NCBI GenBank assembly: GCA_002070355.1 | Contig: MWDC01000001.1 | Coordinates: 67,994 to 131,993, forward strand | Direction: 5' to 3' | Source of the DNA: Parcubacteria group bacterium ADurb.Bin159 | Lineage (GTDB): Bacteria; Patescibacteriota; Patescibacteriia; UBA2591; MWDC01 | DNA length: 64,000 nt | Shown here: positions 1 through 64,000 of the stretch, piece by piece | How positions within the stretch are numbered: position 1 is the first letter of the stretch | How the letters are laid out: every line of letters starts with the position of its first letter | Notes under the pieces: generated by a model | The model's database searches: none | What the model saw: only the letters and a program-made list of their open reading frames with translations | Told to the model about the DNA's origin: nothing | Made by a program: the position numbers and the translations under genes

Positions 1-1042
1 CTTTTTCGGTAATAAAACCACCAACTTTAGAAACCATCAAATAACCACCATTTTTTAATTCAATAATAGACTGAACATCTTCATCTCCAGTAGGAGATAA
101 AGGGGTATTACCAGGCCAATTTTTTGTTTTTAAAAATTTTAGCCATTCTATGTCAGCTGAAGAATTAAGTTTAGCCACAAAGCCGTCTGGCGGAACAAAC
201 ACAATATTAGGGTCAGTCATACCCGAAATAATATAACCACCATCTTTTGTTTGCCAAGCGCTTTTAATTCTCGTGAAAACTAAAAGTCGATACGATTTAG
301 CAAAAGTAGTATTAGCAAAATGTAAAACAGGCTCTACGGGTATATTCAAAATTAATTTTTCTTCCCCCGAAATTACCTTCTCTCCTGTTTCATAAATTTC
401 ATTAGGTTCAATCTCAATAACATTTTCCATGGCTAATCGATTATCATAAAAAGTATCAAGAGAAGGAATCGGTCTTTTCTTACCATTTTCTATTAAATAT
501 ATTCCCGCTTCTCCTTTGTATTTAACTAAAGTTCCATCAGGATGAATATCAGTTCTTTCTATCATCTCCCCCATAGGATAAGCAAATTTGTCTAAAAGGT
601 CATCGGGTATCCAAATAACTTTTTTCCATTGCGGGTCCTTAAAAAGGGACTGATAAACATCAGAAGATTTAATAGGTCTCAACTTTCCATTTTCTACATA
701 AAAAACCGCCGCTGCGGTTTTACCATATAAACTTGTAGTTGTGCCACGAAAAAGAGAGCCGTCACGAAAAGGTATCGGCTCTCCTTCTGTATAATTTGAT
801 AAATCTGAAACTATTTTAACGGTAGAAAAATCTCTGGGTAAACCCCAAGAAAGATAAACGCTAAGATGAGGGAAAACCCTCTTTTGCCCGTTCATAATAA
901 GATAAAGAGCGGGATTATCTTTAGTTCTTACCAAATCTCCTTCTTTAATATCTTGCGCTTTGACTAACCCACTGAAACATAAAACTGAAAAGAAAAATCC
1001 TATTAAAATTAGGCTGAAAGTTCTTAAATTTTTGTTAATCAT
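1..1042 (-). CDS. Secreted hypothetical protein, 5' end complete; gene runs off the window start. Omitted from the ORF track because it is truncated.
   Basis: Reverse-strand ATG at 1040-1042. Translation MINKNLRTFSLILIGFFFSVLCFSGLVKAQD... has a signal-peptide-like N-terminus. The frame is open to position 1 (I translated about 347 aa without a stop). Confidence 0.5.
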   Translation of the reverse strand, partial: MINKNLRTFSLILIGFFFSVLCFSGLVKAQDIKEGDLVRTKDNPALYLIMNGQKRVFPHLSVYLSWGLPRDFSTVKIVSDLSNYTEGEPIPFRDGSLFRGTTTSLYGKTAAAVFYVENGKLRPIKSSDVYQSLFKDPQWKKVIWIPDDLLDKFAYPMGEMIERTDIHPDGTLVKYKGEAGIYLIENGKKRPIPSLDTFYDNRLAMENVIEIEPNEIYETGEKVISGEEKLILNIPVEPVLHFANTTFAKSYRLLVFTRIKSAWQTKDGGYIISGMTDPNIVFVPPDGFVAKLNSSADIEWLKFLKTKNWPGNTPLSPTGDEDVQSIIELKNGGYLMVSKVGGFITEK

Positions 1043-1122
1043 AAATTATTTTTACTCTCTTTAAAATAATTAAAAACCGTCTCTCTGATAATAGCGGTAT
1101 ATCTTTTATGGGTAAAATCAAT

Positions 1123-1593
1123 TTATTGTCCTGTTAATTCGTCCATTCTTTCCACAATTCTTGGTATTAACTCTGCAGCTCGAGGCGAATTGGCAAAAGC
1201 GTTATATTCCTCCGCAGTTACTCCTTTTTCTTTAAGTAATCTTTCCAAACCGCCATCTTCTGCCAACCAATTAATATCTCCCTGAGATAAATGATAACCA
1301 TTTTGTGCGGTTATTTCCACATATAAGTCATCAGTCATTTCTGTTACAGGAACTTCTGCTGACTCTTCCGTAGGAACTCCTCCCATTCCTTCCGTTGGAA
1401 CTTCTCCTGTTTCTTCCATAGGAGCCTCTTCTATCCCTTCCATAGGAACTTCTCTCATTTCTCCCATAGGAATTTCCACTTCTTCTTCGGGGGTTATTTT
1501 TTTGGTAGAACTGCTGGCAATAGCCATTATTAAAATAATTACCAAAACTACCACTAAAATAATAATTAAAGTTTTTTTAGATTTTGAATCCAT
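1123..1593 (-). CDS. Membrane-anchored protein with acidic degenerate tandem repeats (EVPMEG/EAPMEE/EVPTEG)
   Basis: ORF-track protein with one N-terminal TM helix, then a Glu/Pro/Met-rich repeat region, then a non-repetitive C-terminal domain. Confidence 0.45.
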   Translation of the reverse strand: MDSKSKKTLIIILVVVLVIILIMAIASSSTKKITPEEEVEIPMGEMREVPMEGIEEAPMEETGEVPTEGMGGVPTEESAEVPVTEMTDDLYVEITAQNGYHLSQGDINWLAEDGGLERLLKEKGVTAEEYNAFANSPRAAELIPRIVERMDELTGQ

Positions 1594-1654
1594 ACAATTT
1601 TAATTAGATAAAAAATTAAATCTGATTTTTTCGACCTTTACACTTTACTGCTAA

Positions 1655-2053
1655 TTAAAACTTAAATTGTTCTCCTAATTTCCCTAGTATAGGCAATGGC
1701 TTTTGTAAACCTTTAGCTGCGTTCATAATTCCCAAAATCATTAAAACAAACACACCAATATCCAAAAGTGTGGCGATTATGCTCAATTGCCAAGGGAGAA
1801 TCCAACTGACAATACTTACCACTATCCAGGCTAAAAATATAACTAAACCTTGTTTAACATGATATTTAACAAATGGGTCTTTCTTGGCGTCGGTTAAAAG
1901 TGGAATAAAAAAAAGAATATAAGCAACAATGGCCATCCCCGTATTTTTCTCTTCTGTTTTAGTTTTTAATGGCTCACTTGGCTGACCAGGATTTTGAGAA
2001 GGAGTTTCTTCAAAAGAAGATTTCTCTTCAAATGATGGAGTTGTTTCTTCCAT
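1655..2053 (-). CDS. Small membrane protein, DUF4870-like
   Basis: Two predicted TM helices around the motif FVKYHVKQGLVIFLAWIVVS. Family assignment from memory. Confidence 0.45.
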   Translation of the reverse strand: MEETTPSFEEKSSFEETPSQNPGQPSEPLKTKTEEKNTGMAIVAYILFFIPLLTDAKKDPFVKYHVKQGLVIFLAWIVVSIVSWILPWQLSIIATLLDIGVFVLMILGIMNAAKGLQKPLPILGKLGEQFKF

Positions 2054-2139
2054 ATAATTTTGCTTAATTTTATAAATTATATTTCGACCTTATAAATATT
2101 ATAAAATTAAAATAAATAATGTAAAGGGGGATAATTTTA

Positions 2140-3687
2140 TTATTTAAAAATTAACCTTTTCTTGCATTCTTCTTCTCCTAAAATTTGCATAATTTGATAC
2201 AAATCAGGAGTTTTGGTTCTGCCGGTAATAGCAAACCTTATCACTTGGGCTATCTCCCCAATATGCCCTCGATATTTATCTTTATTGTTTTTATATGTTT
2301 TTATGTCCGGGGCAAAATTGAAATTAGCGGCAATTTGTTTGATTTTTTCTAACCATTTTTCTCGGGAATCATTAAAATCAAATATTTTTTTATATTGCCC
2401 AATAATCTCTTTTATCTCTTCCGATTGAAGCACGCTTTTGAAATTAGCCCAATCCTGAGGAACAAATTTTTCTTTTATAAAAAAAGCAAATGTATCTTTT
2501 ACTTCTGACCAATGGCTAATATCTTTTCTTGGTTTCTCCCCTCCCCGTTCAATAGAAAAAATAGCCAGCCAATATTTTTTATCTTTTTTTAAAATCCTTT
2601 TAAAATCATTATCGTATTTTGAAGCCCAAGCTAAAACTTCTTTATATACTTCTTCTGCCTTAATTTTTGAAATAATTTCTTTGGAAATATCATCTAATTT
2701 TATTTTATCAAAAAGCGGACCGTTGCTTGCTGATAAACCCTTTAAAGATAATTTAAATTCAGTATAGGGCTTATCTGGATTATTTTTTCTCCAATCCTCA
2801 AAGTCCGAATTTGCTAAATTCATTAAATATTCTATAACGGCAATTTTCGGATATCCTTCTTTGTCATAAAAAGAAATATTAGCTTCCGGATCTTTTCTTT
2901 TAGATAACTTTCTTTTGCCACCCGATTCATCTATTTTATTAATTGGAGCAATATGACCATAATTTGGACGCTCCAAATTTAACGCTTCAAACAATTCATA
3001 ATGTATCGGCACTGATGACAACCACTCGTCACCGCGAAAAATATGTGTTGTTCCCATAAGATAATCATCAATTACGTGGGCGAAATGATAGGTGGGCAAA
3101 CCATCAGATTTCATTATAACCACATCTAAATCGTTTTCCGGCAATTCTAGCCATCCTTTAATAAGGTCATTATGGATAAATTTATTTTTATTATTGCCCA
3201 ATGACTTAAATCTAATAACATACGGCTTATTTTTAACTAACATTTTTTTCACCATTTCTTCATCCGCCTCTCTCCATTTAGCCCACTTGCCATAATAGCC
3301 CGTTCTTACTTTTAATTTTTCTTGTTCTCTTCGCATTTCTTCTAACTCTTCCTCTGTGCAAAAACAAGGATAAGCCCGGCCAATTTCTATTAAATATTTT
3401 ATAAACGCTTTATAAATTTCTTTTCTTTTTGATTGCCGATAAGGACCATAATTTCCCTTTTCTTTTCCGTTAATATCTTCTCCCTCGTCTGGCGATAAAT
3501 TAAATTTGTCCAATGATTCAATAATAATTTTGTAAGCATCTTTAATTTCTCTTTTTTTGTCCGTATCTTCTATCCGCAAAAAATAAACTCCGTTTGTCTG
3601 ATGAGCAAAACGTTCGGATATAAGAGCGGTATAAATGCTCCCTATATGCATAAAACCAGTAGGACTCGGCGCTATTCTGGTCACCAT
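2140..3687 (-). CDS. gltX: Glutamate--tRNA ligase (class I). The true start is probably Met61 of the track ORF, at 3687.
   Basis: RIAPSPTGFMHIGS (HIGH motif) and KLSKRK (KMSKS motif). AAGGGG lies 4 nt upstream of the internal ATG. The 180 nt upstream of that ATG carries an inverted copy of repeat family A, so the 575-aa track ORF is over-extended. Confidence 0.85.
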   Translation of the reverse strand: MVTRIAPSPTGFMHIGSIYTALISERFAHQTNGVYFLRIEDTDKKREIKDAYKIIIESLDKFNLSPDEGEDINGKEKGNYGPYRQSKRKEIYKAFIKYLIEIGRAYPCFCTEEELEEMRREQEKLKVRTGYYGKWAKWREADEEMVKKMLVKNKPYVIRFKSLGNNKNKFIHNDLIKGWLELPENDLDVVIMKSDGLPTYHFAHVIDDYLMGTTHIFRGDEWLSSVPIHYELFEALNLERPNYGHIAPINKIDESGGKRKLSKRKDPEANISFYDKEGYPKIAVIEYLMNLANSDFEDWRKNNPDKPYTEFKLSLKGLSASNGPLFDKIKLDDISKEIISKIKAEEVYKEVLAWASKYDNDFKRILKKDKKYWLAIFSIERGGEKPRKDISHWSEVKDTFAFFIKEKFVPQDWANFKSVLQSEEIKEIIGQYKKIFDFNDSREKWLEKIKQIAANFNFAPDIKTYKNNKDKYRGHIGEIAQVIRFAITGRTKTPDLYQIMQILGEEECKKRLIFK

Positions 3688-3740
3688 TGCCCCTTGAGGC
3701 AATTTTCTTTTTGGATATCGCTTAAAAATCTCTTCTCGAT

Positions 3741-3834
3741 GGGGACAGTCCCCAAAAAACGACCCCAAAAAGCTCGCATCAATATTAGCTTTTCTAGAAG
3801 AACTTTTGAATTTAGGGCTGTGAACCCTAAATTT
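3741..3834 (-). repeat. Repeat family A, copy 0 (inverted orientation, divergent)
   Basis: Contains ggggacagtcccc and aatttagggctgtgaaccctaaattt. Aligns with the reverse complement of the other A copies. Confidence 0.6.
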
Positions 3835-4043
3835 ATTTCTTTTAATATTTTTTATTATTTTTGCCATAATTTATTATTTATCCTAAAGTAAAAATGTTTT
3901 TTAACCCTAAAACTTTATTTTACACATTTACATATTCAATTTGCCTTATTTTCAAGATACTCTGTTTTCGAGATTTGTCAATTTATATTTGAGATACAAC
4001 AAAAACAGGGCTTTCCTTGTTTTTACTAATTTTAAAAGGCGCC

Positions 4044-4424
4044 TTAAAAGACGCCTTTGGCTCTAACTATTATGTGTATGCTCGATATTATTGTGAACAT
4101 TAGAGCAGTAACAAAGTAGCTCCAATAGAGAATTCCCACGGGCCAAGACCAAGGAATACCTGTTAACAACAAAAGTTTGGGAAGGAGAAATTTTAGTCCT
4201 CCCCAATATATTCCCACTCCCACAAACGGGATAATCCCTATAAAAGAAATCAAATACAGGATTATCCCTACTAACAGCATTCCTAAAAGATGATCAAACG
4301 TCTTTCCATAAACGAAATAGCCTACCAAGGACATTATTACAACCAATAATCTAGGGAATGACATTATCACCTTTATTTTCCCTATTTTCCCGAGCATACT
4401 GCTGCTACTTTCTTTGCTTTCCAT
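4044..4424 (-). CDS. Hypothetical integral membrane protein
   Basis: 126 aa with multiple hydrophobic helices. Confidence 0.4.
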   Translation of the reverse strand: MESKESSSSMLGKIGKIKVIMSFPRLLVVIMSLVGYFVYGKTFDHLLGMLLVGIILYLISFIGIIPFVGVGIYWGGLKFLLPKLLLLTGIPWSWPVGILYWSYFVTALMFTIISSIHIIVRAKGVF

Positions 4425-4507
4425 GAATACCTCCTTTTTTTTGTTTTTTTTTAATTTTAAAATTTACTTTAATTTTTTAAAAATATTAATATTCCAACCC
4501 CCCATCT

Positions 4508-4714
4508 TCACTTACAACATTTATTTTGATTTTTAATAAAATTTTTTATAGAGCGATTGTATGTTTTCTCTATCTCGGGCGAAAAATAACAAGCAGGCAA
4601 TTCATCGCTTTTTCGATGGTATCTTATGCAATCACAGCATATTCCTTTTCTCGGACATCCAGGATAAGTACAAGGACAATTTTTTGAATTTATTTCTTTT
4701 TTACACTCTGCCAT
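4508..4714 (-). CDS. Small cysteine-rich protein, possibly DUF6485-like
   Basis: CPCTYPGCPRKGICCDCIRYHRKSDELPACYF, nine Cys in 68 aa. Confidence 0.4.
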   Translation of the reverse strand: MAECKKEINSKNCPCTYPGCPRKGICCDCIRYHRKSDELPACYFSPEIEKTYNRSIKNFIKNQNKCCK

Positions 4715-4743
4715 ATTTTTTGCGAATTAAAATATACAAATTA

Positions 4744-5085
4744 CTAACAAGTTAAATGGAAAAAGCCGGTAATTCTTTTCCCTTCTTCTTGTAATTTATT
4801 ATATTTTTTTATTGCTTTACCCGTCTTATCCACGATTAGGTTAATTTGCTTTTCTTTTGCTTTATTCTTAATCTCAGGAGAAACTTTAGCTACACCCCAA
4901 GCTCCTGTGCCGATAATAATTGCCTGCGGGTTCTCTTTAAAAGCGTTTTCTATATCATTCTCATCAATAAAATGAGATTCTTTCCTCCACCAAGAACGTA
5001 TTTCTCCTTTCCCATCAATCTCTACATCTTCTTTGTATATTTTTCCATCAATTTTTATTTGCCCAAAAGAATAATCTTCTATCAT
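4744..5085 (-). CDS. Mth938-like (DUF498) domain protein
   Basis: IIIGTGAWGVAKVSPEI...LIVDKTGKAIKKYN pattern typical of the Mth938 fold. From memory. Confidence 0.4.
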   Translation of the reverse strand: MIEDYSFGQIKIDGKIYKEDVEIDGKGEIRSWWRKESHFIDENDIENAFKENPQAIIIGTGAWGVAKVSPEIKNKAKEKQINLIVDKTGKAIKKYNKLQEEGKRITGFFHLTC

Positions 5086-5115
5086 ATTTAATATGGAAAA
5101 TTTCGCTCTTTTAAA

Positions 5116-5457
5116 TTATAAAAACTTTACAAATTTATTATTTTTATCAACTAAAATAATCTTCGGCTTGATTCGTTTACCGGTAAGTTCAAATCCCATA
5201 ATAATAATTTCATCGCCTTTCTTAATCAAATGGCAAGCCGAACCATAAATAATTATTTTCCCGCTATTTTTTGCTTCTTCTATCACATAAGTTTCCAATC
5301 TCGCGCCGTTGGTATTATCAACTACTAAAACCTTTTCTCCGGCCAATATACCTACTTTTTTTATTAAATCTTTATCTATACCTATGCTTCCCACATAATT
5401 TAAATTTTCTCCGGTCACTATTGCTTTATGAATTTTAGATCTTAATATCCACCTCAT
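5116..5457 (-). CDS. panD: Aspartate 1-decarboxylase proenzyme
   Basis: KIHKAIVTG, the self-cleavage site LNYVG-SIGID, the ETYVI tyrosine, and length 113 aa. Confidence 0.8.
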   Translation of the reverse strand: MRWILRSKIHKAIVTGENLNYVGSIGIDKDLIKKVGILAGEKVLVVDNTNGARLETYVIEEAKNSGKIIIYGSACHLIKKGDEIIIMGFELTGKRIKPKIILVDKNNKFVKFL

Positions 5458-5525
5458 ATTATTAAAAATTGAGAATTTTCTACTTTTAGTTTACTCTTTT
5501 TTTTTAATTTTGTCAATTTAATTTA

Positions 5526-5552
5526 AAAAGGTGTTTCACCAACACCTTTTTG
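5526..5552. terminator. Bidirectional hairpin terminator
   Basis: aaaggtgtt-tcacc-aacaccttt flanked by A/T runs; overlaps the stop of the DUF218 gene. Confidence 0.5.
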
Positions 5553-6123
5553 AAAACTCCCTCCTGCTTCTTTTCTCCCTTTCTTTTCGGGGGATCAATG
5601 ATTCTCCGCGAGAATCGAGAATGGTTAAAATGTTTTTTAAAAATTCAGAGACATATGTTTTCCAGCCCACTGGATACATCAGGGGATGTTTTTTAATCTT
5701 TTTAAACCCATAAGATTTTAAAATAACCGATAGCCTGATCGTGTGCGTCCAATGAGAAATAATGACTATCTCTACCTTATCAATCTTTATCCCTTTTTCT
5801 TGCAGAACCCTCTTCATTTCTTTTACGTTCTGCCATGAATCCAATGACCTGTCTTCAATCCAAATTTTCTCTGGCTGAATTCCATAATTGTCAATTAGAT
5901 AATCCTTCATCAATTTTGAGGCGGGTTCTGTCTGCAAAAAAGAAGGTAAAAATATTCCACCAGTGCAAAAAAGTACATCTACTTTGTTGTTCAAAAACAA
6001 TCTTGCTCCTTCGTCGCACCGAATCTTTGTATCCACGGTGGTCAACATATTTTGCCTTATCACCCTCACCCCATTTACTACTTCATATCCAATTCCGCAC
6101 GAAGGGACAAATCCTATTTTCAT
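5536..6123 (-). CDS. DUF218 (YdcF/ElyC/SanA-like) protein
   Basis: VDVLFCTGG...ISHWTHTIRL core typical of DUF218. Confidence 0.55.
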   Translation of the reverse strand: MKIGFVPSCGIGYEVVNGVRVIRQNMLTTVDTKIRCDEGARLFLNNKVDVLFCTGGIFLPSFLQTEPASKLMKDYLIDNYGIQPEKIWIEDRSLDSWQNVKEMKRVLQEKGIKIDKVEIVIISHWTHTIRLSVILKSYGFKKIKKHPLMYPVGWKTYVSEFLKNILTILDSRGESLIPRKEREKRSRREFSKRCW

Positions 6124-6205
6124 CTAATCCTCCTTTTGTTGTTTAAGTTTTAATTGTTTTTTGATTTAATTATTTGATAATATAACAAAAATTGGAAAAA
6201 AGTCA

Positions 6206-6309
6206 AGCTAAATAAAAATTTAGGGTTCACAACCCTAAATTTGAAAATTCGTCCTAAAAGCCAATGTTTATGCGGGTTTGCGGAGGTCGATTTTTGGGGA
6301 CTATCCCCC
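6206..6309 (+). repeat. Repeat family A, copy 1
   Basis: aaatttagggttcacaaccctaaattt (10-bp stem hairpin) ...ccaatgtttatgcgg... ggggactatcccc palindrome. Confidence 0.7.
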
Positions 6310-6317
6310 GTTTAAAT

Positions 6318-6836
6318 TTATTCCTTGCAACAATCTAAAATTTTTTGGACAACTTTGCCTAATTTAGAAAAAATTGAAACTTTTTCGTTTTCATCTAAAT
6401 TTATTTCCCCATCACTATTTATTGCCTTTACATCTTTAACATCAATTAAATTTAAATTAATCCCCCAAAAAATATTCCACAAATCATAACTTTTTTTAAA
6501 CAATTCTTCTGCTTCCTCTTTTCGCCCTTCATTTAATTTTTTAGTGCCCACTTCCATAAACCTCATAGAAGCACTGAGTAAATGTTTAGATATACACCAT
6601 ATTTCTCCTTCGGGATTTTTAACAATTTGGGCTAAATATTTTTTTCTTAATTCTCTTGTCTCATTTAAAATTTCTAAATATTTTTTATCGTTTGTTTTAT
6701 TATATGTAAAAAATAAATGCTCTTCAAGGCTAATTAAATTCATAATCGCTACTGCCAAATCTTCTTTAGAAGAAAGATCTATTTTGTCGCTTTCTTTAAA
6801 ATCTTTAATTTTTTTAAATAATTCTTCTAATTCCAT
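6318..6836 (-). CDS. Hypothetical protein
   Basis: 172-aa ORF with no recognisable motifs. Confidence 0.4.
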   Translation of the reverse strand: MELEELFKKIKDFKESDKIDLSSKEDLAVAIMNLISLEEHLFFTYNKTNDKKYLEILNETRELRKKYLAQIVKNPEGEIWCISKHLLSASMRFMEVGTKKLNEGRKEEAEELFKKSYDLWNIFWGINLNLIDVKDVKAINSDGEINLDENEKVSIFSKLGKVVQKILDCCKE

Positions 6837-6839
6837 ATA

Positions 6840-7277
6840 TTAATAACAAATTAAAGCCATAATAAGGCTGCCCAAAATTAATAAAGACAAGGGTAAAATA
6901 ACTTTTTGATAAGGAAAAGCCGCTTTGCCCCCTCTTTTAGACCTTAAATATTTATCCCATAAAATCCCCATAGCGGCTATTATAACACCAACAATGGAAC
7001 CAAAAATTAAACGATTTATTCCTAATATAGTCATACATCCTTCCAGTAAACCGATATAATGAAATGGGATAAAAACCAAAAGCCACCATGCCAAAGTTAA
7101 AAGTGCTAATCCTATTAATGGTTTTTTTGTCTTTTTTTTATATAGCCAACGCCAAGTCCAAATAGCTAAAGCTAAAATCAGGGCTCCAATCCAAATACCG
7201 GAAATAACATCATCAACTTTAAGCCACCGTGACAGGCCTACGCCAGCGGCTATACCTATAGTGCAAACAGGACACAT
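6840..7277 (-). CDS. Hypothetical membrane protein
   Basis: 145 aa, four hydrophobic segments; abuts the previous gene. Confidence 0.4.
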   Translation of the reverse strand: MCPVCTIGIAAGVGLSRWLKVDDVISGIWIGALILALAIWTWRWLYKKKTKKPLIGLALLTLAWWLLVFIPFHYIGLLEGCMTILGINRLIFGSIVGVIIAAMGILWDKYLRSKRGGKAAFPYQKVILPLSLLILGSLIMALICY

Positions 7278-7321
7278 AATTTAAATAATTTTTCAATTTT
7301 ACTACAAGGGGGGTCAACAAA

Positions 7322-7543
7322 TTAAAGCTCTTCTTTCTGGAATTTTATTTCCTGCGTTTCATCTAATTTTCTAAGAAGTTTAGTTAATTCTGCCACATGC
7401 TCTTTTTCGTCATTTCTAATATGACTTAAAATTTTTTTGATTTCTTCTTCACTCGCTTCATCTATATGCTCTTGATATTGATTAATGGCTCCCAATTCTC
7501 CTATTAAATCCTCTCTTAAATTTTTTAAATCTCTATTGTTCAT
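7322..7543 (-). CDS. Small ferritin-like/rubrerythrin-like two-helix protein (tentative)
   Basis: Paired ELGAINQYQEH and EKEHVAEL motifs (E..E..H-type half-sites). Confidence 0.3.
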   Translation of the reverse strand: MNNRDLKNLREDLIGELGAINQYQEHIDEASEEEIKKILSHIRNDEKEHVAELTKLLRKLDETQEIKFQKEEL

Positions 7544-7625
7544 ATAATATATGTTTTATATTTTAACGACCTTTTATTTATTTTATATTATAACAAATTT
7601 TAATAATTAGCAAAATAAAAACCAA

Positions 7626-9113
7626 TTAATATGCTTTGGCGAAAATAACTTTTTTTGATGCTCTTTTCCCACAAACAACACACTTGCTCTCTTCGCTTTT
7701 TTCTTTCTCATCTAATATGCATCTAATGGTGGCGGTAGTTTCTTCTTTTACTTTGTCCTCGCATTTTGAATCACCACACCAATAAGCATTTATAAAACCA
7801 TCTTGTTCGCTTTTAGTAAATCTGTTTTTTAAATCTTTATAAGAATTTACCTGAACAGTTAATTCTTGGCTATATTGTTTAGCGCGATTATAAAGATTTA
7901 ATTGTATATCATCTAATAAAATCTTAATCTCTTTAATTAAAGTGTTTATGTGAATTTCTGTTTTTACTCCTGTATCACGCCTTACTGCTACCACAGTATT
8001 ATTTTTAACATCACGAGGGCCAATCTCAATCCGCAAAGGCGTGCCTTTCCTCTCCCATTCATAAAATTTTGAACCCGGCCGTTTATCTCTCTCATCAATA
8101 TAAACATTATAATTTGTTTCTGAAATTATTTTGTCGGCTGTTTCCTTGGCTTTAGCCACAATAGGTTCTTTCTCGTAATTCTTATCCCAAATAGGCACTA
8201 TAACTATAGGAGTAGAAGCAATTTTAGGCGGCAAAATTAATCCTTTATCATCACTATGTGTCATTATTAATGCTCCAATAACCCTTGTGCTCATTCCCCA
8301 GCTTGTTTGCCAAACATATTGCTCTAACCCCTTTTCGTCGGCAAATTTAATATTAAAAGCTTTAGCAAAATTTTGACCAAGCATATGAGAAGTGGCTAAT
8401 TGCAATGCTTTGCCGTCCTGCATCATTCCTTCTATGGTGGCGGTATAAACCGCCCCGGCAAATTTTTCATTTTCAGTTTTTATCCCCGTAATTGCCGGAA
8501 TGGCCAAATAATCCTCCACAAAATTATGATAAAGTTCTAATATATCTCTGGTCATTTCGTCTGCTTCTTTTTTTGTAGAATGAGCAGTGTGCCCTTCTTG
8601 CCATAAAAATTCTGTAGTTCTTAAAAATGGTCTTGTTCTTAATTCCCAACGCATTACATTAGCCCATTGATTTAATATCAAAGGAAGATCTCGATAAGAT
8701 TGTATCCATTTGGCATAGGTGTGATAAATTATCGTTTCCGAAGTTGGTCTAATAATATACGGTTCCTCTAACAATCCAGCGGGAATTAGTTTTTTATCCT
8801 TTGCCACTAAACGATGATGTGTAACCACAGCGCATTCTTTGGCAAATCCCTTTACATGTTCAGCCTCTTTTTCAAAAAAACTTTTGGGAATAAGAAGGGG
8901 GAAATAAGCGTTTCTTACCCCTTTTGATTTAAGCATAGCGTCTAAAATTTTTTGCACATTCTCCCATATAGCATAACCGTTTGGTTTAAAGACAATGCAA
9001 CCCTTTACCGGTGAATTCTCGGCAAGTTCAGCTGCTTCTATTATGTCCAAATACCACTCTGAATAATTTTTAGACCGCGGAGTAATTTTGTATTGACATT
9101 CTTCTTGTTCCAT
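7626..9113 (-). CDS. proS: Proline--tRNA ligase, archaeal/eukaryotic-type class II
   Basis: The YSEWY N-terminus, class II motifs, and the C-terminal zinc-binding ...CVVCGK... end characteristic of the short ProRS type. Confidence 0.85.
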   Translation of the reverse strand: MEQEECQYKITPRSKNYSEWYLDIIEAAELAENSPVKGCIVFKPNGYAIWENVQKILDAMLKSKGVRNAYFPLLIPKSFFEKEAEHVKGFAKECAVVTHHRLVAKDKKLIPAGLLEEPYIIRPTSETIIYHTYAKWIQSYRDLPLILNQWANVMRWELRTRPFLRTTEFLWQEGHTAHSTKKEADEMTRDILELYHNFVEDYLAIPAITGIKTENEKFAGAVYTATIEGMMQDGKALQLATSHMLGQNFAKAFNIKFADEKGLEQYVWQTSWGMSTRVIGALIMTHSDDKGLILPPKIASTPIVIVPIWDKNYEKEPIVAKAKETADKIISETNYNVYIDERDKRPGSKFYEWERKGTPLRIEIGPRDVKNNTVVAVRRDTGVKTEIHINTLIKEIKILLDDIQLNLYNRAKQYSQELTVQVNSYKDLKNRFTKSEQDGFINAYWCGDSKCEDKVKEETTATIRCILDEKEKSEESKCVVCGKRASKKVIFAKAY

Positions 9114-9153
9114 TTAATAAATATTAATTATCTAAATTAAAACTTTTGACATC

Positions 9154-10299
9154 CTATTCCTCTTCAGCGGAAACACATTTATGGGCTAGGCATTGAACAG
9201 CAGGGGCAGGAACGCAGAGGTCAATCATTTCGCTGCATTGCTTGCTGTAAATATCCATTTTTTTGTAAAACTGGTCCTTGTCAACTGCTTTGTTTATAAA
9301 ATGATAACAACCCCAATCAATATACTCTCCTCCTAATATTAAAATATCACAATCAGAATCGGTTTCGCAATAATTGGCATTTTTAATATCGTTCTCAATA
9401 TTATTATACATTTCTTTACAAGATAAATTTTCAAAAAATGATAGTTGCTGAACGGTTAAGGAATGTTTAATTTTATCAAATTGTTTTATTAAAGACGCAC
9501 GGTCAAATTCTGAAATAGTGCCTTCCGGATAATTAGCAATATTAGTGGAATGAATAAAATAACGCACCGCAAGACATGGATGAGTCCCCGGCAATGCCCA
9601 AACTTTTTCTTCATAAAAATTGCCTGCTGCTCCTTCGTTTGTTGAAGCGAAAGAATAATAAATGCCATTTTCATTTATAGTTTGAACATCGGTATTACCA
9701 TAAATAAACAATCCAGCATTGCAATTTCTAACTGCTGGAATTATTTCTACTGAAACTCCGGTATCATAGCTTGATAAATTAGTGCCAAGAGCAAGGGTTT
9801 CCGGAATAGTAAATTTGACACCTGATATATTTTTATCCGGCCCAAGCCCTTGATATTTATAAGAAGTATCTACTAAATAATCAGCTGGATAGCGAATAGT
9901 AAAACCTGCTGCTTCGTCTAAATAACTATTAGGTAAGTCATTTACATACTCAATTCGACTGTAACAATTTTCTTGACTATTAGCTTCATCAAATCCTTGA
10001 ATATTTTCGCAGGCTTCTTTAGCTTTTTCTTTATCATAAGTAGAAACAACCTCTGCGATATATTCAAAACAACTATCTTTCTTGGGAACATTTTCCATTT
10101 CTGCGCATAATTGCATAGCCTTTTTGAAATCGGATTTTTCTGAATCGGAATTTATTGTCTCCATCATTTCATAAAAATTACAGATATTTTTTCCGTAAAT
10201 CAATTTACATTTAAGACGAGAATTTAACAACAGCCAAACGCCCCCTATTAAAAACAGCGCGATAAATAAAATAATAATAATTTTTTTATTCTTGCTCAT
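9154..10299 (-). CDS. Membrane-anchored/secreted Cys-rich hypothetical protein
   Basis: N-terminal TM (IIIILFIALFLIGGVWLLL) followed by a Cys-rich extracytoplasmic region. Confidence 0.45.
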   Translation of the reverse strand: MSKNKKIIIILFIALFLIGGVWLLLNSRLKCKLIYGKNICNFYEMMETINSDSEKSDFKKAMQLCAEMENVPKKDSCFEYIAEVVSTYDKEKAKEACENIQGFDEANSQENCYSRIEYVNDLPNSYLDEAAGFTIRYPADYLVDTSYKYQGLGPDKNISGVKFTIPETLALGTNLSSYDTGVSVEIIPAVRNCNAGLFIYGNTDVQTINENGIYYSFASTNEGAAGNFYEEKVWALPGTHPCLAVRYFIHSTNIANYPEGTISEFDRASLIKQFDKIKHSLTVQQLSFFENLSCKEMYNNIENDIKNANYCETDSDCDILILGGEYIDWGCYHFINKAVDKDQFYKKMDIYSKQCSEMIDLCVPAPAVQCLAHKCVSAEEE

Positions 10300-10380
10300 T
10301 TTTCAAATTTATTTAATTTTTGTTTTTAAATCTTTTAAATATTACTTTTAACTTTTCGGCGATGGCTGTATAACTTTATA

Positions 10381-10407
10381 TTATAAAATTTTATAAAGTT
10401 CGTCAAC
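10381..10407 (-). promoter_or_regulatory. Candidate sigma-70 promoter (minus strand TTGACG-N15-TATAAT) inside the extended repeat
   Basis: Reverse complement reads TTGACGaactttataaaatttTATAAT, about 85 bp upstream of the 9154..10299 start. The same motif recurs at 22699-22725. Confidence 0.4.
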
Positions 10408-10429
10408 ATCTAATAATGTATAAAAAGAA

Positions 10430-10522
10430 AAATTTAGGGTCCACAACCCTAAATTTAAAAATTCGTCCTGAAAGCCAATGTTAATGCAATGTTTCTGTGG
10501 TCTCTTTCTGGGGACTGTCCCC
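10430..10522 (+). repeat. Repeat family A, copy 2. An ~90-bp extension upstream (10340-10429) is shared with copy 5.
   Basis: Near-identical to copy 3 (12098-12201). Confidence 0.75.
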
Positions 10523-10580
10523 AAATAGTGTGCCTCTTGATAGTGTCCTGTTTAGCGCCCCCATTCGTTTATTTCTTTTT

Positions 10581-11729
10581 TTAGGAAAATTTCAATGCTT
10601 CTAAAATTACAGAGGCAACTTTATGAGGTTTAATTAGTTTCAAGCAGGTCAATTCTTTACAACTTTTCTTCTGACAATTTTTACAAGGCAAACTACAGTA
10701 AAAGAGATGTAGCCTTTTTGTGAACGGTCGCCAGCGAACAGGATCATTGGCAGCCGAAAAGATAGAAACAACCGGTATATTTAAGGCTGCAGCTAAATGC
10801 CCGGGACCAGAATTTACACCAATAAAAATTTTAGCCCAGGCAATTAAAGCGGCTAAATCAGATAGATTGGGATTAATAACCTGAATTACATTAGAATCAT
10901 TAATACCTTTGGTTATTTGCTTAATCAAGTTTTCCTCACCTTTACCAACAACCAAAATAATCTTTACTGGGGCAGAATTGAGTAATTCCTTTATTAATTT
11001 ATGCCAATGGGCAACAGGCCACATTCTAGAAGGATCCCTGCTGCCGGGATGCATTATAATTAACACATCATTTTTGCGAACACCCTTTCTAAATAAAAAA
11101 TTATTAGCCCATTGCCTTTCTTCGGCTAAAAGGGGCCAATTTAATTTAATATTTTCTTTCTCTATTTCAATGCCTAATAGCTCCAGAAGATCCAAATAGA
11201 TAAAAATTTGATGCTGCTTTTCGTTCAAAACAGGCACATCTGTTAAAAAGTTACCTAAACCTCCGTGATCATAGCCAATTCTTCTTTTTATTCTAGCCAA
11301 AAAAAGTAAAAGAATAACTAAAGGATCGCCCTTCGTATCAAAGGATAGATCATATTTTCTTTTCTTTAAGGTTTGAATTAATATAAAAAAAGAGATAAAA
11401 CTCTTAAAAAAATCTCCCTTTTTTCTCTTTTGGTTTCCCCAAAAAGGCAAAAAGCTAATAACCCTGTTTACGCTTTTTATTCTTTTAAAAACATTTTCTG
11501 AATATGGATTAGTTAAAACATCTATTTCCGCTTTTTCAAAACGACTTTTTAAAATACTTAAAAAAGGAGATAGCAATATAGCATCTCCTATATGACCAAA
11601 ATTAACTATTAAAATTTTTGAATAATAATTTTTGTTAACAACTTTTCTTTTGGGAAGCCATTTTAGAAACCAATCAATAATTGAAAAAAGAATGGTCAAC
11701 CCTCGTTTTTTGTAGACGTATTTTACCAT
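10581..11729 (-). CDS. Glycosyltransferase family 9 (heptosyltransferase-like)
   Basis: GHIGDAILLSP, GVNSGPGHLAAALNIPVVSIF, and a Cys-rich C-terminal tail. Confidence 0.65.
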   Translation of the reverse strand: MVKYVYKKRGLTILFSIIDWFLKWLPKRKVVNKNYYSKILIVNFGHIGDAILLSPFLSILKSRFEKAEIDVLTNPYSENVFKRIKSVNRVISFLPFWGNQKRKKGDFFKSFISFFILIQTLKKRKYDLSFDTKGDPLVILLLFLARIKRRIGYDHGGLGNFLTDVPVLNEKQHQIFIYLDLLELLGIEIEKENIKLNWPLLAEERQWANNFLFRKGVRKNDVLIIMHPGSRDPSRMWPVAHWHKLIKELLNSAPVKIILVVGKGEENLIKQITKGINDSNVIQVINPNLSDLAALIAWAKIFIGVNSGPGHLAAALNIPVVSIFSAANDPVRWRPFTKRLHLFYCSLPCKNCQKKSCKELTCLKLIKPHKVASVILEALKFS

Positions 11730-12097
11730 CTTATAATTCTTACAAAGTAAAATTACAATGTCCTATGAAGCGTCACTAAGCAAGTCTTAAATTTCGAACA
11801 AAGCGAGAAATTAAGGTTCTGCCAAGTAAAGCGAAGTGCGGCACTTATTCAATTATCTCTAATCGGTTAGGAAAATTTGTTAATATCCTAAACAATATTT
11901 ACCTGCTCTCTAAAGATAAATCAATGCCAACTGCTCCTTTTATTTTATTTAGGCCGCAGTCTACATCTAAAATTTTTAATTTTGAATTTTGTCTAATTAT
12001 AAACAACAATCTCAATTGACAAAATTCAAATAATCTTGGCGAAGTTTTTCCACTGGTCCATCGCCACCTATTATTTTACTATTCATCGCAAAATTGT

Positions 12098-12201
12098 AAA
12101 GATTTTAAAAATTTAGGGTCCACAACCCTAAATTTAAAAATTCGTCCTGAAAGCCAATGTTAATGCAATGTTTCTGTGGTCTCTTTCTGGGGACTGTCTC
12201 C
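12098..12201 (+). repeat. Repeat family A, copy 3
   Basis: About 90 nt identical to copy 2. Confidence 0.75.
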
Positions 12202-12225
12202 GACTCCTTATATGTCCCCGACTCC

Positions 12226-14124
12226 TTATACAACAAATTGACTATTATATAAAGAAGCATAAAAGCCATTTCTGGAAATCAGTTCTTCATGTGTCCCCTG
12301 CTCAACAATACTGCCATCACGAATTGCTAAAATTAAATCAGCATTTCGAATAGTGGAAAGCCTGTGAGCAATAATAAAACTTGTTCTACCTTTCATCATT
12401 TTATCCATTGCTGCCTGAATAATTATTTCTGTACGGGTATCAACAGAGCTTGTTGCTTCATCTAAAATTAACATTGGAGCATTAGCCAGCATTGCCCGAG
12501 CTATAGTTAAAAGTTGTTTTTCACCCTGAGAAATATTATCGGCTTCCTCGCTAATTTGCATTTGATAACCTCCTGGCAGAGTACGAATAAAATGATCGGC
12601 ATAAGCTGCCTCTGCGGCTTTAACTACTTCTTCATGAGAGACGTTTTCCTTGCTATAAGCAATATTCTCTTCAATTGTGCCATTAAATAGCCAAGTATCC
12701 TGCAATACCATACCAAAAAGTTTTCTTACATCAGACCGCTTCATTTTTCTAATATCTATCCCATCAATTTTAATAGCTTCGCTATTAACATCATAAAAAC
12801 GCATCAAGAGATTGACTATAGTTGTTTTGCCTGCTCCAGTTGGTCCTACAATAGCAACTTTTTGGCCGGGCTTAATAGTAACGTTAAAATCTTTAATAAT
12901 CATTTTCTCGGGCGTATAACCAAAAAACAAATGGATAAAATCTACTGCGCCCTTTACTTCTTTTAAAATAACAGGATTAGGAGTTTCTGGCGCTTCATCT
13001 GCTTCTTCTAAAAACTCGAATACTCTTTCTGCAGCAGCTGCTGTAGATTGAAGCACATTAGCAATGCTAGCAGTTTGGGTAATAGGGCGAGTAAATTGAG
13101 TCATATATTGTATAAAGGCCTGAATACTACCAATGCTCATCCTCCCCTGAATAGCCAACCATCCTCCCAGTACTGAAATAGCAACAAATCCACAATTCTC
13201 AATAAAATTTATTATAGGATGAAGAAGACTTGAAAAAAAGTGAGATTTCCAAGCGTTCTCATAAAGTTTATTGTTAATTCTATGAAAAATAGAGATTGAC
13301 CTCTGCTCGCCATTAAAAGCTTTCACTATTGTATGACCGGAAAACATCTCTTCAATGTGGCCATCAATTTTCCCTAATGAAACTTGGTGATTAAAAAAAT
13401 ATTTTTGCGATTTTTTAACAACAAAACTTGTTAAAAAGAAACTAAGAGGCAAAATTACGACTGCCACTAATGTTAGCTGCCAACTTATTATAACCATCAT
13501 AACAAGAATACCGATAATAGTAGTAGTGGCACTAACAATTTGAATTAAACTCTGGTTAAAGCTTTGGCTTACTGTATCTACATCGTTTGTTACACGACTC
13601 AAAATATCACCATGGCTTCCTTGGTCGAAATAACGCAATGGTAATTGATTTATTTTTTGAGAAATATTCTTTCTTAAATTAAATGCTACTTTTTGAGTAA
13701 CCCCTGCCATAATCCACCCCTGAAGATAGCTAAACAAGACGTTTAATAAATAAATTCCAATTAGTATTTCTATTAAACGAATAATTGCCGCAAAATCGAT
13801 ACCACTCCTTTGAGAAAAATTGGAACCTCCTGTCTGTATGCCCGCAACAATTTTATTAGTAATGTCCCCTAATATTTTAGGAGTAATAACGCTAAAAATA
13901 GTACTAAGTATTGCAAACACTAAAACTAAAATAATTGAAACATGGTATGGCTTTAAATATTTTATAAGTTTACGCATCGTGCCTTTAAAATCTTTGGGCT
14001 TTTCAACTGCTCCACGCATTCCTCTACCACGACCTCTGCCCATACCAAAACCACCTGGCCTTGGCCTTTTAGGAGGTAAATTAGTTGGAAAATTATTTGG
14101 TTTTGAAACAGATTCTTTAGACAT
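12226..14124 (-). CDS. ABC transporter permease/ATPase (exporter half-transporter) with an N-terminal Gly/Arg-rich tail
   Basis: Six TM helices followed by an ABC NBD (GPTGAGKTT, LSGGQ-like signature, Walker B). N-terminus is GGFGMGRGRGRGMRG. Confidence 0.8.
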   Translation of the reverse strand: MSKESVSKPNNFPTNLPPKRPRPGGFGMGRGRGRGMRGAVEKPKDFKGTMRKLIKYLKPYHVSIILVLVFAILSTIFSVITPKILGDITNKIVAGIQTGGSNFSQRSGIDFAAIIRLIEILIGIYLLNVLFSYLQGWIMAGVTQKVAFNLRKNISQKINQLPLRYFDQGSHGDILSRVTNDVDTVSQSFNQSLIQIVSATTTIIGILVMMVIISWQLTLVAVVILPLSFFLTSFVVKKSQKYFFNHQVSLGKIDGHIEEMFSGHTIVKAFNGEQRSISIFHRINNKLYENAWKSHFFSSLLHPIINFIENCGFVAISVLGGWLAIQGRMSIGSIQAFIQYMTQFTRPITQTASIANVLQSTAAAAERVFEFLEEADEAPETPNPVILKEVKGAVDFIHLFFGYTPEKMIIKDFNVTIKPGQKVAIVGPTGAGKTTIVNLLMRFYDVNSEAIKIDGIDIRKMKRSDVRKLFGMVLQDTWLFNGTIEENIAYSKENVSHEEVVKAAEAAYADHFIRTLPGGYQMQISEEADNISQGEKQLLTIARAMLANAPMLILDEATSSVDTRTEIIIQAAMDKMMKGRTSFIIAHRLSTIRNADLILAIRDGSIVEQGTHEELISRNGFYASLYNSQFVV

Positions 14125-14127
14125 ATT

Positions 14128-15873
14128 TTAAGCTAAACCTTCTTCTAATTTTTCTGGGGGAAGTTGAGAAAAGGCAATTTCTCTGTACACAGCACAATTA
14201 CGAAGAAGTTCTTTATGGGTTCCTTGCCCCACTATTTTTTTATCATCTATCACAATTATCTTGTCAGCGTCCATTATAGTACCAACTCTTTGGGTAACAA
14301 TAAGAATCGTCTTACCTTTTGCTTCTCGCCGAAGAGCACTTCTTAAAGCAGCATCTGTTTTAAAATCCAAGGCAGAGAAACTGTCATCAAAAAGATAAAG
14401 TTCAGGATTTTTTGCCAAGGCTCGAGCAATTGCCAAACGTTGCTTTTGCCCTCCAGAAAGATTAGCACCAGCCTGAGCAACAGAACTTTCAAATTTCTGA
14501 TCTAATTCTTTTATAAACTCAAAGGCCTGAGCCGTAGCCGCAGCCCGAAAAATTTCTTCTTGAGTAGCATTTGGAGTGCCATAGGCAATATTTTCTTTAA
14601 TTGTGCCAGAAAAAAGCATGGCTTTTTGAGAAACATAACCAATGCGTGCCCGTAAATCTTCTTGTTTCATATCGCGTATATCTACATCATCAACTAAAAT
14701 CTGCCCCTCTGTTACATCATAAAAACGAGGAATAAGATTAATAATAGTAGATTTACCGCTTCCCGTGCTGCCAATAAAAGCAGTGGTTTGGCCGGGAAGA
14801 GCAACAAAAGAAATATTATGTAAAACTGGTTCAACGGCTCCTGGATAGGCAAAAGTAACATTTCTAAATTCAACTTTTCCGCCTCGCTTAGGAGCTTTAA
14901 CGGGATTCACCGGGTCTTTTATTTGAACATCTGTTTCTAAAACTTCAACAATTCTATTAGCCGAAACAGAGGCTCTCGGAATAGCAATAAAAATAATTGA
15001 AATCATTAAAAAAGCGAATACTGCCTGCATTGAATATTGTAAAAACGCAAGCATGCTTCCAATTTGAAGAGTACCTAATTCAATTTGATGAGCGCCAAAC
15101 CAGACAATGGCTATCATCATAAAATTCATAATAAGCATCATCGCTGGTTGAAGTATTATCATTAAACGATTAACAAAAAGATTAAGCTGAGTAAGATCTT
15201 TATTCACTTTATTAAATCTTTCTTCTTCGTGCTTTTCTTTATTAAAAGCCCTTATTACTCTTAAACCGTTAAGGATTTCTCGGGTCACTAAATTTAATTT
15301 ATCTATTAATTTCTGAATCAGGCTAAATTTTGGGATAATTATTTTAAAAAGCAAGGCAATTACAAAAATTAAAGCAACAACGGCAACTGCCATAATCCAA
15401 GTCATCGAAGGAGCTAAGCGATAAGCCTTAATAGTAGCGAGAATACCTATTAGTGGAGCCATTATGGCTAACCGAAAAAACATTGTAAGTACCATCTGGA
15501 TTTGTTGCACATCATTGGTAGTACGAGTGATAAGAGAGGATGTTGAAAATTTATTAAATTCAACAAGAGAAAAACTTTCTACCTTAGTAAATACTGCATT
15601 TCGCAAGTTTTTAGCGAACCCCGCACCAATCCTTGAAGATAAATAATTCACGCCAACCGTCGCCAACCCACCACCGATGGCAACTAATATCATAATTAAA
15701 CCTGTTTGAAAAATTACTCCTGTATTCTTGCCCAGTATTCCTTGATTAATAATTTTTGCCATAAAATCGGGCAAGGCAAGACTTGCTGAAGCTTGGCAAT
15801 ATATAAAAATGGCCATTAAAATTAATTGCCAAATATATGGAGAAAGATATTTTAGAATTTTTGTTCCTGACAT
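14128..15873 (-). CDS. ABC transporter permease/ATPase, heterodimeric partner
   Basis: TMD plus NBD (GSTGSGKST, LSGGQKQRLAIARAL, LYLFDDSFSALD). Confidence 0.8.
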   Translation of the reverse strand: MSGTKILKYLSPYIWQLILMAIFIYCQASASLALPDFMAKIINQGILGKNTGVIFQTGLIMILVAIGGGLATVGVNYLSSRIGAGFAKNLRNAVFTKVESFSLVEFNKFSTSSLITRTTNDVQQIQMVLTMFFRLAIMAPLIGILATIKAYRLAPSMTWIMAVAVVALIFVIALLFKIIIPKFSLIQKLIDKLNLVTREILNGLRVIRAFNKEKHEEERFNKVNKDLTQLNLFVNRLMIILQPAMMLIMNFMMIAIVWFGAHQIELGTLQIGSMLAFLQYSMQAVFAFLMISIIFIAIPRASVSANRIVEVLETDVQIKDPVNPVKAPKRGGKVEFRNVTFAYPGAVEPVLHNISFVALPGQTTAFIGSTGSGKSTIINLIPRFYDVTEGQILVDDVDIRDMKQEDLRARIGYVSQKAMLFSGTIKENIAYGTPNATQEEIFRAAATAQAFEFIKELDQKFESSVAQAGANLSGGQKQRLAIARALAKNPELYLFDDSFSALDFKTDAALRSALRREAKGKTILIVTQRVGTIMDADKIIVIDDKKIVGQGTHKELLRNCAVYREIAFSQLPPEKLEEGLA

Positions 15874-16144
15874 TACAATAAATTAATCTATTAGTTTAAT
15901 AAAAATTTCTTTCTTCGTCAACAATGTTTATAGTAAAAAAATAACTCCACAAATAGTTCAGCGGTAGGCAAAAATTCGAAAAGTTATCCAAAAAGATTGC
16001 CTCGCTTCGCTTGGGCTCGGCAGAAGTAAATTCTCACCGCCTCAAATAAAACAAAAACAAAACCCTTGCCAAAATATGGTAAGGGGTCAATTTTCTCCGA
16101 ATTGTGAACAATATTAGAACAACTATTTCTTCTACTAATAATAA

Positions 16145-16237
16145 AAATTTAGGATCCACAACTCTAAATTAAAAAATTCGCCCTAAAAGCCAATGTTAAT
16201 GCGGTATTCTCGTAGTCTCTTTCTGTAAACTGTCTCC
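16145..16237 (+). repeat. Repeat family A, copy 4 (left flank of the defence island)
   Basis: aaatttaggatccacaactctaaatt...ccaatgttaatgcggtattctcgtagtctctttctgtaaactgtctcc. Confidence 0.7.
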
Positions 16238-16431
16238 AAATGCGTCCCCGAATGCAAAATTATAAAATTATTCTTCTGTTTTTTGTAAAATCAATCTCAT
16301 AATTAAACCTGATAAATATAAAAACGCTTCCGTATCTTCCAATTAAAAAGACAAAAGCAATGATAACAAAGATTTTCAAACCCCACTTAAAAGCTAATGT
16401 CTCAACAAAACCTTCTAAACCATAAAAACAA

Positions 16432-17124
16432 TTATTTCTTTTGATTAGTTGTATAATCACATTTCGGGTAATTAGAGCATCCGTAAAATTCTCCAAATTT
16501 GCCAGTTTTTTTCACTAAATTTCCGCCACAGCATGGGCAAATTCGAGACGCTTCTCTTGCCTTATCTTTATCCTTTTTAGCCATTTTGATATACCGAATA
16601 AGTTTGTATCCATCTATAAGTTCAATTGGCTTATCTTCAGCAAATTTCTCAGCTTCAAGTGTAAATTTATTTGTGGTAATAAAATATGCCTTTCCATTAG
16701 CAATATGGTCAGCCAAAGCACCATAGAAATCTCTGACATCGCCAACCGTTACCTCTGAGGTTATAAACTTTTTGCATTGAATGTAGCTTTTTACTCCGTC
16801 TTTTTCAATAATAACGTCAATGCCTCCGTCGTGCGATCCGCCGACTGCTTTAGATTTGTAGCCAAGCCGCGAAAACAAATCGGCAATATAATCCTCAAAT
16901 TCCGATGGCTTCATGCCACGAAGCCATTGCAATAGATCACGATCCGAACGCCATTTTTCTCCTTTTCTGAATTTTCGGCGAATATGCCAATTATCAATTT
17001 CCAAATTAAGCCAATAAAAGAATAATTTCATAACAACAATCGCCAATAAAACTGCCCAAAGCGGCCATAGCTTCCATAAAATCGGTAGTAAATTTTTAAT
17101 TATTTCCCAGAAATTAATTTGCAT
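16432..17124 (-). CDS. Membrane-anchored Mrr-cat (PD-(D/E)XK) restriction-endonuclease-like protein with a C-terminal topoisomerase-type C4 zinc ribbon
   Basis: N-terminal TM helices, then DLFSRLGYKSKAVGGSHDGGIDVIIEKDGVKSYIQCKKF (Mrr_cat signature D..D..QCK), then CPCCGG...CSNYPKC. Confidence 0.65.
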   Translation of the reverse strand: MQINFWEIIKNLLPILWKLWPLWAVLLAIVVMKLFFYWLNLEIDNWHIRRKFRKGEKWRSDRDLLQWLRGMKPSEFEDYIADLFSRLGYKSKAVGGSHDGGIDVIIEKDGVKSYIQCKKFITSEVTVGDVRDFYGALADHIANGKAYFITTNKFTLEAEKFAEDKPIELIDGYKLIRYIKMAKKDKDKAREASRICPCCGGNLVKKTGKFGEFYGCSNYPKCDYTTNQKK

Positions 17125-17130
17125 ATAATT

Positions 17131-20100
17131 TTAGTTTATAATCTCCTCCAATCTCCAAAAAGTGCTTCCACCTTCACGAATCAAATCGTCGATAAGTTTA
17201 TAAGTATCACCTTTTGTTTCGGCATTTTCATAGAGAGTCTTAATTGCCCCAAACCATTCCTCGTCATACATAAATGGCATGCGCATTTTACCACCTCGCA
17301 CATCACCTTCAAGTAAAGAAAGACGGGCAATCTCCAACGTATCTTTAGGTGCAGCTTTAGCCAATTCATTGATAGACTTAGTGAGAGCGTAATCCCATTC
17401 CAAAACACCCTTAGTTTTTTCTAAGGTCGCTTTTATTTGTCCAGCTAACCAGGCTGGTTCAAAGATTTTTTTCTCAAGATTCATCCAAAATCCAAACGCA
17501 ACAAATAGCTTCGGGTCGTCATAATTCTTAAGCAACCATTCCCAAAATTCAGTTAATCTTTTTTTAATTGCTGGGTCTTTTTTCAACTGCTCATTTACAC
17601 GATCATCATCGCCAGAAATGAACATCCGCCCGATAAAACTGATAAACTTGCTTTGCCGTTCAACATCTCGCTTCCAGAATTTCTTGAAAAGAGAATGATC
17701 AAACCCGAATTTTTCATGATAGACAACAAACGCCAACGCCAAATGAACAGCTATTCCTTCCTTTAGTTCTTTGAAATATTTGCGTTTTGAGTCCTCGTTG
17801 CCAGTCAAACTTAAGCCACGCTCATATAATTTTTGGAATTCTTGATCAAAGAATATTTCCTCATAAAGATTATTAGCAAGATATCCTTCCCAAGCAGCAA
17901 GATAAAGGTGTTTTTTAGTCGCTTCTTCTGGAAAAATTTGAGTCAAAAGCCCATGTATCCAATCTCTGTCACGGAAGTAGAAAGATGGTAGATAATATCC
18001 AAACATAAACATTAAGGCACGAGTATCTTCTTTTTTTAAGACTCTCTCATAGAGCTCCTTAATGTCTACGCTAATTTTAATCTTATCATCTTTTGAAAAT
18101 TGCTTTCCGTCTTGGTAAACAAACAACACAAAAGCCTGAAACGCCCGACCACGCACCGAATTAATCGCCATCGTAAACGGATCACTAACATAATTTTCTT
18201 CCTTATCGCCAGGGGAATGGGTCTTTATCGTCGCTGTTCCTAGCTCTTCGTCTTGTGGTTCTGGATCGGGGTATACTAAAAGATAGCTGAGAATCTCGAA
18301 AAGCTGACTGCGGTATTTGGAGAAATCTATAAGAATTTTACCGTCGTTTTCACTCAATAATTCTTGCAGGACATCCGTCATCACCGAGTGCACTCCAGTC
18401 CAACTCAAAAGCCATGCGTCAAACTTCTCTCGTTCCCTGATTTTATGGTTAAAGGCTTTTGCAATACCCGAATCCTTAATAGCAATAAAAACTTCTATCA
18501 GTTTATCCCACTGGATATCTGCCGCCTTTGTTTTGTCAGCACGTATAGCTTCTTGAATGCCTCGAAAAAACGAGTAAGTATAATGCTCGTCGAGAACATC
18601 CCTCTCAAAAAATAAACTGGCGTTCTGGATATAATCCTGTAATCGCTTAGCAATATCAACACGCAATTGTTCCTCTACGCCTTTAGCATTTAAGGGATTC
18701 AAAAAATCATCACTTGTGTTCTCTTTGCTCAAAGCTTCTGGCTTCCAGTCATTTCTTAATTTTTTGGCAATGTCAGCAATGGAAAGTTTACTAAATTCCT
18801 CTTGTGAAACTGCAGCTCTTGGTTTTACAAAACCGCTCACTATTTTTCCAATGGACGGTTCGGGTTCAAAAGTAGGATCACATTTTTTACCGAATATTTT
18901 TTCACAATCTTCTTTTTCTTCTGAAGTCAAAGAGTCATAAATACTGGAAAGAATCTGCCAGCCATCGCGCCTATACCATTGTTCTTCTTTTTTATCTTCA
19001 CGACTTTGTCCAAAATGCTTAAAGACATTCGATACATATTCACGCTGATAATCGAAATTGAGGACATTAAAGCTCTGTTTAAGGGCTTTCTTGTACTCTG
19101 TTCCAGATTCAATCTCATAATAATGTTTACCATCCTCCATCACCTCAAATAATTTAAAAAAGGACGCCTGTAATTCTGCCTGAAAAGCAACGGGACACAA
19201 ACTCAAAACAAAAAGACGCAGTCGCCACATCAACCTGCTTTCTGGTAAGGTTTGAATATATTTCTTATAAACCTCTCTGACCAATTCTGATTTGTCACAA
19301 TTATTGCCAATTAGTCTTTGACTGAGTGCTTTAATGGTCACTACTAAATCTTTGACGTTTTCTTGATCTGAATAATGTTTTTCATCGCCCAATTCCAAAG
19401 AAAAAAAATCAACATCAAAAAGATAAAAAGGGTCATGAATCGGAAATACTTCATTCTTCTCGGCGTCTTCGCCCAAACGCACGATTGCCGCCATCGTTCT
19501 TGTTGTAATCTCTAATGCTTTTTCAAGATATTGATCGCCTACAGCCACTAAATACTCAAAGACTTTCGTGTAAGAAAGGTCTGTGAAATAAAAAGGATTA
19601 TCCGATGGATAATCACGAGAAGTTGGTTTTGTTTCTTCTTTTGCTCTCACAGTAAGCACTGCTTCGGCAAGGACCAAGATATTCTCATAATCCTTAGCAG
19701 CGGCAAGTGTTTGGAATATTTTTTTATAATCAAATCCCCATTGATTAAATACGCTCATCAACCGCACCCAACCATCATCACGAATTTTCGGCACTATTCT
19801 CGCTAACTGCTCCGCTGGCAGAGAACTGCAAATTCTCAAAAATTGATCGACAATTTCGGGATTAAAATTATCTTTTGGGATAGAAACCGAAAGCATAATA
19901 TCTACCACTTCTTTCGCTTTTTTCTCCGCTATTCTTACAAGATAATTCAGTTCTGGGGTTGTTCGATATCCATATCTCGTTGGATCGTCGACTTTCTGTT
20001 TAATCACATCTAAGAGCCCATTATTCCAAAGCCAATCAAGCCAATTCTCATCTGCTTTTGTAAAAAAATATTGTCGTGCATCAAGATTTAAACCAATAAG

Positions 20101-20145
20101 TTCTCGAATTTTCTCTGGATCAAATTTTGCTGATTGTTTATCCAT
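17131..20145 (-). CDS. Large (1004 aa) hypothetical protein; no ATPase, nuclease or other recognisable motif
   Basis: Long uninterrupted ORF packed 5-6 bp from its neighbours in the R-M/Mrr operon. Predicted mostly alpha-helical. No Walker A. Confidence 0.6.
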   Translation of the reverse strand: MDKQSAKFDPEKIRELIGLNLDARQYFFTKADENWLDWLWNNGLLDVIKQKVDDPTRYGYRTTPELNYLVRIAEKKAKEVVDIMLSVSIPKDNFNPEIVDQFLRICSSLPAEQLARIVPKIRDDGWVRLMSVFNQWGFDYKKIFQTLAAAKDYENILVLAEAVLTVRAKEETKPTSRDYPSDNPFYFTDLSYTKVFEYLVAVGDQYLEKALEITTRTMAAIVRLGEDAEKNEVFPIHDPFYLFDVDFFSLELGDEKHYSDQENVKDLVVTIKALSQRLIGNNCDKSELVREVYKKYIQTLPESRLMWRLRLFVLSLCPVAFQAELQASFFKLFEVMEDGKHYYEIESGTEYKKALKQSFNVLNFDYQREYVSNVFKHFGQSREDKKEEQWYRRDGWQILSSIYDSLTSEEKEDCEKIFGKKCDPTFEPEPSIGKIVSGFVKPRAAVSQEEFSKLSIADIAKKLRNDWKPEALSKENTSDDFLNPLNAKGVEEQLRVDIAKRLQDYIQNASLFFERDVLDEHYTYSFFRGIQEAIRADKTKAADIQWDKLIEVFIAIKDSGIAKAFNHKIREREKFDAWLLSWTGVHSVMTDVLQELLSENDGKILIDFSKYRSQLFEILSYLLVYPDPEPQDEELGTATIKTHSPGDKEENYVSDPFTMAINSVRGRAFQAFVLFVYQDGKQFSKDDKIKISVDIKELYERVLKKEDTRALMFMFGYYLPSFYFRDRDWIHGLLTQIFPEEATKKHLYLAAWEGYLANNLYEEIFFDQEFQKLYERGLSLTGNEDSKRKYFKELKEGIAVHLALAFVVYHEKFGFDHSLFKKFWKRDVERQSKFISFIGRMFISGDDDRVNEQLKKDPAIKKRLTEFWEWLLKNYDDPKLFVAFGFWMNLEKKIFEPAWLAGQIKATLEKTKGVLEWDYALTKSINELAKAAPKDTLEIARLSLLEGDVRGGKMRMPFMYDEEWFGAIKTLYENAETKGDTYKLIDDLIREGGSTFWRLEEIIN

Positions 20146-20150
20146 ATTAC

Positions 20151-20756
20151 TTATTTACCTCCATTTATATCTTCTATTAGCTGAGGATTTATTCTCAAAA
20201 CCTCATCAAGCATTTGATGCACATCAAGCTGCCTTGTCAATGCCTTATTCATAATTTTTTCAAACTCCACTAAAAGTTTTTCAAACTCAACCTTATTAAA
20301 AGAAGAAAAATCAAAATTTTTATCCCATTGAGGATCAACTCCATGATGCGTTATATCATTAAGTTTTTTCCACAGAGGTTCTACTTTACTGCTATAGAAA
20401 TTTTTATCAAAACTTTCATTAGAACTTTCATCAAAATTTTTATCAACCGTTACAGAGCCAAAATTTTTAAACGCATCCATTCTCTTACTTGAAACTTGTT
20501 TCACCTGAATACTTAAGAATGGATAAAGAATCTCTCGTAAGGAGTTTGCCGCTTGGGCAATACGATCGGGATTACTTTTACATTCTTCCCTAATAGCAAA
20601 AACGGCACCTCGAAACATATCTGAAGGCTTTATTTTTAGTCCTCCTCGCTCATGCCACTCATCTAGGCGTCTACATAAATTTTCTTGTCCATCGGTTAAA
20701 CGCACGGGTGGGAGAGCATTATTTCCTATAGATTGTAGTGATGCATCACCGCCCAT
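20151..20756 (-). CDS. Hypothetical 201-aa protein with a DKNF(D/Y)xSS triple repeat
   Basis: ORF-track protein with 3-5 bp spacing to the restriction endonuclease upstream and the 1004-aa ORF downstream. Confidence 0.5.
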   Translation of the reverse strand: MGGDASLQSIGNNALPPVRLTDGQENLCRRLDEWHERGGLKIKPSDMFRGAVFAIREECKSNPDRIAQAANSLREILYPFLSIQVKQVSSKRMDAFKNFGSVTVDKNFDESSNESFDKNFYSSKVEPLWKKLNDITHHGVDPQWDKNFDFSSFNKVEFEKLLVEFEKIMNKALTRQLDVHQMLDEVLRINPQLIEDINGGK

Positions 20757-20759
20757 AAA

Positions 20760-21665
20760 TTATATATCTCTCAAGATATTCCTTAAAAAACCTTTTTTGA
20801 TGAAATTAATATTTAAGACATAATCCATTTGTTCAATTGCCTTCCTGATTTGATTTTGTCCTTGTCGCCAGCCATTTCCATCGGTAATCCAAACAAATTG
20901 CCAGCCACTATTTTGGAGCTCTCTTTGCCGATTTATGTAGGCATCAACAATCTCTTGAGGTTTTGAACCCTGCCCGCTGTAAAAATTAACTTCCATTGAT
21001 AGAAGTTTTGTTCCTTTTTTGATCGCAAAATCGGGAGTTCTATACCGGAGTTTCTTCGGGATTTTTACACCGCGTTCTTCGAATTTACTGAACTTCCCCT
21101 TAGGGAATATCTCAATATTCTTAAATTCTTTGGTGATATTTTGAAGTTCTTCCTCTACCACTTTTTCCATAAAACTACCACTTCGATTCTTACGTGCATT
21201 GCTATCCAAACCTACTTCAACCCCTAAGAGATAATCGTTAAGAACTCGAATGATTTTGAATAACTCTTGGATACCACTTTTTTTTACAAATTGAATAAAT
21301 TTCTTGATGTCACTTGGGGTTAAATCTTTTGAACAATCAAAACAACATACTTGATTTTTGCTTATATCCTCTAGTACATCAAATTTCTCATCACGCATTG
21401 CAACAAGAAGTGGTAAAACCCTTGCTGTCTTAGGGTATTCTGTTAAAATTTTCTCTAAATCTTTATCAAAATTTTTGGATTGAGTAAGTGTTCCCAAAAT
21501 TCCAATTTCAACTTTGTATTTCTCTACATTTGATTTAACCTTTTTCCAATTTACAAAAAAATCGTAAGTGCGATTAGTAGATAATAGTGAGCCAATAAAT
21601 GCTTCGTTAATCTGCTCAATATTAGTAAAACCAAAAAATGATTTATATGTTTGTATTTTTGCCAT
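20760..21665 (-). CDS. Type II restriction endonuclease, DpnII/MboI family (predicted GATC specificity)
   Basis: GVEVGLDSNARKNRSG and EVNFYSGQGSKP...WITDGNGW...LNINF align with R.DpnII motifs recalled from memory. Confidence 0.7.
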   Translation of the reverse strand: MAKIQTYKSFFGFTNIEQINEAFIGSLLSTNRTYDFFVNWKKVKSNVEKYKVEIGILGTLTQSKNFDKDLEKILTEYPKTARVLPLLVAMRDEKFDVLEDISKNQVCCFDCSKDLTPSDIKKFIQFVKKSGIQELFKIIRVLNDYLLGVEVGLDSNARKNRSGSFMEKVVEEELQNITKEFKNIEIFPKGKFSKFEERGVKIPKKLRYRTPDFAIKKGTKLLSMEVNFYSGQGSKPQEIVDAYINRQRELQNSGWQFVWITDGNGWRQGQNQIRKAIEQMDYVLNINFIKKGFLRNILRDI

Positions 21666-21670
21666 ATTGC

Positions 21671-22513
21671 TTAAATTAATTTAATAAACATTTGCTTGCG
21701 CTTAATTAAGTCTTTGAGTCGCTTTTTTGAAAGTTCAAGATATTTTTTCTCATTATCAATCCCTATAAATTTTCTATCGTATAGAATAGCAACTAAACCA
21801 GTAGTAGAGCTCCCTGCGAAAGGATCGAGTATTATGTCGCCAGGATTTGTGCTTGACAGAATAATTCTTTTCAAAAGCTCCATTGGCTTTTGTGTGGGGT
21901 GTTTACCAAATATTTTTTCTTCTGGCTTGGGAGTCCCTATTGCCCACACCGAACGCATTTGTTTATTTTGCCGATGGATAAGGTCGTTTCTAAACGCACG
22001 CATCTGCTCGTAATTGAACACGTGCTTTGCTTTCTTTTCTTTACGTGCCCACAATAATGTTTCGTGGCTGGCAGTAAAATAACGGCAACTTAAATTGGGA
22101 GAAGCATTGGGTTTATACCAGGAGATATCATTTAAGATATGATAACCGCTTAATTGAAGTGCGTAACCACATTGATAAATTGAGTGATAAGTCCCACTAA
22201 TCCAAATTGTACCGTAAGGTTTAAGAACTCGACGGCAAGCTTGAACCCAAGTAATATGAAAATCTAAATCCTTTTGAAAACCTTTGCTTTTGTCCCAATC
22301 TCCCTTATTAACACTTACACGTCTGCCAGCGTGAACGCTAAAACCACCATTAGAAAGATTATACGGTGGATCAGCAAAAATCATATCAATCGAATTGTCT
22401 GGAAGCTGTTTCAAAATCGACAGATAATCTGAACAGTATAAAACAAAATTACCTTCAGAAAAATAAGGTTTTTTCTTGATAGAAGATAGAACTTTTTGAG
22501 AATTAGTTTCCAT
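21671..22513 (-). CDS. Beta-class N6-adenine DNA methyltransferase, M.DpnA (DpnIIB)-like
   Basis: Motif IV IFADPPYNLSNGG precedes motif I DPFAGSSTTG. Strong similarity to M.DpnA through ...NLSCRYFT...KHPTQKP.... Confidence 0.8.
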   Translation of the reverse strand: METNSQKVLSSIKKKPYFSEGNFVLYCSDYLSILKQLPDNSIDMIFADPPYNLSNGGFSVHAGRRVSVNKGDWDKSKGFQKDLDFHITWVQACRRVLKPYGTIWISGTYHSIYQCGYALQLSGYHILNDISWYKPNASPNLSCRYFTASHETLLWARKEKKAKHVFNYEQMRAFRNDLIHRQNKQMRSVWAIGTPKPEEKIFGKHPTQKPMELLKRIILSSTNPGDIILDPFAGSSTTGLVAILYDRKFIGIDNEKKYLELSKKRLKDLIKRKQMFIKLI

Positions 22514-22698
22514 AAATATGTCTTTTTTTCAACTTGGATTTATTAGTTTATTTTTTCCTGTCTACTGTTTATTATAACAAATAATTCCTAAAAATATAAT
22601 TAAAGAGGCCTTAATTTTTGAAAAATTATTGAATTGTCTTACTGATTAATTTCATTTATATTGCTTTTAACTTTTCCGTGGTGGTCGTATAACTTTAT

Positions 22699-22725
22699 AT
22701 TATAGAACTTCATAAAGTTCGTCAA
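22699..22725 (-). promoter_or_regulatory. Candidate promoter of the defence operon (minus strand TTGACG-N15-TATAAT)
   Basis: Same promoter-like sequence as 10381-10407; lies in the extended copy of repeat A upstream of the MTase gene. Confidence 0.35.
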
Positions 22726-22751
22726 TATCTAATAATGCATAAAAAATAAAA

Positions 22752-22843
22752 AAATAGGGCTCACAACCCTAAATTAAAAAATTCGTCTTAACAGCCAATG
22801 TTAATGCGGTATTCTCGTAATCTCTTTTTGAGGACTGTCCCCA
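22752..22843 (+). repeat. Repeat family A, copy 5 (right flank of the defence island); the extension at 22660-22751 is shared with copy 2.
   Basis: aaatagggctcacaaccctaaatt...ccaatgttaatgcggtattctcgtaatctctttttgaggactgtcccc. Confidence 0.7.
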
Positions 22844-22919
22844 AATGCCAAATCTAAGCCCAATCATTTCAGCTTTGATTGGGCTTTATTTTTTGGCTCT
22901 AAAATGATAAAATTAATTT

Positions 22920-23684
22920 ATGAATATGCCGAAAGTAAAATTTACTGACATTCCATTATCCAAAGAAACTGATTGGATGTATGGTTTTTTGTTCAAAAAT
23001 GAATGGGATTGGGGAAGATATATTTTAAAAAAACATCCTAAAATTAAAAAAGTTTTTTCTTATAAGACGGAAGCAGAACGAGTTAATTTTTTAAGAAATT
23101 ATATAATTCAATTTAAAAAAGATAATCAAGAACTAATAGAAAAAAGTAAAACGGAATACCAAGAAGTATGGAAGGAAATGGAAAAAGATTTTTTTATTAT
23201 TCTGTCAGAAATTTTAAAAATTGACTGGCCTCAAAATAGAAAAGTGATAAAAGCAATGCTCTCGATTAATCCAATTTGCCCTCGTTTTTTAAACGATTGG
23301 AGTTTTTCTATTTTCTATAATTATAAAAAGATAAGTTATGCAATGGAAGTAATTATGCATGAATGCTGTCATTTTTTATATTTTGAAAAATGGAAAAAAG
23401 TTTTTCCAAAAACAAACCCAAAAAAGTTTGAGGCACCATGCTTGGAATGGCATTTAAGTGAAATTTTAGCACCAATTATTTTAAATGACCTTAGGATTAA
23501 AAAATTATTGGGACGAAAAGCAGATTTTTACGAAGAACATAAAAAAATAAAAATTGGGAATAAAACCGTTCCTGAATATTTTAACGATTTATACAAAAAA
23601 AATAATATAGATAAAAATTTTGACGAATTCCTAAAAGAATCTTATAAGGCAATCAAAAAGAATAAGGTGCTATTTGAAATATAA
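22920..23684 (+). CDS. Hypothetical protein with an HExxH-like motif (MHECCH)
   Basis: 254-aa ORF; possible metallopeptidase-like zinc site. Otherwise uncharacterised. Confidence 0.4.
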   Translation: MNMPKVKFTDIPLSKETDWMYGFLFKNEWDWGRYILKKHPKIKKVFSYKTEAERVNFLRNYIIQFKKDNQELIEKSKTEYQEVWKEMEKDFFIILSEILKIDWPQNRKVIKAMLSINPICPRFLNDWSFSIFYNYKKISYAMEVIMHECCHFLYFEKWKKVFPKTNPKKFEAPCLEWHLSEILAPIILNDLRIKKLLGRKADFYEEHKKIKIGNKTVPEYFNDLYKKNNIDKNFDEFLKESYKAIKKNKVLFEI

Positions 23685-23750
23685 CAGAAGTATAGAAAAA
23701 GATAAAAATTTAATAAATATTTCAATCCGAAATTTGGCAAAATAAATCGT

Positions 23751-23785
23751 TGTTTACACTTTTTATAGGTGATAAAGTGTAAACA
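23751..23785. promoter_or_regulatory. Perfect 12-bp inverted repeat (tgtttacacttt-N11-aaagtgtaaaca), operator-like
   Basis: Seen directly in the sequence, in a 550-bp non-coding stretch. Confidence 0.35.
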
Positions 23786-24008
23786 TTTATACGAAAACAA
23801 ATTTCTGCCAAACAATTGCTTGTGTCTAGAAAAGCAATAAAAGGGAAGTAAAATTTTTAACAATAAAAACAAAGGAGTAAACAAAATGGGCAAAAAATCT
23901 TATTGAAAAGCTTATAATGAACTTACAACAGAAAGCCGAGGAAGTGCAAAGGTCGTTTTGAATTAGCGAAAGAGGATTACTAATAAAGGGCGAAAATCTA
24001 ATGTTTAA

Positions 24009-24052
24009 AATGAAAACACCGTTTGATACGGTGTTTTAAACTTCAAAGTGTT
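24009..24052. repeat. Hairpin repeat C, copy 1
   Basis: aatgaaaacaccgtttgatacggtgttttaaacttcaaagtgtt (10-bp stem). The second copy is at 24959-25002. Confidence 0.6.
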
Positions 24053-24229
24053 CTAATTTACTCCCCATACCGGATGCATTTAAAATGGTTAACTGGGAAA
24101 AAACAAGAAAAAAATTAGGACTTTTTGAGACAGAATCTTGGACATGGGAACCAACCAAAGCTTCAAAAGAACTTATTATGTCTGGTTGTGAAGTATCTAT
24201 AAATAACCTACTACCGCTTTTGAAATATA

Positions 24230-24733
24230 TTAATTGATTAGGAATTTTAAGAATTTCGGTTTAATCTCTTCTTTCGGTTTAGTCTCTCCTGGCTTTATTC
24301 TTTGGGCTTCTGCTATCCTATTATTTGAAATGCCTTCGCCTTCTTGAACTTTTCCAGAAAATCGTCCTTCGTAATCTCTGATGATTCTTTGGAAGGCGCT
24401 TTTTCCTTCAATTCTGGTTTCTCCGCCGACGAATTCTCCTTTTCCTTTTGTTGATTTAATGATTGTTGTTTCATACTTTTGTTTTAATTTATTTATATTT
24501 TCAGCGAGATTCGACCCTGAGTCAAAAATGACTGCCTTATTCTCGCTAACAATTGTTCTATATTGTAAACCAACATCATCAAGTGCTTTTCTTAAATTTT
24601 CCATTGTCTTTATTTCAGAAATTTCTATTGCATAAAGAGTATCAATCCCGGCTCCATCTACTATAAATGGAATAACAGATTTTTGATATGAAACTAACCC
24701 CTCCTTGCTGCAGAATATTTTAATGTCTCCCAA
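24230..24733 (-). CDS. Hypothetical protein
   Basis: 167-aa ORF between the two copies of hairpin repeat C. No recognisable motif. Confidence 0.35.
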   Translation of the reverse strand: MGDIKIFCSKEGLVSYQKSVIPFIVDGAGIDTLYAIEISEIKTMENLRKALDDVGLQYRTIVSENKAVIFDSGSNLAENINKLKQKYETTIIKSTKGKGEFVGGETRIEGKSAFQRIIRDYEGRFSGKVQEGEGISNNRIAEAQRIKPGETKPKEEIKPKFLKFLIN

Positions 24734-24958
24734 TCTATCTTCTTATCATAGATTGTCATTAAAGAATTTTCTGCTCCGAATTGTGAACAACGTTATAAGG
24801 ATAATTCAACAGCAAGCTGAGTATATTTATATACTAGATTTAAATTCACAGGCTCAATAATATGTTATCACCTTTTACCCCACCCTGCTACTCATTATAT
24901 TATTATAACACAAAACTCCCAGAAATGGAAGTTTTGTGCCAAAGTGGCAATCTACAGA

Positions 24959-25002
24959 AATGAAAACACCGTTTGATACGGTGTTTTAAACTTCAAAGTG
25001 TT
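24959..25002. repeat. Hairpin repeat C, copy 2
   Basis: A 44-bp repeat matching 24009-24052 except for the final base; sits immediately next to the tRNA-Asn 3' end. Confidence 0.6.
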
Positions 25003-25008
25003 TAAAGT

Positions 25009-25084
25009 TGGCTCCGGGGGTGGGACTCGAACCCACGACAGGCTGCTTAACAGGCAGCTGCTCTAACCACTGAGCTACCCCGGA
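25009..25084 (-). tRNA. tRNA-Asn (GTT), CCA encoded
   Basis: Manual cloverleaf: acceptor UCCGGGG/CCCCGGA, D-arm GCUC-AGUGGUUA-GAGC, anticodon loop CU-GUU-AA, T-arm GUGGG-UUCGAGU-CCCAC, discriminator G plus CCA. Confidence 0.85.
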
Positions 25085-25139
25085 ATAATAAAAATTCAAA
25101 ATTGGGATAATTCCGCTTTGCGGAATTTTTTATTTATTT

Positions 25140-26375
25140 TTAAAGATTATCAAAATCTTGCTCCTTTTCACCTTCTTCCCCTATTTCTTTAAGTTCTCCA
25201 TCTTTTTGAACGGTTTTTTGAAAATAATCTTCAATTTTCTTTAATTTTTCCAATGTACGAATGCGTTCTAACGCCTTAGCCTCAATTTGGCGAATCCTTT
25301 CTCGAGTTACATGGAAAACTGCTCCCACTTCTTCTAAAGTATGGGAAACGCTGTCAGTCAAACCAAAACGCATATCTAAAATTTTTCTTTCCCTTTCCGG
25401 CAAGTCAACTACTATTTCTTTAACATAATCTCTTAATAATCTTAAAGCGGCAACGCGGTCCGGGCTTATTTGTTTAACATCTTCCACTAAATCCCCTAAT
25501 TCTGTTTCTTTGTCATCATCTTTACCTACATTCATTTCCAAAGACATTGTGCTTTGCGATGCCTTAAGCAAACGCTCTGTTTCGTCTATAGGAAGACCAA
25601 CTTCAGAAGCTATCTCTTCAGAAAAGGGCTGTCTGCCAAGTTGCTGAGTCAGCCAACGTTCAATCTGATAAATCTTTCCCAAAATTTCCACAATATGAAC
25701 AGGGATTCTAATGGTTCTTGATTGGTCGGCTAAAGAACGAGTAATCGCTTGTTTAATCCACCAAGTGGCATAAGTGGAAAATTTATAACCTTTTTTCCAA
25801 TCATATTTTTCTACCGCTCGAAACAAGCCAACATTCCCCTCCTGAATTAAATCTAAAAAACTTAAGCCGTAACCGGTAAATTTTTTAGCAATACTTACTA
25901 CTAAACGGAGATTCGCTTCAACTAATTTTTGAGTCGCTTCTTTGTCCCCTTTGTCTTTTCTTTTGGCTAATTCAACTTCTTCTTGCGGCGTTAAAAGAGG
26001 GACGCGGCCAATTTCTTTCAAATACATTTGAATAGAATCTGCTGATAATTGAGTTAAGTCAAAAAAAATCTCTTCTCCTTTAATTTTTTCTTTTTTTGAA
26101 GAAACAAGCATTTCGTCCTCCGTTTCTTCTGTGGAAATTCCCATTGAATCCACTTTGTCTAAAAATTCTTCAAATTTATCTAAATATTTTTCTATTTTAG
26201 GAAAAGCATAAAAAAATTCTTCGGTAGTTAAAAAACCTCTTTGTCTCCCTTTGGTTAATAGCTTTTCCGCTTCTTCTTCTGGCCATTTTGCCGAAGAACC
26301 TCTTTTTTTTACTTGTTTAATATTTTTTTTCTTAAAAGATTTTTTTGTTTTTTTCTTTTTTAAAACTTTAGTCAT
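25140..26375 (-). CDS. rpoD: RNA polymerase sigma-70 factor
   Basis: [26 protein letters not shown] (region 2.4/3) and region 4 ([24 protein letters not shown]). Confidence 0.85.
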
Positions 26376-28158
26376 TTTTTATTTTTTTAGAATTTTTAAT
26401 TAACTCGAAAATTTGACGGCTTAAAATTTCTATTTTTTCTTTATCATTATTTTTTTCCGCATCTTTAAGTTGTAATTCTTTCTCTTCTATATTTGTCTCA
26501 AAATAGCGTTTTTTTAAATAATTGACCAAGCGTCCGTATTCTTTTTCTAAATCCGAAAATTCAAAATTTTCATATTCTTTTTCCACTGACAAAAGAGCAA
26601 TTTGAATAAGATTTATTAATCTTTCTTCTTGGATTTGCTTTGAAATTGTTTTAAAATTAAATTTTTTCTCTTTTTCCCAAACATCTTTTAGAACTCTGGC
26701 TATTTTTCTTAAATCAGTAGTTGGCAAAATGTCTAAAGATAAAGAAACAATTTTAGGAGCGATTTTGGGCTCTTTTATTAGCAGAGCTAAAATCTTTTTA
26801 GCCACCTCTTCTTCAAGAGATGATTCTTCTTTAATTTCTTCTTCCTCGTCTTCCTTTTTTCTTTCTTTTTGACTCTTCATAATCTCGGTTAATCTTTCTC
26901 GCAAAGAATCAACAGAAACTCCCAAATTGTCAGCTAATTTATTAAGCCATAAGTCCCTTTCAAAAGAGTTTTTTATTTTAGAAATAAGAACAAGTATTTT
27001 TTCTCCTGCTTTCTTTTTTGAAGAGAGCGTAGCTATTTTTTTCCCTTTTAAAATTAAAGAAAAATAATATTCTATAAATTCTATAGATTCGGATACTGCT
27101 TTTTTCCAAAGAGAAGGATTCTCTTTTATACATTCATCCGGATCCTTTCCCTTAGGAAGGCGAATAATTTTAAGGTTTATACCGTAGGCTAACATTAAAT
27201 CAATACTGCGAGCAGTAGCCGAAACCCCGGCCGGGTCAACATCAAAAGCCAAAATAACATTATGCGTATAACGCGATAAAAGTTTAATTTGCTCTTCAGT
27301 CAATGCCGTGCCAGAAGAACAAACGACATTTTTAACTCCTGCTTGATAAGAAGAGATAACGTCCATATTGCCCTCAACCAAAACAACACTATCGGCTTGG
27401 CGAATAAACGATTTGGCTAAATTAATCCCGTAAAGAACAGTACTTTTATTATAAATTAAAGTTTGAGGAGTGTTAATATATTTTCCTTGTTCCGCAGATT
27501 TCTTTTCGGCTCCGGGTAAAATACGACCAGTAAAACCAATAACCTCCCCATAAACATTGTAAATAGGAAAAATAATTCGTCCTCTAAAACGGTCATAATA
27601 TTGACCTTGTTTTTTCCCGGGAATAATCAACCCTGCCGCCTCTATGTCAGAAGGGCTATATTTTCTTTTTATTAAAAATTTAAAAAGAGTATCCCATTTG
27701 TCTGGCGCAAATCCCAAACAAAATTCTTTAATGGTTGATTCTTTAAGACCTCTTTTCTCCAAATAAGAACGAGCTTCTTCGGCTATTGGCGATTTTAAAA
27801 AAATCTGATGATAAAAAGCAGCGCTTAAACGACAAATTTCTATTAGTGTAGAACGTTTATCAAAGGTTGACTTGTCAAATTTCTGAAGATTCACTCCGGC
27901 TCGTTTTGCCAAAATTCTTAAAGCTTCAGGGAAATCTATTCCTTCTAATTCTTGTAAAAAGGAAAAAATGTCTCCAGCTCGATTACAGCCAAAACATTTC
28001 CAAACTTGACGGTCGGGAGATACATAAAAAGAAGGATGTGTGTCTTTATGAAAAGGACAAAGGCCTTGATAATTTTTTCCTACTGGCCTTAATTTGATAT
28101 ATTCACCAATAAAATCAACAATATCTATTTTGGATTTAATTTCGGCAATCGAGTCCAT
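26368..28158 (-). CDS. dnaG: DNA primase
   Basis: Zinc-binding [15 protein letters not shown]...CFGC, a TOPRIM domain, and adjacency to rpoD. Confidence 0.85.
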
Positions 28159-28195
28159 AATAAAAAATCAAATAACAATTCTCTAACAAAATTTT

Positions 28196-29518
28196 TTATT
28201 TTTTAATAGTGATAAATATTTTTTTGCCGATTTTGAAAGATAAACCATCTTGAGATACCTTATATTTTGGATCTTTAATAATTTCTTGGCTTCCATCTTC
28301 TTTAATCATTTTTATAGCACTTTGACTGAATAATCTTCTTCCTTCCATTTTAGTTTTAATAAATTTATATTCATAAAGAATATCTAAAAAATTTTGGGGC
28401 AATACTGTTTTAATCGTTTCAAATTTTTGGCCAGTAATTTTACGTTGACTAAATAATTGAACAAATCTTTCTCTTTCTTTTTCGGCAATTTTAGGATTAT
28501 ATATTTGAGCGGTAATCACTTCAGCTAATACTTTTTTAACCTCCATTGGGTTTAATCCTTGTCTCATAGCCTTTTCTATTGAATGCCATTCATCTAATTT
28601 GATATCGGTTAAAAGTAAAAAATATTCTTTCATTAAATTATCCGGTAAAGACATAATTTTCCCGTAAATATCTTGAGGTTTATCAGTCAAAGAGATGTAA
28701 TTTTTAAGAGTTTTACTCATCTTTTGCCCATTAATTCCTAAAAGCAAGGGAAAGGTTAAAACTACTTGCGGCTCTTGATTATAAAAACGTTTTTGTAAAT
28801 CTCTGCCCACCAACATATTAAAAGTTTGATCTCTGCCACCAATCTCTACATCCGCCTTAAGAGCCACAGAATCATAACCTTGAAGCAAAGGATATAAAAA
28901 TTCATTAACGCCAATAGGTTTGTTGTCCTTAAATCTTCGGCTAAAACAATCTCGCTCAAGCATTTGGGAAACAGTTAAAGTAGAAGTAAGAGGAAAAAAT
29001 TTTTCTAAATTTAATTTAGAAAGCCATCGGCTGTTATAGGCTAATTTTGCTTTTTTCCCGTCTTCGCCAAATTTAATATAACGGGAAACAATAGAAAAAT
29101 AATTCTTCATATTTTGTTCCACCTGTGCCTTAGTAAGGGGCTGACGAGCTGCTTTTTTATCCGAAGGATCACCAATTCTCGCTGTAAAATCACCAATTAA
29201 AAAAATAATTTGATGCCCCAAATCCTGTATTTTTTTTAATTGCCTTAAAAAGACAAAATGCCCCAAATGAAAACCGGAAGAAGTTGGATCAATGCCGTAT
29301 TTAATAATGAGCGGTTTTTTTGTTTGTTTAGATTTTTTTAGTTTTTTCCATAAATCATGTTCCGTATAAACTTCAGCGGTTTTTTCTAAAATTATTTTTT
29401 TTTCTTCTTCAATGGTAATATCCGCCTTTATTTTAGGCGGGTTTATTAAATTTTCTTTAAGTTGCTTTATCCATTCTTCTTTTTTCTCTTCTTTTTCCAT
29501 ACTAATTATTTTAACCAA
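28196..29518 (-). CDS. tyrS: Tyrosine--tRNA ligase with a ~60-aa N-terminal extension
   Basis: GIDPTSSGFHLGHFVFL...LIGDFTARIGDPS (TyrRS HIGH region) and KMSKT. Confidence 0.8.
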   Translation of the reverse strand: MVKIISMEKEEKKEEWIKQLKENLINPPKIKADITIEEEKKIILEKTAEVYTEHDLWKKLKKSKQTKKPLIIKYGIDPTSSGFHLGHFVFLRQLKKIQDLGHQIIFLIGDFTARIGDPSDKKAARQPLTKAQVEQNMKNYFSIVSRYIKFGEDGKKAKLAYNSRWLSKLNLEKFFPLTSTLTVSQMLERDCFSRRFKDNKPIGVNEFLYPLLQGYDSVALKADVEIGGRDQTFNMLVGRDLQKRFYNQEPQVVLTFPLLLGINGQKMSKTLKNYISLTDKPQDIYGKIMSLPDNLMKEYFLLLTDIKLDEWHSIEKAMRQGLNPMEVKKVLAEVITAQIYNPKIAEKERERFVQLFSQRKITGQKFETIKTVLPQNFLDILYEYKFIKTKMEGRRLFSQSAIKMIKEDGSQEIIKDPKYKVSQDGLSFKIGKKIFITIKK

Positions 29519-29533
29519 AAAACGAAAAAAAAC

Positions 29534-29585
29534 AAGAGGGGCGTTTATTTATATTCGCCCCTCTATATTTTTTTATATTTTTTAC
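29534..29585. terminator. Rho-independent (bidirectional) terminator
   Basis: agaggggcg-N21-cgcccctct followed by a T-run; an A-run precedes it. Confidence 0.55.
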
Positions 29586-30412
29586 CTCCTTCTTAACAGC
29601 TTCCAAGGATGCTCTTTAATATCCTTGGTTAGTTCTTCCAAATCAGAAACTATTTCTTGTACCTTATTATCTCCAAAAATCTGATTTATATTGTCTGCTG
29701 TTGTTTCTATTTTTTCACTTGCTTGATCAAGTTTGATTGATGCATTTTTCAAGTTAGTTATAGTTGCTTTAAGATTACTCTTTAGTAGAGAATCCCCCAC
29801 AATTTCATTCAGGTTATCAACCAATACTCTTGCACTTACCATAACCCCCTGGATTTCGTCTTCTATCTCGCCTATTTTATAGGCGTTTCTTTTAATTTCT
29901 TCGTCCCCTATAATTTTATTTAGAGAGACGAGAAATTCTTGAACTTGGCGAAGAGCGATTCTCATTTCTTCTAAACTAATCTCTCCTTTTTCCCCGAGAT
30001 CGGTTAAACTAACCGTAGTTTTACCGGGTAAAACACTTTTTTGTTTTAAAATATCTCCGGAATTGAAATTCGGGGGGATTATCTCAAGATATTTCTCCCC
30101 GAATAGTCCTTGAGCACTAATAGTGGCTATTGAGCCCTTAGGGACTTTTATTCCTGATTCTATCAAAAAAATTACCTCTATCTCATCAGATGAAGAGATA
30201 ATTTCTTTAACATAGCCGACCTCCTCACCTCTAAACCAAACCGGGGATTTTTTTTTCAACCCAGAAATATTCTCAAAAGTCGCTTTTAATTCGTAATAAT
30301 GTGACTTTTCATCAAAAAATCCCATCTTCCAAGAAACCAGTAAAAACAAAAGGAAGACAGCGAAAAGGATAATTAGCGCTATTATGCTAATCTTGAATTT
30401 TTTTCTTCTCAT
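29582..30412 (-). CDS. MlaD-like MCE-domain protein
   Basis: N-terminal TM followed by an MCE domain (YELKATFENISGLKKKSPVWFRGEEVGYV). Confidence 0.6.
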   Translation of the reverse strand: MRRKKFKISIIALIILFAVFLLFLLVSWKMGFFDEKSHYYELKATFENISGLKKKSPVWFRGEEVGYVKEIISSSDEIEVIFLIESGIKVPKGSIATISAQGLFGEKYLEIIPPNFNSGDILKQKSVLPGKTTVSLTDLGEKGEISLEEMRIALRQVQEFLVSLNKIIGDEEIKRNAYKIGEIEDEIQGVMVSARVLVDNLNEIVGDSLLKSNLKATITNLKNASIKLDQASEKIETTADNINQIFGDNKVQEIVSDLEELTKDIKEHPWKLLRRR

Positions 30413-31151
30413 CTTTTACCTCCGTATTAAATAATTCGGGGAAAATGTCCAAAGATTGAAGTACTCTATCTTTCCAAGAGTTATCCAATTCTTTGATTTT
30501 TCCCTCTTTTAGAAGAATAAATCTCTGACCCAAAGAAAGAATATTTCTTAAATCATGACTAACGATAATCGAAGTTGTCCCTTCGTCTTTATGGGCATAT
30601 TTTATAAGCTCAATTATATTGTTTAGAGAAATAAGATCTAAACCAACGGTCGGCTCATCATAAAGAAGAATCTGGGGGGAATAAATTAACGCCCTTGCAA
30701 TTGCCACCCTCTTCTTCATCCCTTCGGAAAGTTGGGAGGGAAATAAATCTTCTGTTCGCGCCAATCCAACCCTTTCCAATATTCGCTCAACCCTCTTTCT
30801 TGTTTCACCACCTGAAAGGTTAGCATGTTCTCTCAAAAAGAATTCCACATTTTCTTTCACGGTCAAAGAATCAAAAAGGGCTGAGGTTTGGAAAACCATT
30901 CCCAAATTAGCCCTCATTTTGTTTAATTCAAAGGGGTCCAAATCGGAAATGTTTTTTCCTAAAACTATTATCTCTCCTTTATCAGGAAAGAGTAGTCCCG
31001 CTATTAACTTCAAAAGCGTGGTTTTCCCACAACCAGAAGGGCCCACAACAACCAAGCATTCACCTTCTTTAATCGACAAATCAAGATTCTCAAAAATTGT
31101 TTTTTCTCCAAAGCTTTTTGACACTCTTTTAATTTCAATTATATTTTCCAT
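30387..31151 (-). CDS. ABC transporter ATP-binding protein, MlaF-like
   Basis: GPSGCGKTT (Walker A), LSEGMKKRVAIARAL (signature), ILLYDEPT (Walker B). Confidence 0.75.
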   Translation of the reverse strand: MENIIEIKRVSKSFGEKTIFENLDLSIKEGECLVVVGPSGCGKTTLLKLIAGLLFPDKGEIIVLGKNISDLDPFELNKMRANLGMVFQTSALFDSLTVKENVEFFLREHANLSGGETRKRVERILERVGLARTEDLFPSQLSEGMKKRVAIARALIYSPQILLYDEPTVGLDLISLNNIIELIKYAHKDEGTTSIIVSHDLRNILSLGQRFILLKEGKIKELDNSWKDRVLQSLDIFPELFNTEVKDEKKKIQD

Positions 31152-31164
31152 TTATTCCTCCCTT

Positions 31165-31863
31165 CTAAAATGAAAAAGCAAAGCAAAAATTAATCAAAAA
31201 AATCGCCACAAAAGAAAAAATTACTGTTTTTTCCACGGCCCTTCCCACACCCCAAGCGCTTTCTTGCTCTTTCTCAAGATTAAGGCCACAAGAACAGGAA
31301 ATAAGAGCAATAACTCCGCCGAAAACAATGGCTTTTAACATTCCTTTTATTAAATAAGAAAAGTTAAAAGCGGATTTAGCTAAATTAAGAAAAGTCTCCA
31401 TATTCACGCCCATTGATTGGGCAACCAAATATTCGCCAAAAAAACAAGCAAACACAGCGAAAATGGTCAAGCCCGGCATCATGATAAGGCAGGCAATAAA
31501 TTTGGGGAAAACCAAATATTGCCAAGGAGTCACGGCTAAAGTTTTTAGGGCGTCAATTTGTTGGCCAACTTTCATGGAAGCCAATTCTGCAGCGTAGGCA
31601 ACCCCAATACGGCCTACTGCTATTAAGGCAGTGATTAAAGGCATAAGTTCCCAACTTACACCCATGGCTACCGCTCCCGTAAGCGCGGATAGACCATATC
31701 GTATAAAATAGACATTAACCTCAAATCCGTATCCCATACCAATCAAAAACCCGACAATTGAATTAAGTAAAAATGTTTTATCTATTCTATACAATTCATC
31801 CAAAAGTTCTCGCCGGAAAATCATTCTCACGATCTTAACCACGATCCTCCACATTTTTTTCAT
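31165..31863 (-). CDS. ABC transporter permease, MlaE-like
   Basis: Multi-TM protein with a ...GVAYAAELASMKVGQQIDALKTLAV... segment. Confidence 0.65.
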   Translation of the reverse strand: MKKMWRIVVKIVRMIFRRELLDELYRIDKTFLLNSIVGFLIGMGYGFEVNVYFIRYGLSALTGAVAMGVSWELMPLITALIAVGRIGVAYAAELASMKVGQQIDALKTLAVTPWQYLVFPKFIACLIMMPGLTIFAVFACFFGEYLVAQSMGVNMETFLNLAKSAFNFSYLIKGMLKAIVFGGVIALISCSCGLNLEKEQESAWGVGRAVEKTVIFSFVAIFLINFCFAFSF

Positions 31864-32382
31864 AGCATCCTCCTTTATTTTATTTTTTTTTTAATTTTAA
31901 AGAACATCTGTTTGAGCGTTAACGCCCAATTATAATAAAATTTTATTTTAAAAAAGAGGGTTGGATTTATGTCCCCCTCCCGCATTCTATCTCTGTAAAA
32001 CAGGCCTCTTTTTTTATTTTAATTTTAATTTAACTTTTGATTAAAGTATAAAAAAATTTCGTATTTTGTCAATAAAAAAAATTTTAATGGGGTCAGACCC
32101 CCAAAATGGATCGCTTGAAACCCTTTATTTAAGCGGGTTCCCAAGGGAAAATTTAAATTTGGCACGATTTTGATTGATTTGAAAAATGGCAAAGCATTGT
32201 GGATAACATTAGAATATACTAGATGACCACAAGAGAATTAATTGCGATGCCAATCTATGTTTAATATCCCACTACGCTACTTATAAGTCTTTAAATTTAG
32301 CTTTATTATATCAGATTTTACCCCCCTTGTCACTCACTATTATTTTAAATAATAAAACATTAATTCTTCCATAAAAGAAATG

Positions 32383-32416
32383 GCCCTCGCTCGGAATTGT
32401 ATCCAAGCGAGAGCTC
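32383..32416 (-). terminator. Terminator hairpin for the GC-rich ORF
   Basis: ctcgctcgg-N13-ccaagcgag hairpin followed, on the minus strand, by a T-rich tract. Confidence 0.45.
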
Positions 32417-32482
32417 TGGTGTTGAAAGAACGTGTTGCTTCAGCTGATGCTGAGTAAAGCAGGATTTAGTACGCCGCCGCTT

Positions 32483-33085
32483 TCATTTGGCTTCCTCTCC
32501 CTCATTCCCGATCTGGGTTTTGAGATTGTGCCAGCGACGGAGTTGCTCTCCGTGAATCCATACCTGCGAAAGGATGGACACAGCACAGCTATACACGAAT
32601 CCTGTGATGCCTTCGTTATCGGCAAGCTGAGACGCTTCTTCAGCGCATCCTTCGACCGTATCGCCGTTTGCGATCCGACCTTCCATTAAGCGAGCCCACC
32701 GCTCAGCGAAGCGAATAACTGCACTTCCGTATCCGTCGGTGTTGGCAGCCACAATTTTCTTCCAGCCTTCCTCGTCCCGAAGCGTCATCTTCTCGGGAGC
32801 AGTCATGAGAGCTCCTTCGAGTATGAGATTGTGGCGTCGCTGAGCTTCGTCAGCTTTGCGTTGCCGTTCCTTATACTCTGGAGAATTGACATACTCCTCG
32901 TGACGACGATTGGACTCAGCGCTGTAATACTTCACGATCGCATCGGCGTTATCGCCAGGGTTGGCTGTGAGTTCGATGTCATTAAACTTCGCCCTCACAA
33001 TTCCCTTCGTCTTCTTGGCCATCGCAACTATTGTGCGAGCGGTTTCGCTGATGTTTTCACCAGCAAGAGGTTTATACGTCTTCAT
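32483..33085 (-). CDS. Hypothetical 200-aa protein encoded in a GC-rich (~50%) foreign segment
   Basis: Clean ORF with a strong SD (AAAGGAGAAAT) 7 nt upstream of the ATG. Its composition differs markedly from the flanks. Confidence 0.5.
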   Translation of the reverse strand: MKTYKPLAGENISETARTIVAMAKKTKGIVRAKFNDIELTANPGDNADAIVKYYSAESNRRHEEYVNSPEYKERQRKADEAQRRHNLILEGALMTAPEKMTLRDEEGWKKIVAANTDGYGSAVIRFAERWARLMEGRIANGDTVEGCAEEASQLADNEGITGFVYSCAVSILSQVWIHGEQLRRWHNLKTQIGNEGEEAK

Positions 33086-33835
33086 TATATTTCTCCTTTC
33101 GTTTAATTTCGGTTGATAATTCGTTATTTGCGGTTCGTGGCTTACTCAGTCATAGCACCCAGAAACTTCTCACCATCGAAACCATCAAGGTGATTTGAAG
33201 TGTCCTTCCTTAATAAATAATAGCATATTCCCCCTTTCAGAAACTGCTAATTTCTTAGTAATCTCTGGAAGGGAATAAGATTAGAAGTTTAAGATATTCC
33301 AACCTCCCTTATTGCTAAATTGGATCTCCGCGAGGATGATATTTCCTCTTTTTTGGCGGTGGCGAACCGATCGCGAGAGGCTTACGCCTCGGCTAATTTC
33401 TATTTATTTCTCCTTTATATCTTTATTTTATTTATCTTAAGAACTTTCTTTGGAGAGAGTTCATAATACTGGAATTTTATGGCATTTGATCTCTCTCCGA
33501 ACCAATGCCAATTCTGTTTTCTTTACTACCATAATTATAGCATATATACATAATTTGTCAAGGGCAGAAACGGCTAAAGTAGAGGCTTACCAAACCGATA
33601 AAATCTGACAAAATAAAGAAGTAGATGAAAATTTTATGAAAAAAGCGAAAAAAACCGCACTTTTGGTTCGAATATAAAAATAATTAATAGAAAACTTCGA
33701 ATTGAACCGCCAGAATCTTTTGAAATAATCGAAGAGGGACTAAAAGCGGTTCCCGAAGAAGGGCTACGTTTGAGCCCATAAAAATGGGCATAAATAAAAG
33801 GAAAAAGAGCGGTTTCTCCCGCTCTTAATCCACGA

Positions 33836-33925
33836 TGGCGGTGGGGCAGGGATTCGAACCCTGGGTGCTCTTGCGAACACACTTGCTCTCCAAGCAAGCG
33901 CTTTCGTCCACTCAGCCACCCCACC
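33836..33925 (-). tRNA. tRNA-Ser (GGA), long variable arm, CCA encoded
   Basis: Manual fold: acceptor GGUGGGG/CCCCACC, anticodon loop UU-GGA-GA, variable arm UGUGUUCGCAAGAGCAC, T-arm CCAGG-GUUCGAAU-CCCUG, discriminator G plus CCA. Confidence 0.85.
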
Positions 33926-33927
33926 AT

Positions 33928-34524
33928 CTACATTACATCTTCTTCTGTTCGTTTGTAATTATGAATTTCTTCCGGAGAAAACCAAAAATTGATTTCGTGT
34001 TTAGCTTCTTCCTCATTGCCTGAAGCATGAATGATATTACGAACCGAACGTTTTTCCCGATTAGCCATAGTAGAATCATCAACAGAAAAATCACCTCTAA
34101 TTGTGCCCATCTCTGCTTGAGAAGGCATTGTGCTTCCAACAATTTTTCTTACCATATTAATAGCATGTAAACCACTTATCACCATTTTAACTATTGGACC
34201 AGCAGTTAAATAATCAATTAACCATCCCCTAACGATTTCTCCTATTTTGATGGGGTCGTCTGTTCCTAATTCTTTTTTCGCATCAAGATGATATTCCTTG
34301 TAATTAGCCAATGTCTTTTCTCCTAAATTTTTAATGTATTCTTTGTCTTTAGGATAATGCCTATCAATTTGGTCTTTTGTCGCCCAAATCATCTCCAAGG
34401 CAATAATTTTCAACCCCCTTTGTTCAATTCGTTTAATAATTTCACCAATTAATCCCCGTTTTACTCCATCGGGTTTAATTAAAACACAGGTTTTTTCTTC
34501 TTTTAAATAATTATTAGAAGGCAT
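33928..34524 (-). CDS. ndk: Nucleoside diphosphate kinase (with an insertion)
   Basis: VLIKPDGVKRGLIGEIIKRIEQRG, NIIHASG and EINFWF motifs. Confidence 0.8.
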   Translation of the reverse strand: MPSNNYLKEEKTCVLIKPDGVKRGLIGEIIKRIEQRGLKIIALEMIWATKDQIDRHYPKDKEYIKNLGEKTLANYKEYHLDAKKELGTDDPIKIGEIVRGWLIDYLTAGPIVKMVISGLHAINMVRKIVGSTMPSQAEMGTIRGDFSVDDSTMANREKRSVRNIIHASGNEEEAKHEINFWFSPEEIHNYKRTEEDVM

Positions 34525-34673
34525 AATTAAAAAATCAAAATGTAAAATGATAAAAATAAATTAAATTTTATATTCTAAGTTCTATATTTTATATTCTCTT
34601 TTTCTCGAAGTTTCTGCTAAAAGCGGAATCCTAAAATACAAAATAATAAATCAAAAAACAAAACAACTTTACT

Positions 34674-34895
34674 TCATTTAATATTTTCTTTATCTAATTC
34701 TTTCTTTACTTCTTCAAACTCATTTTTCACTTCGGCTAATCGGGAACGGCAATATTTAATTAATTCTACCCCTTGTTTTACTTTTTCTAATCCATCTTCC
34801 ACGTCCACTTCCTTCTGCTCTTCAAACCAATTAACAATTTCCTCTAATTTTTTAAGAGATGAACCTAAATTTTTATTTTCTTTTTTCGCAGGCAT
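34674..34895 (-). CDS. xseB: Exodeoxyribonuclease VII small subunit
   Basis: 73 aa (LEEIVNWFEEQ...DVEDGLEKVKQGVELIKYCRSRL); immediately downstream of xseA. Confidence 0.7.
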   Translation of the reverse strand: MPAKKENKNLGSSLKKLEEIVNWFEEQKEVDVEDGLEKVKQGVELIKYCRSRLAEVKNEFEEVKKELDKENIK

Positions 34896-34896
34896 A

Positions 34897-36135
34897 TTAT
34901 TTTTTTATTTTTTTTATTTGTGAATCAGCGGAACCTTTATAAAATTGCAATTTAATAAGTTGACCAACAGACAATTGCGCCGCGTCTTTAATAATCTTCT
35001 CCCCATCAAAAACAAGGCTATATCCTAAACGCAATTGTTTTTTAGGATCCTGAATTTTTATTTTTTCTTCGCAATTTTTAATTTGTTGATTAGCTGTATC
35101 TATAGCCATAGTAAATTTTTCTTTTAGTGTCTTTGTTGATTTGGCTAAATTCTCTTTTTGATTATTTATGGTTTGCCCAATAATGGAAAAAATTCTTTTA
35201 AACCCTTCTATTAATAAGGGGAATTTGTGATAAATGGATGAAAACTGGTTTTTTATCTCTTCGGAATTTTGAGTCAATTTTGATTCTTGATAAAAAAGCA
35301 ATTCTTCAAATGAATTTAATAATTTTGCTTGTAAATTATAAATATATTGTTTCGTTTCTCGCCAAGAATGTGAAATAAATTGGGCAGCAGCAGTAGGAGT
35401 GGAAACAGATTTATCAGCGGCTAACGTGGCTAGAGGGATATCTCTTTCATGCCCAATGCCGCATAAAACAGGGATTTTCGAACCGGCAATAGCTCTAACA
35501 ACAGCTTCATTATTAAATGCCTGTAAACTTTCCCAACTCCCCCCTCCTCTAATGACAACTAAAACCTCACAATCTGATTTTTTATTAAACCAATCAATAG
35601 CTTTAATTAAATCCGGCACTGCTTCTTGTCCTTCTACTCGTGAATCAAAAAATTTTATTTTAAAACCGATATTTTCCAAATTAGCATTAAAATCATGAAT
35701 AGCTTCTCCGTAACGAGAACTAATTAAACCTATTTTAGTGGGAAAAACAGGAATCTTCTTTTTTCTTTCTGGGGCAAATAATCCCTCTTTCTCTAATTTT
35801 TTCTTTAAAAACTCATAGGCTTTTTGTAAAACCCCCTCTCCCACCAATTCTACTGATTCTACTTTTATAGACAATCTACCTATTGGCTTCCAAATATTTG
35901 GCTCTCCTCCAATAATAACTTCCATTCCTTCCTGAAATTCAATGCCCATCATCTTATAAACTGAACGAAAAATTAAGCAATTTAAAACAGCCGGCTCTCC
36001 ATCAGAATCTTTTAAATCAAAATAAATTGTTTTTTCTCTTTTTTCAATCCTGCTTATTTCGCCCTTAATTTTCGCTTTTTCTCCTTCTAAAACAATATTT
36101 AATTTGTCTAAATAATTACTAACGCTATAAACCAT
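34897..36135 (-). CDS. xseA: Exodeoxyribonuclease VII large subunit
   Basis: N-terminal OB fold (KIKGEISRIEKREKTIYFDLKD) and a catalytic core (VIRGGGSWESLQAFN). Confidence 0.8.
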   Translation of the reverse strand: MVYSVSNYLDKLNIVLEGEKAKIKGEISRIEKREKTIYFDLKDSDGEPAVLNCLIFRSVYKMMGIEFQEGMEVIIGGEPNIWKPIGRLSIKVESVELVGEGVLQKAYEFLKKKLEKEGLFAPERKKKIPVFPTKIGLISSRYGEAIHDFNANLENIGFKIKFFDSRVEGQEAVPDLIKAIDWFNKKSDCEVLVVIRGGGSWESLQAFNNEAVVRAIAGSKIPVLCGIGHERDIPLATLAADKSVSTPTAAAQFISHSWRETKQYIYNLQAKLLNSFEELLFYQESKLTQNSEEIKNQFSSIYHKFPLLIEGFKRIFSIIGQTINNQKENLAKSTKTLKEKFTMAIDTANQQIKNCEEKIKIQDPKKQLRLGYSLVFDGEKIIKDAAQLSVGQLIKLQFYKGSADSQIKKIKK

Positions 36136-36142
36136 ATTTTAA

Positions 36143-36212
36143 GAGGGGACTGTCCCCTTTTTTAACCATATTTTAAGGGGGGACTTATTTTAAGGGGGGA
36201 CTGTCCCCTTTT
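36143..36212. repeat. Cluster of three GGGGACTGTCCCC palindromes with local tandem duplication
   Basis: Copies at 36145-36157, 36177-36190 (degenerate) and 36196-36208, each followed by a T-run. Confidence 0.6.
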
Positions 36213-36343
36213 TTAGGCTCTCTACAAGTCTTTATTTATGCGGCTTTCCGAGCAAATTTTTCTGTTTTGACATTTTTTTTACCTATTTTTGAAATTAAAA
36301 AATGAAAGCCAAAAAAATTTTTTATAAAAGAAAAAATAATTTT

Positions 36344-36435
36344 GGTAAAAAAAGTGTCAAATTTGATTTTTTGAGGAGATAACCCTTTATTGATGCGGGT
36401 TTGCGAAGGTCGGAAAAAGGGGACTGTCCCCTTTT
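36344..36435 (+). repeat. Repeat family B, copy 1
   Basis: ggtaaaaaaagtgtcaaatttgattttttgaggagataaccctttattgatgcgggtttgcgaaggtcggaaaaaggggactgtcccctttt. Near-identical copy at 45021-45112. Confidence 0.7.
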
Positions 36436-37747
36436 AGAGAGTGAGATCTTGCTCTTCACCGCGACGCAAAATTGTTAAATGGATTGCCTCCCCTTTTGAT
36501 TTTTGAGAAACAAGATAAGTTAAATTATTTTTTTTATTTATATTTTGCCCATCAAATTTTATGATTACATCGGCATTGCGAATTCCCGCTTTATAAGCGG
36601 CTAATCCCGGCGTAGGATTACCATAAACAATAGCTCCTTCTTTAAGATCGTGGAAAAGAGCGCTGGAAAGACCCGGCGCTTCTTCAATTAAAAGATAGTC
36701 AATTCCCAAAGAGGGATAAAAAATTTCTTTGTTTTCTTTTAGATAAGAAATAGCTTTTAGAAATTGCCAAGAGGGAATATATTTTTTATTATCTGAACTC
36801 GATGAACCAACTAATTGTCCTTTTAAATTAAAAATAAAACTTCCTCCTAGAGTATTCGGCGAGATATTATTTAAGAGAAGTGATTCGGAAAAATAATCTG
36901 TAGAACGAACCAAATCTTCAGTTTTAGTAATGTCTCGCCAATCTGACCGAACGATTGCAGAAACATACCATCTTAAAAATTTATCTGCCACTAATACCGT
37001 TTGCCCTTGATTGATTGAAGAAAACGGAGCTAATTCTAAAAATGGCAAATCATTGCCATTAATTTTAATAAAAGTTAATCCTGTCCGTTTATCTCTTATA
37101 ACTTTATCTAAATCGTAGATTTCTCCCCCATTTATTATAACTTCCCATTTTTTATTTTCTGTTTCTTCTACAGCATTTTCTTCTATGTCTATTTCTTCAA
37201 AAGGATAAGGGGTTAAAATCCACCCATCAGAACTAATAATTAACCCCATTGATTTTATTTGCCAAGGAGCGTAAATTTGGTCTAAAAAAGAAGGATTATC
37301 TTTTAATTCTTTTTTAGGGAAAATGCTTACTAAACTTTTTTCAATGTCTCCCGTCAATTCATTTATTCTTATATCACTACTCACGGTAATATTTTTTTCT
37401 GTAATTTCAGTAACATGTTTTTCTGGAAAATATTTAGTTAAATTAAATTCTTTCCCCCAGGGAAAAACAATTTTGTCACGGGAAAAAATAAACATCGAAC
37501 CTAACGCTCCAGCAATAAAACCAATAATTAAGGTTAAAATAATTAAGCCAAAAATAGACCTACCCCCTAAAGAAGCGGGTTTCTCTAAATGGTCAAATGG
37601 CTTATGATAAAAACGCCCCACATCTTCCCTGATTTCTTCTTTATTTCTTTGAGGAACTCTTTCTTTTTTGATTTTAATTGATGACGATTTATCAACAATA
37701 CCATCGTTTACTGTTATTTTTTGATGACTTGATTTTTCTCTACTCAT
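36434..37747 (-). CDS. Trypsin-like (HtrA/S1C-like) domain protein with a C-terminal PDZ domain, possibly catalytically divergent
   Basis: N-terminal TM, a GGSFIF (GxSGG-like) segment and a PDZ-like C-terminus. No obvious catalytic His. Confidence 0.45.
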   Translation of the reverse strand: MSREKSSHQKITVNDGIVDKSSSIKIKKERVPQRNKEEIREDVGRFYHKPFDHLEKPASLGGRSIFGLIILTLIIGFIAGALGSMFIFSRDKIVFPWGKEFNLTKYFPEKHVTEITEKNITVSSDIRINELTGDIEKSLVSIFPKKELKDNPSFLDQIYAPWQIKSMGLIISSDGWILTPYPFEEIDIEENAVEETENKKWEVIINGGEIYDLDKVIRDKRTGLTFIKINGNDLPFLELAPFSSINQGQTVLVADKFLRWYVSAIVRSDWRDITKTEDLVRSTDYFSESLLLNNISPNTLGGSFIFNLKGQLVGSSSSDNKKYIPSWQFLKAISYLKENKEIFYPSLGIDYLLIEEAPGLSSALFHDLKEGAIVYGNPTPGLAAYKAGIRNADVIIKFDGQNINKKNNLTYLVSQKSKGEAIHLTILRRGEEQDLTL

Positions 37748-38088
37748 AAAAATTCTTCACTATTAATTTCTTCCCAATCGGAAAAATTTTTATTCCATTG
37801 GTAAATTTTATATATTTCAACTTTTTCGTCTTTAGAATAAACAAAATCTTCCGCTACTTTTCCTCCAACACGTCGAGCTGAAATGACTTTTTTATCAATA
37901 ACTCGCGGCTTAACAATTCTCTCAACTTTCATTTTTCCTCGCGGACCCTTAAACTCAATAATTTCTTTTATTCCTTTAATAACTTCACCGTTAGATAAAG
38001 TGTCAACGTCAAACTCTTCTGTTTTTGAGTCAATAATTTTAGCCCTTTTTTCAATTTGATAAATAATTTTTTCCCACTTGCTGTTCAT
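37744..38088 (-). CDS. Hypothetical protein
   Basis: 114-aa ORF, translationally coupled to its neighbours. Confidence 0.35.
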   Translation of the reverse strand: MNSKWEKIIYQIEKRAKIIDSKTEEFDVDTLSNGEVIKGIKEIIEFKGPRGKMKVERIVKPRVIDKKVISARRVGGKVAEDFVYSKDEKVEIYKIYQWNKNFSDWEEINSEEFL

Positions 38089-38767
38089 AAAGCGATTTTA
38101 ATTTATTAAAATTTATAAAACTAATAGAAAAAAATACACTGGACAAAAAAGCATTAAAATAAAAACTAATCGGTAAAAAAGTTAAAACGAAATAACATTC
38201 TATAGCCAATAAAGCAAAAACATAAATAAAGGGAGAAAACTTTTTTTGCCCCTCAAACCAAATAATATAAAAAACAAGCCATGCCAAAATAGGAAAAAGG
38301 GGAATTATTACTTTAAACTGCGGAACATTAAAAAAATAATTTAAAGCGCCAACACTTGTAAAAAAATAAAAAGAGATTAAAAAAGTAGAAAAAACAACGC
38401 TCTTGCTAAACCCATCGGATTGGAATAAACGAGGACGGCGAATCAAATTGTAAAGATTATAAGAGAGATAAATAGCCCAAAGAAAAGAAATAAACAAAAA
38501 AATAAATTTTAGCCAAATACTGCTAGTAATCAACCAAAAAATACTTAAACCAGTAATCAAGAATATCGCCTCTATAATAATTGGCCAATAAATAGAAAGC
38601 TTAAAGCGAACCAAATAAAAAAATAAAAGGGTAATTAGAAGAAAATTAAATACTAAAGTAAAAATTATTGTTGTCTGATTTAAGAAAAAAGTAACAATTA
38701 AAAAAGAAACAAACAATAAAATAAATATGACTCCAATAAATATTTGATATTGTTTACTGGTCAACAT
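38051..38767 (-). CDS. Hypothetical polytopic membrane protein
   Basis: 238 aa, highly hydrophobic. Confidence 0.4.
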   Translation of the reverse strand: MLTSKQYQIFIGVIFILLFVSFLIVTFFLNQTTIIFTLVFNFLLITLLFFYLVRFKLSIYWPIIIEAIFLITGLSIFWLITSSIWLKFIFLFISFLWAIYLSYNLYNLIRRPRLFQSDGFSKSVVFSTFLISFYFFTSVGALNYFFNVPQFKVIIPLFPILAWLVFYIIWFEGQKKFSPFIYVFALLAIECYFVLTFLPISFYFNAFLSSVFFSISFINFNKLKSLYEQQVGKNYLSN

Positions 38768-39530
38768 ATTTTACCATTTTATCAGCTATAGCTAAAAATT
38801 TTTCTGCTTTTAACGAAGCGCCACCAACTAAAAATCCGTCAATTGTCTTCTTGCCCAAAAATTCATCTACATTATTTTCATCGATGCTTCCCCCATAAAT
38901 AAATTTCATATTATTTAAAACAAAATTTGACGGCAAACAATCAACAGCCGCTTGGCGAATAATTTGATTAGTATATTCTGCTTCATCGGAATTAACCGCT
39001 TGACCACTGCCAATAACCCAAACCGGCTCATAGGCAATCACTATTTTATCTTGTTCTTTGGGCATTAAACCGCTTAAAGCTTTAAATACTTGTTGAATGA
39101 TTACATAATCTTTTCTCTTCTCCTGCCTTTCTTCAAATGTTTCTCCTACACAAATAATCGGGCAAAGTTCATTGTCAAGAACTGCTTTAACTTTTTTGTG
39201 TACCATTTCATCAAGTTCTTTTAAGTGTTCTCTTCTTTCTGAATGACCAACAATCACAAATTTAATTCCTATTTTTTTTAAATAAAGAGGAGAAATTTCA
39301 CCGGTAAAGCTTCCTTTATCTTCCCAAAAACAATTTTGAGCTCCCAAAATTAATGAACTTTCTTTTGCCATTTCGCTTATTCTGTCTAAAGATAAAAAAG
39401 AAGGGCACAAAACAATTTCTAAATTTTTAAAATCCCCTCCCTTAACTAATCTTTCCGTAGAATTAAAAAGTTGAATTTCTTCATTTAAATTTAAATTCAT
39501 CTTCCAATTGGCTATTAAAAGTTTTTTCAT
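38754..39530 (-). CDS. tpiA: Triosephosphate isomerase
   Basis: IANWKMN, VIVGHSERR and AYEPVWVIGSG. Confidence 0.85.
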   Translation of the reverse strand: MKKLLIANWKMNLNLNEEIQLFNSTERLVKGGDFKNLEIVLCPSFLSLDRISEMAKESSLILGAQNCFWEDKGSFTGEISPLYLKKIGIKFVIVGHSERREHLKELDEMVHKKVKAVLDNELCPIICVGETFEERQEKRKDYVIIQQVFKALSGLMPKEQDKIVIAYEPVWVIGSGQAVNSDEAEYTNQIIRQAAVDCLPSNFVLNNMKFIYGGSIDENNVDEFLGKKTIDGFLVGGASLKAEKFLAIADKMVKYVDQ

Positions 39531-39537
39531 AAAAATT

Positions 39538-40404
39538 TTATTTAAATTTTTGCTCCAATTTATCTAAAAATTTATACAGATCTTCTTCGGTTTTAATTTC
39601 AAAAACTAAATTGCCTCCTTTTGCCTTTTTACAAAATCGCATTTTAACACCTAATATGTCACTTATTTTTTGTACCTTCATCGCTATCATCGGATCAGTT
39701 TCCGCTACTCTTCTTCCTCTTTTTTTAATCATTTTTTCCGTTTCTTTAACGCTCAAATCTAAACCCAAAATTCGTTTAAGATATTGGCTCTGTTTTTCCG
39801 GGTCATCTATTCCGGCTAATACTTTACCATGCGCTTCACTGATTTTTTCATCTCTTATAGCTTCTTGCACTTCGGAAGGCAAAGAAAGCAATCTTAATGT
39901 ATTAGCCACAGAAGAGCGAGATTTACCCAAACGATTAGCTATTTCTTCTTGGGTTAAATTAAATTCTTCGCTTAATCTAAAATAAGCCTCTGCTCTTTCA
40001 ATAGGATTTAAGTCTTTGCGTTGTATATTTTCCAAAAGAGCAATTTCTAATTTTTGCTGTTTATTTGCTTCCCGAATAATTGCCGGAACAGTTTCTAACT
40101 CTAAAAATTTTGCCGCTCTAAATCTTCTTTCCCCGGCAATAATTTGATAACGCCCCTCTCTTATAGGGCAAAGTATAAGAGGCTGAATAATACCGTAAAT
40201 TCGGATAGAATTAATCAATTCCTCTAATTCGCTATAAGAGAAACTTTTCCTTGGCTGGTTTGGATCTGATTCGATTTTTTCTAAAGGCACTTTAATAATT
40301 TCCTCCCCTTCTCTTTTTATATCTTGTTTTATCTCGGAAATAGCGTGCGAAGAAACATCGCCCTTTGAGGTGGGAATTAATGCCTCTAATCCACGACCTA
40401 ACAT
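39538..40404 (-). CDS. parB: ParB/Spo0J partition protein
   Basis: IQPLIL...YQIIAGERRFRAAK plus an HTH segment. Confidence 0.8.
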   Translation of the reverse strand: MLGRGLEALIPTSKGDVSSHAISEIKQDIKREGEEIIKVPLEKIESDPNQPRKSFSYSELEELINSIRIYGIIQPLILCPIREGRYQIIAGERRFRAAKFLELETVPAIIREANKQQKLEIALLENIQRKDLNPIERAEAYFRLSEEFNLTQEEIANRLGKSRSSVANTLRLLSLPSEVQEAIRDEKISEAHGKVLAGIDDPEKQSQYLKRILGLDLSVKETEKMIKKRGRRVAETDPMIAMKVQKISDILGVKMRFCKKAKGGNLVFEIKTEEDLYKFLDKLEQKFK

Positions 40405-40492
40405 AATAATATGTCAAATATTAAAATTTTTAATTTTTAAAAACGAAATTCTCATCTTTAATTTTGACACCTGGTATTTGGTATTTAACGTT

Positions 40493-40855
40493 TTATGGTT
40501 GATATCTTTTATCTGTTATGCGAAAGAAGAATTCTAACAATCCTAAAATTATCAAAAAAAGAACTCCATTTAAGGGAGATAAAATATTAAATTTTTGAAA
40601 AAGCGAAAATCCCACTACCAAAAAAGAGAACCATAAAGAATGGCGAAAAGCGATGGAGCTTTGCAAAAATAGGGGCTGTTTTTTCCGCCGAGTTCGCCAA
40701 ATAAATTCTAAAAAGCTCCAAGTACTTGATAATCCTAAAAATAAAGCAAAATAGTGAAGATAAAATGGCGTTTCTACAAAAAATAAGAGAGCAAAAATAA
40801 CCCAAGAAATAATTAAACAAATAATTAATGTCTTTAAATATGTTTTTAATTTCAT
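40493..40855 (-). CDS. Hypothetical small membrane protein
   Basis: 120 aa with three hydrophobic helices. Confidence 0.35.
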   Translation of the reverse strand: MKLKTYLKTLIICLIISWVIFALLFFVETPFYLHYFALFLGLSSTWSFLEFIWRTRRKKQPLFLQSSIAFRHSLWFSFLVVGFSLFQKFNILSPLNGVLFLIILGLLEFFFRITDKRYQP

Positions 40856-40919
40856 AAAGCGTTTTGTTGAAAATTTTAATTCTTCTATTGTTTATATTTT
40901 ATCAATTTAAAATATTTAT

Positions 40920-43910
40920 TCAAGCTTTTTCCCGATAGGGGCAAATATGGTTATAATCGCAAAATTGACATTGATAACCGGGGGTAGCGGAAAAATCGCT
41001 TTTTAAAAGCTCTTTTATTCGACCAATAATCTTTTCTTTAAAGGGGTTAATTTCTTCTTCTTTTATTTCAAAAGAAACCTTTTCTCCTCCATCTAAATAA
41101 TAACAGGTTAATTTTTTAATTGGTTTAAAATGGGAAAGTGGAGAAGAAAGGGCTAAATAATAAATTAACAATTGTTCTTTTACTGAAGTCAAATTGGATT
41201 CTTTTCTCTTACTTGTCTTGTAATCGATAATTTCAAAACCATCTTTTATTTTATCAATTCGGTCAATTCGCCCCTTAAAAATAAATTCTTCTAAGGGAAA
41301 GGTAAATGTCTGCTCAACAGCCATAATCTCTGAAGGATTTTTAGCAAAATCTTTATAAAATTTAGATAAAATTTCTTTACCTTTTTCTCTATAAGCTTCT
41401 TTTTGCTCTGGTGAATCATACCATTCGTCAACCCATGATTCTTTGTAAAAACGAAATAAATCTTCTAATTTAATGGGCATTTTCTTTTCTTTCTTATTCT
41501 GAGGGAAAAGAGAAGATTGCTTTTCAAAAGAACGCAAATATAAATTGCCAAATTTTGCCAAAGTGTCGTGAATACTTCGCCCAAAACTATAATTAGGCCT
41601 GCCAGCAGTGGGAATAGTTAAAATATATTTATATTTATATTGGAGCGGGCAAAAATCAAAATCTGCAAGTTGCGTAAAGCTAATTTTTTTATTTAGGAAT
41701 AAATTTTGATTTTTCTGTTTTTTAACTGGAAATATGTTAACTGAACTAGGAATAATTATTTTGGGGGATTCTTTTTTTAATGATGTTTTTTCTTTTGTTT
41801 CTAATCCTAATTCGTAAAGAAAGCGAGACGGTTTTTTTAAACTCTTCGTCCCATAATCTTCAGCCCAGCAAAGAAATAAACCATCTTTAGCCCGCGTTAA
41901 AGCAACATAAAAAAGCCGTCTTTCTTCTTCTAAATGAGTATCCCCTTCCGGAACAATTCCTTTAATTAAAGCATCAGGCAAAGGAATAATATCGCCTCTT
42001 TCTGGAGTAGGGAACCTACGGTCAACAAGGTCAACAATAAAAACATATTTAAACTCTAAACCCTTTGCCCCGTGAACAGTTAAAAGTTTTACTGATTCTG
42101 GACCCTCTATCTCTGTGCTTATTGCTCCAAAATCTCCCGCTTGCTCAATTTGGTTTATAGATTCAATAAAACTTTTAATAGTGCAATCGGGATTTTCTTT
42201 CTCAAATTGCATCACTCTTCTTAAAAATTGATTAGCATAATTTATATCTTCTTGAGCGCGAATATTTCCTCCGTCTGATTCTTTCGTTAAAAAAGAGGCA
42301 TATCCGCTCTCCTTCAAAAATTGATAAATAATTTTGCTTACCGGCTCCCGGCGAGATTGAGTAGAATGTTTTTCTATCCAAGATAAAAATTTATTAATTG
42401 CCAATAATCCCTTTTGGGAGATAGCACCCAGAGAAGCAGCTTGAGTTAAAGTTTGATAAAACGACCAAGCTCTTTTGCGGGATTCATGAGTCAAAAGAAC
42501 TAAATCGTCATTAGTCAAAGCGTCTTTAAATATTGGAGAAATTAAAAGCCGATAAACACTGGAAGATTCGTGATAATCATCTAAAAGTTTTAAATAAGAC
42601 AATATATCTAAAATTATTGATTTGGAAAAAAGGCCACTATGAGCCAAAAATTGATAAGGGATAGAGGCGTATTCCAATGTTTTGGAAAACGGCTCTAAAG
42701 ATTTATTAGCTCTAGCTAAAATGGCGAAATCGTTCCAAGTCAAACTTTTATCTTTATTTTTGATTTCAGCTATTTTTTTTACTATTGTTTCAACTTCTTC
42801 TTCGTGAGTATTGGCTTTAATCACTTCAATTATCCCCTCACCTGTCCTAACTGACCTTAAATGTTTAGAAATAATTTTTTCCAAAGAAGATCCGTTTTTC
42901 ATTTTTGGAATTTGTACTTCTAAACGATTGGGATTATTCTGCTTTATAAATTTATAAGAAAGGTCTAAAATATTTTGGTAAGAACGATAATTTTTAGTTA
43001 AAGCGACAATTTTTGCCGTGGGATAATCTTCGCTAAATTGAAAAACGTTATTATAAGAAGCTCCTCTCCATAAAAAAACTGCTTGATCATCGTCAGCTAC
43101 CACCGTTAAATTGTTTTTTGGCTTAGCTAATATTTTTAGAAGTTCATATTGAGCTAAATTAGTATCCTGAAATTCGTCTACCAAAATATATTTAAATTGA
43201 TTTTGATATTTTTTTAAAATAGCCGGTCTCTCTTTAAATAATTTAATGGTGTAGTTGATTAAATCACCAAAATCTAACGCCCCCTCTTCTTCAAGAAGCT
43301 TTTGATAAATATTATAAGCGCCTGCCACTTCTTTTAATTTTCTTATTTCATCATTGACCAATTCGTCACTTAAGGCGGAATCTTTATTAAGCTCTAAATT
43401 TTTAACATAATCCAAATATTCTTCCGGCGAAACCAATTCGTCTTTTGCACGAGAAAAATGTTTCACCAAAGAACCAATAAATCTAAAAGGATTGCCCAAA
43501 GGGCGATAATAGTCAAGATTAAATCGAGAAAAATTACGGCGGATAAAAAGGGATTGTCCCGCTTCATCTAAAAGTTTAAAATCAGTAGATAACCCTATAT
43601 CTAAAGCGTTTTCTCTTAATACCCTTTCACAAAAAGAATGAAAAGTGGAAACCCAAAGGTCTAAATAACCATAAGGGAGAAGTTGATCAACTCTTCCCTC
43701 CATTTCTCTGGCAGCTTTTTCGGTAAAAGTTACCGCCAAAATTTCATCTGGCTTAACTTTTTTCTCTAAAATTAACCATACCAAACGACGAGTAATAACC
43801 GTTGTCTTCCCTGTACCAGCTCCGGCAATAATTAAAAATGGTCCATCGCCATAAGTAACCGCTTCTTTTTGTTCAGGATTTAAATTGGCTAAAATTTTAT
43901 CATTGTTCAT
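40920..43910 (-). CDS. UvrD/PcrA-like helicase fused to a C-terminal RecB-family PD-(D/E)XK nuclease domain with a Cys cluster (AddA/AddB-like)
   Basis: N-terminal AGAGTGKTT (Walker A) and UvrD motifs. C-terminus has CPLQY...GYQCQFCDYNHICPY. Confidence 0.7.
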   Translation of the reverse strand: MNNDKILANLNPEQKEAVTYGDGPFLIIAGAGTGKTTVITRRLVWLILEKKVKPDEILAVTFTEKAAREMEGRVDQLLPYGYLDLWVSTFHSFCERVLRENALDIGLSTDFKLLDEAGQSLFIRRNFSRFNLDYYRPLGNPFRFIGSLVKHFSRAKDELVSPEEYLDYVKNLELNKDSALSDELVNDEIRKLKEVAGAYNIYQKLLEEEGALDFGDLINYTIKLFKERPAILKKYQNQFKYILVDEFQDTNLAQYELLKILAKPKNNLTVVADDDQAVFLWRGASYNNVFQFSEDYPTAKIVALTKNYRSYQNILDLSYKFIKQNNPNRLEVQIPKMKNGSSLEKIISKHLRSVRTGEGIIEVIKANTHEEEVETIVKKIAEIKNKDKSLTWNDFAILARANKSLEPFSKTLEYASIPYQFLAHSGLFSKSIILDILSYLKLLDDYHESSSVYRLLISPIFKDALTNDDLVLLTHESRKRAWSFYQTLTQAASLGAISQKGLLAINKFLSWIEKHSTQSRREPVSKIIYQFLKESGYASFLTKESDGGNIRAQEDINYANQFLRRVMQFEKENPDCTIKSFIESINQIEQAGDFGAISTEIEGPESVKLLTVHGAKGLEFKYVFIVDLVDRRFPTPERGDIIPLPDALIKGIVPEGDTHLEEERRLFYVALTRAKDGLFLCWAEDYGTKSLKKPSRFLYELGLETKEKTSLKKESPKIIIPSSVNIFPVKKQKNQNLFLNKKISFTQLADFDFCPLQYKYKYILTIPTAGRPNYSFGRSIHDTLAKFGNLYLRSFEKQSSLFPQNKKEKKMPIKLEDLFRFYKESWVDEWYDSPEQKEAYREKGKEILSKFYKDFAKNPSEIMAVEQTFTFPLEEFIFKGRIDRIDKIKDGFEIIDYKTSKRKESNLTSVKEQLLIYYLALSSPLSHFKPIKKLTCYYLDGGEKVSFEIKEEEINPFKEKIIGRIKELLKSDFSATPGYQCQFCDYNHICPYREKA

Positions 43911-45016
43911 ATACTCTTTCTAATTTTTTTGAATAAATCAAAATAAAAATGAAGATTATGTAAAACCGCCAATCTCTGACCAAGTGGATCGGAAATTCTA
44001 AAAAGATGATGTAAATAAGAACGGGAATAATTTTGGCAAGTTGGACAAAGACAATTTTTATCTATTGGCTTTTGGTCAAATTTAAAAATAGAATTTTTAA
44101 TGGATATGGTTTGATAAAAATTGCTTTCTAATAATTTTTTCAAAGAAAATTTCTCTTTTGAATTTTTGAAAACATAAAAAAATCCATGCCTGCCATTTCT
44201 TGTGGGAAGGACACAGTCAAAAATATCGAATCCCCGAGATATAGCCCAAACTAATTGTGAAGGATTACCTAACCCCATTAAATAATGAGGTGCTGTTTCC
44301 GGTAAAATAGATAAAATAGGAGGAAGAACTTTTTTCATTTCTAATGGCGACATCATCCCCCCAATAGCATAACCGTCAAAACCAATATCCACTATACTTT
44401 GAGCGCTAATTTTACGCAAATCAGAATAAGCACCCCCCTGAATAATTCCAAATAAAAGAGAACGCCTTTCTTTTTTCTCCTCTTTCCTAAATGCCTTTTT
44501 AGCCCGAATAGCCCAATCGGTTGTCCTTATCACTGCTCTCTTAGTAGACAAGTAATCCGATGCATAGGGAGTACATTCATCTAAAACCATTATAATATCT
44601 GAACCGATATTTTTTTGAAATTCAACAATGTTTTCCGGGGTTAAAAAAATTTCTTGGCCACTATTTATATCGCGAAATTTTACCCCTTCTTTACTAATCT
44701 GTCTCCATTTACTTAAAGAAAAAACCTGATATCCTCCACTATCAGTTAAAATCGCTCTTGGCCAATTCATAAAATTATGAAGGCCTTTTGCTTTTTTTAA
44801 AACCTTAATTCCGGGAGACAAAAACAAATGATAAGCATTAGCTAAAATTATTTGCGCTCCGGAATTTTTTAATTCTTTATTAGTTAAAAGCTTAACTGCT
44901 CCTCGGCTGCCAATAGGCATAAAATTTGGCGTGTCAACTGCTCCGTGAAGAGTAGAAATTTTTCCTAAACGAGCTAAACTATTTTTGGATTTTTTAATAA
45001 TTTTGAAATAATTCAT
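43907..45016 (-). CDS. tgt: Queuine tRNA-ribosyltransferase. Probable true start is the ATG at 45016; the track used TTG at 45037, which lies inside repeat B.
   Basis: TPNFMPIGSRGAVK, LGLGNP and the zinc site CLCPTCQNYSRSYLHHL. Confidence 0.8.
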   Translation of the reverse strand: MNYFKIIKKSKNSLARLGKISTLHGAVDTPNFMPIGSRGAVKLLTNKELKNSGAQIILANAYHLFLSPGIKVLKKAKGLHNFMNWPRAILTDSGGYQVFSLSKWRQISKEGVKFRDINSGQEIFLTPENIVEFQKNIGSDIIMVLDECTPYASDYLSTKRAVIRTTDWAIRAKKAFRKEEKKERRSLLFGIIQGGAYSDLRKISAQSIVDIGFDGYAIGGMMSPLEMKKVLPPILSILPETAPHYLMGLGNPSQLVWAISRGFDIFDCVLPTRNGRHGFFYVFKNSKEKFSLKKLLESNFYQTISIKNSIFKFDQKPIDKNCLCPTCQNYSRSYLHHLFRISDPLGQRLAVLHNLHFYFDLFKKIRKSI

Positions 45017-45020
45017 TTTT

Positions 45021-45112
45021 GGTAAAAAAAGTGTCAAATTTGATTTTTTGGCGAGATAACCCTTTATTGATGCGGATTTGCCGAGGTCGGAAAAAGGGGA
45101 CTGTCCCCTTTT
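45021..45112 (+). repeat. Repeat family B, copy 2
   Basis: Near-identical to 36344-36435. Overlaps the annotated tgt start and the murG C-terminus. Confidence 0.7.
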
Positions 45113-46077
45113 AGGAGATGGCGAATTTCTTTTAAAAGATTTTCTTTGGTTTGCTCTTCTCTAAAAAGAGCGCGAACAGCTTTTTTTTCTAAAAAATAAT
45201 AAGCATTGGCTTCTTGATGAGTGTGGGGAATAGGCAAAACAATGGCCGGCTTGCCTAAAAAAGATAATTCAGATAAAGTGCCCATACCAGCGCGGCAAAT
45301 AACTATATCTGCCACCTTATAAGCCAAAGACATTTCTTTGTCTAAAAATTCAAATTGATGATAATTTTCATTTTGAAAAACTCGAGATTTTCCTTTGCCG
45401 GTTAAATGAATAATTTGAGAAAAAGAAGTAAGTTCAGGCAATAAATCAAAAATTAACTGGTTAATAAAAGCAGCGCCTTTCCCTCCCCCTAAAACTAAAA
45501 TAACTGGCAAATTTGGCTTTAAGGAAAAAAATTTTTTTGCTTCTTCTTCCGACGCGTTTAATAACTCTTGCCTTACCGGATTACCCGTCAAAATAGTTTT
45601 TTTAGCCGGAAAATCTTTTAACGAAGGAGGCAAACTTACGGTAATTTTATAAGCGAAAGGAGTAAGAAGGCGGTTAGTCAAACTGGGAATTATATCTTGC
45701 TGATGAATAAAAAGAGGAACCCTTAAAAACCAAGCAGCTATCCCCACAGGCACAGAAGTGAAACTACCTGCTGATAAAACCATATCTGGCTTAAAATTTT
45801 TAATTATTTTTAAGGATTGAAAAAAACCAAAAATAGTTAAAAATGGGGAGATTAAATTTTTAAGAGAAAAATAGCGGCGCCATTTTCCAGCATAAATACT
45901 TTGATAAGAAATACCCTCTTTTCTAACTAATTCTTCTGCCACATCATCATTTTTAGGCCCAATAAAAAGAAACTCTGTTTCAGGTTCTTTCTTTTTAATT
46001 TCCGATCGCATAGCTAAAAGTGGAGTTATAGAACCGCCTGTACCTCCGCCAACTAATAAAATTTTTCTCATAATCAA
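45064..46077 (-). CDS. murG: Undecaprenyldiphospho-muramoylpentapeptide beta-N-acetylglucosaminyltransferase
   Basis: LLVGGGTGGSITPLLAM (G-loop) and C-terminal GT28 motifs. The last ~15 codons read through the repeat-B palindrome. Confidence 0.8.
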   Translation of the reverse strand: MIMRKILLVGGGTGGSITPLLAMRSEIKKKEPETEFLFIGPKNDDVAEELVRKEGISYQSIYAGKWRRYFSLKNLISPFLTIFGFFQSLKIIKNFKPDMVLSAGSFTSVPVGIAAWFLRVPLFIHQQDIIPSLTNRLLTPFAYKITVSLPPSLKDFPAKKTILTGNPVRQELLNASEEEAKKFFSLKPNLPVILVLGGGKGAAFINQLIFDLLPELTSFSQIIHLTGKGKSRVFQNENYHQFEFLDKEMSLAYKVADIVICRAGMGTLSELSFLGKPAIVLPIPHTHQEANAYYFLEKKAVRALFREEQTKENLLKEIRHLLKGDSPLFPTSANPHQ

Positions 46078-46141
46078 TTATTTTAACAGGTTTAAAGAAT
46101 AAAAAAAGGGATGCCTTAGCATCTAGCACCCCTATGTTTTT

Positions 46142-46423
46142 TTATGGTCTGACCCAAAGATCCCTTTTAGTTAAACCATACTTTTTACAAGCTTCTCTCA
46201 GTGCCCGGGAAAAACACTTTTCAGGAACGTTATCTATGACAACCGGTGCAACTTTTACTTCCCATACTTTTTCTCCCCCCGGGAGATTTTTGTATAAAAC
46301 AACCTCTTCCACTCTGCTCCATCCAGGACAATCCCGATCTATTTTGCCCTGAACTTTTTGCCGAGCTTCCTCGGCATTCCGAGCCTTTTCGTAAACAGAT
46401 TCTATCTGTAATAGAATCTTCAT
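46142..46423 (-). CDS. Hypothetical 93-aa protein
   Basis: ORF in a locally GC-richer patch. No recognisable motif. Confidence 0.35.
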   Translation of the reverse strand: MKILLQIESVYEKARNAEEARQKVQGKIDRDCPGWSRVEEVVLYKNLPGGEKVWEVKVAPVVIDNVPEKCFSRALREACKKYGLTKRDLWVRP

Positions 46424-46517
46424 AATGCGCCTCCTTTTTGTTTTAAAATTAAAGATTGATTGAAACTGCTTGTTTTTAAATATTAAAGCAGATTTTTAAA
46501 ATTTGTCAAGTTTAATT

Positions 46518-47684
46518 TTAATTAGTTATTGTTTGACGCGAGATGTTGGCTAAAATACCAAAAGAAGCTAAAGTAATTGCCATACTTGTTCCTCCATAAC
46601 TCATTAGAGGTAAAGGAATCCCGGTTAAAGGCAAAAGACCGGTCATTGCTCCTAAATTTATAATCACACTAATAATAAAAGAAAAGCCTATGCCACTGGC
46701 TAATAAATAACCAAATTTATCTGGCGCTTTGCGAGCAATATAAAAACAACGCCAAAATAAGAAAAAATAAAAGAAAATTATAATAACTCCGCCAATAAAA
46801 CCTAATCCCTCGGCAGCTAAAACAAAAATAGAATCACTAAGCACTTCTGGTAAAAATCGGGCTGAAGATTGAGATAACCCTTTGCCTAAAAACCCCCCTG
46901 AACTAAGAGCTTCTAACGCCTCTATGGCGTGGTAATTAATTCCTTGCGGATCTATTTGGGGATGTAAAAAACTTATAACGCGGCTCAATCGATAAGGGGA
47001 TAATTTAATAAAAATTAAGGAAGCGCTAATTAAACTGATAAAACTAATAAATAAAAAATACCAAGGAACATTGGCTAAAAAATAAATAGCCACCATTGTA
47101 AAGCCAACAACTAAAAGGGTGCTCATATCCGGTTCTGCAATAAGCAAAATAAAAACTAAGAATAAAAGCAAAATAAATGGCAAAAAAACATTTTTCCAAC
47201 TTTTTAAGAGATTTTCTTTTCCGTTTTCATAAGATAACCAAGCGCTCAAATAGATAATAACAGCAATTTTTATTATTTCGCTCGGTTGTAAATTAACAAT
47301 GCCGAGATTAATCCAACGCGACGCTCCTTTATAAGAAACGCCAAAAGGAGGAACAAAAACTAAAACTAAAAGAATAAAAGAAATGATTAAAAAAGGAACA
47401 GCGATTTTTTTAAGTTTATGATAATCAAAAAAATAAAAAACAAAAAACAAAACTAATCCGGGTAAAAATCCAAAAATAAGCTGATGGTGAAGATAAAAAT
47501 AACAATCACCTAAAGAGCAACCTTTAGAAAAACTAGCGGGAATTAAAACCCAAAAACCAAAAAAGATAATAATTAAAAGGGAAATTAAAAAAAGGAAATC
47601 CGGGGAATGAAAAAATATTTCCTCGCCAATATGCCGATTCTTGATGAAACGACCCCCTTGAGATTTACGAATATTTTTTTTCAT
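46518..47684 (-). CDS. ftsW: SEDS-family peptidoglycan glycosyltransferase (FtsW/RodA)
   Basis: Ten or more TM segments; C-terminus ...SYGGTSMAITLASFGIL. Confidence 0.75.
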   Translation of the reverse strand: MKKNIRKSQGGRFIKNRHIGEEIFFHSPDFLFLISLLIIIFFGFWVLIPASFSKGCSLGDCYFYLHHQLIFGFLPGLVLFFVFYFFDYHKLKKIAVPFLIISFILLVLVFVPPFGVSYKGASRWINLGIVNLQPSEIIKIAVIIYLSAWLSYENGKENLLKSWKNVFLPFILLLFLVFILLIAEPDMSTLLVVGFTMVAIYFLANVPWYFLFISFISLISASLIFIKLSPYRLSRVISFLHPQIDPQGINYHAIEALEALSSGGFLGKGLSQSSARFLPEVLSDSIFVLAAEGLGFIGGVIIIFFYFFLFWRCFYIARKAPDKFGYLLASGIGFSFIISVIINLGAMTGLLPLTGIPLPLMSYGGTSMAITLASFGILANISRQTITN

Positions 47685-48730
47685 CCCACGATTGATTCAG
47701 TTAAAAATATAATTAATCCGATAAGAGCAGTAATTCCTGAAATTAGCCAAAATCTCATTACAATTTTTGGCTCTGGCCAGCCGATAGCTTCTAAATGATG
47801 GTGAATTGGAGATGAAAGAAAAACTTTTTTCTTTCTAATCTTTTTAGACGCAACTTGAATAATAACCGAAAGGGATTCTATAACAAGAATAGAGCCAATG
47901 ATAGGTAAGAGCAAAAATGTGTTAGTCAGCATAGCAATAATTGCCAATGTAATACCTAAAGACATTGTCCCTGTATCGCCCATAAAAAAACGAGCCGGAT
48001 AAATATTAAACCAAAGAAAAGCGGCTAATGACCCACCTATTACACCGCATAAACAAGCCAAATCAAATCTCCCTTGTATAAAAGCAATAACCCCAAAAGC
48101 AGCAAAAGCAATTAATAATACTCCACCGGCTAAACCATCTAAGCCATCTGTTTCATTCACCGAAAAAGATGTAGCCACTAAAACAAAAATAAAAAGAGGA
48201 ACATACCAAAATCCTATATTAAAATCGCCCAAAAATGGAATATGAATTAAATCCCATTCTAATTTGGAATAAAACCACCAAGCTCCGACAACAGCGATCA
48301 AAGTATAAAGAAATAATCTATGTTTTACTGATAATCCCCCGCCATTAGGACCTATCTTTTTAACATTCAATAAATCATCAACAAACCCAACAATAGCCGA
48401 AGCAACTAACACTCCTAAGGGCAAATATGTTTGTTCTCGTGAAAGTAAATTTAATCCCTCCCAAAGTGGAGAATGGGTAATTTTTGCCAAAAAAGCAATA
48501 ACTAAAACTAATATTGCTGTTGTCACCCAAACCAGAATTCCTCCCATAGTGGGCGTACCTGCCTTTGATTTATGAAGACGAGAAAAAATTGGCGTTGATC
48601 CAGAATCACGAATTGTCTTGCTTAAATGATTTTTATAAAGCCAATCAGTTAAAAGTGGCGCCCAAACAAACGCCACTAAAAAAGCAATAGTAGAAAGAGC
48701 AAAAATGCGAATAATTTGATAGGTTAACAT
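47681..48730 (-). CDS. mraY: Phospho-N-acetylmuramoyl-pentapeptide transferase
   Basis: NETDGLDGLAGG, MGDTGTMSLG and HHHLE. Confidence 0.85.
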   Translation of the reverse strand: MLTYQIIRIFALSTIAFLVAFVWAPLLTDWLYKNHLSKTIRDSGSTPIFSRLHKSKAGTPTMGGILVWVTTAILVLVIAFLAKITHSPLWEGLNLLSREQTYLPLGVLVASAIVGFVDDLLNVKKIGPNGGGLSVKHRLFLYTLIAVVGAWWFYSKLEWDLIHIPFLGDFNIGFWYVPLFIFVLVATSFSVNETDGLDGLAGGVLLIAFAAFGVIAFIQGRFDLACLCGVIGGSLAAFLWFNIYPARFFMGDTGTMSLGITLAIIAMLTNTFLLLPIIGSILVIESLSVIIQVASKKIRKKKVFLSSPIHHHLEAIGWPEPKIVMRFWLISGITALIGLIIFLTESIVG

Positions 48731-48798
48731 AATAAAAATATCAAATATAAAATCTATGGCAGTTTTTTCATAAAAGTTTTTTTATTGAAATGCACGTA

Positions 48799-49086
48799 TT
48801 ATGCTACAATAATCGCTATTAATAAAATAATTTCAAAAAAAAGAGTGGAAGCTAAAATAATTTGAGAAGTCCTTTTAAAATTTTCTAACCACAACAAAAA
48901 AGCAATAATTAAATTTCCCAAAAATAAAATCATCGCCAAGGAATGGATTTCTGCCATCTCCGAAATTCCTGATTTAATCCAATTTATCAAACAAAAAATA
49001 AAACAAAATCCAATAACCAATATATTAAAGGGCTCCTTTATAAATTGTCTTGTTCTTGCTTTAAAAAGAACCGCTTGGAAAGACAC
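48799..49086 (-). CDS. Hypothetical small membrane protein
   Basis: 95 aa with three hydrophobic segments. Confidence 0.3.
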   Translation of the reverse strand: MSFQAVLFKARTRQFIKEPFNILVIGFCFIFCLINWIKSGISEMAEIHSLAMILFLGNLIIAFLLWLENFKRTSQIILASTLFFEIILLIAIIVA

Positions 49087-49273
49087 TTTAAAAATGTTAA
49101 ATATAAAAAATTCAATAAATTACAATTTGAGATTATTTACATTTTATTTATATGTGTTATGATTTATAAAAAAGATTACTGTCTGCTTACTACTTTCCTT
49201 TAAAAAAATAAGCAGGTATTAACATAATGTTAATTTAAATTCTAAATTTTATTCTATATTATTCTATTTTATT

Positions 49274-49567
49274 ATGGCTCATAAAAAAGCAGGTGGTTCA
49301 GCCACATCAGGGAAAACATCTCAATCAAAAAGATTGGGTGTTAAATTATTCGACGGACAAATTGTTAAGCCGGGAATGATTATTGTTAGACAAAAATCAT
49401 CTATGTTTTATCCCGGGGAAGGAGTGCTTCAAGGAAAAGACAAAACTCTTTTTGCTGTTAAAAATGGTTATATCCATTTTTCTTCTAAAAAAGTAAAAAA
49501 TTTCACCGGCAAATTAAAAAAACGACAATTTATCACTATTATTCCTGAAAAGAAAAAATCTAAATAG
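49274..49567 (+). CDS. rpmA: 50S ribosomal protein L27 with a C-terminal extension
   Basis: MAHKKAGGSATSGKTSQSKRLGVK...GMIIVRQ... Confidence 0.8.
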   Translation: MAHKKAGGSATSGKTSQSKRLGVKLFDGQIVKPGMIIVRQKSSMFYPGEGVLQGKDKTLFAVKNGYIHFSSKKVKNFTGKLKKRQFITIIPEKKKSK

Positions 49568-50768
49568 CCCCTTCTAAAATTTCCATTGCCTTTTCTAACT
49601 GGGGGTCTTTTTCTTTTAAGTAATCTTCTTCGGTAAATTCAATTTTTATATCCGGCTCAATGCCCATTTTTTCAATTGACCTATCTTTCGGTGTATACCA
49701 ATAAGCTGCAGTCAGTTTTAAGGCAGAGCCATCAGCCATAGGAATCAAAACTTGAACCGAACCTTTGCCAAAAGTAGTTTCCCCTACAAGAGTAGCTTTT
49801 CCCCAATCCTGCAAAGCGCCAGCTAAAATTTCTGCCCCCGAAGCTGAACCGTTGTTAATCAAAACAACGGTTTTTAAATTGGCAAAATTCCCTCTGCTCT
49901 TAGTTTTATAAGATTGAATTTGATGAATATTATTTTTTGAAGAAACAACAATCTCTTCTTTATTTTCTTCTACCCACCAACCGGCAATATCTACAGCTGT
50001 ATCCAAATATCCACCAGGATTATTTCGTAAATCCAAAATAATTCCTTTTAAAGAAGCAGGATTAAGTGCTTCAACTGCTTCTTCAAATTCCTCTAAAGTA
50101 TTTTCTGAAAAATGAACAATTCGAAGATAAGCAATAGTCGGCGTTTTCTTCTCCCATTTTACACTTTGAATTTTAATAGTATCTCTTATTATTTCAATAT
50201 CTTTTAATGTTTCCCACCCCTCTCTCCAAATAGTTAAAGTAACTGGCGTACCCTTTTTCCCTCGTATAAGCAAAGTCGCCATATCAATAGATAATCCTGC
50301 TGTTGCTTCTCCGTCAATAGCATAAATTTCATCCCCTGTCCGCAAACCCGCTCTTTCCGCCGGAGTTCCAGGCAAAGGAGCAATAACAGTTAATTGATTA
50401 TTTTTTATGCCTATTTCCATACCCACTCCCTCAAAATTTCCGCTTATATCTTCTTCAAACATTTTAGCCAAATCAGGTTTTAAAAAAACAGAATAAGGAT
50501 CTTCTAAACCATTAACCATTCCCTCTAATGCTCCGTAATATAATGTATCGTCGTCAACCGAGGGTACAATATATTGAGTTTTAATCGCAGAATAAACTTC
50601 TTCAAATAAAGTTTGATATTTTAGAGGAGCCCCTAAACTAACGAATGGGTTGAAAACTGATTTTGTCTCTACTCCTACTCCGTAAAAAATACTGCCCAAA
50701 ATAATTCCTAACCCTAAAGCAATAAAAAAAATGATAACTAATGATAAAATAAATGATTTTTTATTCAT
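49560..50768 (-). CDS. ctpA: Carboxyl-terminal processing peptidase (S41) with a PDZ domain
   Basis: GLRTGDEIYAIDG (PDZ) and VVLINNGSASGAEILAGALQD (S41 Ser site). Confidence 0.8.
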   Translation of the reverse strand: MNKKSFILSLVIIFFIALGLGIILGSIFYGVGVETKSVFNPFVSLGAPLKYQTLFEEVYSAIKTQYIVPSVDDDTLYYGALEGMVNGLEDPYSVFLKPDLAKMFEEDISGNFEGVGMEIGIKNNQLTVIAPLPGTPAERAGLRTGDEIYAIDGEATAGLSIDMATLLIRGKKGTPVTLTIWREGWETLKDIEIIRDTIKIQSVKWEKKTPTIAYLRIVHFSENTLEEFEEAVEALNPASLKGIILDLRNNPGGYLDTAVDIAGWWVEENKEEIVVSSKNNIHQIQSYKTKSRGNFANLKTVVLINNGSASGAEILAGALQDWGKATLVGETTFGKGSVQVLIPMADGSALKLTAAYWYTPKDRSIEKMGIEPDIKIEFTEEDYLKEKDPQLEKAMEILEGAI

Positions 50769-50771
50769 ATT

Positions 50772-51866
50772 TTAATCGGAAAAAGATATTTTATTTTGAT
50801 AAAATTCTTCTTCGCTTATATCAAAAATGTGTTTAGCTAAATAAGAGAGCTCTTTAAAATCTCCTGTTCTGGGACGAAGAATGTAGGCGCCATTTGATGC
50901 TACAGCTGGTTTTAACAAATTTTTATCCGAAAGAACAAATGTTCTAACGTTCCAAGAACTTGTATCTTGAAACAATTTTGCTAAACGGGTTGCTTCTTTC
51001 AAAGTTAAATTAGTTTTAATTTTTGAAGTGAAAAAATTATAAAAATAAAAAATTTGCTTTGTGTCTAAAATATCAATTTGTTTTATCTTTTCTTTTAAGG
51101 CTAATAAAACTTGCTGTTGCCTAGCCGAACGGTTAAAATCTGAACCGCTTTCACCATTACCATGTCGAGACCTTACGTATTCTAAAACCCTTTCTCCGTC
51201 CATTAGTTGAAGCCCGGGAGAAAATTTTACTGTTCGATAAGAATAATTTGGTCCGGGAAAAGAATAATCAATGAAGCCTTCTTTAACATCAATAGTCACT
51301 CCCCCAAACCAATCTATCAATTCTATAAAACTATTAAAATCAATTGCCGCCCAATATTTAACAGGAATATCAAACACGTCTTCTATTACTGAACAAATTG
51401 CTTTTCCTCCATCTTTTTTTTGAAAAGTGCTTAAAGCATAAACAGCATTAATTTTATTCCACCCACCATCAATGGGTATATAAAGATCGCGAGGGACGGA
51501 AAGTAAGGATACAGTATGAGATGATGGTTCAATACTTAAAAGAATTATAGTGTCTGTTAAATACGGTCCCTCGTGCCCTTCTCCCCCCATACCTAAAAGT
51601 AAAATATTTATTCTATCGGAATATTCACCAGCTAATACTCCACTGCGGCCAAAAATAATATTTAACGTCCCTTCCCAAAAAGAAAGATGACCAAATCCAT
51701 CTAAAGTACTTTGTTCTAAAACAATAGTTCCTAAACAAAAAAATGCCACGATTAATAAGCAAAAAAGAATTAAAAAGGGTATTTTCCTTTTTGGTTTTTT
51801 TTTCTCTTGTTTTTTCTCCTCCTCTTTAGGAACTGCTTCGGCGAAATTTAACTTGATATTATCCAT
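50772..51866 (-). CDS. LytR-CpsA-Psr (LCP) family protein
   Basis: N-terminal TM followed by NILLLGMGGEGHEGPYLTDTIILLSIEP...VPRDL. Confidence 0.75.
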   Translation of the reverse strand: MDNIKLNFAEAVPKEEEKKQEKKKPKRKIPFLILFCLLIVAFFCLGTIVLEQSTLDGFGHLSFWEGTLNIIFGRSGVLAGEYSDRINILLLGMGGEGHEGPYLTDTIILLSIEPSSHTVSLLSVPRDLYIPIDGGWNKINAVYALSTFQKKDGGKAICSVIEDVFDIPVKYWAAIDFNSFIELIDWFGGVTIDVKEGFIDYSFPGPNYSYRTVKFSPGLQLMDGERVLEYVRSRHGNGESGSDFNRSARQQQVLLALKEKIKQIDILDTKQIFYFYNFFTSKIKTNLTLKEATRLAKLFQDTSSWNVRTFVLSDKNLLKPAVASNGAYILRPRTGDFKELSYLAKHIFDISEEEFYQNKISFSD

Positions 51867-51905
51867 ATTTATGCTACAATTTTATCTATTAATAACAAAC
51901 AACAA

Positions 51906-51976
51906 GCGGGATTAGTTGAGCGGCTCAACATCACTCTTCCAAGGTGAAAAGACGGGTTCGACTCCCGTATCCCGCT
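51906..51976 (+). tRNA. tRNA-Gly (TCC), no encoded CCA
   Basis: Manual fold: acceptor GCGGGAU/AUCCCGC, D-arm GUUG-AGCGGCU-CAAC, anticodon loop CU-UCC-AA, T-arm ACGGG-UUCGACU-CCCGU, discriminator U73 (typical for Gly). Confidence 0.75.
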
Positions 51977-52430
51977 TCTTTACTTTGTAATAACTCCTTA
52001 CAAGACAAAATAATTCTACTTAAATAGAAGTATGTCGAACCCGAGGAAAGGGGTCGGGAAAACCTGGGTTTTCCCGTGGCGGAAGTACTGAAACCGAAGG
52101 GTTTCAGGGAGCGAAGCGACGGGGCGACTCCCGTATCCCGCTTTTTAATTTGCTCTTTCTTTAGGGTAATAAATTTTAAAAATTGGTCAAGCCCCAAATC
52201 ATTCAAATTCAAAATTTAAAGTCATTTATTATGACTTTTTTATATTGAATTTAATCATTTTTTTGCTAAAATTAAATTATAAAATTTTTATTTCAAGGAT
52301 TTTTACTCTGTCTTTCTGTAGGGTTGATTGACTTACCGGAAATTAAAGGAAAAAAATATTCTGTTTAAAAAATAAATTTAAAAAACGAAGAATACCTTAA
52401 TAGGCAAATTTTACCCGAAATATAGAAATT

Positions 52431-53918
52431 ATGAAAAAAAATTTAATTTTTTATATTATTATTATTATTTTAGTTATTTTATTTTGTTTAATTATTTTTC
52501 TTATGACCTCTAAAAATACTTCTCTAATTAGACAACCGGCTGTAACTGGAATTTTTTATCCAAAAGATAAAGAAAAACTATCTCGTATGATTGATAGTTT
52601 TTTAGCTAAAGCTGATACTATTTCCTTAAAGGGAAAACCGCAGATTATAATTGTGCCTCATGCGGGTTATGAGTTTTCTGGCAGCGTGGCTGCTTATGGA
52701 TTTAAAACCTTAGAAAATAAAAATTATAAAAGAGCCATTATTATTGGCCCGTCTCATCAAAGTTATTTTTCCGGCTTTGCCATTAGCCAAGCTGATTTTT
52801 GGCAAACCCCTTTAGGAAAAATAAAAATTGATAAAAATCTGCGAGAAAAAATATCCAAAAATAATAATTTGATTTTTATTTCTGATAATGCTCATTTAAA
52901 TGAACATTGTTTAGAAGTGGAAGTCCCCTTTTTACAAAAAATCAATCCTCAAATAAAAATTTTACCTATTATTATTGGACCGTATAATCCCCAACCAGAA
53001 GTATTGGCAAGTGTTTTAGAAGAATATTTGGATTCTTCCACTATTCTTATTATTTCTTCTGATTTATCTCATTATCCTCCCTATGAAATAGCCAAAGAAA
53101 GAGATGGGGAAGTTATAAAAGCAATTTTAGAATTAGATAAAGAAAAATTTTCTACTATAGTGAAAGATTTAGATGAAGCTAATAATTTAGTTACCCGCGC
53201 TTGCGGAGAAGAAGCCATAAAAATCGGATTTATTTTAGCTGAAAAATTAAAATTAAAACCCTATCTTCTAAAATACGCTAATTCCGGCGATACAAATGGG
53301 GATATTAATCAAGTTGTTGGTTATGCCTCTATTGCTTTTTTAACTGAAAATAAAAATGATATAAGCGCTCTTAGTCAAAAAGATAAACAAGAACTTTTAT
53401 CTATTGCCCGTGATTCTATTGACTACTATTTAAAAACAGGGAAAATCCTTGAAGTTCAAACTAAAAATCCATCTCTTTTAAAACCGCAGGGAGCTTTTGT
53501 TACTTTAAAAGAAAATGGGGAATTGCGGGGATGTATAGGAAATTTAACAGCAAATAAGCCATTGGCGGAAACTGTAGCTTATATGGCAGTAGAAGCTGCT
53601 TTTGGCGACCCAAGATTTTTATCCTTAGAGAAAGAAGAATTATCTAAAATTAAAATTGAAATTTCTGTTCTTTCTCCCTTAAAAAAAATAAATGACCCTT
53701 TTACAGAAATAGAAATAGGCAAACACGGAGTACTTATAGAACAAGGAAATCGTTCCGGCGTATTTCTCCCCCAAGTGGCTACAGAAAATAATTGGAGTTT
53801 AGAAACTTTTATGGATGAGCTTTGTCTTTATAAAGCTGGTATTTCCCCTGACGCCTGGAAAACTGGCCAAGCTGATATTTATGTTTTCACTGCCGAAGTA
53901 TTTAGCGAAAAAGAATAA
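52431..53918 (+). CDS. Memo1-like (DUF52) and AMMECR1 domain fusion protein
   Basis: N-terminal IIVPHAGYEFSG (Memo/extradiol-dioxygenase-like fold). C-terminal GAFVTLKENGELRGCIGN (AMMECR1 signature). Confidence 0.7.
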   Translation: MKKNLIFYIIIIILVILFCLIIFLMTSKNTSLIRQPAVTGIFYPKDKEKLSRMIDSFLAKADTISLKGKPQIIIVPHAGYEFSGSVAAYGFKTLENKNYKRAIIIGPSHQSYFSGFAISQADFWQTPLGKIKIDKNLREKISKNNNLIFISDNAHLNEHCLEVEVPFLQKINPQIKILPIIIGPYNPQPEVLASVLEEYLDSSTILIISSDLSHYPPYEIAKERDGEVIKAILELDKEKFSTIVKDLDEANNLVTRACGEEAIKIGFILAEKLKLKPYLLKYANSGDTNGDINQVVGYASIAFLTENKNDISALSQKDKQELLSIARDSIDYYLKTGKILEVQTKNPSLLKPQGAFVTLKENGELRGCIGNLTANKPLAETVAYMAVEAAFGDPRFLSLEKEELSKIKIEISVLSPLKKINDPFTEIEIGKHGVLIEQGNRSGVFLPQVATENNWSLETFMDELCLYKAGISPDAWKTGQADIYVFTAEVFSEKE

Positions 53919-53933
53919 AAAATTTTAAAAAAT

Positions 53934-53962
53934 AAAAAACGGGTTTTTTAGACCCGTTTTTA
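53934..53962. terminator. Bidirectional terminator between convergent genes
   Basis: aaaacgggt-ttttta-gacccgtttt. Confidence 0.6.
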
Positions 53963-53983
53963 ATGTTTTTAATTAATTTTATT

Positions 53984-54631
53984 TTACTTTTTTTGCTCCC
54001 ATTTTTTCCGTTTCTTTAAAGCCACATAATTCGGCTTTAATTCTTTCTTCCGTTTATCTCTATATTTTCTCCTTTTTTTTCTCAATCGCCTAAGATAAGC
54101 TTTTGCTTTAGGCGACAGATTAAAATCCCAATCCCGACAAACTGATTTTCCTGTTTTGTGATCCCGATAATTGGAACATTTCCAATACCGGGACTTCATT
54201 CCTTTGCCCCGAGCGATTACCATAAACTTCCCGCATTCTGGACAATGCGGCCGATGCTGAATTCTCCATTGGGCTATCCATGCCTGGGACAAAAGATTTT
54301 TAGCAAAATTTTTCGTCCTATGTAATGGATGAGATGAATACAGAATATTCTTTCTTATTGCGTCTCGGATGATTACCCAGCCCGAATCTGACTCTCGGGC
54401 CTTATTTTCCTTTAAAAGCCAAGTTGTCCACACGACAACTTCTAAACCGTTAACCGTATATCGAAAACCGACCTCTCTTCCTTTTGTTGATCGAGGACTC
54501 TTTAAATTCTCAATCTCCTTTTGTATTTCTTTGGGACTTATTTTCTCAAAACCCCATTGGAAGACGAGGGTGTCCTCAATATAATAAAAATCTTCTCTCT
54601 TAATTTTTTCCTTGAATGAATTCTCAGACAA
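53984..54631 (-). CDS. Hypothetical protein with a Cys4 zinc ribbon and a highly basic C-terminal tail
   Basis: CPECGKF...CSNYRDHKTGKSVC, then a K/R-rich ~45-aa tail. Confidence 0.4.
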   Translation of the reverse strand: MSENSFKEKIKREDFYYIEDTLVFQWGFEKISPKEIQKEIENLKSPRSTKGREVGFRYTVNGLEVVVWTTWLLKENKARESDSGWVIIRDAIRKNILYSSHPLHRTKNFAKNLLSQAWIAQWRIQHRPHCPECGKFMVIARGKGMKSRYWKCSNYRDHKTGKSVCRDWDFNLSPKAKAYLRRLRKKRRKYRDKRKKELKPNYVALKKRKKWEQKK

Positions 54632-54800
54632 TTTTTCCTCCTTTTGTTTTGAATTTTAAATTTAACAAAATAAATTGAAAAGAACTTATTTATATTAAAA
54701 CTTTTTTCCAAATTTGTCAAATGAAATTATTGGGTTTTTAATGAAAAATAAAAAATCATTAAATTAAAGACGATAAAAAACTTTAAAGCAGAAAAAACGC

Positions 54801-56204
54801 TCAAAAAGAACCGCCGCCAATGGGCTGTCCCCAATGGACTTCTTTTATTTGCTTTTCAGGCAATTCATCCGGCGCTCCCAGCATCAAATCTTTAGCATCA
54901 GTTGTTTTGGGGAAGGCAATTACTTCTCTAATATTTGGCTCATTTCTTAAAAGCATTATTAAACGGTCAAACCCAAAGGCAATACCCCCGTGAGGAGGAG
55001 CCCCATATTCAAAAGCTTTTAAAAATTTTCCGAATTTTCTTTCTATCTCTTTTTTATTTACTTCTAAAAGGCGAAATATTTTATATTGAAGATTTGGATC
55101 ATATATTCTTAAGGCTCCTCCGGCTATCTCACAACCATTACAAACTAAATCATATTGATGAGCCCTTACTTTTAGCGGCTCTTTATCTAAAAGAGGGATA
55201 TCTTCTTCATAAGGAAGAGTAAAAGGATTATGAGTAGAAACTATTTTTTTCTCAGTTTCGCTATATTCAAATAAAGAAAAATCTCTAATCCAAACAAAAG
55301 CGAGCTCGTCTTTATCATCTTTATTTTCCCGCAAATCAGGTTTGTCGGTTTTATATTTTTCTAAAACATCTTGGGCTTTTAAATGAGGAAAAGGATATTT
55401 AATCTTTTTTTCAGGGAAATTTTCCTTAATTGTCTTAATTACCATTTCTTCCACTAAAGCTAAAATTTCTTCTTCTGTCATAAAACTCATTTCCATATCT
55501 AGTTGAGTAAATTCCGGCTGTCTATCGCCACGACTGTCTTCATCGCGAAAACAACGAGCGAATTGAAAATATCTTTCCATGCCAGCAATCATTAATAATT
55601 GTTTAAATTGCTGTGGCGCTTGAGGCAAAACATAAAACTTTCCCGGATAAAGACGTGAGGGCACAATATATTCTCTTGAGCCCTCCGGAGTTCCCTTAGT
55701 CAAATAAGGGGTTTCTATCTCTATAAAGCCCTTTTCATCCAAAAAATCTCTCATACTTTTAATCAAACGATAGCGGAAAGTTAGATTATCTTTCATTCGC
55801 TTATGACGCAAATCCAAATAACGGTAAGTAAGACGCGTTTCTTCTGTTGCTCTAATAATTTCATTATCAATAGTAAAAGGAGGAGTAAGGGAAGAAGAAA
55901 TAATTTTACCTCTTTTTATCTCTACTTCAATTTCTCCGGTTAATAAATCGGAATTTATTTGATTTTCTGGTCTTTTAACCACTTTGCCGATAATTTCCAC
56001 CACGTATTCCGGTTTAATTGCTTCGGCAATTTTTTTCAATTCTTCATTAATCCCTGAGGGAAAAACTATTTGAACTAACCCCGAATAGTCGCGCAAATCA
56101 GCAAAAATAATTTTACCCATTTTCCGTTTAGTGTTTATCCAACCGCATAAACGAACATCCTCTCCCTGTTTTTTTATTGTATCTTTAGCCAAAGTTCTTT
56201 CCAT
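54801..56204 (-). CDS. aspS: Aspartate--tRNA ligase (short form without a GAD insertion)
   Basis: N-terminal OB (VRLCGWINTKRKMGKIIFADLRD), FRDEDSRGDRQPEFTQLDME and GGIAFGFDRL. Confidence 0.8.
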   Translation of the reverse strand: MERTLAKDTIKKQGEDVRLCGWINTKRKMGKIIFADLRDYSGLVQIVFPSGINEELKKIAEAIKPEYVVEIIGKVVKRPENQINSDLLTGEIEVEIKRGKIISSSLTPPFTIDNEIIRATEETRLTYRYLDLRHKRMKDNLTFRYRLIKSMRDFLDEKGFIEIETPYLTKGTPEGSREYIVPSRLYPGKFYVLPQAPQQFKQLLMIAGMERYFQFARCFRDEDSRGDRQPEFTQLDMEMSFMTEEEILALVEEMVIKTIKENFPEKKIKYPFPHLKAQDVLEKYKTDKPDLRENKDDKDELAFVWIRDFSLFEYSETEKKIVSTHNPFTLPYEEDIPLLDKEPLKVRAHQYDLVCNGCEIAGGALRIYDPNLQYKIFRLLEVNKKEIERKFGKFLKAFEYGAPPHGGIAFGFDRLIMLLRNEPNIREVIAFPKTTDAKDLMLGAPDELPEKQIKEVHWGQPIGGGSF

Positions 56205-56294
56205 AATTTAGATTATAACAAAAAAGAAAAAAAGAAAAAGGGCAACTTAATGTTGCTCTTATTAAATACAATGTTTCCCCTCTTTTTTGTTTAG

Positions 56295-56367
56295 AGGGGT
56301 TGGCTGGAATCGAACCAGCATGAGCAGGCTTTCGCGCCTACTGCGTTGACCACTCCGCCACAACCCC
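56295..56367 (-). tRNA. tRNA-like gene with canonical acceptor, D and T arms but a non-canonical (6-nt) anticodon loop; isotype undetermined
   Basis: Acceptor GGGGUUG/CAACCCC, T-arm GCUGG-UUCGAUU-CCAGC. The central hairpin UAGGC-GCGAAA-GCCUG does not give a standard 7-nt loop. Confidence 0.5.
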
Positions 56368-56378
56368 ATTTTTTTTAT

Positions 56379-56606
56379 CTAATATTTTTCTATTATTTCT
56401 AAAATTTTATGTTTTTCTCTACTCCCCTTAATTATTTTTATATTTTTTTCAGAAATATTTAAGTAATTAGCTAATATCTTTTTTACTCTTTCGTTAGCCA
56501 TACCCCTTTCTGGCTTTTCTTTTGTTTTAATTTCAAATTTATCATTTGCTTTTTTTATAATCTCCTCTTCTTTTGATTTTGAGAAAACCGTAACTTTAAT
56601 TAACAT
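56379..56606 (-). CDS. DUF167 (YggU-like) family protein
   Basis: IKVTVFSKSK...KEKPERGMANERVKKILANYLNISEKNIKIIKGSREKHKIL matches the DUF167 pattern recalled from memory. Confidence 0.5.
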   Translation of the reverse strand: MLIKVTVFSKSKEEEIIKKANDKFEIKTKEKPERGMANERVKKILANYLNISEKNIKIIKGSREKHKILEIIEKY

Positions 56607-57001
56607 AAAATAATTTTTACTATTATTGTTCTTGTTCTTGGCCCATCAAATTCTGCCAAAAAAATCTGCTGCCATGTTCCTTGAACCAATGAACCGTCTT
56701 CAATTAATAAAATTTTTTCTTGACCAATTATACCGGATAAAATATGTGAATCAGCATTGTCGTCAATTTTATTATGGTTAAAATCAAAATTTGAAACAAT
56801 CTTCTCTAAAAATTTAAGCCAATCCTTTTTTAATCCCTCTTCATTTTCTGTCAAAATAATTCCTGCCGTAGAATGAGGAACAAAAATAATTGCCAAACCG
56901 TTTTGAATTTTACTTTGTTTTATTATCTCTTTTATCTTTCCCGTAATATCAACTAATTCGTACCTATCTTTTGTAAAAATATCAATTTTTTCTAATTGCA
57001 T
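56600..57001 (-). CDS. YjbQ/UPF0047 family protein
   Basis: VPHSTAGIILTENEEG...GTWQQIFLAEFDGPRTR matches the YjbQ core. Confidence 0.6.
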   Translation of the reverse strand: MQLEKIDIFTKDRYELVDITGKIKEIIKQSKIQNGLAIIFVPHSTAGIILTENEEGLKKDWLKFLEKIVSNFDFNHNKIDDNADSHILSGIIGQEKILLIEDGSLVQGTWQQIFLAEFDGPRTRTIIVKIILC

Positions 57002-57016
57002 AAATTTTTAAAAAAA

Positions 57017-57469
57017 TTAAATAATTCTTTTAATCACAACTATATCTTGCCGATTTAGTATCTCTGAAGCTGGAGTTATTTGCACTTTTCCTATGGCTTT
57101 GCCATTTTTATCTTTTTCTAATTTTGCCTCAATCATTTTTTTATCTCCTATATACATTAAAACATGGCCAATGCCTTGAGGAAATTCTGGATTATAATGT
57201 CCCCATTTTCCTTTAATAAAGATCAAATCACCTATTTCCAACTCCTCCTTTTTATAATCTATTGTTTTACCAAAATGCGCTTGTGCTAAAGCTGTTCTGG
57301 GTAAATTAATGCCTATTTTTTTATAAAGATATTGAACAAAGCTTGAACAATCAAAGCATTTCGGCGCTTCGCTTGCTTTAGCCCCATATTTATAAGGTTT
57401 GCCTATATTTTTTAAAGCAAAATGGACTAATCTTTTTTGTTGTTTGATTTTTTTCTCATTAATTTTCAT
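57017..57469 (-). CDS. NlpC/P60 (C40) family peptidase
   Basis: YKYGAKASEAPKCFDCSSFV (catalytic Cys) and GHVLMYIG (His). Confidence 0.6.
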   Translation of the reverse strand: MKINEKKIKQQKRLVHFALKNIGKPYKYGAKASEAPKCFDCSSFVQYLYKKIGINLPRTALAQAHFGKTIDYKKEELEIGDLIFIKGKWGHYNPEFPQGIGHVLMYIGDKKMIEAKLEKDKNGKAIGKVQITPASEILNRQDIVVIKRII

Positions 57470-57474
57470 ATTTT

Positions 57475-58299
57475 TTATGCCCTCAAATTAAATAATCGCT
57501 TAGCATTGTCATCAATATTTTTTTCTGTATTTCTAAAAGATAAATTTTTAATTTGGGAAATTTTTTCTACTACCAACCGTACATAATGCGGTTCATTGCG
57601 TTTTCCCCGATAAGGTTCTGGAGTCAAAAATGGACAATCTGTTTCCGCTAAAATTTTAGATAAAGGCATCTTTTTTATTGTTTCTAAAACATCTTTATCG
57701 GCATTTTCAAAAGTAATAACGCCGGTAAAGCCAATATAAAAACCTAAATTAAGAAATTCTTGGGCAATATCAAAATCAGCAGAAAAACAATGAATTTCTC
57801 CTTGGGGCAAATTTTTGTATTTCTTTAATATTTCAAGTATTTTCAAATAAGCGTCTTTTGGTTTATCCTTACTACCGCGACAATGCAGAATAACGGGCAA
57901 ATTGAATTTTTTAGCCATATCAAGATGCGCCAAAAAAACTTCTTTTTGATATTTTATGTCCTCATTTTTTGAATGATAAAAATCCAATCCTGTTTCTCCA
58001 ATGGCTTTAATGTATTTTTTGTTTTTTTCAATCAGTAAATAATATTTTGGGGAATAAAAGTTAGATGATTGTTTGTGAGAATGGATATGAATGGGATGAA
58101 GACCAACGGCTGCCCAACAATTTTTATATCTTTGGGCGATATTAATAGCTTTTTGGCTCGTGGCAAAATTAGAACCAATATTAATGATTCCGGAAAGACC
58201 TTCTCCAAAACTCCGTCTTATAACTTCTTCCTCATCTTGCTCAAAAGCCTTAAAATTTAAATGTGAATGAACATCAAACATAAAAAATTTAAATCCCAA
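57475..58299 (-). CDS. tatD: TatD-family metal-dependent hydrolase
   Basis: MFDVHSHL, IGETGLDFY and the HCRG motif. Confidence 0.8.
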   Translation of the reverse strand: MGFKFFMFDVHSHLNFKAFEQDEEEVIRRSFGEGLSGIINIGSNFATSQKAINIAQRYKNCWAAVGLHPIHIHSHKQSSNFYSPKYYLLIEKNKKYIKAIGETGLDFYHSKNEDIKYQKEVFLAHLDMAKKFNLPVILHCRGSKDKPKDAYLKILEILKKYKNLPQGEIHCFSADFDIAQEFLNLGFYIGFTGVITFENADKDVLETIKKMPLSKILAETDCPFLTPEPYRGKRNEPHYVRLVVEKISQIKNLSFRNTEKNIDDNAKRLFNLRA

Positions 58300-58318
58300 A
58301 AATCAAATACGCCAAAGG

Positions 58319-59524
58319 TCAAATGTATTTTCTTCCTTTTAATTTATCGGGCAGGTATTCTTGTTTTTCTTTATAATTATAATTTGGACTATATTTATAT
58401 CCTTTGCCATATCCTAAATCTTTCATCAATTTTGTCGGAGCATTACGGATGTGTAAAGGCACGAGTAAATTGCCATATTTTCTGACATCTTCTGCTGCTT
58501 TCGTATAAGCTGCATATATTTTATTTGATTTTTTACATTTAGCCAAATAAACAACTGCTTGTGCTAAAATAACATCGCTTTCCGGCATACCCAAAAAATA
58601 ACATGCCTGATAAGCAGCGACTGATTGTTCTAAAGCGCGAGAATTAGCCAATCCCACATCTTCGCAAGCAAAACGAATTAAACGGCGAGCAATATATAAA
58701 GGGTCTTCTCCTGCTTCTATCATTCGAGCTAACCAATATAAGGCAGCATTAGCGTCAGAACCACGCAAGGATTTATGCAAAGCAGAAATTATATTGTAAT
58801 GTTCTTCTCCATTTTTATCGTAGAATAAATAAGATTTTTGCAAAGCATCTTTTATAACATCTAAAGTAATATTTTCTGATACTGAAACAGCATATTCAAG
58901 AATATTTAAAGCCACTCTAGCATCGCCATTGCTTACCTCGGCAATGGTTTCTATTATTTTATCATTTATTTTAATATTCAAATTACCTAAACCATTTTCT
59001 TTGTCCTTTATGGCTCTTTTTATAATTTTTATAAGATGGGATTTAGCCAACGGTTTTAAGACAAAAATATGGCAACGGGAAAGTAAAGGACTAACGACTT
59101 CAAAACTGGGATTTTCTGTAGTCGCCCCAATAAGTGTAATCACCCCTTCTTCAATTAAGGGCAATAAGGCATCTTGTTGCGATTTATTCCAACGATGAAT
59201 TTCGTCAATAAAAAGTATAGTTTTTTTATTTTTCTCTTTTGCTTCTTTGGCTTTTTTAATAATAGCCCGCAAATCTTTTAAACCGCTAGAAACAGCGCTT
59301 ATTTGCTCAAATTCCGATTTAGTTTGTTGGGCAATAATATAAGCCAAAGTAGTTTTTCCGCTTCCCGGCGGTCCCCAAAAAATCATTGAAGGGACCTCAT
59401 CTTTTTCAATGGCTTTTCTCAATAATTTTTCCGGTCCAACAATTTCTTCTTGACCAAAAAAATCCAAAAGAGATTTTGGCCTCATTCTATCGGCTAATGG
59501 CCTAATTTTATCTTTTAAAATCAT
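58319..59524 (-). CDS. rarA: Replication-associated recombination protein A (AAA+ ATPase)
   Basis: FWGPPGSGKTT (Walker A), ILFIDEIHRWNKSQQD, and the MgsA C-terminal domain. Confidence 0.85.
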   Translation of the reverse strand: MILKDKIRPLADRMRPKSLLDFFGQEEIVGPEKLLRKAIEKDEVPSMIFWGPPGSGKTTLAYIIAQQTKSEFEQISAVSSGLKDLRAIIKKAKEAKEKNKKTILFIDEIHRWNKSQQDALLPLIEEGVITLIGATTENPSFEVVSPLLSRCHIFVLKPLAKSHLIKIIKRAIKDKENGLGNLNIKINDKIIETIAEVSNGDARVALNILEYAVSVSENITLDVIKDALQKSYLFYDKNGEEHYNIISALHKSLRGSDANAALYWLARMIEAGEDPLYIARRLIRFACEDVGLANSRALEQSVAAYQACYFLGMPESDVILAQAVVYLAKCKKSNKIYAAYTKAAEDVRKYGNLLVPLHIRNAPTKLMKDLGYGKGYKYSPNYNYKEKQEYLPDKLKGRKYI

Positions 59525-59591
59525 AAAACTTATTCTTTTATTGTAATAAATTGTTAAATTTTAGCAAGATAATCTTTAAATTCTAAATTTA

Positions 59592-59628
59592 AAAGAGAGT
59601 GTCGCAAACCAACACTCTCTTTGTTTTA
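59592..59628. terminator. Hairpin terminator
   Basis: agagagtgt-N9-acactctct followed by ttgtttt. Confidence 0.55.
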
Positions 59629-60342
59629 TAAAATTTTCAATATATCTTTTATATTCTCGATTTCACTGACATATTTATTATATAAGCCAGTGTCTAATTC
59701 CGCATTTCCCCAATCCCATCCCTGACTAAAAGAAGAGATATAAATCGCCTTAATGGGTACTTTAAGGGCTTCTCCAATATCTATTTTCAGAGAATCTCCA
59801 ACCATCCATATTTCTTTAAATATTTTAGCCAGATCACTCAGTTTTTTCCCTTTATCACTAACAGACGAAACTATCTCGATAGCATCAAAATATCCTTCTA
59901 ATTTCGTGTAATTTATTTTTTGCCTTTGGAGTTTTTCGTCTCCTAAAGTTAGAAGGACTAAATGGTGCCCTTTTTGGCGAAGCACTTTTAGCACTTGTTT
60001 CGCTCCTTTTACAGGGATAAAAGGTGGGTCAGCAAATTGCTTGGCGGCTTTAAATACTTTTTTTTCCACCATTTTATCTGGTCTTAAACCGCATTGCCTA
60101 CAAATTTCCTGATAAGTTTCTACCCAACTCTTTGGAAAACGGTCAACCGAAAAACCATATTTTTCTATATTCAATTTATCCAGGGCATTATATCTTTTCA
60201 ATATTTCAGATGGATACGGACACCTGATTCCCAAATTTGACGAAATAACTTCTAAACACCGCACTATAGCGAGATGATACTTGTACTGATTATACCAAAG
60301 AGTATCATCACCGTCAAAAGCTACACAACTCTGCTTGCTCAT
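59626..60342 (-). CDS. HAD-superfamily hydrolase
   Basis: N-terminal VAFDGDDTLW (the DxDxT motif I) and C-terminal VGDS. Confidence 0.55.
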   Translation of the reverse strand: MSKQSCVAFDGDDTLWYNQYKYHLAIVRCLEVISSNLGIRCPYPSEILKRYNALDKLNIEKYGFSVDRFPKSWVETYQEICRQCGLRPDKMVEKKVFKAAKQFADPPFIPVKGAKQVLKVLRQKGHHLVLLTLGDEKLQRQKINYTKLEGYFDAIEIVSSVSDKGKKLSDLAKIFKEIWMVGDSLKIDIGEALKVPIKAIYISSFSQGWDWGNAELDTGLYNKYVSEIENIKDILKIL

Positions 60343-60645
60343 TCGATTCCTCCTTTTTTGCTTTTTTTAAATTTTAAATTTTAAATAATTATTTTTATTT
60401 AATAATAACTAAAAATTGAATTTTGTCAAATGAAATTTCATCTTATTTCTAATACGAAAGTGCATTTAATGAAATATATATTGGAGCTTCTAGATTTAAT
60501 AAAACATAAAAAAAGTGTTAGCCCAGCGTCTTTCGAGTGTAGAGGGTTGACAAATTAAATTTTTATGAAATAATAAAAACATTAATATACATTAATATAT
60601 ATCTATTTCTTTACAATTAAACAAATTAACAAAAGGAGGAAAAAA

Positions 60646-61377
60646 ATGAATCTTCTAAAATTGTTGATTATACTTTGGTTAATCGAAATAATCCTGTTAA
60701 TAGTAGCTATTTTGATTTATGAATTAATTCGTTGGTATAAAAGATCTAGATTGAAAAAAATGCTTCTCAAAATTCTCAATGGGGAAATTCTTCTGAAATA
60801 CGCTAAAAAAATGAATTTTTATTGGCGTCGAACCCTTCAATTAAAAAAATTGAAAAAAATGCTTCTCGAAATTCCCGGCGGGGAGATTATTCTGAAATAC
60901 GCCAATACATTAAAGATAAAAATGGAAATAAATAATGAGAATGAGAAGATATGGGAAATTGGAATAAAAAGAAAAGTTGTTTTTGCTCCTCTTAAAGCAG
61001 TAGAAAAAAATAAGAGGAGTGACGTAAATAATCCCTTATTTGGTTTGGTCCATGAAATAGGTCATCTGGAATACTCTTTTTTTCCTATTGATATTGCCAA
61101 TCCGTTTATTTGTCCTAAGTTTCAAGGAAAATGTATTATCGAGGAGTGGGAAGCATGGCTGCGGGGATGGAATATAATCCGCCGCCTGCAAATTCCCGCT
61201 GAACCTAAAAAATATTGGAGGTACGTTGTAAAACAATTAAGTAGCTATTATCAAGATAAGACGCTTCTTGATTGTTTTGAATTCTGCATATTAACAAAAA
61301 ATTATGCTCAAACAATGATTTCTATGGGGGTTCATCCACCGGTGATTCATCCGTCAAATAAAAATATTAACAATTAA
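60646..61377 (+). CDS. Hypothetical protein with an N-terminal TM, an internal ~27-aa tandem repeat and an HExxH motif (VHEIGH)
   Basis: ORF-track protein with repeat units KKMLLKILNGEILLKYAKK and KKMLLEIPGGEIILKYANT. Confidence 0.4.
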   Translation: MNLLKLLIILWLIEIILLIVAILIYELIRWYKRSRLKKMLLKILNGEILLKYAKKMNFYWRRTLQLKKLKKMLLEIPGGEIILKYANTLKIKMEINNENEKIWEIGIKRKVVFAPLKAVEKNKRSDVNNPLFGLVHEIGHLEYSFFPIDIANPFICPKFQGKCIIEEWEAWLRGWNIIRRLQIPAEPKKYWRYVVKQLSSYYQDKTLLDCFEFCILTKNYAQTMISMGVHPPVIHPSNKNINN

Positions 61378-61401
61378 CGTGGCGCTAAACGCCACGTTTT
61401 T
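61378..61401 (+). terminator. Rho-independent terminator
   Basis: cgtggcg-ctaaa-cgccacg followed by ttttt. Confidence 0.65.
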
Positions 61402-61530
61402 ATATGTAAAAATTCATTACCATATAATTTTTATTTGACAAAATTTATTATTTTCTTAAAATTAAAATACTCTCAAAATAACGTTCTTTCAATTATAATA
61501 ATTAACCAATAATTTTTAAGGAGGTAAAAA

Positions 61531-62508
61531 ATGGCAGATTTATTATTTAAGAAAGGAAGTTTTAAAATTTTGTCTGACGACCTTTCTAAATTGTCAGCCA
61601 AAGAAATGAACGCTCTTATTAAAGAAATAGCTGCTTTGTCTCATGATCCATCTGAAATGACCAATTCAAGACATAATTGGTATACGTATCGTCTTGGGGG
61701 GCTACAAACAAATCTTCCTGAATACGTGGGATTTTTACTCTTAAAGGCTAATCAGTTATTTATGATCACCCCCAAGGCGCATAGTTTACTAATTTCGGGT
61801 AATGCTGAAATCTTTAATAAAGGGTACTCAAAAGCACATTCCCAATGTCTTCCTGCCTTCTGTATACTGGACCCTATAATGAAAGACTTACACAAAGATA
61901 ATCCGATTCTTTTCCCTCTTAAAGAAAAGAAAAAAAGTAATGTTCTTCCAATTTTTCCCTACCACTTCAAGTTAGAGAGAAATCCTAGATTGAACCACAA
62001 AGAAATGGTAATCCACAGAGCGATGACTGTAATGTTTGAAAATGTTTCTCTCGGATTTATCTACGAAAGTCTCGGGGGAGGAAATGGGGATGAAAAAATT
62101 AGTTATTGTACGCAACAATCAACGCGCTATGTTGATTATTGCTACACTCCCCTGCGGTTTATTCCCCCTTATAACGATGATTTTGATTTCCATCAAAAAA
62201 TCAAATTTAATATTAAGGGGAAAGAAGAGGCTTTAACGCCTCAAGAATTCACTGATGCTCTGGAAGCCTGGTATCAAGCCCTACGTCAGCAAGGCCTTAC
62301 TCCTCAAGAAGTAAGGCAATGGCTCCCTTTGGGTCTCGAAGCGCCAGCGCCAGTTATTCAAACTTCTAATTTAGCAGAATGGCACCATTGGTTCTGTTTA
62401 CACACTAGTAAAGCAACACACCCCGAAATAAGGTTTGTCGCTAATTCCCTCTTGAAAGAGGTTCAAAAAAGGATACCGGTTATATTCGACAATTGCCATT
62501 TAATTTAA
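61531..62508 (+). CDS. Divergent ThyX-like (flavin-dependent thymidylate synthase family) protein
   Basis: C-terminal LPLGLEAPAPVIQTSNLAEWHHWFCLHTSKATHPEIRFVANSLL aligns with the ThyX C-terminal block. The RHRxxSxNExS signature is degenerate (IHRAMTVMFENVS). Confidence 0.45.
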   Translation: MADLLFKKGSFKILSDDLSKLSAKEMNALIKEIAALSHDPSEMTNSRHNWYTYRLGGLQTNLPEYVGFLLLKANQLFMITPKAHSLLISGNAEIFNKGYSKAHSQCLPAFCILDPIMKDLHKDNPILFPLKEKKKSNVLPIFPYHFKLERNPRLNHKEMVIHRAMTVMFENVSLGFIYESLGGGNGDEKISYCTQQSTRYVDYCYTPLRFIPPYNDDFDFHQKIKFNIKGKEEALTPQEFTDALEAWYQALRQQGLTPQEVRQWLPLGLEAPAPVIQTSNLAEWHHWFCLHTSKATHPEIRFVANSLLKEVQKRIPVIFDNCHLI

Positions 62509-62513
62509 AAAAT

Positions 62514-62549
62514 AATCCCTTCTTGCTTCAACAAGAAGGGATTTTTTAT
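62514..62549. terminator. Bidirectional terminator
   Basis: aatcccttcttg-N6-caagaagggatt followed by a T-run. Confidence 0.6.
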
Positions 62550-62575
62550 TATTTTATCACGTTTATAAATTTTAA

Positions 62576-63115
62576 TTATTTATTTTTTGCCTGTTTAATA
62601 AATTCAACAATAAACCAAATCACCAAAATTACAAAAACAAAAGAACCAAAAATAATCAGCGAATTAGGAGGCAAACTAATCCCTCCTGACTTTTTTAATT
62701 GGTTATCTTCTACTAATGTTTTTTCTAAGGGAGACGGACAACCGATTCGCGCGCAATGACTCAATTCATTTTTGAGCTGCGTTTTTACAAGTTCACTTGA
62801 ACCGAGAAAATATTTATCCCCAATAAAAACAATCGGCACAGGAAAATCGTCTGCTCCTTCTACTGAATAAACTTTAGCCAAAGCTGAATATAAAATTACG
62901 CTCGATTCTTGAGTAATACTTAACTCAAAAATTTCTAAATTCTGGTTTTTGTCCTTATACGATGACAAAAAAAATTTCATATCTTGGCAATAAGGACAAG
63001 AGGGGGAATAAAAAAAATAAATTGTTGTTTTTGGGGCAGATGAAACAACTATAGGAATTAAAATTAAAATTCCTAAAATGAAAAATATTCTATAATTATT
63101 TATTCGCTTTTTCAT
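62576..63115 (-). CDS. Membrane-anchored thioredoxin/glutaredoxin-like thiol-disulfide oxidoreductase
   Basis: N-terminal TM, a CPYC active-site motif, and a second hydrophobic C-terminal segment. Confidence 0.5.
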   Translation of the reverse strand: MKKRINNYRIFFILGILILIPIVVSSAPKTTIYFFYSPSCPYCQDMKFFLSSYKDKNQNLEIFELSITQESSVILYSALAKVYSVEGADDFPVPIVFIGDKYFLGSSELVKTQLKNELSHCARIGCPSPLEKTLVEDNQLKKSGGISLPPNSLIIFGSFVFVILVIWFIVEFIKQAKNK

Positions 63116-63196
63116 ATTTTAATTATAAAACAAAAGAAAAAAAATAAAAAGGGCCTTTTCTATAAATGGCTCTTTTATTTATCTCTATGGTTTTTG

Positions 63197-63271
63197 TGGT
63201 GCCGAGGGGCAGAATCGAACTGCCAACGCAAGGATTTTCAGTCCTTCGCTCTACCACTGAGCTACCTCGGC
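63197..63271 (-). tRNA. tRNA-Phe (GAA), CCA encoded
   Basis: Manual fold: acceptor GCCGAGG/CCUCGGC, D-arm GCUC-AGUGGUA-GAGC, anticodon loop CU-GAA-AA, T-arm GGCAG-UUCGAUU-CUGCC, discriminator A plus CCA. Confidence 0.85.
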
Positions 63272-63318
63272 ATTGAAATAAATTTTATTTTTTATAATAA
63301 CAAATTAATTAAATTAAG

Positions 63319-64000
63319 TCAAGAAAAAAATTTAAATACTGCTTGATTAAATTTCTCCCCTCGCTCAAATTCATGAGCAAATAAACCAAAACTTGCCGCT
63401 CCCGGTGAAAGTAAAACAATATCCCCTTTTTGGGCAACTGATTTAGCTTGTTTCACGGCTTTTTCCATTGAGTTTGTTTCTTTTATAAAATCTAATTTTG
63501 AATTATATTTAGATATTTCTGCTTTTATTTTTTCCGTAGCCGTCCCTGTTAAAAGAATCACTTTTTTAATTTCATTTGCTTCCGCTTTTTGAATAATAAA
63601 TTCCGCAAATTTTTTAAAATCCAAATTTTTATCTGCGCCTCCGGCTATTAAAATAATTTTAGCGGTTGAATTTTTATTGTTGATTAAACTGCTTAATCCC
63701 GCTATAGCTGCTTCGGGAATAGTAGCCGTAGTATCATTAATAAAAGTGATCCCTTTTATTTTAGCCACCACCTCCATCCTCCCTTCTAAATTTTTGAACC
63801 TTTTAAGAGAATTTTTAATTTTCTTCTCTGGAATTTTAAATAACTTAGCTACTTCTAACGCCGCAGCCAAATTGTCTAAATTATGTTCTCCGTAAAAAAA
63901 CGTTTTCCAACCTTCCACTTTTTGACGATTAAAAAAAACAACTTTTGATTTTGCTTGTGGCGATATTTGTTTTAATAGAGAATCGTTATTATTAACAATA
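63319..64000 (-). CDS. murD: UDP-N-acetylmuramoylalanine--D-glutamate ligase, C-terminal part; gene continues beyond the window end
   Basis: Mur ligase C-terminal domain (FINDTTATIPEAAIAGL, IILIAGGADK). The frame stays open upstream of the track start at 63918. Confidence 0.7.
   Translation of the reverse strand, partial: IVNNNDSLLKQISPQAKSKVVFFNRQKVEGWKTFFYGEHNLDNLAAALEVAKLFKIPEKKIKNSLKRFKNLEGRMEVVAKIKGITFINDTTATIPEAAIAGLSSLINNKNSTAKIILIAGGADKNLDFKKFAEFIIQKAEANEIKKVILLTGTATEKIKAEISKYNSKLDFIKETNSMEKAVKQAKSVAQKGDIVLLSPGAASFGLFAHEFERGEKFNQAVFKFFS

Follow-up and report, generated by a model that had tools for sequence, protein, structure and literature searches.

A split effector-sensor pair of the Dsr1/Avs7 sensor superfamily as a probable defence system in Patescibacteria

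Two adjacent genes in the window (the whole 64,000-nucleotide stretch of DNA that was analysed) encode proteins of 1004 and 201 aa and probably form a defence system. With a probability of roughly 0.6, we favour the reading that the pair is a single two-part defence protein of the abortive-infection type, which belongs to the Dsr1/Avs7 sensor superfamily and is split at the effector-sensor linker. Homology of the sensor, a fusion/fission relationship between the two parts, swapping of effectors and a polar linkage to restriction-modification (R-M) genes are demonstrated here.

Layout of the gene pair and homology of the large protein

The sensor subunit of 1004 aa is encoded at positions 17131..20145 and the effector subunit of 201 aa at 20151..20756, both on the minus strand. 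The co-oriented cluster is opened by a gene for an N6/N4 DNA methyltransferase (21671..22513, minus strand; Pfam N6_N4_Mtase 2.1e-59, PADLOC MTase_II 1.7e-98), and the gene directly upstream of the pair encodes a DpnII-family Type II restriction endonuclease (20760..21665, minus strand; Pfam DpnII 3.8e-80, PADLOC REase_II). Downstream, an Mrr_cat nuclease is encoded (16432..17124, minus strand; Pfam Mrr_cat 8.1e-29, Zn_ribbon_Top1 1.8e-15), which has a hydrophobic segment at its N-terminus and ends in a zinc ribbon of the Top1 type. These three flanking genes are treated as context only. As read from the sequence, 3 nt separate the stop codon of the endonuclease gene from the ATG of the 201 aa ORF and 5 nt lie between the stop codon of the latter and the ATG of the 1004 aa ORF, which is preceded by a GGAGG 12 nt 5' of it. 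Both ORFs, their lengths and the two junctions had been described in the original prediction and were confirmed. A scan for promoters and terminators yielded counts equal to the shuffle level and was uninformative. A word-indexed search gave at least 386 homologues of the 1004 aa protein, for which 2332 cluster representatives were also obtained at E<=1e-3, and the 201 aa protein had 110 homologues; therefore both ORFs are genuine genes and did not arise by chance.

The AF2 model of the 1004 aa protein was an all-alpha solenoid (pLDDT 87.4), in line with the long alpha-helical scaffold that had been envisaged for it. Walker A, HKD, NPPY/DPPY and DEAD motifs were sought in this protein but are absent from it, and Pfam revealed neither an enzymatic domain nor an AAA/STAND match, which agrees with the earlier view that it contains no enzymatic motif. 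Pfam, NCBIfam and PADLOC gave no SIR2 match in either the 1004 aa or the 201 aa protein.

Dsr1 (defence-associated sirtuin 1) is a system reportedly described by Gao and colleagues in 2020 and by Garb and colleagues in 2022. A negative PADLOC result had been expected for the pair, but the 1004 aa protein matched the PADLOC Dsr1 model PDLC04166 over 610 profile positions (E 7.7e-19). The match spanned model positions 588-1197 of 1227 and thus lay outside the SIR2 part. The same model was matched by 20 out of 44 diverse relatives of the protein (best 1.9e-25), among which no other family competed with it. A tblastn search with the 1004 aa protein led to an archaeal STAND protein of 1493 aa, encoded on a Halocatena plasmid. 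When the profile of the sensor family was aligned to it with hhalign, 758 columns were aligned with a Prob of 99.5% (E 9e-23); this protein is called Avs7-like by its architecture, and the comparison was made with it and not with SeAvs7 itself. The aligned region comprised residues 570-1381 of the STAND protein, C-terminal of its NTPase (nSTAND1/AAA_22 matches at residues 180-340), while in the 1004 aa protein the homology begins at about residue 23 and covers nearly the whole length.

Based on the PADLOC match and the hhalign alignment, we assign the 1004 aa protein to the Dsr1/Avs7 superfamily as a sensor that lacks both the NTPase and SIR2; judged from sequence, it is most likely an alpha-helical, non-enzymatic sensor. 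The scaffold is therefore no orphan, and the suggestion of an undescribed family does not hold in view of the Dsr1 match, the 99.5% alignment and the description of this superfamily in a recent preprint (Lee et al., 2026; PMC12803255). Since the identity between the sensor family and the STAND-linked sensor is only ~20%, the ligand may differ from the major capsid protein (MCP), which activates both SeAvs7 and EcDsr1 (PMC12803255). Sequence-based searches of the PDB returned no relatives of either protein, whether single sequences or profiles were used, and PHROGs and NCBIfam searches gave nothing meaningful. A Legionella plasmid homologue was considered as a bridge to SIR2 proteins and was discarded, as its family is small and lacks annotated domains.

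The small protein and its fused, split and exchanged forms

The Pfam family pP_pnuc_1 (PF18165) is a predicted pPIWI-associating nuclease, the nuclease role itself being only a computational prediction. To our knowledge, a pP_pnuc_1-like effector has not been characterised biochemically in any system; a literature search found no paper naming the family, and the pPIWI-RE paper contains no description of it. Against pP_pnuc_1 the 201 aa protein scored 16.7 bits, below the Pfam cut-off of 26.3, with a match limited to profile positions 10-44 of 133. Sub-threshold matches were also obtained for 27 of 51 effector family members, and one fused relative (P0369) reached 26.6 bits. The fold of the 201 aa protein is all-alpha. 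Within the effector family R74 and H137/H138 were near-universal, and an Rx4H motif (R175-QLDV-H180), located where helices 155-172 and 176-188 meet, was conserved within the A2 subfamily; in the wider family the arginine of this motif was kept in 27 and the histidine in 37 of 54 sequences. The original prediction had sought Rx4-6H only in the large protein, in which two similar strings (R515..H521 and R725..H731) were rejected by us for lack of conservation in the diverse alignment A4.

The conserved R/E/H residues, together with the all-alpha fold and the similarity to pP_pnuc_1, argue for a nuclease chemistry of the 201 aa protein, the predicted effector, and a HEPN identity is at most suggested. 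Most likely it corresponds to the N-terminal effector domain of a fused sensor, here encoded as a protein of its own. With a predicted effector in the pair, the claim that the system lacks an enzymatic domain can no longer be maintained.

A triple DKNF repeat had been singled out as a peculiarity of the 201 aa protein. The motif is indeed present at three sites (residues 105, 117 and 145), but it is not conserved and was rejected as a functional motif. Its first two copies arise from a 12-bp tandem repeat of 4.1 copies within the effector gene (20398..20446, minus strand; TRF), which adds a 12-residue insertion that was seen in no aligned homologue and lies in a loop of low pLDDT (residues 101-120). 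The repeat is an incidental, lineage-specific expansion of this loop.

In about a quarter of the relatives the small domain is fused to the N-terminus of the sensor, and relatives of 1145-1208 aa are such effector-sensor fusions. Where the sensor is split, a small ORF is almost always found upstream, either overlapping or at most 40 nt away. The fusion proteins, the finding that the genes are tightly coupled at almost every locus and the recurrent R-M neighbours support the conclusion that the two genes act as one functional unit; the same three observations back the defence role that had been proposed from gene context.

The effectors were exchanged between closely related sensors, which were paired with A2-type, transmembrane, CHAT-like or FRG-fused modules, and the effector states interleave on the sensor tree. 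At locus L002 the partner is of the transmembrane type, yet the sensor groups with that of the window (80% identity), and two near-identical sensors from one MAG (L035 and L036) are accompanied by different effectors. In comparison with P0003, the sensor of the window is 83% identical, whereas the effector is only 36% identical.

Distribution and linkage to restriction-modification genes

The family has a patchy range, which favours a defence role and includes Patescibacteria, Caldilineaceae, Nitrospirales, Gammaproteobacteria, Fibrobacterota and one archaeon; homologues were also found on four viral contigs, and the pair sometimes adjoins recombinases or IS elements. The clade of the window pair is centred on, and abundant in, Patescibacteria. 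This mobile and patchy distribution, as well as the tight coupling of a small predicted nuclease to a bigger partner, would also be expected of an addiction module of the toxin-antitoxin type which lends stability to the R-M island, with the small protein as toxin, the large one as antitoxin or chaperone and no sensing of phage. We consider this very unlikely, as an antitoxin of 1000 aa would be unusual, at about a quarter of the loci toxin and antitoxin would be covalently joined, which goes against classical toxin-antitoxin logic, the same large protein also partners CHAT-like and transmembrane modules, and it is homologous to a proven sensor domain. The chance that the large protein is a housekeeping scaffold, for example a HEAT/ARM adaptor, which stands beside R-M genes by coincidence, appears smaller still: the distribution resembles that of horizontally transferred genes, the sole match in the model libraries is a defence family, and effector swapping, copies on viral contigs and the enrichment of R-M genes all speak against it.

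Matches to methyltransferase domains were obtained for ~22 of 113 upstream neighbours compared with ~4 of 118 downstream neighbours (Fisher p = 1e-4). The upstream matches include at least 11 Type IIG enzymes, whose genes often overlap the pair. R-M genes are thus strongly enriched directly upstream and in the same orientation, with no enrichment downstream, and the pair most likely stands usually at the tail of R-M operons in Patescibacteria. This upstream polarity is not accounted for by a pure capsid-sensor model. The R-M systems next to the pair are unrelated in type and comprise DpnII Type II, Type IIG, ResIII-type and Type I methyltransferases, and in roughly half of the loci an R-M gene is absent within two genes. 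A single co-inherited cassette of Type IIG enzyme and sensor was rejected, given that the Type IIG enzymes vary widely and their correlation with the sensor is weak (Spearman 0.28). The R-M and Mrr genes flank the pair as had been stated; however, Mrr homologues were found downstream of the pair in only 2 of ~64 related loci (L001 and L012), and the Mrr gene was rejected as a component of the system since it is not conserved.

The asymmetric enrichment of co-oriented, often overlapping R-M genes directly upstream would fit a guard or back-up of the R-M system that follows the logic of PrrC-EcoprrI or PARIS, in which the sensor watches the restriction endonuclease or phage anti-restriction proteins and frees the nuclease once restriction has been neutralised. 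HEPN-type RNases in R-M operons are a well-documented second line of defence, with at least 16 HEPN clades (PMC3710099). Nevertheless, the R-M partners belong to unrelated types and there is no co-variation between the Type IIG enzymes and the sensor, which makes a specific protein-protein guard interface unlikely. Together with the many loci that have no R-M gene nearby and the response of characterised homologous sensors to MCP, this renders the guard reading improbable. We are similarly doubtful about an extended version, according to which the recurrent position at the end of unrelated R-M operons would reflect functional coupling and the pair would be an R-M back-up, activated for example upon failure or inhibition of restriction, equipped with a new, non-HEPN pP_pnuc_1-like effector and acting as the main abortive-infection arm of Patescibacteria.

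Proposed mechanism and relation to known systems

For the preferred reading, that of a split sensor-effector protein, we infer a trigger, an enzymatic chemistry, an activation mechanism and an abortive outcome as follows. The 1004 aa protein would act as a helical-repeat pattern-recognition sensor. Its homology with EcDsr1 and SeAvs7 makes a conserved structural protein of the phage the most likely ligand, the leading candidate being an HK97-fold major capsid protein. The 201 aa effector may dock non-covalently on the conserved N-terminal region of the sensor and would be held inactive until the trigger is bound. A ligand-induced rearrangement or oligomerisation of the sensor could then switch on the effector, probably a metal-independent nuclease of the RNase type, with R74 and H137/H138 as predicted catalytic residues, to which R175/H180 may be added in the subfamily of the window. 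The active effector would arrest the infected cell. NTPase-driven tetramerisation is excluded as a route of activation, as the 1004 aa protein has no STAND NTPase, and depletion of NAD+ is not expected from a pP_pnuc_1-like predicted nuclease in a pair without SIR2. The pair would be co-transcribed at the 3' end of the R-M operon and form a second line of protection after restriction.

Lee et al. (2026; PMC12803255) described an Avs7 sensor with a bilobed, sharply bent TPR architecture that is common to Dsr1 and to NTPase-less proteins, the latter bearing NADase, nuclease or kinase effectors, one of them HEPN-like. The N-terminal effector is required for Avs7/Dsr1 defence, and split proteins were noted (PMC12803255). 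The window pair shares with Dsr1 the large helical sensor region (PADLOC Dsr1 model positions 588-1197), the order of N-terminal effector and sensor without an NTPase and, by analogy, probably a phage-protein trigger, which is MCP in the case of EcDsr1. In contrast to Dsr1, it has no SIR2 NADase but a pP_pnuc_1-like all-alpha predicted nuclease, and this effector is a separate polypeptide. With Avs7 it has in common the sensor superfamily (99.5%, 758 columns against the Avs7-like STAND protein) and the variability of N-terminal effectors, whereas the STAND NTPase, Walker A and the oligomerisation ATPase are missing from the pair. Probably the nearest described architecture is an NTPase-less Avs7/Dsr1-sensor protein with an RNase-type effector (PMC12803255), which is a single fused protein and is likened to the pair here by its description only.

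The concept of an effector combined with a helical-repeat sensor of a structural protein is also found in DSR2, in which SIR2 is joined to an alpha-solenoid that senses the phage tail tube protein. A predicted RNase-type effector encoded in R-M operons, likely as a second layer, is the point of resemblance between the pair and PrrC/EcoprrI or other HEPN nucleases with R-M linkage (Anantharaman et al., 2013; PMC3710099). With PrrC/EcoprrI this linkage is the only feature in common: the window pair has no P-loop or ABC/Rad50-like ATPase, its sensor is built of helical repeats, the R-M systems beside it are of heterogeneous types and HEPN is only suggested.

Taken together, what looked like an orphan pair can now be tested as a member of the Dsr1/Avs7 sensor superfamily, with a concrete hypothesis for its trigger, namely the capsid protein or another structural protein of a phage, and with R74, H137, H138, R175 and H180 as residues for mutation. 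The split, fused and effector-swapped variants constitute a natural experiment on how an NTPase-less sensor signals to different effectors, and in view of the strong upstream R-M polarity one may ask whether restriction and abortive infection are regulated together. In Patescibacteria very few defence systems and only one phage are known, and one defence system, 'Dallas', was obtained by metagenomic selection (PMC12366544). As few defences are known in these bacteria and the clade is abundant there, the pair offers a handle on the immunity of epibionts with reduced genomes. A split sensor with a detachable predicted-nuclease effector is most likely the version of this system that is common in Patescibacteria with their tiny genomes.

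Gene organisation and the fission/fusion relation of the pair

On the minus strand of the window, five closely packed genes encode an N6/N4 DNA methyltransferase (21671-22513), a DpnII-family restriction endonuclease (20760-21665), a small protein of 201 aa (20151-20756), a large protein of 1004 aa (17131-20145) and an Mrr_cat nuclease with a Top1-type zinc ribbon (16432-17124). Only 3 nt and 5 nt separate the 201-aa gene from its upstream and downstream neighbours, which agrees with the two ORFs and the tight coupling described in the original prediction. The start of the large gene is preceded by GGAGG, 12 nt upstream, and its product is 100% identical to a Parcubacteria bacterium ADurb.Bin159 hypothetical protein. 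The cluster is flanked by housekeeping genes (rpoD, dnaG, a class I aminoacyl-tRNA synthetase and ABC exporters). Divergent to it, where the region is richest in AT (GC 0.29), lies a 254-aa ORF (22920-23684, plus strand) with an HExxH-type string (HECCH) and no family in Pfam, PADLOC, NCBIfam or PHROG. This ORF may represent a small metalloprotease-like gene bordering the island. The Mrr_cat nuclease unusually combines a hydrophobic, probably membrane-spanning N-terminal segment with a C-terminal topoisomerase-I-type C4 zinc ribbon. As its homologues recur in the same downstream position only at loci L001 and L012, it was rejected as part of the system.

By length, homologues of the large protein form two classes, one of ~1000 aa and one of ~1145-1208 aa; at the N-terminus, members of the long class have a domain that is homologous with the 201-aa protein (residues 3-183 of P0003: 36% identity, E 2e-27). 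The large gene could be scored in 64 of 75 genomic loci taken from GTDB species representatives, and in 16 of these it was a fusion. Nearly every split sensor was preceded by a small co-oriented ORF that overlapped it or ended within ~40 nt. The two genes, treated as linked in the original prediction, are therefore one unit, of which the small protein is the predicted effector.

While 37 of the 47 upstream ORFs belong to a single BLAST-linked family including the 201-aa protein, the others are different modules. A CHAT-like caspase-type protease with a visible His/Cys dyad is the partner in L013 and L036 (Pfam CHAT E 1.5e-4, under the cut-off), and a transmembrane-helical protein in L002, L011, L020, L022 and L070. 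In Caldilineaceae (L027:6819-7940, L029:160-1251, L032:6816-7940 and L048:6846-7952), an FRG domain (Pfam E 4.6e-16) stands N-terminal to the 201-aa-type domain. On a rough neighbour-joining tree of the sensors, these effector states interleave thoroughly; the sensor of L002, with its transmembrane partner, clusters with that of the window (80% identical). Two near-identical sensors on different contigs of a single Paceibacterota MAG (DATDXL01; L035:3012-6586 and L036:470-4536) have different partners, a divergent 201-aa-type effector in L035 and the CHAT-like protease in L036; this looks like a natural effector swap inside one genome. Further, the window and P0003 share 83% identity in the sensor but just 36% in the effector domain, suggesting recombinational effector replacement or far faster effector evolution. 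The interleaving and these two cases mark a constant sensor with exchangeable effectors.

Sensor homology of the large protein

The 1004-aa protein has no Pfam or NCBIfam match. The original prediction had expected a negative PADLOC result as well, but at the HMM level the Dsr1 (defence-associated sirtuin 1) model PDLC04166 matched residues 290-975 (profile 588-1197 of 1227, E 7.7e-19), a stretch corresponding to the part of Dsr1 outside SIR2. Dsr1 was also matched by 20 of 44 diverse relatives with 26-47% identity to the 1004-aa protein (best E 1.9e-25), and no other defence family was matched in this set.

A tblastn search of plasmids with the sensor query found a 1493-aa Halocatena salina protein with STAND NTPase signatures (nSTAND1, AAA_22) at residues 180-340. 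The sensor family profile aligned with its post-NTPase residues 570-1381 over 758 columns (99.5% probability, E 9e-23). Since this alignment begins at about residue 23 of the 1004-aa protein, nearly the entire protein is predicted to be a sensor module, without NTPase and without SIR2. The Halocatena gene (L077:1436-5917, archaeal plasmid NZ_CP096023.1) is adjoined by a divergent gene annotated 'HEPN domain-containing protein' and has transposases on its flanks. A distant homologue on a conjugative Legionella pneumophila plasmid (L076:3020-5389, NZ_CP016871.1; 23.5% identity over query 484-996) lies between IS3 and IS256 transposases and is apparently shortened N-terminally relative to its 1052-1104-aa relatives P0381 and P0383.

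These findings fit a recent description of the TPR-type sensor that Avs7 (antiviral STAND family 7) has in common with Dsr1 and with NTPase-less proteins whose effectors are NADases, nucleases or kinases, among them a Streptomyces HEPN-like RNase protein (Lee, Koonin, Gao et al., January 2026 preprint, PMC12803255). There, SeAvs7 and EcDsr1 were both triggered by the phage HK97-fold major capsid protein, the N-terminal effector was required for defence, and split proteins were reported.

Fold and predicted chemistry of the effector

The AF2 model of the 201-aa protein is of good quality (pLDDT 84.6, pTM 0.79) and all-alpha. Within its subfamily N62, D64, Q68, S72-L-R74, Y78, G100, H137-H138, D178 and H180 are invariant and R175-Q176 almost so. 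When fused and divergent forms are counted in, near-universal conservation across the wider family is confined to S72-L-R74-E75, H137 and H138 (R74 in 53/54, H137 in 51/54, H138 in 45/54), R175 being present in 27/54 and H180 in 37/54. The sole recurrent Pfam match is pP_pnuc_1, 'predicted pPIWI-associating nuclease', which falls below threshold in the window protein, narrowly passes it in one fused relative and is matched by 27/51 members. To our knowledge, there is no biochemistry for a pP_pnuc_1-like effector in any system. We read the protein as a predicted nuclease that is probably metal-independent and RNase-like and uses Arg and His. The R-Q-x-D-x-H string of the subfamily, located at a two-helix junction, would accord with the HEPN Rx4-6H rule (PMC3710099); membership in HEPN is plausible but unproven.

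The triple DKNF motif, which had been singled out as peculiar, is present (residues 105, 117 and 145) but incidental. A 12-bp tandem repeat within the coding region (20398-20446; 4.1 copies, 78% matches) accounts for a 12-residue insertion that is absent from all aligned homologues and falls within a low-confidence loop in the model. The repeat expands a disordered loop and is an example of slippage-driven in-frame insertion.

Restriction-modification context and proposed function

The sensor family is large, numbering 2332 representatives at E<=1e-3 (428 at E<=1e-30). Its phylogenetic distribution is patchy, with Patescibacteria the majority; further members come from Caldilineaceae, Nitrospirales, gammaproteobacterial MAGs, Fibrobacterota, Omnitrophota, one Methanosarcinales MAG and four IMG/VR contigs. 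R-M components predominate in the two gene positions upstream of the pair (Pfam N6_Mtase 14, Eco57I 12, MmeI_Mtase 10, ResIII 9, N6_N4_Mtase 8, TaqI_C 8, DpnII 2; PADLOC Type IIG REase-MTase in 11 proteins, E down to 0); they are typically co-oriented with it and commonly overlap it. On the downstream side, the two genes vary in kind and include just ~4 methyltransferase matches, and R-M genes are enriched upstream but not downstream (Fisher p = 1e-4). MmeI/Eco57I-like Type IIG restriction-methylase genes of 900-1240 aa lie directly upstream in L008, L011, L013, L017, L018, L035, L038, L054 and L072, ending -28 to +83 nt from the effector or fused gene. Given the diversity of these enzymes and their only weak correlation with sensor similarity (Spearman 0.28), their juxtaposition with the sensor arose repeatedly.

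The main rival reading is that the pair guards restriction in the manner of PrrC or PARIS. The polarity speaks for this role, the heterogeneous partner R-M types and the lack of a partner R-M at about half of the loci speak against it, and we regard it as unlikely. The best-supported model, with a probability of roughly 0.6, is that the pair is a split defence protein of the Dsr1/Avs7 family. The sensor would bind a conserved phage protein, the major capsid protein being the leading candidate by homology, and would then rearrange or oligomerise, activating the bound effector; damage to RNA or DNA would abort the infection. The pair would be co-expressed behind the R-M system and may serve as a second layer. 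Homology of the sensor, the split and fused forms, the exchange of effectors and the R-M polarity are observed, and the trigger, the effector chemistry, how activation proceeds and how the infection ends are inferred. The system is not categorically new, nor is the family undescribed as had been proposed, because the sensor superfamily, exchangeable effectors including a HEPN-like RNase, and split forms are already in the preprint (PMC12803255). What may be new is the Patescibacteria-centred clade, the pP_pnuc_1-like effector, how often fission, fusion and effector swaps arise naturally, and the polar association with R-M genes.

Follow-up and report, generated by a model that had tools for sequence, protein, structure and literature searches.

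The promoter-early stem-loop (PeSL) motifs of T4-type phages are mobile regulatory cassettes (Arbiol et al., 2010, PMC2839356; Comeau et al., 2014, PMC4122927). They are short intergenic repeats that combine a terminator stem-loop with a sigma-70-like promoter, the stem-loop sometimes overlapping the -10 box, and exchange between such promoter/stem-loop repeats is the mechanism shown for these cassettes (PMC2839356, PMC4122927). Phages and conjugative elements also encode polyvalent proteins, and solo versions of polyvalent-protein domains have been described (Iyer et al., 2017, PMC5512222). When a genomic island occupies a tRNA gene (a tDNA island), the 3′ part of that gene is normally duplicated (PMC4383910).

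We compared with these systems a 950-bp unit next to the tRNA-Asn gene of Parcubacteria group bacterium ADurb.Bin159, an uncultured member of the Patescibacteria (CPR). The window, meaning the whole stretch of DNA that was analysed, is 64,000 nt long (contig MWDC01000001.1, positions 67,994 to 131,993), and JAKJDU010000001.1 (assembly GCA_022705795.1) is 99.99% identical to it. The surroundings are those of a bacterial chromosome and include dnaG, rpoD, tRNA and ABC transporter genes. The reading that we give somewhat better than an even chance is that the unit is a non-functional remnant derived from a mobile element, whose joints are terminator/promoter repeats, at a recombination-prone spot that varies between strains. 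The features, in the order in which the minus strand reads them, are these.

25009..25084, minus strand: tRNA-Asn(GTT), found by ARAGORN and as Rfam tRNA (72 bits); it ends the conserved dnaG-rpoD-tRNA-Asn block
24958..25002, minus strand: H1 copy A, a 45-bp repeat with a terminator-like hairpin (stem-loop 24963-24987)
24906..24941, minus strand: second hairpin, with a 16-bp stem (-20.6 kcal/mol)
24874..24901, minus strand: M motif, AATATAATGAGTAGCAGGGTGGGGTAAA, a 28-bp junction repeat that bounds a 735-bp indel
24781..24873, minus strand: leader segment, from M to the gene fragment, with the promoter-like site TTGAGC-N17-GTATAT
24230..24759, minus strand: o176 pseudogene, a 176-aa solo domain copy with a 1-nt deletion at about 24698
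24085..24237, plus strand: 50-aa ORF, which converges on o176 with an 8-nt overlap
24008..24052, minus strand: H1 copy B, identical to copy A over 45 bp and placed at the cassette's other end
23685..24007, no strand assigned: stretch without a credible gene, containing an inverted repeat at 23751-23785
22920..23684, plus strand: gene of 254 aa bearing an HExxH motif; it lies outside the cassette and converges on the tRNA block

The Repeat H1 and Its Position

The original prediction had reported a duplicated 44-bp hairpin, one copy abutting the tRNA gene. The two copies of aatgaaaacaccgtttgatacggtgttttaaacttcaaagtgtt (24009-24052 and 24959-25002) are indeed identical; the exact direct repeat, which we call H1, is 45 bp long (24008-24052 and 24958-25002; 52 bp at 94%), and 6 nt separate copy A from the tRNA-Asn 3′ end. 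None of 100 shuffles matched this repeat. The window holds no third copy of H1 and no further att-like copies elsewhere. Each copy forms a hairpin with a 10-bp stem, including four GC pairs, and a 5-nt loop (-15 to -16 kcal/mol, z about -4), and the minus strand reads the hairpin and then UUUUCAUUU, with a terminator-like score.

The minus-strand order is dnaG, rpoD, tRNA-Asn, hairpin. A G+C-containing stem-loop followed by a U-run, 6 nt after the tRNA, has the makeup of an intrinsic (Rho-independent) terminator, and copy A is predicted to end the rpoD/tRNA-Asn transcript. In six of the eight relatives inspected a hairpin and T-run unlike H1 directly follow tRNA-Asn; since these relatives have their own, unrelated terminators after the tRNA, H1 copy A occupies the terminator position. 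The earlier suggestion of a terminator duplication agrees with this fold, score and position. Rfam at gathering scores finds tRNA only in the whole window, and in E-value mode (23600-25200) it adds a sub-threshold Phe-leader at 26 bits, against a cut-off of 55 bits; no other known RNA family was found.

By eye, H1 suggestively extends into the tRNA 3′ end, but the extension was rejected as not significant. Over 30 nt to the left, the two copies resemble each other no better than shuffled sequences do (p about 0.59), and with no significant likeness left of the core there is no duplicated tRNA sequence: H1 starts past the tRNA 3′ end and contains none of it. The only inverted repeats at the ends of the unit are the arms of the hairpins themselves, which does not fit an insertion sequence or MITE. 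To our knowledge, target-site duplications are far shorter than 45 bp.

At and beyond copy B lies the stretch that had been described as free of ORFs over 550 bp. It is free of credible genes from 23685 to 24084, about 400 bp, and reaches about 550 bp only when the 50-aa ORF is discounted. The 12-bp inverted repeat reported in it is perfect (23751-23762 and 23774-23785, with an 11-nt loop) and folds at -14.4 kcal/mol (z -4.0). It begins 66 nt past the stop of the plus-strand 254-aa gene, where a terminator is expected, and is probably the terminator of that gene. AAAGGAG-N8-ATG (23887) starts a 6-codon ORF; with one frameshift and one TGA mended it would extend to about 55 codons, and it is, speculatively, a pseudogene. 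In other genomes, the genes that come after the 254-aa gene show no link to this stretch.

The 254-aa protein is widely conserved in Parcubacteria (at least 318 homologues at 63-81% identity) and has no match in Pfam, PADLOC, PHROGs or NCBIfam. Past its gene comes a defence-type block with DpnII restriction and methylase genes, a 201-aa ORF, an Mrr-like nuclease and a 1004-aa protein with a match to the Dsr1 C-terminal part.

Haplotypes and the Repeats M and H2

More than ten samples contributed, through exact-protein look-ups, about 25 near-identical metagenome contigs, and every contig that reaches the site carries the cassette and both H1 copies. An empty site, the tRNA and H1 leading straight to the right flank, had been proposed as a check; it was found in none of at least 12 informative same-species contigs. 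The cassette occurs in two forms. The short form, that of the window, consists of tRNA, H1, second hairpin, M, frameshifted o176, small ORF and H1, while the long form (L006, L009, L012, L001 and L017) has an extra 735 bp with an ORF for a 192-aa membrane protein (o192). This indel is bounded by M, and another repeat, H2, is duplicated around o192. Both forms occur in samples JGI 3300028564 and 3300028570 and in ENA ERZ27249271-75.

M, with the motif string GAGTAGCNGGGTGGGG, can be written AATATA[G/A]TAAGTAGCAGGGTGGGGTAAA; it is a -10-like hexamer followed by GAGTAGCAGGGTGGGG and always stands behind a terminator-like hairpin. L003 has two occurrences of it and L004 has one, past the module; the rest of the window and 80 family-level loci have none. 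We have seen M in one cassette family only, that of the window lineage, L003 and L004. As a candidate attC, dif or tRNA-like sequence it was rejected by inspection, having neither symmetry nor a cloverleaf; it could be the site of a recombinase or of a regulator. Together with the leader, M is 89% identical to L003, a higher value than for the ORF itself.

H2 is a perfect 39-bp repeat that forms a hairpin with TATAAT in its loop and ends 2 nt before the o192 ATG; it reads TTGTCC-N17-TATAAT, and a degenerate M precedes its second copy. At its 3′ arm the second hairpin leads into TGtTATAAT (24902-24910), which resembles an extended -10 and is a predicted promoter element, and TTGAGC-N17-GTATAT in the leader is likewise a predicted promoter. 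Our promoter scan, which requires a -35 box, listed neither H2 nor the second-hairpin site. The copy numbers are two for H1, two for H2 and three for M.

Compared with L006, the short form has 28 differences within 24510-24942 (about 430 bp) and one in the next 1000 bp. The block of differences opens 16 nt past H1 copy A, and within it, including the 5′ half of o176, L006 matches the L002 lineage; L001 has a right-hand breakpoint different from that of L006. This mosaic SNP pattern bears the marks of repeated homologous exchange. L002 itself is 93% identical to the window over the module, with H2-M on its left and a gene for a PEP-utilising enzyme on its right, and its homology to the window breaks exactly at the edge of the 45-bp core. 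The L003 and L004 copies (83%) have other flanks again, and the cassette is missing from the 80 family-level loci. The content is not conserved and syntenic in all relatives, and therefore the reading of the segment as accessory stands; it is also degraded, as the truncated and frameshifted o176 shows. In L017, a single 1158-bp contig, the end of the module is joined through H1 to the sequence that normally follows H1 copy A; this junction could represent an H1 x H1 circle or tandem array, or an assembly chimera formed via the 45-bp repeat.

Several of these properties recall PeSL cassettes. The loop of H2 holds TATAAT, the second hairpin runs into TGtTATAAT, and M begins with TATAAT, all as predicted promoters; copies of H1, H2 and M flank small ORFans, and M bounds an indel between close relatives; and the single contig L017, which may be a chimera, has a junction of the circle or tandem type. 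Unlike PeSLs, the repeats lie beside a tRNA gene in a Patescibacteria chromosome and not in the hyperplastic region of a T4-type phage; their sequences are unrelated to PeSLs, they are of three types with few copies here, and their promoter and terminator activity and any circle formation are putative. Integron cassettes and CALIN arrays are also rows of small, mostly promoter-poor ORFs with short structured repeats between them. By inspection, the present locus differs in having no IntI gene and repeats with neither the R′′/L′′-L′/R′ symmetry nor the GTTRRRY core of attC; M, unlike attC sites, is not palindromic.

The explanation that we favour would work as follows. The unit spans H1 copy A to H1 copy B, just past the putative terminator of the dnaG-rpoD-tRNA-Asn block, with a cargo made up of a polyvalent-protein gene fragment (one solo domain, frameshifted) and a truncated 65-aa partner gene. 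H1 would first of all be an intrinsic terminator: copy A would stop the tRNA transcript, and copy B would stop transcription of the cassette, insulating it from the convergent 254-aa gene. Incoming DNA carrying one H1 would have recombined into a chromosomal H1 through the 45 bp of identity, producing the flanking direct repeats, either by general homologous recombination or through a recombinase acting in trans. Copies of M and H2 would exchange in the same manner, adding and removing small ORFan cassettes between strains. For RecA-type recombination to be efficient, 45 bp is short and 28 bp shorter still, so that a dedicated recombinase may be required.

A bolder version of this explanation would make the locus a PeSL-like system of Patescibacteria chromosomes, with H1, H2 and M as portable joints and small ORF cassettes that excise as circles and re-enter; we regard it as tentative and on the whole doubtful. 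If true, it would be a tRNA-adjacent, integrase-free cassette exchanger in a bacterial chromosome.

The tRNA-Asn Gene as a Possible Integration Site

The rpoD-tRNA-Asn synteny is kept in many relatives, which are Patescibacteria labelled Falkowbacteria or Parcubacteria; the next relatives, at 52-66% identity in rpoD, have no synteny past the tRNA. Three family-level relatives have a gene for a large serine recombinase that runs, on the opposite strand, into the tRNA-Asn 3′ end (416 aa in L028, 605 aa in L035 and 559 aa in L052; the L028 ORF is truncated and has no catalytic N-terminal domain). Several related contigs stop at tRNA-Asn. In the relatives, tRNA-Asn is on this evidence an integration hot spot.

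Classic site-specific integration would account for the unit if an integrative element, a prophage or an island, had used a tyrosine-type integrase and an attB just past tRNA-Asn, the H1 copies being attL and attR, and if the integrase and most of the element had later been deleted to leave 0.9 kb. We think it unlikely that this happened. The unit does share with Islander-type tRNA islands its place immediately 3′ of a tRNA gene, a direct repeat bracketing foreign and decaying DNA, and a tRNA that hosts recombinase-bearing elements in relatives. A perfect 45-bp direct repeat with unrelated flanks resembles an att identity block, the cargo is of mobile-element origin, the ends of related contigs at the tRNA fit a hot spot, and the L017 junction is compatible with an excised circle. 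However, the recombinases in the relatives are of the serine type, and we know of no serine recombinases that leave long identical repeats. Searched by tblastn with the three large serine recombinases, the window matched only at the tRNA itself; no integrase or remnant of one was found from 15.9 to 25.0 kb, and no recombinase among all the ORFs from 16432 to 24759. The segment, unlike tRNA islands, has no integrase at either end, is only 0.95 kb long and has no empty site among the same-species contigs. H1 lies wholly downstream of the tRNA gene, with dissimilar left flanks and no displaced tRNA 3′ part, against the usual duplication (PMC4383910).

M and H2 have no relation to the tRNA and bracket a cassette as H1 does, which points to recombination between regulatory repeats over attL/attR. 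Exchange between short regulatory repeats is thus favoured because M and H2 behave alike, no integrase is present and H1 holds no tRNA sequence. The original proposal of an element integrated at tRNA-Asn, with the hairpins as att-like copies, survives in its mobile-type cargo and in the hot spot; its att-like copies come without an integrase and without tRNA sequence.

The Cargo and Its Decay

The 167-aa ORF (24230-24733, minus strand), first listed as an orphan, exists and is the larger part of a frameshifted 176-aa gene, o176, with its ATG at 24759. Four database relatives are 166-176 aa long and start MIIYDKKIDWE, a start that is also present in the window. The 1-nt deletion is found in every contig of the short haplotype, from several independent samples, and is therefore a real mutation. 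When 1.8 billion representative proteins were searched with a profile, the o176 family had 395 matches, and among the best 150 of them 93 are longer than 600 aa, with the domain internal. The domain is about 135 aa long, and the proteins that hold it are mostly polyvalent proteins of phages and mobile elements, of 600-2800 aa; the partner domains found among the 14 large members scanned are Zeta_toxin, LPD38, Phage_Mu_F and XkdF protease. Recurrence in large multidomain proteins beside known partner domains is what is seen in polyvalent-protein families, and the o176 domain shares with their solo domains both the setting (zeta-toxin-like kinase, MuF and LPD38) and the existence of short solo forms. 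It is not among the Pfam LPD families, from which the present copy further differs in being truncated, frameshifted and chromosomal.

Among the large proteins the nearest has 1150 aa and a zeta-toxin domain, and identity reaches 61% across its residues 796-937. Homology extends six codons upstream of the o176 ATG, to 24777 (GAENSL vs DGAENSI), and an in-frame stop lies 12 codons upstream of that ATG. Stand-alone members of about 210-290 aa keep a further conserved N-terminal part that o176 does not have. The upstream homology and the missing N-terminal part together imply that o176 is a piece cut from a larger gene, and by sequence comparison we take it for an N-terminally cut solo copy of a phage/mobile-element polyvalent-protein domain. 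One solo homologue sits on a phage-like contig of small ORFs, a context that is uninformative.

An AlphaFold model built with 5 sequences (pLDDT 44) was set aside, and one built with 49 sequences was used. It has a pLDDT of 83, above 95 over residues 10-135, and a ferredoxin-like fold. Its best viral fold matches are phage proteins of 1000-1200 aa, one of them named large polyvalent protein associated domain-containing; PDB searches by sequence and by fold gave only generic ferredoxin-like matches. Neither o176 nor the small ORF matches Pfam, PADLOC, PHROGs or NCBIfam. A search of mobile-element databases had been advised at the outset: the segment DNA and the o176 protein have no match in phage and plasmid collections, and scans of viral contigs for the o176 family, M and H1 gave one chance coding match only, but the o176 profile does reach the polyvalent proteins.

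The 50-aa ORF has no Shine-Dalgarno sequence or usable promoter upstream. It shares only the last 38 or so codons, from about 24122, with the 65-aa gene of more distant copies, and is a derivative of that gene with a replaced 5′ part, close to the C-terminal gene remnant first suspected here. In all copies, from five lineages, o176 and the small ORF are paired, convergent and overlap by 8 nt. The 65-aa ORF has its own good promoter-like site and remains open in three lineages, which share 71% identity in it. Against L002 the 50-aa ORF has no synonymous and nine non-synonymous differences, and its family has three members in 5.8 billion proteins. Pairwise dN/dS for six versions of o176 is 0.6-1.0; the L003 copy has lost 78 nt including the o176 start, and in L009 the ORF is split into 88 and 53 aa. 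Constraint on o176 is thus relaxed and its evolution almost neutral, with independent breakage in three lineages. Some residual function of o176 or the 65-aa gene is possible, given dN/dS values below 1 and ORFs open in several lineages.

That the pair is a working two-gene conflict module (for example toxin/immunity or an anti-defence pair), mobile and inactivated in this strain, would suit the constant pairing in five lineages, the open 65-aa ORF with its promoter-like site and the confident fold of the o176 domain, as well as a large o176 family used in phage-host conflict proteins and a neighbourhood that forms a defence island with Mrr-like, Dsr1-like and DpnII restriction-modification genes. 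We judge it improbable: o176 has a dN/dS close to 1 and three independent disruptions, the small ORF shows no synonymous excess and only three relatives, none of the four databases recognises either protein, and o176 is without the N-terminal part conserved in the stand-alone members. Very improbable is a history without mobility, in which the two hairpins belong to a reused terminator family, kept identical by gene conversion, and the cassette genes are old residents, for although this genome does reuse such modules (a 95-nt repeat family with terminators has six copies in the window) and all same-species contigs have the cassette, the 93% identical copy in L002 has another right flank with its break at the H1 edge, L003 and L004 have further flanks, 80 family-level loci have no cassette, the cargo is decaying and of mobile-element type, and the strains differ by a mosaic SNP block and a cassette indel.

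Implications

The unit has an explanation and is rather ordinary; it does not amount to a new kind of system, nor does it overturn current understanding. What stood out as an orphan ORF between two hairpins is now explained as phage/mobile-element DNA, of which a decaying fragment remains at a tRNA hot spot. The o176 family, with at least 395 members, represents a large and confidently folding phage polyvalent-protein domain that has no Pfam or PDB entry. In Falkowbacteria-like genomes, serine-recombinase elements have landed repeatedly at the rpoD-tRNA-Asn locus. Exchange driven by such repeats has so far been documented mainly in T4-type phages; here, a reduced CPR genome can, it seems, gain and lose genes at the strain level via repeats that are 28 to 45 bp long and serve as regulatory signals as well.

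Serine recombinases at tRNA-Asn in relatives

In three Falkowbacteria-like MAGs, family-level relatives represented by contigs L028, L035 and L052, serine recombinase reading frames extend into the 3′ end of tRNA-Asn on the opposite strand:

L028, 11320-12570, minus strand, large serine recombinase gene
L035, 11108-12925, minus strand, large serine recombinase gene
L052, 11994-13673, minus strand, large serine recombinase gene

A Zot-like P-loop protein is found near the recombinase gene of L052. These three loci look like small integrated elements using tRNA-Asn.

Leader upstream of o176

Between the junction motif M and o176, the frameshifted gene of the cassette, lies a leader:

24781-24873, minus strand, leader between M and o176

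It contains the Shine-Dalgarno-like AAGGTGAT and a possible upstream ORF of 19-22 codons, ending in NLNLVYKYTQLAVELSL and a stop. Haplotype differences inside this candidate ORF are synonymous, and in L003, a more distant cassette copy with other flanks, its frame is joined to a truncated o176.

A weak M-like sequence, ATAGTGAGTGACAAGGGGGGTAAA, occurs at 32317-32340 (minus strand), upstream of the MlaE operon, with 6 mismatches in 24 positions; by chance, the DNA searched should hold about one match of this quality.

Defence-type block and dispersed repeats

16432-22513, minus strand, defence-type block

The block comprises a 230-aa Mrr-like nuclease that carries a zinc ribbon of the topoisomerase type, a 1004-aa protein whose PADLOC match to Dsr1 is confined to the C-terminal two-thirds (no SIR2 part was detected in it), a 201-aa ORF, and a DpnII-type pair of restriction enzyme and methylase. 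It is flanked, in direct orientation, by two copies of a dispersed repeat of about 95 nt, present six times in the window at 75-88% identity:

22744-22848, 16137-16243, 10339-10526, 6210-6308 and 12106-12201, five copies in one orientation
3740-3843, inverted copy

The repeat has two hairpins and ends, on the minus strand, in TTTAGGGTTGTGAACCCTAAA followed by a T-run; most copies lie directly past stop codons of minus-strand genes. Nothing in Rfam matched the repeat; a small RNA and a MITE-like module that carries a terminator are both possible readings of it.

Relative to L006, a near-identical contig of the long haplotype, strain differences cluster a second time at 22600-22900, with 18 of them in 300 bp; this stretch is intergenic, upstream of the DpnII methylase gene, and covers a repeat copy.

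An odd tRNA call

56294-56367, minus strand, 74-nt ARAGORN tRNA call with a four-base anticodon, cgaa, and no identity given

This call scores 51 bits with the Rfam tRNA model, and its anticodon loop, GCGAAA(G), lacks the customary U33; the call could reflect an unusual tRNA or mis-folding.

A conserved HExxH protein beside the cassette

22920-23684, plus strand, 254-aa HExxH protein gene

The protein found no family match in Pfam, PADLOC, PHROGs or NCBIfam, and shows 63-81% identity among many Parcubacteria lineages, with DNA identity of 85-91% at the 3′ end of the gene. Contigs carrying it are often about 1 kb long. One contig, L108, has the gene at 8001-8765 and a second, partial copy at 13152-13235; on another, L111, it is convergent with a tRNA (Gly), as it is with a tRNA in the window. 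The gene may be mobile in some way, or else a conserved gene of the CPR.

Follow-up and report, generated by a model that had tools for sequence, protein, structure and literature searches.

Thoeris anti-defence 4 (Tad4) was described by Yirmiya et al. (Cell 2025, doi 10.1016/j.cell.2024.12.035), and the Tad4 proteins tested so far are phage-encoded. Tad3 to Tad6 bind ThsB and reach into its TIR active site with a flexible loop (PMC13402655). The characterised phage members of Tad4 plug the NAD+-processing active site of ThsB, the TIR-domain protein of type I Thoeris, so that no immune signal is formed. Apyc1, also an anti-defence family, is thought to be bacterial in origin and to have been co-opted by phages (Tesson et al., NAR 2024, PMC11724313). 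Two types of locus are likewise close to the case presented here, namely tRNA-associated genomic islands and prophage remnants, and replacement-type flexible genomic islets.

The following sections concentrate on a locus within a 64-kb stretch of Parcubacteria DNA, denoted as the window, the part of the genome that the analysis covered. We consider it likely that a phage or mobile-element gene was acquired here horizontally and now resides in a small strain-variable cassette 304 bp downstream of a tRNA-Ser gene. The coordinates of all features are compiled in Table 1.

Extent and strain variation of the cassette

The first-pass annotation, made from the sequence of the window, had proposed a GC-rich segment at 32100-33835. 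The rise in GC is confirmed, with values of 0.48-0.55 in 300-nt windows between 32350 and 33100 vs a window mean of 0.33, whereas its extent shrinks to ~32380-33210 plus a short patch at 33300-33390. From 32100 to 32380 and from 33400 to 33700, the sequence shows the same AT-richness as the host. The ORF has a GC content of 0.52 and a GC3 of 0.55, compared to a GC3 of 0.21-0.37 in host genes.

The borders of the cassette are given by strain variation. Near-identical strains (L037, L046, L050, and L051) harbor at the same site ~530 bp with a 72-aa orphan ORF (allele B), for which Pfam and PHROG annotation yielded nothing informative, and their flanks are >99.8% identical to those of the strains that carry the cassette of the window (allele A). 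Allele A is the commoner one, with 33 index blocks vs 7 contigs for allele B. The alignment of the window with L046 shows identity up to 33532 with one SNP, and blastn agrees. An empty site was encountered neither in a genome scan with NDK, where the closest relative (L011, NDK 86%) is without tRNA-Ser or mlaE synteny, nor in a metagenome scan with MlaE, which returned the same species only; the sequence of L143, which is closely related to L042, stops 78 nt away from the site. It is supposed that the cassette now spreads or gets replaced among strains via recombination within the flanks common to both alleles.

An assembly chimera or a contamination, i.e. a high-GC contig fragment joined into a low-GC bin, had been raised as an alternative at the outset, and the sole point in its favor was the abrupt compositional change. 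It is refuted by at least 10 independent assemblies from different samples and assemblers, obtained from NCBI (GCA_022705795.1, GCA_020047475.1), JGI, ENA, and Logan, which show the order NDK / tRNA-Ser / gene / MlaE and span the same two junctions at 99.7-100% identity. The AT-ward amelioration of the gene, which is specific to this lineage, also argues against an artefact, which is practically out of the question. The suspicion of misassembly is lifted from a public Parcubacteria MAG.

Origin of the imported DNA

Comparison with the closest relative, L054, delimits the imported part of the cassette. In blastn, window positions 32374-33207 align with positions 1187-2029 of L054. The imported ~0.84 kb hold the ORF together with its terminator and, ahead of the ORF, the decayed 3' end of another gene. 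This remnant corresponds to a 333-aa gene located upstream of the homologue in L054 (70% identity across 27 aa in tblastn, E = 4e-8). No further sequence of this donor gene was detected in the window, and Pfam/PHROG annotation of the 333-aa neighbour gave nothing informative and no TIR.

About 700 bp of non-coding and possibly decayed sequence had been assigned to 33100-33830. The region in fact encompasses the decayed donor 3' end, 320 bp of unmatched sequence, and native promoter and tRNA-terminator sequence. The coding strand of the segment contains no ORF of ≥30 aa besides the Tad4-like gene. Within the 5' leader, no ORF, Rfam match, or phage match was detected; no known RNA was found with Rfam in the 750-bp region upstream of the ORF, and upstream DNA searched against phages gave no match. 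Rfam searches of 31800-34000 (E-value threshold) and of the whole window (gathering threshold) returned tRNAs only, and the unplaced flanks of the cassette have no repeats elsewhere within the window. The foreign origin proposed for the segment is borne out by the other cassette in near-identical strains, a phage protein family (see below), the foreign composition, and the donor-gene remnant.

Table 1. Features of the cassette and its flanks (window coordinates).
Feature	Position	Strand	Description
Downstream shared flank	31864-32249		both alleles; four SNPs within ~50 bp of junction
Variable cassette, allele A	32250-33531		1282 bp, GC 0.44; bounded by alternative allele
Second promoter-like site	32305-32333	minus	GTGACA, 17 nt, TG-TATAAT; 11/12; consensus match only
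Imported donor fragment	32374-33210	minus	DNA homology to L054, ~77% identity
Intrinsic terminator of imported gene	32383-32414	minus	13-bp stem, T-rich tail
Out-of-frame tail remnant	32440-32487	minus	NESGGVLNPALLSIS followed by stop; readable in other frame
200-aa two-domain protein	32483-33085	minus	Pfam PF25186, phrog_9822; 249 homologues found
A-run with +1 insertion	32486-32488	minus	GCC AAA TGA vs GCC AAC GAA in L054
Ribosome-binding site AAAGGAG	33093-33099	minus	7 nt upstream of ATG; position kept in relatives
Decayed donor-gene remnant	33130-33210	minus	last 27 codons, internal stop
5' leader	33211-33531	minus	AT-rich with GC-rich patch ~33300-33390; moderately structured (z = -2.9)
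Upstream shared flank	33532-33835		304 bp, tRNA to upstream junction; both alleles
Sigma-70-type promoter	33534-33561	minus	TTGACA, 16 nt, TG-TATAAT; 12/12; directed into cassette
tRNA intrinsic terminator hairpin	33805-33826	minus	-19.8 kcal/mol, z = -4.65; native, both alleles
tRNA-Ser (anticodon GGA)	33836-33925	minus	ARAGORN; Rfam tRNA 59.1 bits; native, outside foreign segment

The 200-aa protein

The single ORF of 200 aa is present as predicted. Its product, which could not be placed initially, is now assigned to the Tad4 family by a profile match, turning an unplaceable ORF into a specific annotation as a Tad4-family TIR-inhibitor homologue. Residues 100-197 match PF25186 (Tad4, type I Thoeris inhibitor) with E = 2.7e-29 and 102.2 bits, where the curated cut-off is 25 bits and the match covers model positions 1-101 of 113; the match to phrog_9822 has E = 1.3e-31. 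The protein consists of an N-terminal alpha/beta domain with a long helix (residues 1-99), followed by the Tad4-family helical domain (residues 100-197). The AF2 model reaches a pLDDT of 95. Structural matches were found in BFVD for each of the two domains, the N-terminal one occurring in phage proteins too, and none in the PDB, which was searched by sequence and by fold.

Relatives are frequent among viruses. Single-domain homologues with 45-53% identity are encoded by phages of Bacillus (Herelleviridae), Xanthomonas, and Mycobacterium; all 32 of the 32 phage-database matches are single-domain, with ~109 aa in one inspected. Among IMG/VR viral contigs, 288 relatives were detected, including ~24 full-length two-domain forms, and the GC content of the two-domain forms on viral contigs equals that of their phage genome. 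The plasmid database yielded one weak single-domain match.

Given this family assignment of its C-terminal domain, the protein would most likely act by binding and inhibiting a TIR-type NADase. No TIR or Thoeris gene is present among the top defence-model matches listed for the ORFs of the window or beside any lone copy elsewhere, where Pfam/PHROG annotation of the neighbours was uninformative.

The gene had been described as well-formed, which is true for the ORF, the ribosome-binding site, and the terminator, but not for the C-terminal end, cut by a +1 frameshift. The insertion leads to a premature stop, so that the protein ends at residue 200 and ~14 conserved C-terminal residues are removed; in the test for a complete domain, the Tad4 tail G-x-x-N-P-A-L was missing. 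This tail is near-invariant in the family and kept in 34 relatives, its NPAL core is also kept in the 109-aa protein of Bacillus phage Bcp1 (Bcp1_225), and the predicted structure of a full-length relative has it packed against the domain (pLDDT ~86). The family members P0040 and P0057 are likewise without the tail. In addition, M164V and G166S change the GITGFMYG motif, and the protein differs at 7 of 46 highly conserved columns, tied as the second-most deviant among 37 sequences. The present activity of the truncated protein is uncertain.

Transcription signals

The tRNA-Ser gene beside the segment, the strong Shine-Dalgarno sequence, and the gene's own hairpin terminator (-24.6 kcal/mol, z = -6.3), all noted in the first-pass annotation, were found again, the tRNA by both ARAGORN and Rfam. 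The terminator is kept in L054 with compensatory changes. The sigma-70-type promoter sits in the flank common to both alleles and is native; the upstream allele junction comes 2 nt after its -10 box. Judged from these signals, the imported gene may be transcribed from the promoter in the native flank, with transcription stopping at the terminator that the gene brought along. The second promoter-like site lies within the cassette and is directed towards mlaE, which has a further promoter-like site (32045-32072) in the downstream flank common to both alleles.

Relation to the tRNA gene

The location beside a tRNA gene had initially been taken to indicate integration at the tRNA 3' end, which would leave a direct repeat of this end near 32.1 kb. 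This mechanism is not supported for the locus, as the junction is 304 bp off, no remnant of the recombinase or Rep of the one intact element found (L040, see below) is detectable, and no repeat above chance exists near 32.1 kb or elsewhere in the segment. The best tRNA-end repeat comprises 9 nt (TGGCGGTGG at 33354) with a score of 18, below the shuffle mean of 19.4; with the 3' 50 nt of the tRNA as query, the score was 18 against a shuffle mean of 16.9, again without a repeat above chance. The arrival of the cassette was probably no standard integrase insertion into the tRNA. A 20-nt inverted repeat (32301-32320 / 33599-33618) was considered as a pair of transposon ends and rejected, because one of its arms falls into flanking sequence that allele B has as well.

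The tRNA neighbourhood is nevertheless probably no coincidence, since the gene is found downstream of a tRNA in four of the six evaluable independent contexts of the family (tRNA-Ser in the window, Arg-TCT in L042, Thr in L055, and Arg-TCG in L138). In these four, the tRNA precedes the gene by 130-750 bp and has the same orientation; from the tRNA and gene counts of the window, such a placement is estimated at ~5-8% for a random gene (binomial P ~5e-4). This arrangement is reminiscent of a tRNA-targeting integrative element, a prophage or a small integrative plasmid, that inserted downstream of tRNA-Ser and of which the gene is the last surviving cargo, the rest being deleted. The truncated donor-gene remnant adjoining the ORF fits such an origin, and so does L040, where a homologue belongs to a small element that is still intact, encodes a rolling-circle Rep plus a large serine recombinase, and directly adjoins tRNA-Gln. 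However, the L040 homologue is found at the far end of its element and in the orientation opposite to the tRNA, and its serine recombinase, Rep, and neighbour proteins gave chance matches only in tblastn against the window. As in the window, no tRNA 3'-end repeat above chance was detected in L042, L055, or L138; L139 and L141 have no tRNA nearby, and the alternative allele shares the 304-bp stretch that adjoins the tRNA. An origin as surviving cargo is conceivable, yet doubtful. Under the preferred reading of a captured phage or mobile-element gene, a donor of higher GC content would have delivered a truncated gene end together with a complete two-domain Tad4-family gene, including ribosome-binding site and terminator.

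Residence, selection, and decay

The GC3 of the gene (0.55) is lower than in its relatives (0.74-0.81), and substitutions in the window lineage encompass 60 GC-to-AT vs 12 AT-to-GC changes. The dN/dS ratio of 0.08-0.12 is approximate, because dS (1.2-1.9) has reached saturation and compositional drift has inflated it. The gene appears to have resided in AT-rich genomes for so long that much of its GC3 was lost, with the protein being conserved; it would therefore have benefited its carrier during most of this time. In this lineage, the +1 frameshift now cuts off the tail, and two residues of the core motif are altered.

These changes raise the question of whether the gene is neutral junk DNA from a past transfer, decaying and without a function for the cell. 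The deleted conserved tail, the 7 of 46 altered highly conserved columns, the already decayed neighbouring donor gene, and the replacement of the cassette in some strains are compatible with this explanation. Against it stand a dN/dS of ~0.1 despite heavy synonymous AT-ward drift, the intactness of the remaining 200-codon frame, ribosome-binding site, and terminator, the status of cassette A as the commoner allele, and the tail-less members P0040 and P0057. A dead relic is unlikely, and we retain the view of an acquired gene within a strain-variable cassette.

Lone GC-rich copies also occur in other genomes, often just downstream of tRNA genes. L042 (tRNA-Arg / gene / fba) represents a second, unrelated locus, attributed to Parcubacteria by its neighbour genes, with the same isolated GC spike; more lone copies were found in other, unclassified genomes. 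It seems quite improbable that Parcubacteria (CPR) repeatedly capture the two-domain phage TIR-inhibitor gene and keep it as a lone chromosomal gene under purifying selection at tRNA-proximal hot spots, a reading for which L042, the additional lone copies, and the dN/dS of ~0.1 speak. On this reading, the gene would be no passive prophage leftover but a domesticated anti-immunity factor, which might tame the bacterium's own TIR/NADase systems or serve in the epibiotic interaction with a host cell. If the recurrent lone copies in Parcubacteria reflected domestication, ultra-small symbiotic bacteria would turn counter-immunity proteins of viruses to their own ends, a point of interest for both CPR biology and the evolution of TIR signalling. 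At present, the locus represents a clear, though fairly ordinary, gene capture: an instructive, not exceptional, transfer of an anti-defence gene, in which movement from phage to CPR can be followed at population level with exact junctions, a donor remnant, and measurable amelioration.

Comparison with known systems

With tRNA-associated genomic islands and prophage remnants, the locus shares atypical GC content, a tRNA-downstream position, strain-variable content, and cargo of phage origin. It differs from them in that att duplication and a recognisable recombinase or Rep remnant are absent, the junction (33531/33532) is 304 bp away from the tRNA 3' end, the cassette measures 1.3 kb with a single gene, and cassettes are replaced rather than being present or absent. 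This replacement resembles flexible genomic islets of the replacement type, as near-clonal strains carry either of two unrelated cassettes framed by identical flanks, with SNPs concentrated beside the junctions; in contrast, the locus is very small, two alleles were seen, and recombination is deduced.

Compared to Tad4, the C-terminal 98 residues fit the family model and are 45-53% identical to ~109-aa proteins of Bacillus Herelleviridae, and relatives of the protein are abundant on viral contigs. In contrast to known members, the protein harbors an extra N-terminal domain of 99 residues and has lost the conserved NPALL tail (model positions 102-113) via the frameshift. Its gene is located on a Parcubacteria chromosome without phage or mobile-element genes nearby (neighbours ndk, tRNA-Ser, and mlaEFD); no Thoeris system was seen within the 64 kb, and ThsB binding is putative. 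Like the chromosomal, non-mobile homologues of Apyc1, the gene represents an anti-defence family outside a recognisable mobile element and is apparently kept by selection. The direction of transfer differs from the one supposed for Apyc1: composition and viral distribution point the opposite way, from phage to bacterium.

Locus and composition

The GC-rich feature is real and well explained: on the best-supported reading, a Tad4-family gene from a phage or mobile element was taken up by a Parcubacteria chromosome, in a slot whose content varies between strains. Against a window mean of 33%, a GC content of 0.48-0.55 is confined to about 32350-33100, plus a short patch near 33300-33390. The first-pass annotation had marked the whole of 32100-33835 as GC-rich; the rise is genuine, but the remainder of that interval is AT-rich like the host, and the anomaly is therefore narrower than stated. 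Its single ORF with ribosome-binding site and own terminator was borne out (see table). This Tad4-like ORF shows a GC of 0.52 and a GC3 of 0.55, the latter above the 0.21-0.37 of seven flanking host genes.

Features of the locus and settings of lone homologues in other genomes
Feature	Coordinates	Strand or setting	Properties
tRNA-Ser(GGA)	33836-33925	minus	
Perfect sigma-70 promoter	33561-33534		TTGACA, 16 nt, TG-TATAAT
Last 27 codons of the 333-aa gene preceding the homologue in L054	33130-33210		70% identity, now stop-interrupted
Ribosome-binding site		7 nt from ATG of ORF	AAAGGAG
Single 200-codon ORF	32483-33085	minus, same strand as and downstream of tRNA-Ser	
Terminator	32383-32414	after ORF	13-bp stem, -24.6 kcal/mol, z = -6.3
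Lone copy, L042/L043		between tRNA-Arg(TCT) and fba; host Parcubacteria by aldolase relatives	gene GC 0.58, flank ~0.35
Lone copy, L055		after tRNA-Thr	gene GC 0.61, flank 0.47
Lone copy, L056		tRNA position not evaluable, contig ends 487 nt upstream	gene GC 0.61, flank 0.41
Lone copy, L138		130 bp after tRNA-Arg(TCG)	gene GC 0.62, flank 0.55
Lone copy, L139/L140		no tRNA nearby	gene GC 0.56, flank 0.49
Lone copy, L141/L142		no tRNA nearby	gene GC 0.58, flank 0.45-0.47

Misassembly or contamination, raised earlier as the alternative source of the segment, is refuted and chimerism excluded: the order xseA / xseB / ndk / tRNA-Ser / Tad4-like gene / mlaE / ABC / mlaD / tyrS recurs in ten loci from different samples, 99.7-100% identical to the window across both junctions. 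The exact 200-aa protein is also found in NCBI, JGI, ENA and Logan assemblies; one source lists it as hypothetical, from Parcubacteria group bacterium ADurb.Bin159.

A strain-variable cassette

In four loci from three other samples (L037, L046, L050, L051), identical NDK and flanks enclose a different insert, bounded by the same two points. The two alleles are identical from the tRNA to 33532 and again from 32249, and the insert between these junctions comprises 1282 bp (GC 0.44) in the window and ~530 bp (GC 0.36) in the second allele. The upstream junction lies 2 nt beyond the sigma-70 promoter's -10 box; directly behind this promoter the second allele carries a 72-aa ORF, which among 5.8 billion clusters has no homologue but itself. 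SNPs between the flanks of the two alleles are few and grouped within ~50 bp of the junctions, and the strains are otherwise nearly clonal, as would be expected if cassettes were exchanged through homologous recombination in these flanks.

Other variable tracts occur nearby. A 253-bp intergenic islet upstream of xseA (36162-36414) is absent or replaced in L005, L006 and L007, with flanks ~99.5-100% identical. All 68 differences between L010 and the window fall within 29866-30887 (mlaD / ABC ATPase), 30888-34574 being identical; its MlaD is only 67% identical to that of the window, and L002 shows a rearranged mlaD. The tract resembles a hot spot of recombination or a surface protein under diversification.

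Within the cassette, the DNA of L054, the contig of the closest relative (P0003, 83% aa identity), aligns from 33207 to 32374. The aligned block holds the 27-codon gene end, the Tad4-like ORF and the terminator, whose stem is preserved by compensatory changes. The other cassette parts, 320 bp (33211-33531) and 124 bp (32250-32373), matched nothing in anything searched, including phages. Of the stretch 33100-33830, described as non-coding and perhaps decayed, the gene end is indeed decayed, and the 304 bp adjoining tRNA-Ser are not foreign.

Protein family and domains

The protein, initially considered unplaceable, is placed by residues 100-197, which match Pfam PF25186 ('Tad4, type I Thoeris inhibitor'; E = 2.7e-29, 102 bits, cut-off 25) and phrog_9822; the N-terminal 99 residues match no Pfam family. 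In tblastn against phage genomes, only the C-terminal Tad4 half was matched, at 45-53% identity, in Bacillus Herelleviridae phages, one Xanthomonas phage and Mycobacterium phage Kumao; the homologue of Bacillus phage Bcp1 is a stand-alone protein of 109 aa. The AlphaFold2 model is confident (pLDDT 95) and displays two domains. Among BFVD structures, the C-terminal domain matched the Kumao protein and the N-terminal alpha/beta unit matched uncharacterised 60-75-aa proteins of phages phiPMW, ICP1 and others. A phmmer search of the full library with the N-domain yielded 271 proteins, in which it stands alone, is fused to Tad4 or other C-terminal domains, or is repeated 4-6 times in some giant proteins of 1.5-1.9 kaa, one with a weak Tad3 match. 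It is thus a modular domain common to many proteins, several of them phage-encoded. The giants P0125 (1913 aa), P0185 (1661 aa) and P0264 (1494 aa) carry their 4-6 copies in tandem, one of them with the sub-threshold Tad3 match and one with annexin repeats, and may be polyvalent counter-defence proteins.

At E <= 1e-3, 249 relatives of the two-domain form were found. IMG/VR viral contigs hold 288 relatives, ~24 of them full-length with a GC that tracks the phage genome; phages whose hosts have mid to high GC are thus the natural setting of the family.

State of the gene

The run at 32486-32488 of the window copy holds one A more than in all relatives, so that the frame ends in ...EGEEAK-stop, the family tail (ANESGGVLNPALLSI-) being readable in the +1 frame at 32440-32487. 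This tail is near-invariant in the family, its NPAL core is retained even in the 109-aa Bacillus phage protein, and it is predicted at pLDDT ~86 in the model of a full-length relative; it is also missing in two other members, P0040 and P0057. The frameshift is either recent or tolerated. The protein further carries M164V and G166S within the GITGFMYG motif and departs at 7 of the 46 columns with conservation of 90% or more, joint second-most deviant of 37 sequences.

A purely neutral relic is a rival reading of this gene. Where computable, pairwise dN/dS to eight relatives is 0.08-0.12, lineage-specific substitutions comprise 60 GC-to-AT vs 12 AT-to-GC changes, and GC3 has fallen from the 0.74-0.81 of relatives. 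The low dN/dS and the GC-to-AT excess indicate that the gene has been under purifying selection while drifting to host composition.

Lone copies and the tRNA question

An insertion at the tRNA 3' end had been proposed from position. Because the adjoining 304 bp are native, the best copy of the tRNA-Ser 3' end is a 9-mer at 33354 scoring below the shuffle mean, and no remnant of the recombinase or Rep of L040 is detectable in the window, integrase insertion into tRNA-Ser is not supported here. In L040, a homologue belongs to an intact small element that also encodes a large serine recombinase and a rolling-circle Rep and adjoins tRNA-Gln; in L044 the homologue lies within a ParB/methylase phage-like region. 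Lone homologues much GC-richer than their surroundings occur in several other genomes, with no conserved partner gene and no TIR gene among their neighbours.

In 4/6 evaluable independent contexts, a co-oriented tRNA lies no more than 750 bp upstream, with ~5-8% expected by chance. The intuition about tRNA neighbourhood is therefore supported at the family level, but att repeats are undetectable in each of these tRNA-associated loci (the window, L042, L055 and L138). Arrival on a tRNA-targeting element, since deleted down, is plausible and partly compatible with a captured Tad4 gene. The one aspect that could merit systematic follow-up is the recurrence of lone copies kept by selection, in no fewer than two Parcubacteria lineages and in several unclassified genomes.

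In L042, the ends of tRNA-Arg(TCT) (7490-7563), which precedes the lone gene, recur just upstream of that tRNA, at ~7430-7490, as two degenerate and partial copies (GTAGTTCAACTT[T/G]CCCTCCC...), possibly scars left by earlier integration. L055 (5340-5783), L056 (90-486) and L042 (~7816-8000) share, despite different host contexts, 115-450 bp of conserved upstream sequence, which carries a 5'-UTR hairpin and its own promoter-like motif (TTGACG...TATGCTATA), and ~115-150 bp downstream, giving a transferred unit of ~1.2 kb. In the window, a further tRNA gene at 56294-56367 (-; Rfam tRNA, 51 bits) received from ARAGORN a four-base anticodon 'cgaa' and no assigned identity; it could be frameshift-suppressor-like, have an odd anticodon loop or be a miscall.

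Defence context and comparison with known systems

The foreign origin proposed at first reading stands, given the phage-family gene, its GC3 and the different insert in near-clonal strains. The captured gene would be placed for expression from the native consensus promoter and appears to have been maintained by selection for substantial time before its present C-terminal truncation. Tad3-Tad6 bind the TIR protein ThsB, with a flexible loop entering its active site (PMC13402655), and Tad4 is listed among the direct binders of ThsB. Judged from family membership only, the protein likely binds and blocks a TIR-type NADase. No Thoeris system was seen within the 64-kb window, which contains a DpnII-type restriction-modification system. 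An N6/N4 methyltransferase accompanies the DpnII-type enzyme, and UvrD-like helicase and PD-(D/E)XK nuclease genes are also present; the ADurb.Bin159 CPR genome thus has at least one classical defence system. Apyc1 provides a precedent for chromosomal, non-mobile homologues of anti-defence proteins (PMC11724313), whereas the window gene seems to have passed from phage to bacterium.

Follow-up and report, generated by a model that had tools for sequence, protein, structure and literature searches.

Short G+C-rich extragenic palindromes at the 3' ends of genes are a hallmark of the REP/BIME sequences of enterobacteria and pseudomonads, including the IHF-binding RIP/RIB class. These occur as single or inverted-pair copies and as mosaics with other conserved non-palindromic motifs, which can lie centrally between inverted palindromes (e.g. 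REP-IHF site-REP); they vary from strain to strain and can serve as terminators or as stabilizers of mRNA 3' ends. MITEs with regulatory signals (Correia/NEMIS of Neisseria, ERIC, RUP, BOX) are dispersed intergenic elements of 100-300 nt that can deliver a promoter or terminator and extend or truncate neighbouring open reading frames. They include composites with roughly inverted ends and can be modular, as in boxA-boxB-boxC. PATEs derived from IS200/IS605, as well as hairpin-targeting HUH systems, have hairpins at their ends but neither strict terminal inverted repeats nor target duplications.

These traits recur in a family of repeats found in a 64-kb stretch of the genome of an ultrasmall (Patescibacteria) bacterium, termed here the window. 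The best reading is that of portable terminator/promoter units resembling REP/BIME sequences or MITEs. They probably represent modular intergenic cassettes that act as compact, portable transcription-unit boundaries and are gained, lost and recombined between genes. Each unit consists of a G+C palindrome of 13 bp, a linker of 19-20 nt, a core of 21 nt (GCAAAnCCGCATnAATAAAGG) and a third module. The latter is a sigma70-like outward promoter, TTGACAC-T7-ACC, in types B and C, and a 12-bp terminator-like hairpin (H) followed by T5 in type A. Single units are arranged as palindrome-linker-core-promoter (B), palindrome-linker-core-H (A) and core-linker-palindrome (C). A and B can be aligned from the palindrome through the core, and the palindrome-to-core distance is constant in ~45 copies from 25 loci. 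A first-pass annotation had noted the palindromes and repeat B; the modular build, an inverted partner termed C1, the promoter inside B and the presence of the core far outside this genome go beyond it. The features between xseA and a PDZ-protein gene, and at the murG-tgt junction, are as follows.

36145-36195: partial tandem duplication of 51 nt, holding one whole palindrome (36145-36157), one half-copy of it (36177-36184) and repeats of the leader and initial codons of xseA, cttaaaatATGgtt
36158-36431: 274-nt block containing B1 and C1 in head-to-head order as well as partial duplications amounting to 51 nt; present in the window and in contigs L139, L140 and L141
36196-36283, plus strand: C1, the inverted partner of B1, with palindrome, linker, core (reverse) and TTGACA-T8-ACC
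36196-36208: outer-end palindrome of C1
36229-36249, minus strand: core of C1, GGAAAGCCGCATAAATAAAGA, oriented as in B1
36267-36272 and 36290-36295, plus strand: C1 promoter boxes, TTGACA and a weak -10, TGAAAT
36284-36339: A/T-rich spacer separating the inner ends of C1 and B1, within the block missing from L001, L002, L142-L145 and L148
36333-36360, minus strand: sigma70-like promoter of B1, with TTGACA (36360-36355), a 16-nt spacer and TATTTT (36338-36333)
36340-36437, minus strand: repeat B1, with palindrome, linker, core, A/T-rich stretch and TTGACAC-T7-ACCAAAA; 95% identical to B2
36384-36404, minus strand: core of B1, GCAAACCCGCATCAATAAAGG, placed by alignment
36419-36431: palindrome at the end of B1, GGGGACTGTCCCC, 2 nt past the TAA (36434-36436) that ends the PDZ-protein gene, with A4 and T5 on its flanks
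45017-45114, minus strand: repeat B2, occupying the entire murG-tgt junction

The family also departs from each of the described systems. REP sequences are imperfect and 20-40 nt in length, whereas the palindrome here is a perfect 13-mer that often lies 1-2 nt past a stop codon. It has no 5' GTAG tetranucleotide, being flanked by A/T runs or unrelated sequence, and no RAYT is found among the best 25 of 55 Pfam families of the window open reading frames. In addition, the unit includes a sigma70-type promoter or a second terminator hairpin, the core is common to mobile elements of other phyla and the host is a Patescibacteria genome. Unlike the Correia elements, which duplicate TA, there is no target-site duplication. 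In B1 and C1 inversion extends to the outer ~20 nt and the promoter boxes, but the two cores run in the same direction, so the composite ends may not be terminal inverted repeats in the full sense. An IS that shares these ends and could be the parent was not found in the limited search space of the window, 25 CPR loci and the viral contigs. Compared with PATEs and HUH systems, no TnpA or RAYT is found among those best 25 of 55 families, nor any defined tetra- or pentanucleotide target, and solitary A and B units carry a hairpin at one end only. Integron attC sites differ in their R''/R' sites (RYYYAAC/GTTRRRY), which are absent here, and the elements are flanked by xseA, tgt, murG and secA, not by genes of the cassette type.

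How frequent is the palindrome, and where is it found? The pattern GGGGACWGTCCCC has six exact and three one-mismatch copies in the window, where 0.01 is expected, and none of 100 shuffles reached nine matches. The palindrome cluster noted in the first-pass annotation is real, and its frequency in the window is well above chance. The pattern count gives the following positions.

36145-36157, 36196-36208, 36419-36431 and 45096-45108: exact palindrome GGGGACTGTCCCC
3741-3753 (centre A) and 10510-10522: further exact palindromes
6296, 12189 and 22830: palindromes with one mismatch

Of the 'three tandem copies' first listed at 36145-36208, two are full palindromes; the third is a truncated half-copy, GGGGGGAC (36177-36184). 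The near-identity of B1 and B2 also holds, but at 95% over 98 nt (36340-36437 and 45017-45114) and not at the 92% first given. Among 13-nt odd palindromes the GGGGACTGTCCCC type ranks first by count in the window, and the single further GC-rich member is the variant GGGGTCAGACCCC (32089). Two palindrome variants, at 30 against 12 distinct copies, are related by a compensated A:T to T:A swap. Symmetry is kept in the compensated form, GGGGTCTGACCCC, which would fit a hairpin or a dimeric protein site alike; the protein recognition raised as a possibility in the first-pass annotation is plausible. Each of the nine copies in the 64 kb is outside genes or at a gene end, and 13 of 16 scorable palindrome-first copies begin 1-9 nt past the stop codon of a co-oriented open reading frame.

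Repeat A, and a second C-type element, are found elsewhere in the window.

6214-6308, minus strand: A1, with palindrome (one mismatch), linker, core and hairpin H
10428-10522, minus strand: A2, whose H folds into a 12-bp stem followed by U5
12107-12201, minus strand: A3, with an 18-nt tandem duplication just upstream (TATAAGGAGTCGGGGACA, twice, ~12202-12231) that ends at the palindrome centre
16143-16237, minus strand: A4, with a degenerate palindrome and an upstream half-palindrome duplication, gcattcGGGGAC gcatttGGAGAC
22748-22842, minus strand: A5
3741-3835, plus strand: A6, the sole plus-strand A copy, upstream of gltX
32089-32175, plus strand: C2, with compensated palindrome GGGGTCAGACCCC, linker, core and TTTGGCAC-17-AAAAAT

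The palindrome had been assigned to the end of repeat A, and it is there in five minus-strand copies and in the inverted sixth. A6 runs opposite to every gene around it; the true gltX start is likely the ATG near 3688. A glycosyltransferase gene adjoins A2 and A3. Except at A6, the core keeps the same orientation with respect to its neighbouring genes throughout the window, which is not predicted by a purely selfish element.

The same modules, including near-identical copies of B1, are present in other Patescibacteria contigs in different gene contexts, and copies are 85-95% identical between contigs with unrelated flanking genes. One contig, L099, carries four B copies within 6.3 kb. C-type elements homologous to C1 are found in L013, L042, L047, L063 and L127, as well as at 32089-32175. 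B+C composites occur in the window, L013, L042 and L047; the B, spacer and C arrangement recurs amid other genes (L013/L063, L042, L047), and palindrome-core-H...H-core-palindrome is found in L152 and L048. As far as seen, the cassette family is confined to a clade of Patescibacteria (CPR). Contigs often end at these repeats.

Can the palindrome act as a terminator in either direction, as was proposed? For B1 and B2 the answer is probably yes. Both have an A-tract and a T-tract, and on either strand the RNA is predicted to fold into a 9-bp stem at about -12 kcal/mol with a U-tract behind it; the B1 palindrome, AAAAGGGGACAGUCCCCUUUUU, gives -11.7 kcal/mol on the minus strand and -12.2 kcal/mol on the plus strand. 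As in intrinsic bidirectional (Rho-independent) terminators, a 5-bp G+C stem is extended by A:U pairs around a 3-nt loop. The palindromes at 36145 and 36196 have the stem-loop and U-tract on the plus strand only, and the proposal fails for the repeat-A palindromes (6296, 10510, 12189, 22830, 3741), which have no U-tract on either strand (...GGGGACAGUCCCCAGAAAG, ...GGGGACUGUCCCCAAAUAG). The terminator in repeat A is likely the second hairpin, H (12 bp and U5), rather than the palindrome. A consensus terminator scan of the window did not list these hairpins. Four properties set them apart from ordinary intrinsic terminators: one 13-mer is reused at many sites, U-tracts on both strands are limited to the B type and are missing from A-type and C-type copies, the palindrome is at a fixed distance from a conserved core, and rearrangements break at the palindrome centre. 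As to the promoter, most B copies have a -35 box with a -10 downstream; read by eye, B copies other than B1 show the same -35, then TAAAAT or TG-n-TAAAAA at 16-17 nt.

Placed right after the upstream stop and furnished with A/T tracts, the palindrome would form a transcript-end hairpin, either a terminator or a 3'-end stabilizer, and the B module would restart transcription for the downstream gene. Since one part would end the upstream transcript and the other restart the next gene, such units would be compact, portable transcription-unit boundaries. But need they be mobile? They could be ordinary terminators and promoters that stay in place, with similarity maintained by selection or gene conversion and strain differences caused by slippage deletions between palindromes. 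The likeness of the B palindromes to canonical bidirectional intrinsic terminators, the good -35/-10 pair in B and the location of the elements exactly at gene boundaries are what such signals should show. The missing U-tract at the repeat-A palindromes, the inversion of A6 against all its neighbours and the 85-95% identity between copies despite unrelated flanking genes are not, and we consider this explanation unlikely, if worth weighing.

The murG-tgt junction also speaks against ordinary signals. The murG open reading frame runs through the B2 palindrome (45096-45108) and stops at 45064, and the palindrome and core (45061-45081) encode a foreign MurG tail, GDSPLFPTSANPHQ, followed by the stop. 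MurG homologues have ~35 more C-terminal residues. In a 68%-identical relative (L179-L181), murG and tgt overlap as ATGA with no element present; a 69%-identical relative has a full-length murG followed by palindrome, linker and core. To judge from these relatives, B2 replaced the last ~35 codons of murG and split an overlapping murG/tgt pair, an outcome hard to reconcile with immobile signals. The overlap of B2 with the murG 3' end, noted in the first-pass annotation, therefore stands; its overlap with the tgt start does not, as the inner end of B2 abuts the start ATG at 45016; an overlap would require tgt translation to begin at the in-frame TTG upstream, at 45037. The -10 of the B2 promoter would fall within the first tgt codons, and thus tgt could not be served by it: the cassette is not always a functional promoter, and this placement is a further point against ordinary signals.

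Strain comparisons at xseA show both filled and empty alleles. With XseA 100% identical, the spacer is 24 nt long and holds one palindrome in seven contigs of different sample origin, and takes the 298-nt form of the window in four. The 274-nt block is missing from L001, L002, L142-L145 and L148, where a single palindrome remains. Two others, also with XseA 100% identical, are a composite without the 51-nt duplications (L147) and a contig with another upstream neighbour (L146). Identical alleles were recovered by independent samples and assemblers. Both junctions of the filled allele show the palindrome alone, with no target-site duplication. The block lies directly 3' of ...GTCCCC, a sequence also carried at its far end, which is reminiscent of PATE/HUH systems. 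However, the empty allele could equally be explained by deletion between two directly repeated palindromes, of which it is the exact product, a point in favour of immobile signals; the polymorphism alone is thus no proof of insertion. Together with B2 in murG and the modules in other contigs, it nevertheless agrees with the earlier suggestion of a shared motif that spreads between intergenic regions, and the portable-cassette interpretation remains the preferred one.

How might the cassettes spread? The endpoints of the 51-nt duplication are at the palindrome centre, and the duplication is missing from the 'clean' allele, L147. Duplication endpoints at GGGGACA/GTCCCC are found for 36145-36195, upstream of A3, upstream of A4 and in L012, L013 and L117. 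That rearrangements have their endpoints at the palindrome, in many cases precisely at the centre, suggests that the hairpin may be a site of DNA cutting, stalling or template switching. Candidate agents would be a HUH/RAYT-like hairpin-recognizing enzyme, a site-specific recombinase, or replication slippage with gene conversion. No transposase or integrase is among the best 25 of 55 Pfam families of open reading frames in the 64-kb window, and the flanks of ~25 B copies, read by eye, have no shared duplication and no consistent sequence.

Of interest is the core, which recurs in other phyla in over 50 unrelated families of sequences, beside genes for Rep, integrase and transposase and in many cases with iteron sets on both sides. 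The 21-mer is present at more than 119 metagenome loci and in 20 viral contigs; each of three composition-matched shuffles of the core gave no viral match. Its neighbours in other phyla are Rep3, Rep_trans, DUF927/Cch, integrase and transposase genes. Just downstream of replication-initiator or helicase genes it separates direct from inverted iteron sets; near integrases, it lies between arm-type repeats and the element end; and at IS1634-like ends it sits 30-60 nt inward in one orientation or the other, being flipped between the related L019 and L120. The hosts range from 25 to 68% G+C. Outside the CPR there is no orientation bias relative to neighbouring genes (21 to 16 upstream, 19 to 15 downstream) and no consistent second palindrome beside the core; the combined palindrome and core pattern has no match in the viral contigs. 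When a consensus hairpin was compared by BLAST with plasmids, phages and genomes of E. coli, the matches were mostly generic GCCCGC-stem terminators, useful exceptions being a region upstream of parA in MOBP plasmids of ~33-43 kb and, in Streptococcus phage PH15, the end near int. The E. coli genomes lack the motif.

The shuffled-core controls (0 against 20), the palindrome excess over a chance expectation of 0.01 and the recovery of the same alleles from independent samples and assemblers together refute chance or an assembly artefact, whose probability is negligible even though contig breaks are frequent at repeats and L146 is possibly a k-mer mis-join.

What is the core? We tentatively suggest, as a possibility well short of likely, that it is an undescribed cross-phylum cis element of mobile DNA, and that the palindrome and core cassettes of Patescibacteria are its multiplied chromosomal derivative. 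If so, its distribution would indicate a conserved host factor, or a replication or recombination step, that reads the core. Several known identities were considered. Compared by eye, the core does not fit the E. coli IHF consensus, WATCAANNNNTTR. A dif/Xer site (11-6-11 with a conserved XerD arm) is unmatched as well, as only CGCATAA resembles the XerC arm. The N in CATnAAT of the core is variable. Resemblances to sigma54 promoters, DnaA boxes and Tn3-family inverted repeats, as well as to matS, the ColE2 origin, the M13 nick site and the rrnB T1 region, are partial and unconvincing. Full-text literature searches with the core and its sub-strings gave chance primer matches only, and nothing relevant was found on CPR repeats or MITEs.

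The location of the core amid iterons or arm-type repeats, near Rep3, Rep_trans, DUF927/Cch, integrase and transposase genes, raises another question: are palindrome and core binding or recombination sites from the origin or attachment module of a mobile element? A dimer would bind the palindrome and a host architectural factor the core, and composites would form by site-specific recombination, with the palindrome as the site, in the manner of cassettes or Xer-type modules. The free orientation of the core outside the CPR, its flip between L019 and L120 and between B and C, the identical palindromes that bound the inserted block, as with integration of a circle, and the symmetry of the palindrome variants are all in keeping with such sites. 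Yet no recombinase gene is seen near the elements, the core, compared by eye, is unlike the E. coli IHF consensus or dif, the genes between elements are housekeeping genes and not cassettes, and single elements such as B2 have one palindrome only. We find this explanation distinctly unlikely.

The composite might also encode small RNAs. Convergent B1 and C1 promoters would give overlapping antisense transcripts, each ending at the palindrome of the other, or B read on the plus strand would be a terminator-ended small RNA. The face-to-face -35 boxes (36355-36360, minus; 36267-36272, plus), the bidirectional hairpins at the outer ends and the conservation of the composite architecture in L013, L042 and L047 lend themselves to this model, but other observations make it highly improbable. 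Rfam 15, at gathering and E<=5 thresholds over the window and 33 loci, finds nothing at the elements, with tRNA, tmRNA and pemK matches elsewhere only. Fold z-scores are modest (-0.9 to -2.4), the spacer is unconserved (~56 nt in the window and ~110 nt in L013) and the partner promoter is missing at solitary A and B copies. A conserved RNA hairpin in the core, AAACCC/GGGTTT, is not supported, as in our own tabulation across families the variable base before CC (N6) and the base after GG do not covary. A small open reading frame from the core ATG (MRVC...) was rejected: it ranges from 4 to 143 codons with a chance-like spread and no conserved peptide.

Patescibacteria have tiny, tightly packed genomes in which transcription start and stop, as well as genome rearrangement, are almost uncharted. 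The cassette repeats are a reason why Patescibacteria assemblies break at these points. A core common to Rep, integrase and transposase modules is a concrete lead to a step that depends on the host and is shared by origins, attachment sites and IS ends. A reusable cassette 1-2 nt past stop codons, with a hairpin and in many cases a promoter, would explain how gene boundaries in Patescibacteria are built and reshuffled, with effects that would include gene truncation, as in murG, the splitting of overlapping gene pairs and differences between otherwise identical strains.

The palindrome and repeat B reported in the first-pass annotation at 36143-36436 are real. GGGGACWGTCCCC has six exact and three one-mismatch matches in the window, where 0.01 is expected; nine matches were reached in none of 100 shuffles of the window, and the copies B1 (36340-36437), between a PDZ-protein gene and xseA, and B2 (45017-45114), at the murG/tgt junction, share 95% identity over 98 nt. 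In a window of 33% G+C, this is the most frequent 13-nt odd palindrome, the only other G+C-rich one being its variant GGGGTCAGACCCC. Versions GGGGACAGTCCCC (30 distinct copies) and GGGGTCTGACCCC (12) differ by a compensated A:T to T:A exchange. The minus strand carries almost every gene, and Pfam confirms the names xseA, tgt and murG. Exact-protein look-ups place the source organism in anaerobic-digester and similar metagenomes; for the repeats and for MurG alike, the closest relatives with a name are Patescibacteria MAGs.

Genes (Pfam) and further repeat copies in the window
3741-3835, A6, a sixth copy of repeat A, inverted
32089-32175, C2, type C copy with the variant palindrome
34897-36135, xseA
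36196-36283, C1, type C copy missed by the first-pass annotation
36434-37747, PDZ-domain protein gene
43907-45016, tgt, starting at the ATG at 45016
45064-46071, murG

Repeat A (five copies) and repeat B, read in gene direction, can be aligned from the palindrome onward. Their common layout is the palindrome, a 19-20 nt linker with CGACC, a core (GCAAAnCCGCATnAATAAAGG, diverged in some A copies) and a third module; the distance from palindrome to core is constant (25 loci). In type B the third module is AAATTTGACAC-T7-ACC, a -35 box; in most copies TATTTT, TAAAAT or TG-n-TAAAAA comes 16-17 nt after it. In type A it is the hairpin TTTAGGGTTGTGGACCCTAAA with T5, which folds into a 12-bp stem (H) and is the putative terminator-like part of A. 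Type C carries palindrome and linker on the opposite side of the core compared with A and B and, read palindrome-first, shows TTGGCAC/TTGACA-17-(-10). Fuller versions of repeat A occur in other assemblies, as palindrome-core-H ... H-core-palindrome (L152, 683-953) and palindrome-core-H-core-palindrome (L048, reverse strand, around 2640-2760), so that the A copies of the window look like left halves.

Several observations concern the surroundings of these copies. The longest open reading frame of gltX (2140-3867) is over-extended; its likely start is an ATG near 3688 (MVTRIAPSPTGFMHIG...), which puts A6 upstream of gltX, outside the coding sequence. In gene direction, A2 and A5 are each followed at once by a 94-nt repeat (10339-10432 and 22658-22751, 86% identical), whose TTGACG ... 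TATAAT-like boxes suggest a promoter region common to a 381-aa open reading frame and an N6/N4 DNA methylase gene. In its left part, which is rich in A repeats, the window also encodes an Mrr-type restriction endonuclease that carries a Top1 zinc ribbon, as well as an N6_N4 methyltransferase (16432-17124, 21671-22513); one further open reading frame of the window matches the DpnII endonuclease family. A 52-nt repeat (24008-24059 and 24958-25009, 94% identical) carries a different terminator-like hairpin (AAAACACCGTTTGATACGGTGTTTT), with a small open reading frame between its copies and a tRNA gene (25012-25084) adjoining. A tandem 99-nt repeat (60750-60914; 66 nt aligned, 82% identical) lies within the plus-strand frame 60646-61377.

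Is the palindrome a terminator in either direction, as first proposed? For the B copies this holds: with A4-5 and T4-5 flanks they fold, on either strand, into hairpins with a 9-bp stem and about -12 kcal/mol, and look like bidirectional intrinsic terminators. It fails for the A palindromes, which are without U-tracts, so conservation of the palindrome must serve more than termination. It may act as a 3' hairpin in RNA, as a site for a dimeric protein or as a breakage-attracting DNA hairpin. Rfam gave zero matches at the elements, and their fold z-scores are modest.

Of 16 palindrome-first copies that follow a co-oriented reading frame, 13 have their palindrome begin 1-9 nt, mostly 1-2 nt, after the stop codon, and one contig (L099) has four B copies within 6.3 kb, one behind each gene. 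Half-palindrome duplications ending at the palindrome centre are found at 36145-36195, upstream of A3 (an 18-nt tandem), upstream of A4, and in L012, L013 and L117. Comparison of copies and alleles revealed no target-site duplication at the elements, the Pfam matches listed for the window (25 of 55 families) include no transposase or integrase, and viral contigs held no copy of the palindrome plus core pattern.

The xseA locus (36143-36436) is a composite. In gene orientation, the PDZ-gene stop TAA is followed by two A's, a palindrome, the B1 body with its promoter, an A/T-rich spacer of about 56 nt, the C1 body in opposite orientation and a palindrome; the C1 core has the orientation of the B1 core, though the C1 body is inverted. 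Beyond lie 51 nt of partial duplications (ccttaaaataa-GTCCCC-ccttaaaatatggtt-aaaaaa-palindrome), which repeat the xseA leader and first two codons, and then tcttaaaatATG of xseA. Of the three tandem copies first described, two are full palindromes (36145, 36196) and one, at 36177-36184, is a truncated half. Other assemblies encoding a 100% identical XseA were compared, and four alleles are present.

Alleles at xseA (L numbers denote loci or contigs from other assemblies)
Empty: 24-nt spacer with one palindrome (L001, L002, L142, L143, L144, L145, L148)
Window form: 298 nt (L139, L140, L141)
Clean composite: composite without the 51-nt duplications (L147)
Different neighbour: window form, with murB, another palindrome and a truncated B upstream (L146, ERZ27249273 k141_138329, 1452-1905)

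Since samples and assemblers differ among the alleles, this polymorphism is real and recent. Empty and filled alleles are exactly 274 nt apart, with a palindrome at both boundaries, a difference that by itself fits insertion or deletion between two palindromes alike. In L146 murB, the additional palindrome and the truncated B body with hairpin ttgccgtaaataacggca stand where the window has the PDZ gene, which reflects either a rearrangement, by recombination between element copies, or an assembly mis-join. The ndk-mlaE interval (31864-32482 and 32483-33927) also varies among strains with identical XseA (L139/L141 vs L140/L142/L143): some, like the window, have a 97-aa reading frame and a gene with a Tad4-like (anti-Thoeris) domain, others a 72-aa gene instead. 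Its non-coding 600 nt (31864-32482) contain C2 and a 13-bp terminator hairpin, and both of their strands show strong promoter-like sites.

At the murG/tgt junction, MurG ends ...EIRHLLK-GDSPLFPTSANPHQ*, the GDSPLFPTSANPHQ tail being 14 residues encoded by the palindrome and core of B2 (45064-45105, the murG 3' end). Ten MurG homologues (50-69% identity) have about 35 further conserved C-terminal residues that are missing here. In a 68%-identical relative (L179-L181), the stop of murG and the start of tgt overlap as ATGA, leaving zero intergenic DNA; in a 69%-identical one (L182), full-length murG is followed by palindrome, linker and core. B2 therefore replaced about 105 nt of murG coding sequence and separated a translationally coupled pair. 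With tgt starting at 45016, B2 abuts the gene; the overlap with its start that had been stated does not hold. Its promoter is so near the tgt ATG that the -10 box falls within the first codons, and B2 does not look like a regulatory region evolved for tgt.

The core reaches beyond the Patescibacteria. At least 119 loci in metagenome contigs carry GCAAAnCCGCATnAATAAAGG, and among the matches listed, 52 families clustered by flanks are not of the Patescibacteria palindrome type (G+C 25 to 68%); the weak flank consensus is aaa-n-CCC before and n-TTT after. Viral contigs gave 20 matches, vs 0 for each of three composition-matched shuffles. In these other families the genes that the core follows or adjoins code for tyrosine integrases, a large serine recombinase, initiators of the Rep3 and Rep_trans types and a DUF927/Cch helicase. 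The core also lies inside IS1634-like DDE elements, 30-60 nt from their ends and in opposite orientations in two related IS families, and directly behind tRNA or tmRNA terminators at prophage ends. Such contexts are the usual places of architectural host-factor sites, origin centres and attP arms. Two direct repeats often stand 6-13 nt upstream, with inverted copies downstream (e.g. L162, L165, L174, L086, L093), and the end of Streptococcus phage PH15 has a similar order of int stop, two repeats and a diverged motif. The core does not match the consensus sequences of IHF or dif sites. Outside the clade it showed no orientation bias relative to neighbouring genes and no conserved open reading frame; a conserved hairpin is not supported, the putative stem being without covariation. 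No mention of the core was found in the published literature.

A near-copy, AAAAACCCGCCGAAACCCGCATAAATAAAGGGTTTT, occurs at NZ_MF344579.1 31339-31372 (L134, 2501-2534) and on related MOBP plasmids (33-43 kb) from Pseudomonas, Aeromonas and Enterobacter. There it lies in the divergent stretch that separates a DotA/TraY gene from the parA operator/promoter; judged by this position, it cannot be a terminator. A soil contig of 63% G+C (L054, around 1277) has core, linker and degenerate palindrome (CCAGGGCAATCCTCAAAGCCGCCTC...), the latter two resembling a degenerate A-type copy of the Patescibacteria contig L048, so that the palindrome plus core unit may also exist outside Patescibacteria. The most novel lead here is the occurrence of the core across phyla.

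The finding exceeds a mere set of terminators. The cassettes are best classed with REP/BIME or regulatory MITE elements, as a new variant, and best regarded as modular, strain-variable units by which a Patescibacteria genome has the boundaries of its genes built and rebuilt.
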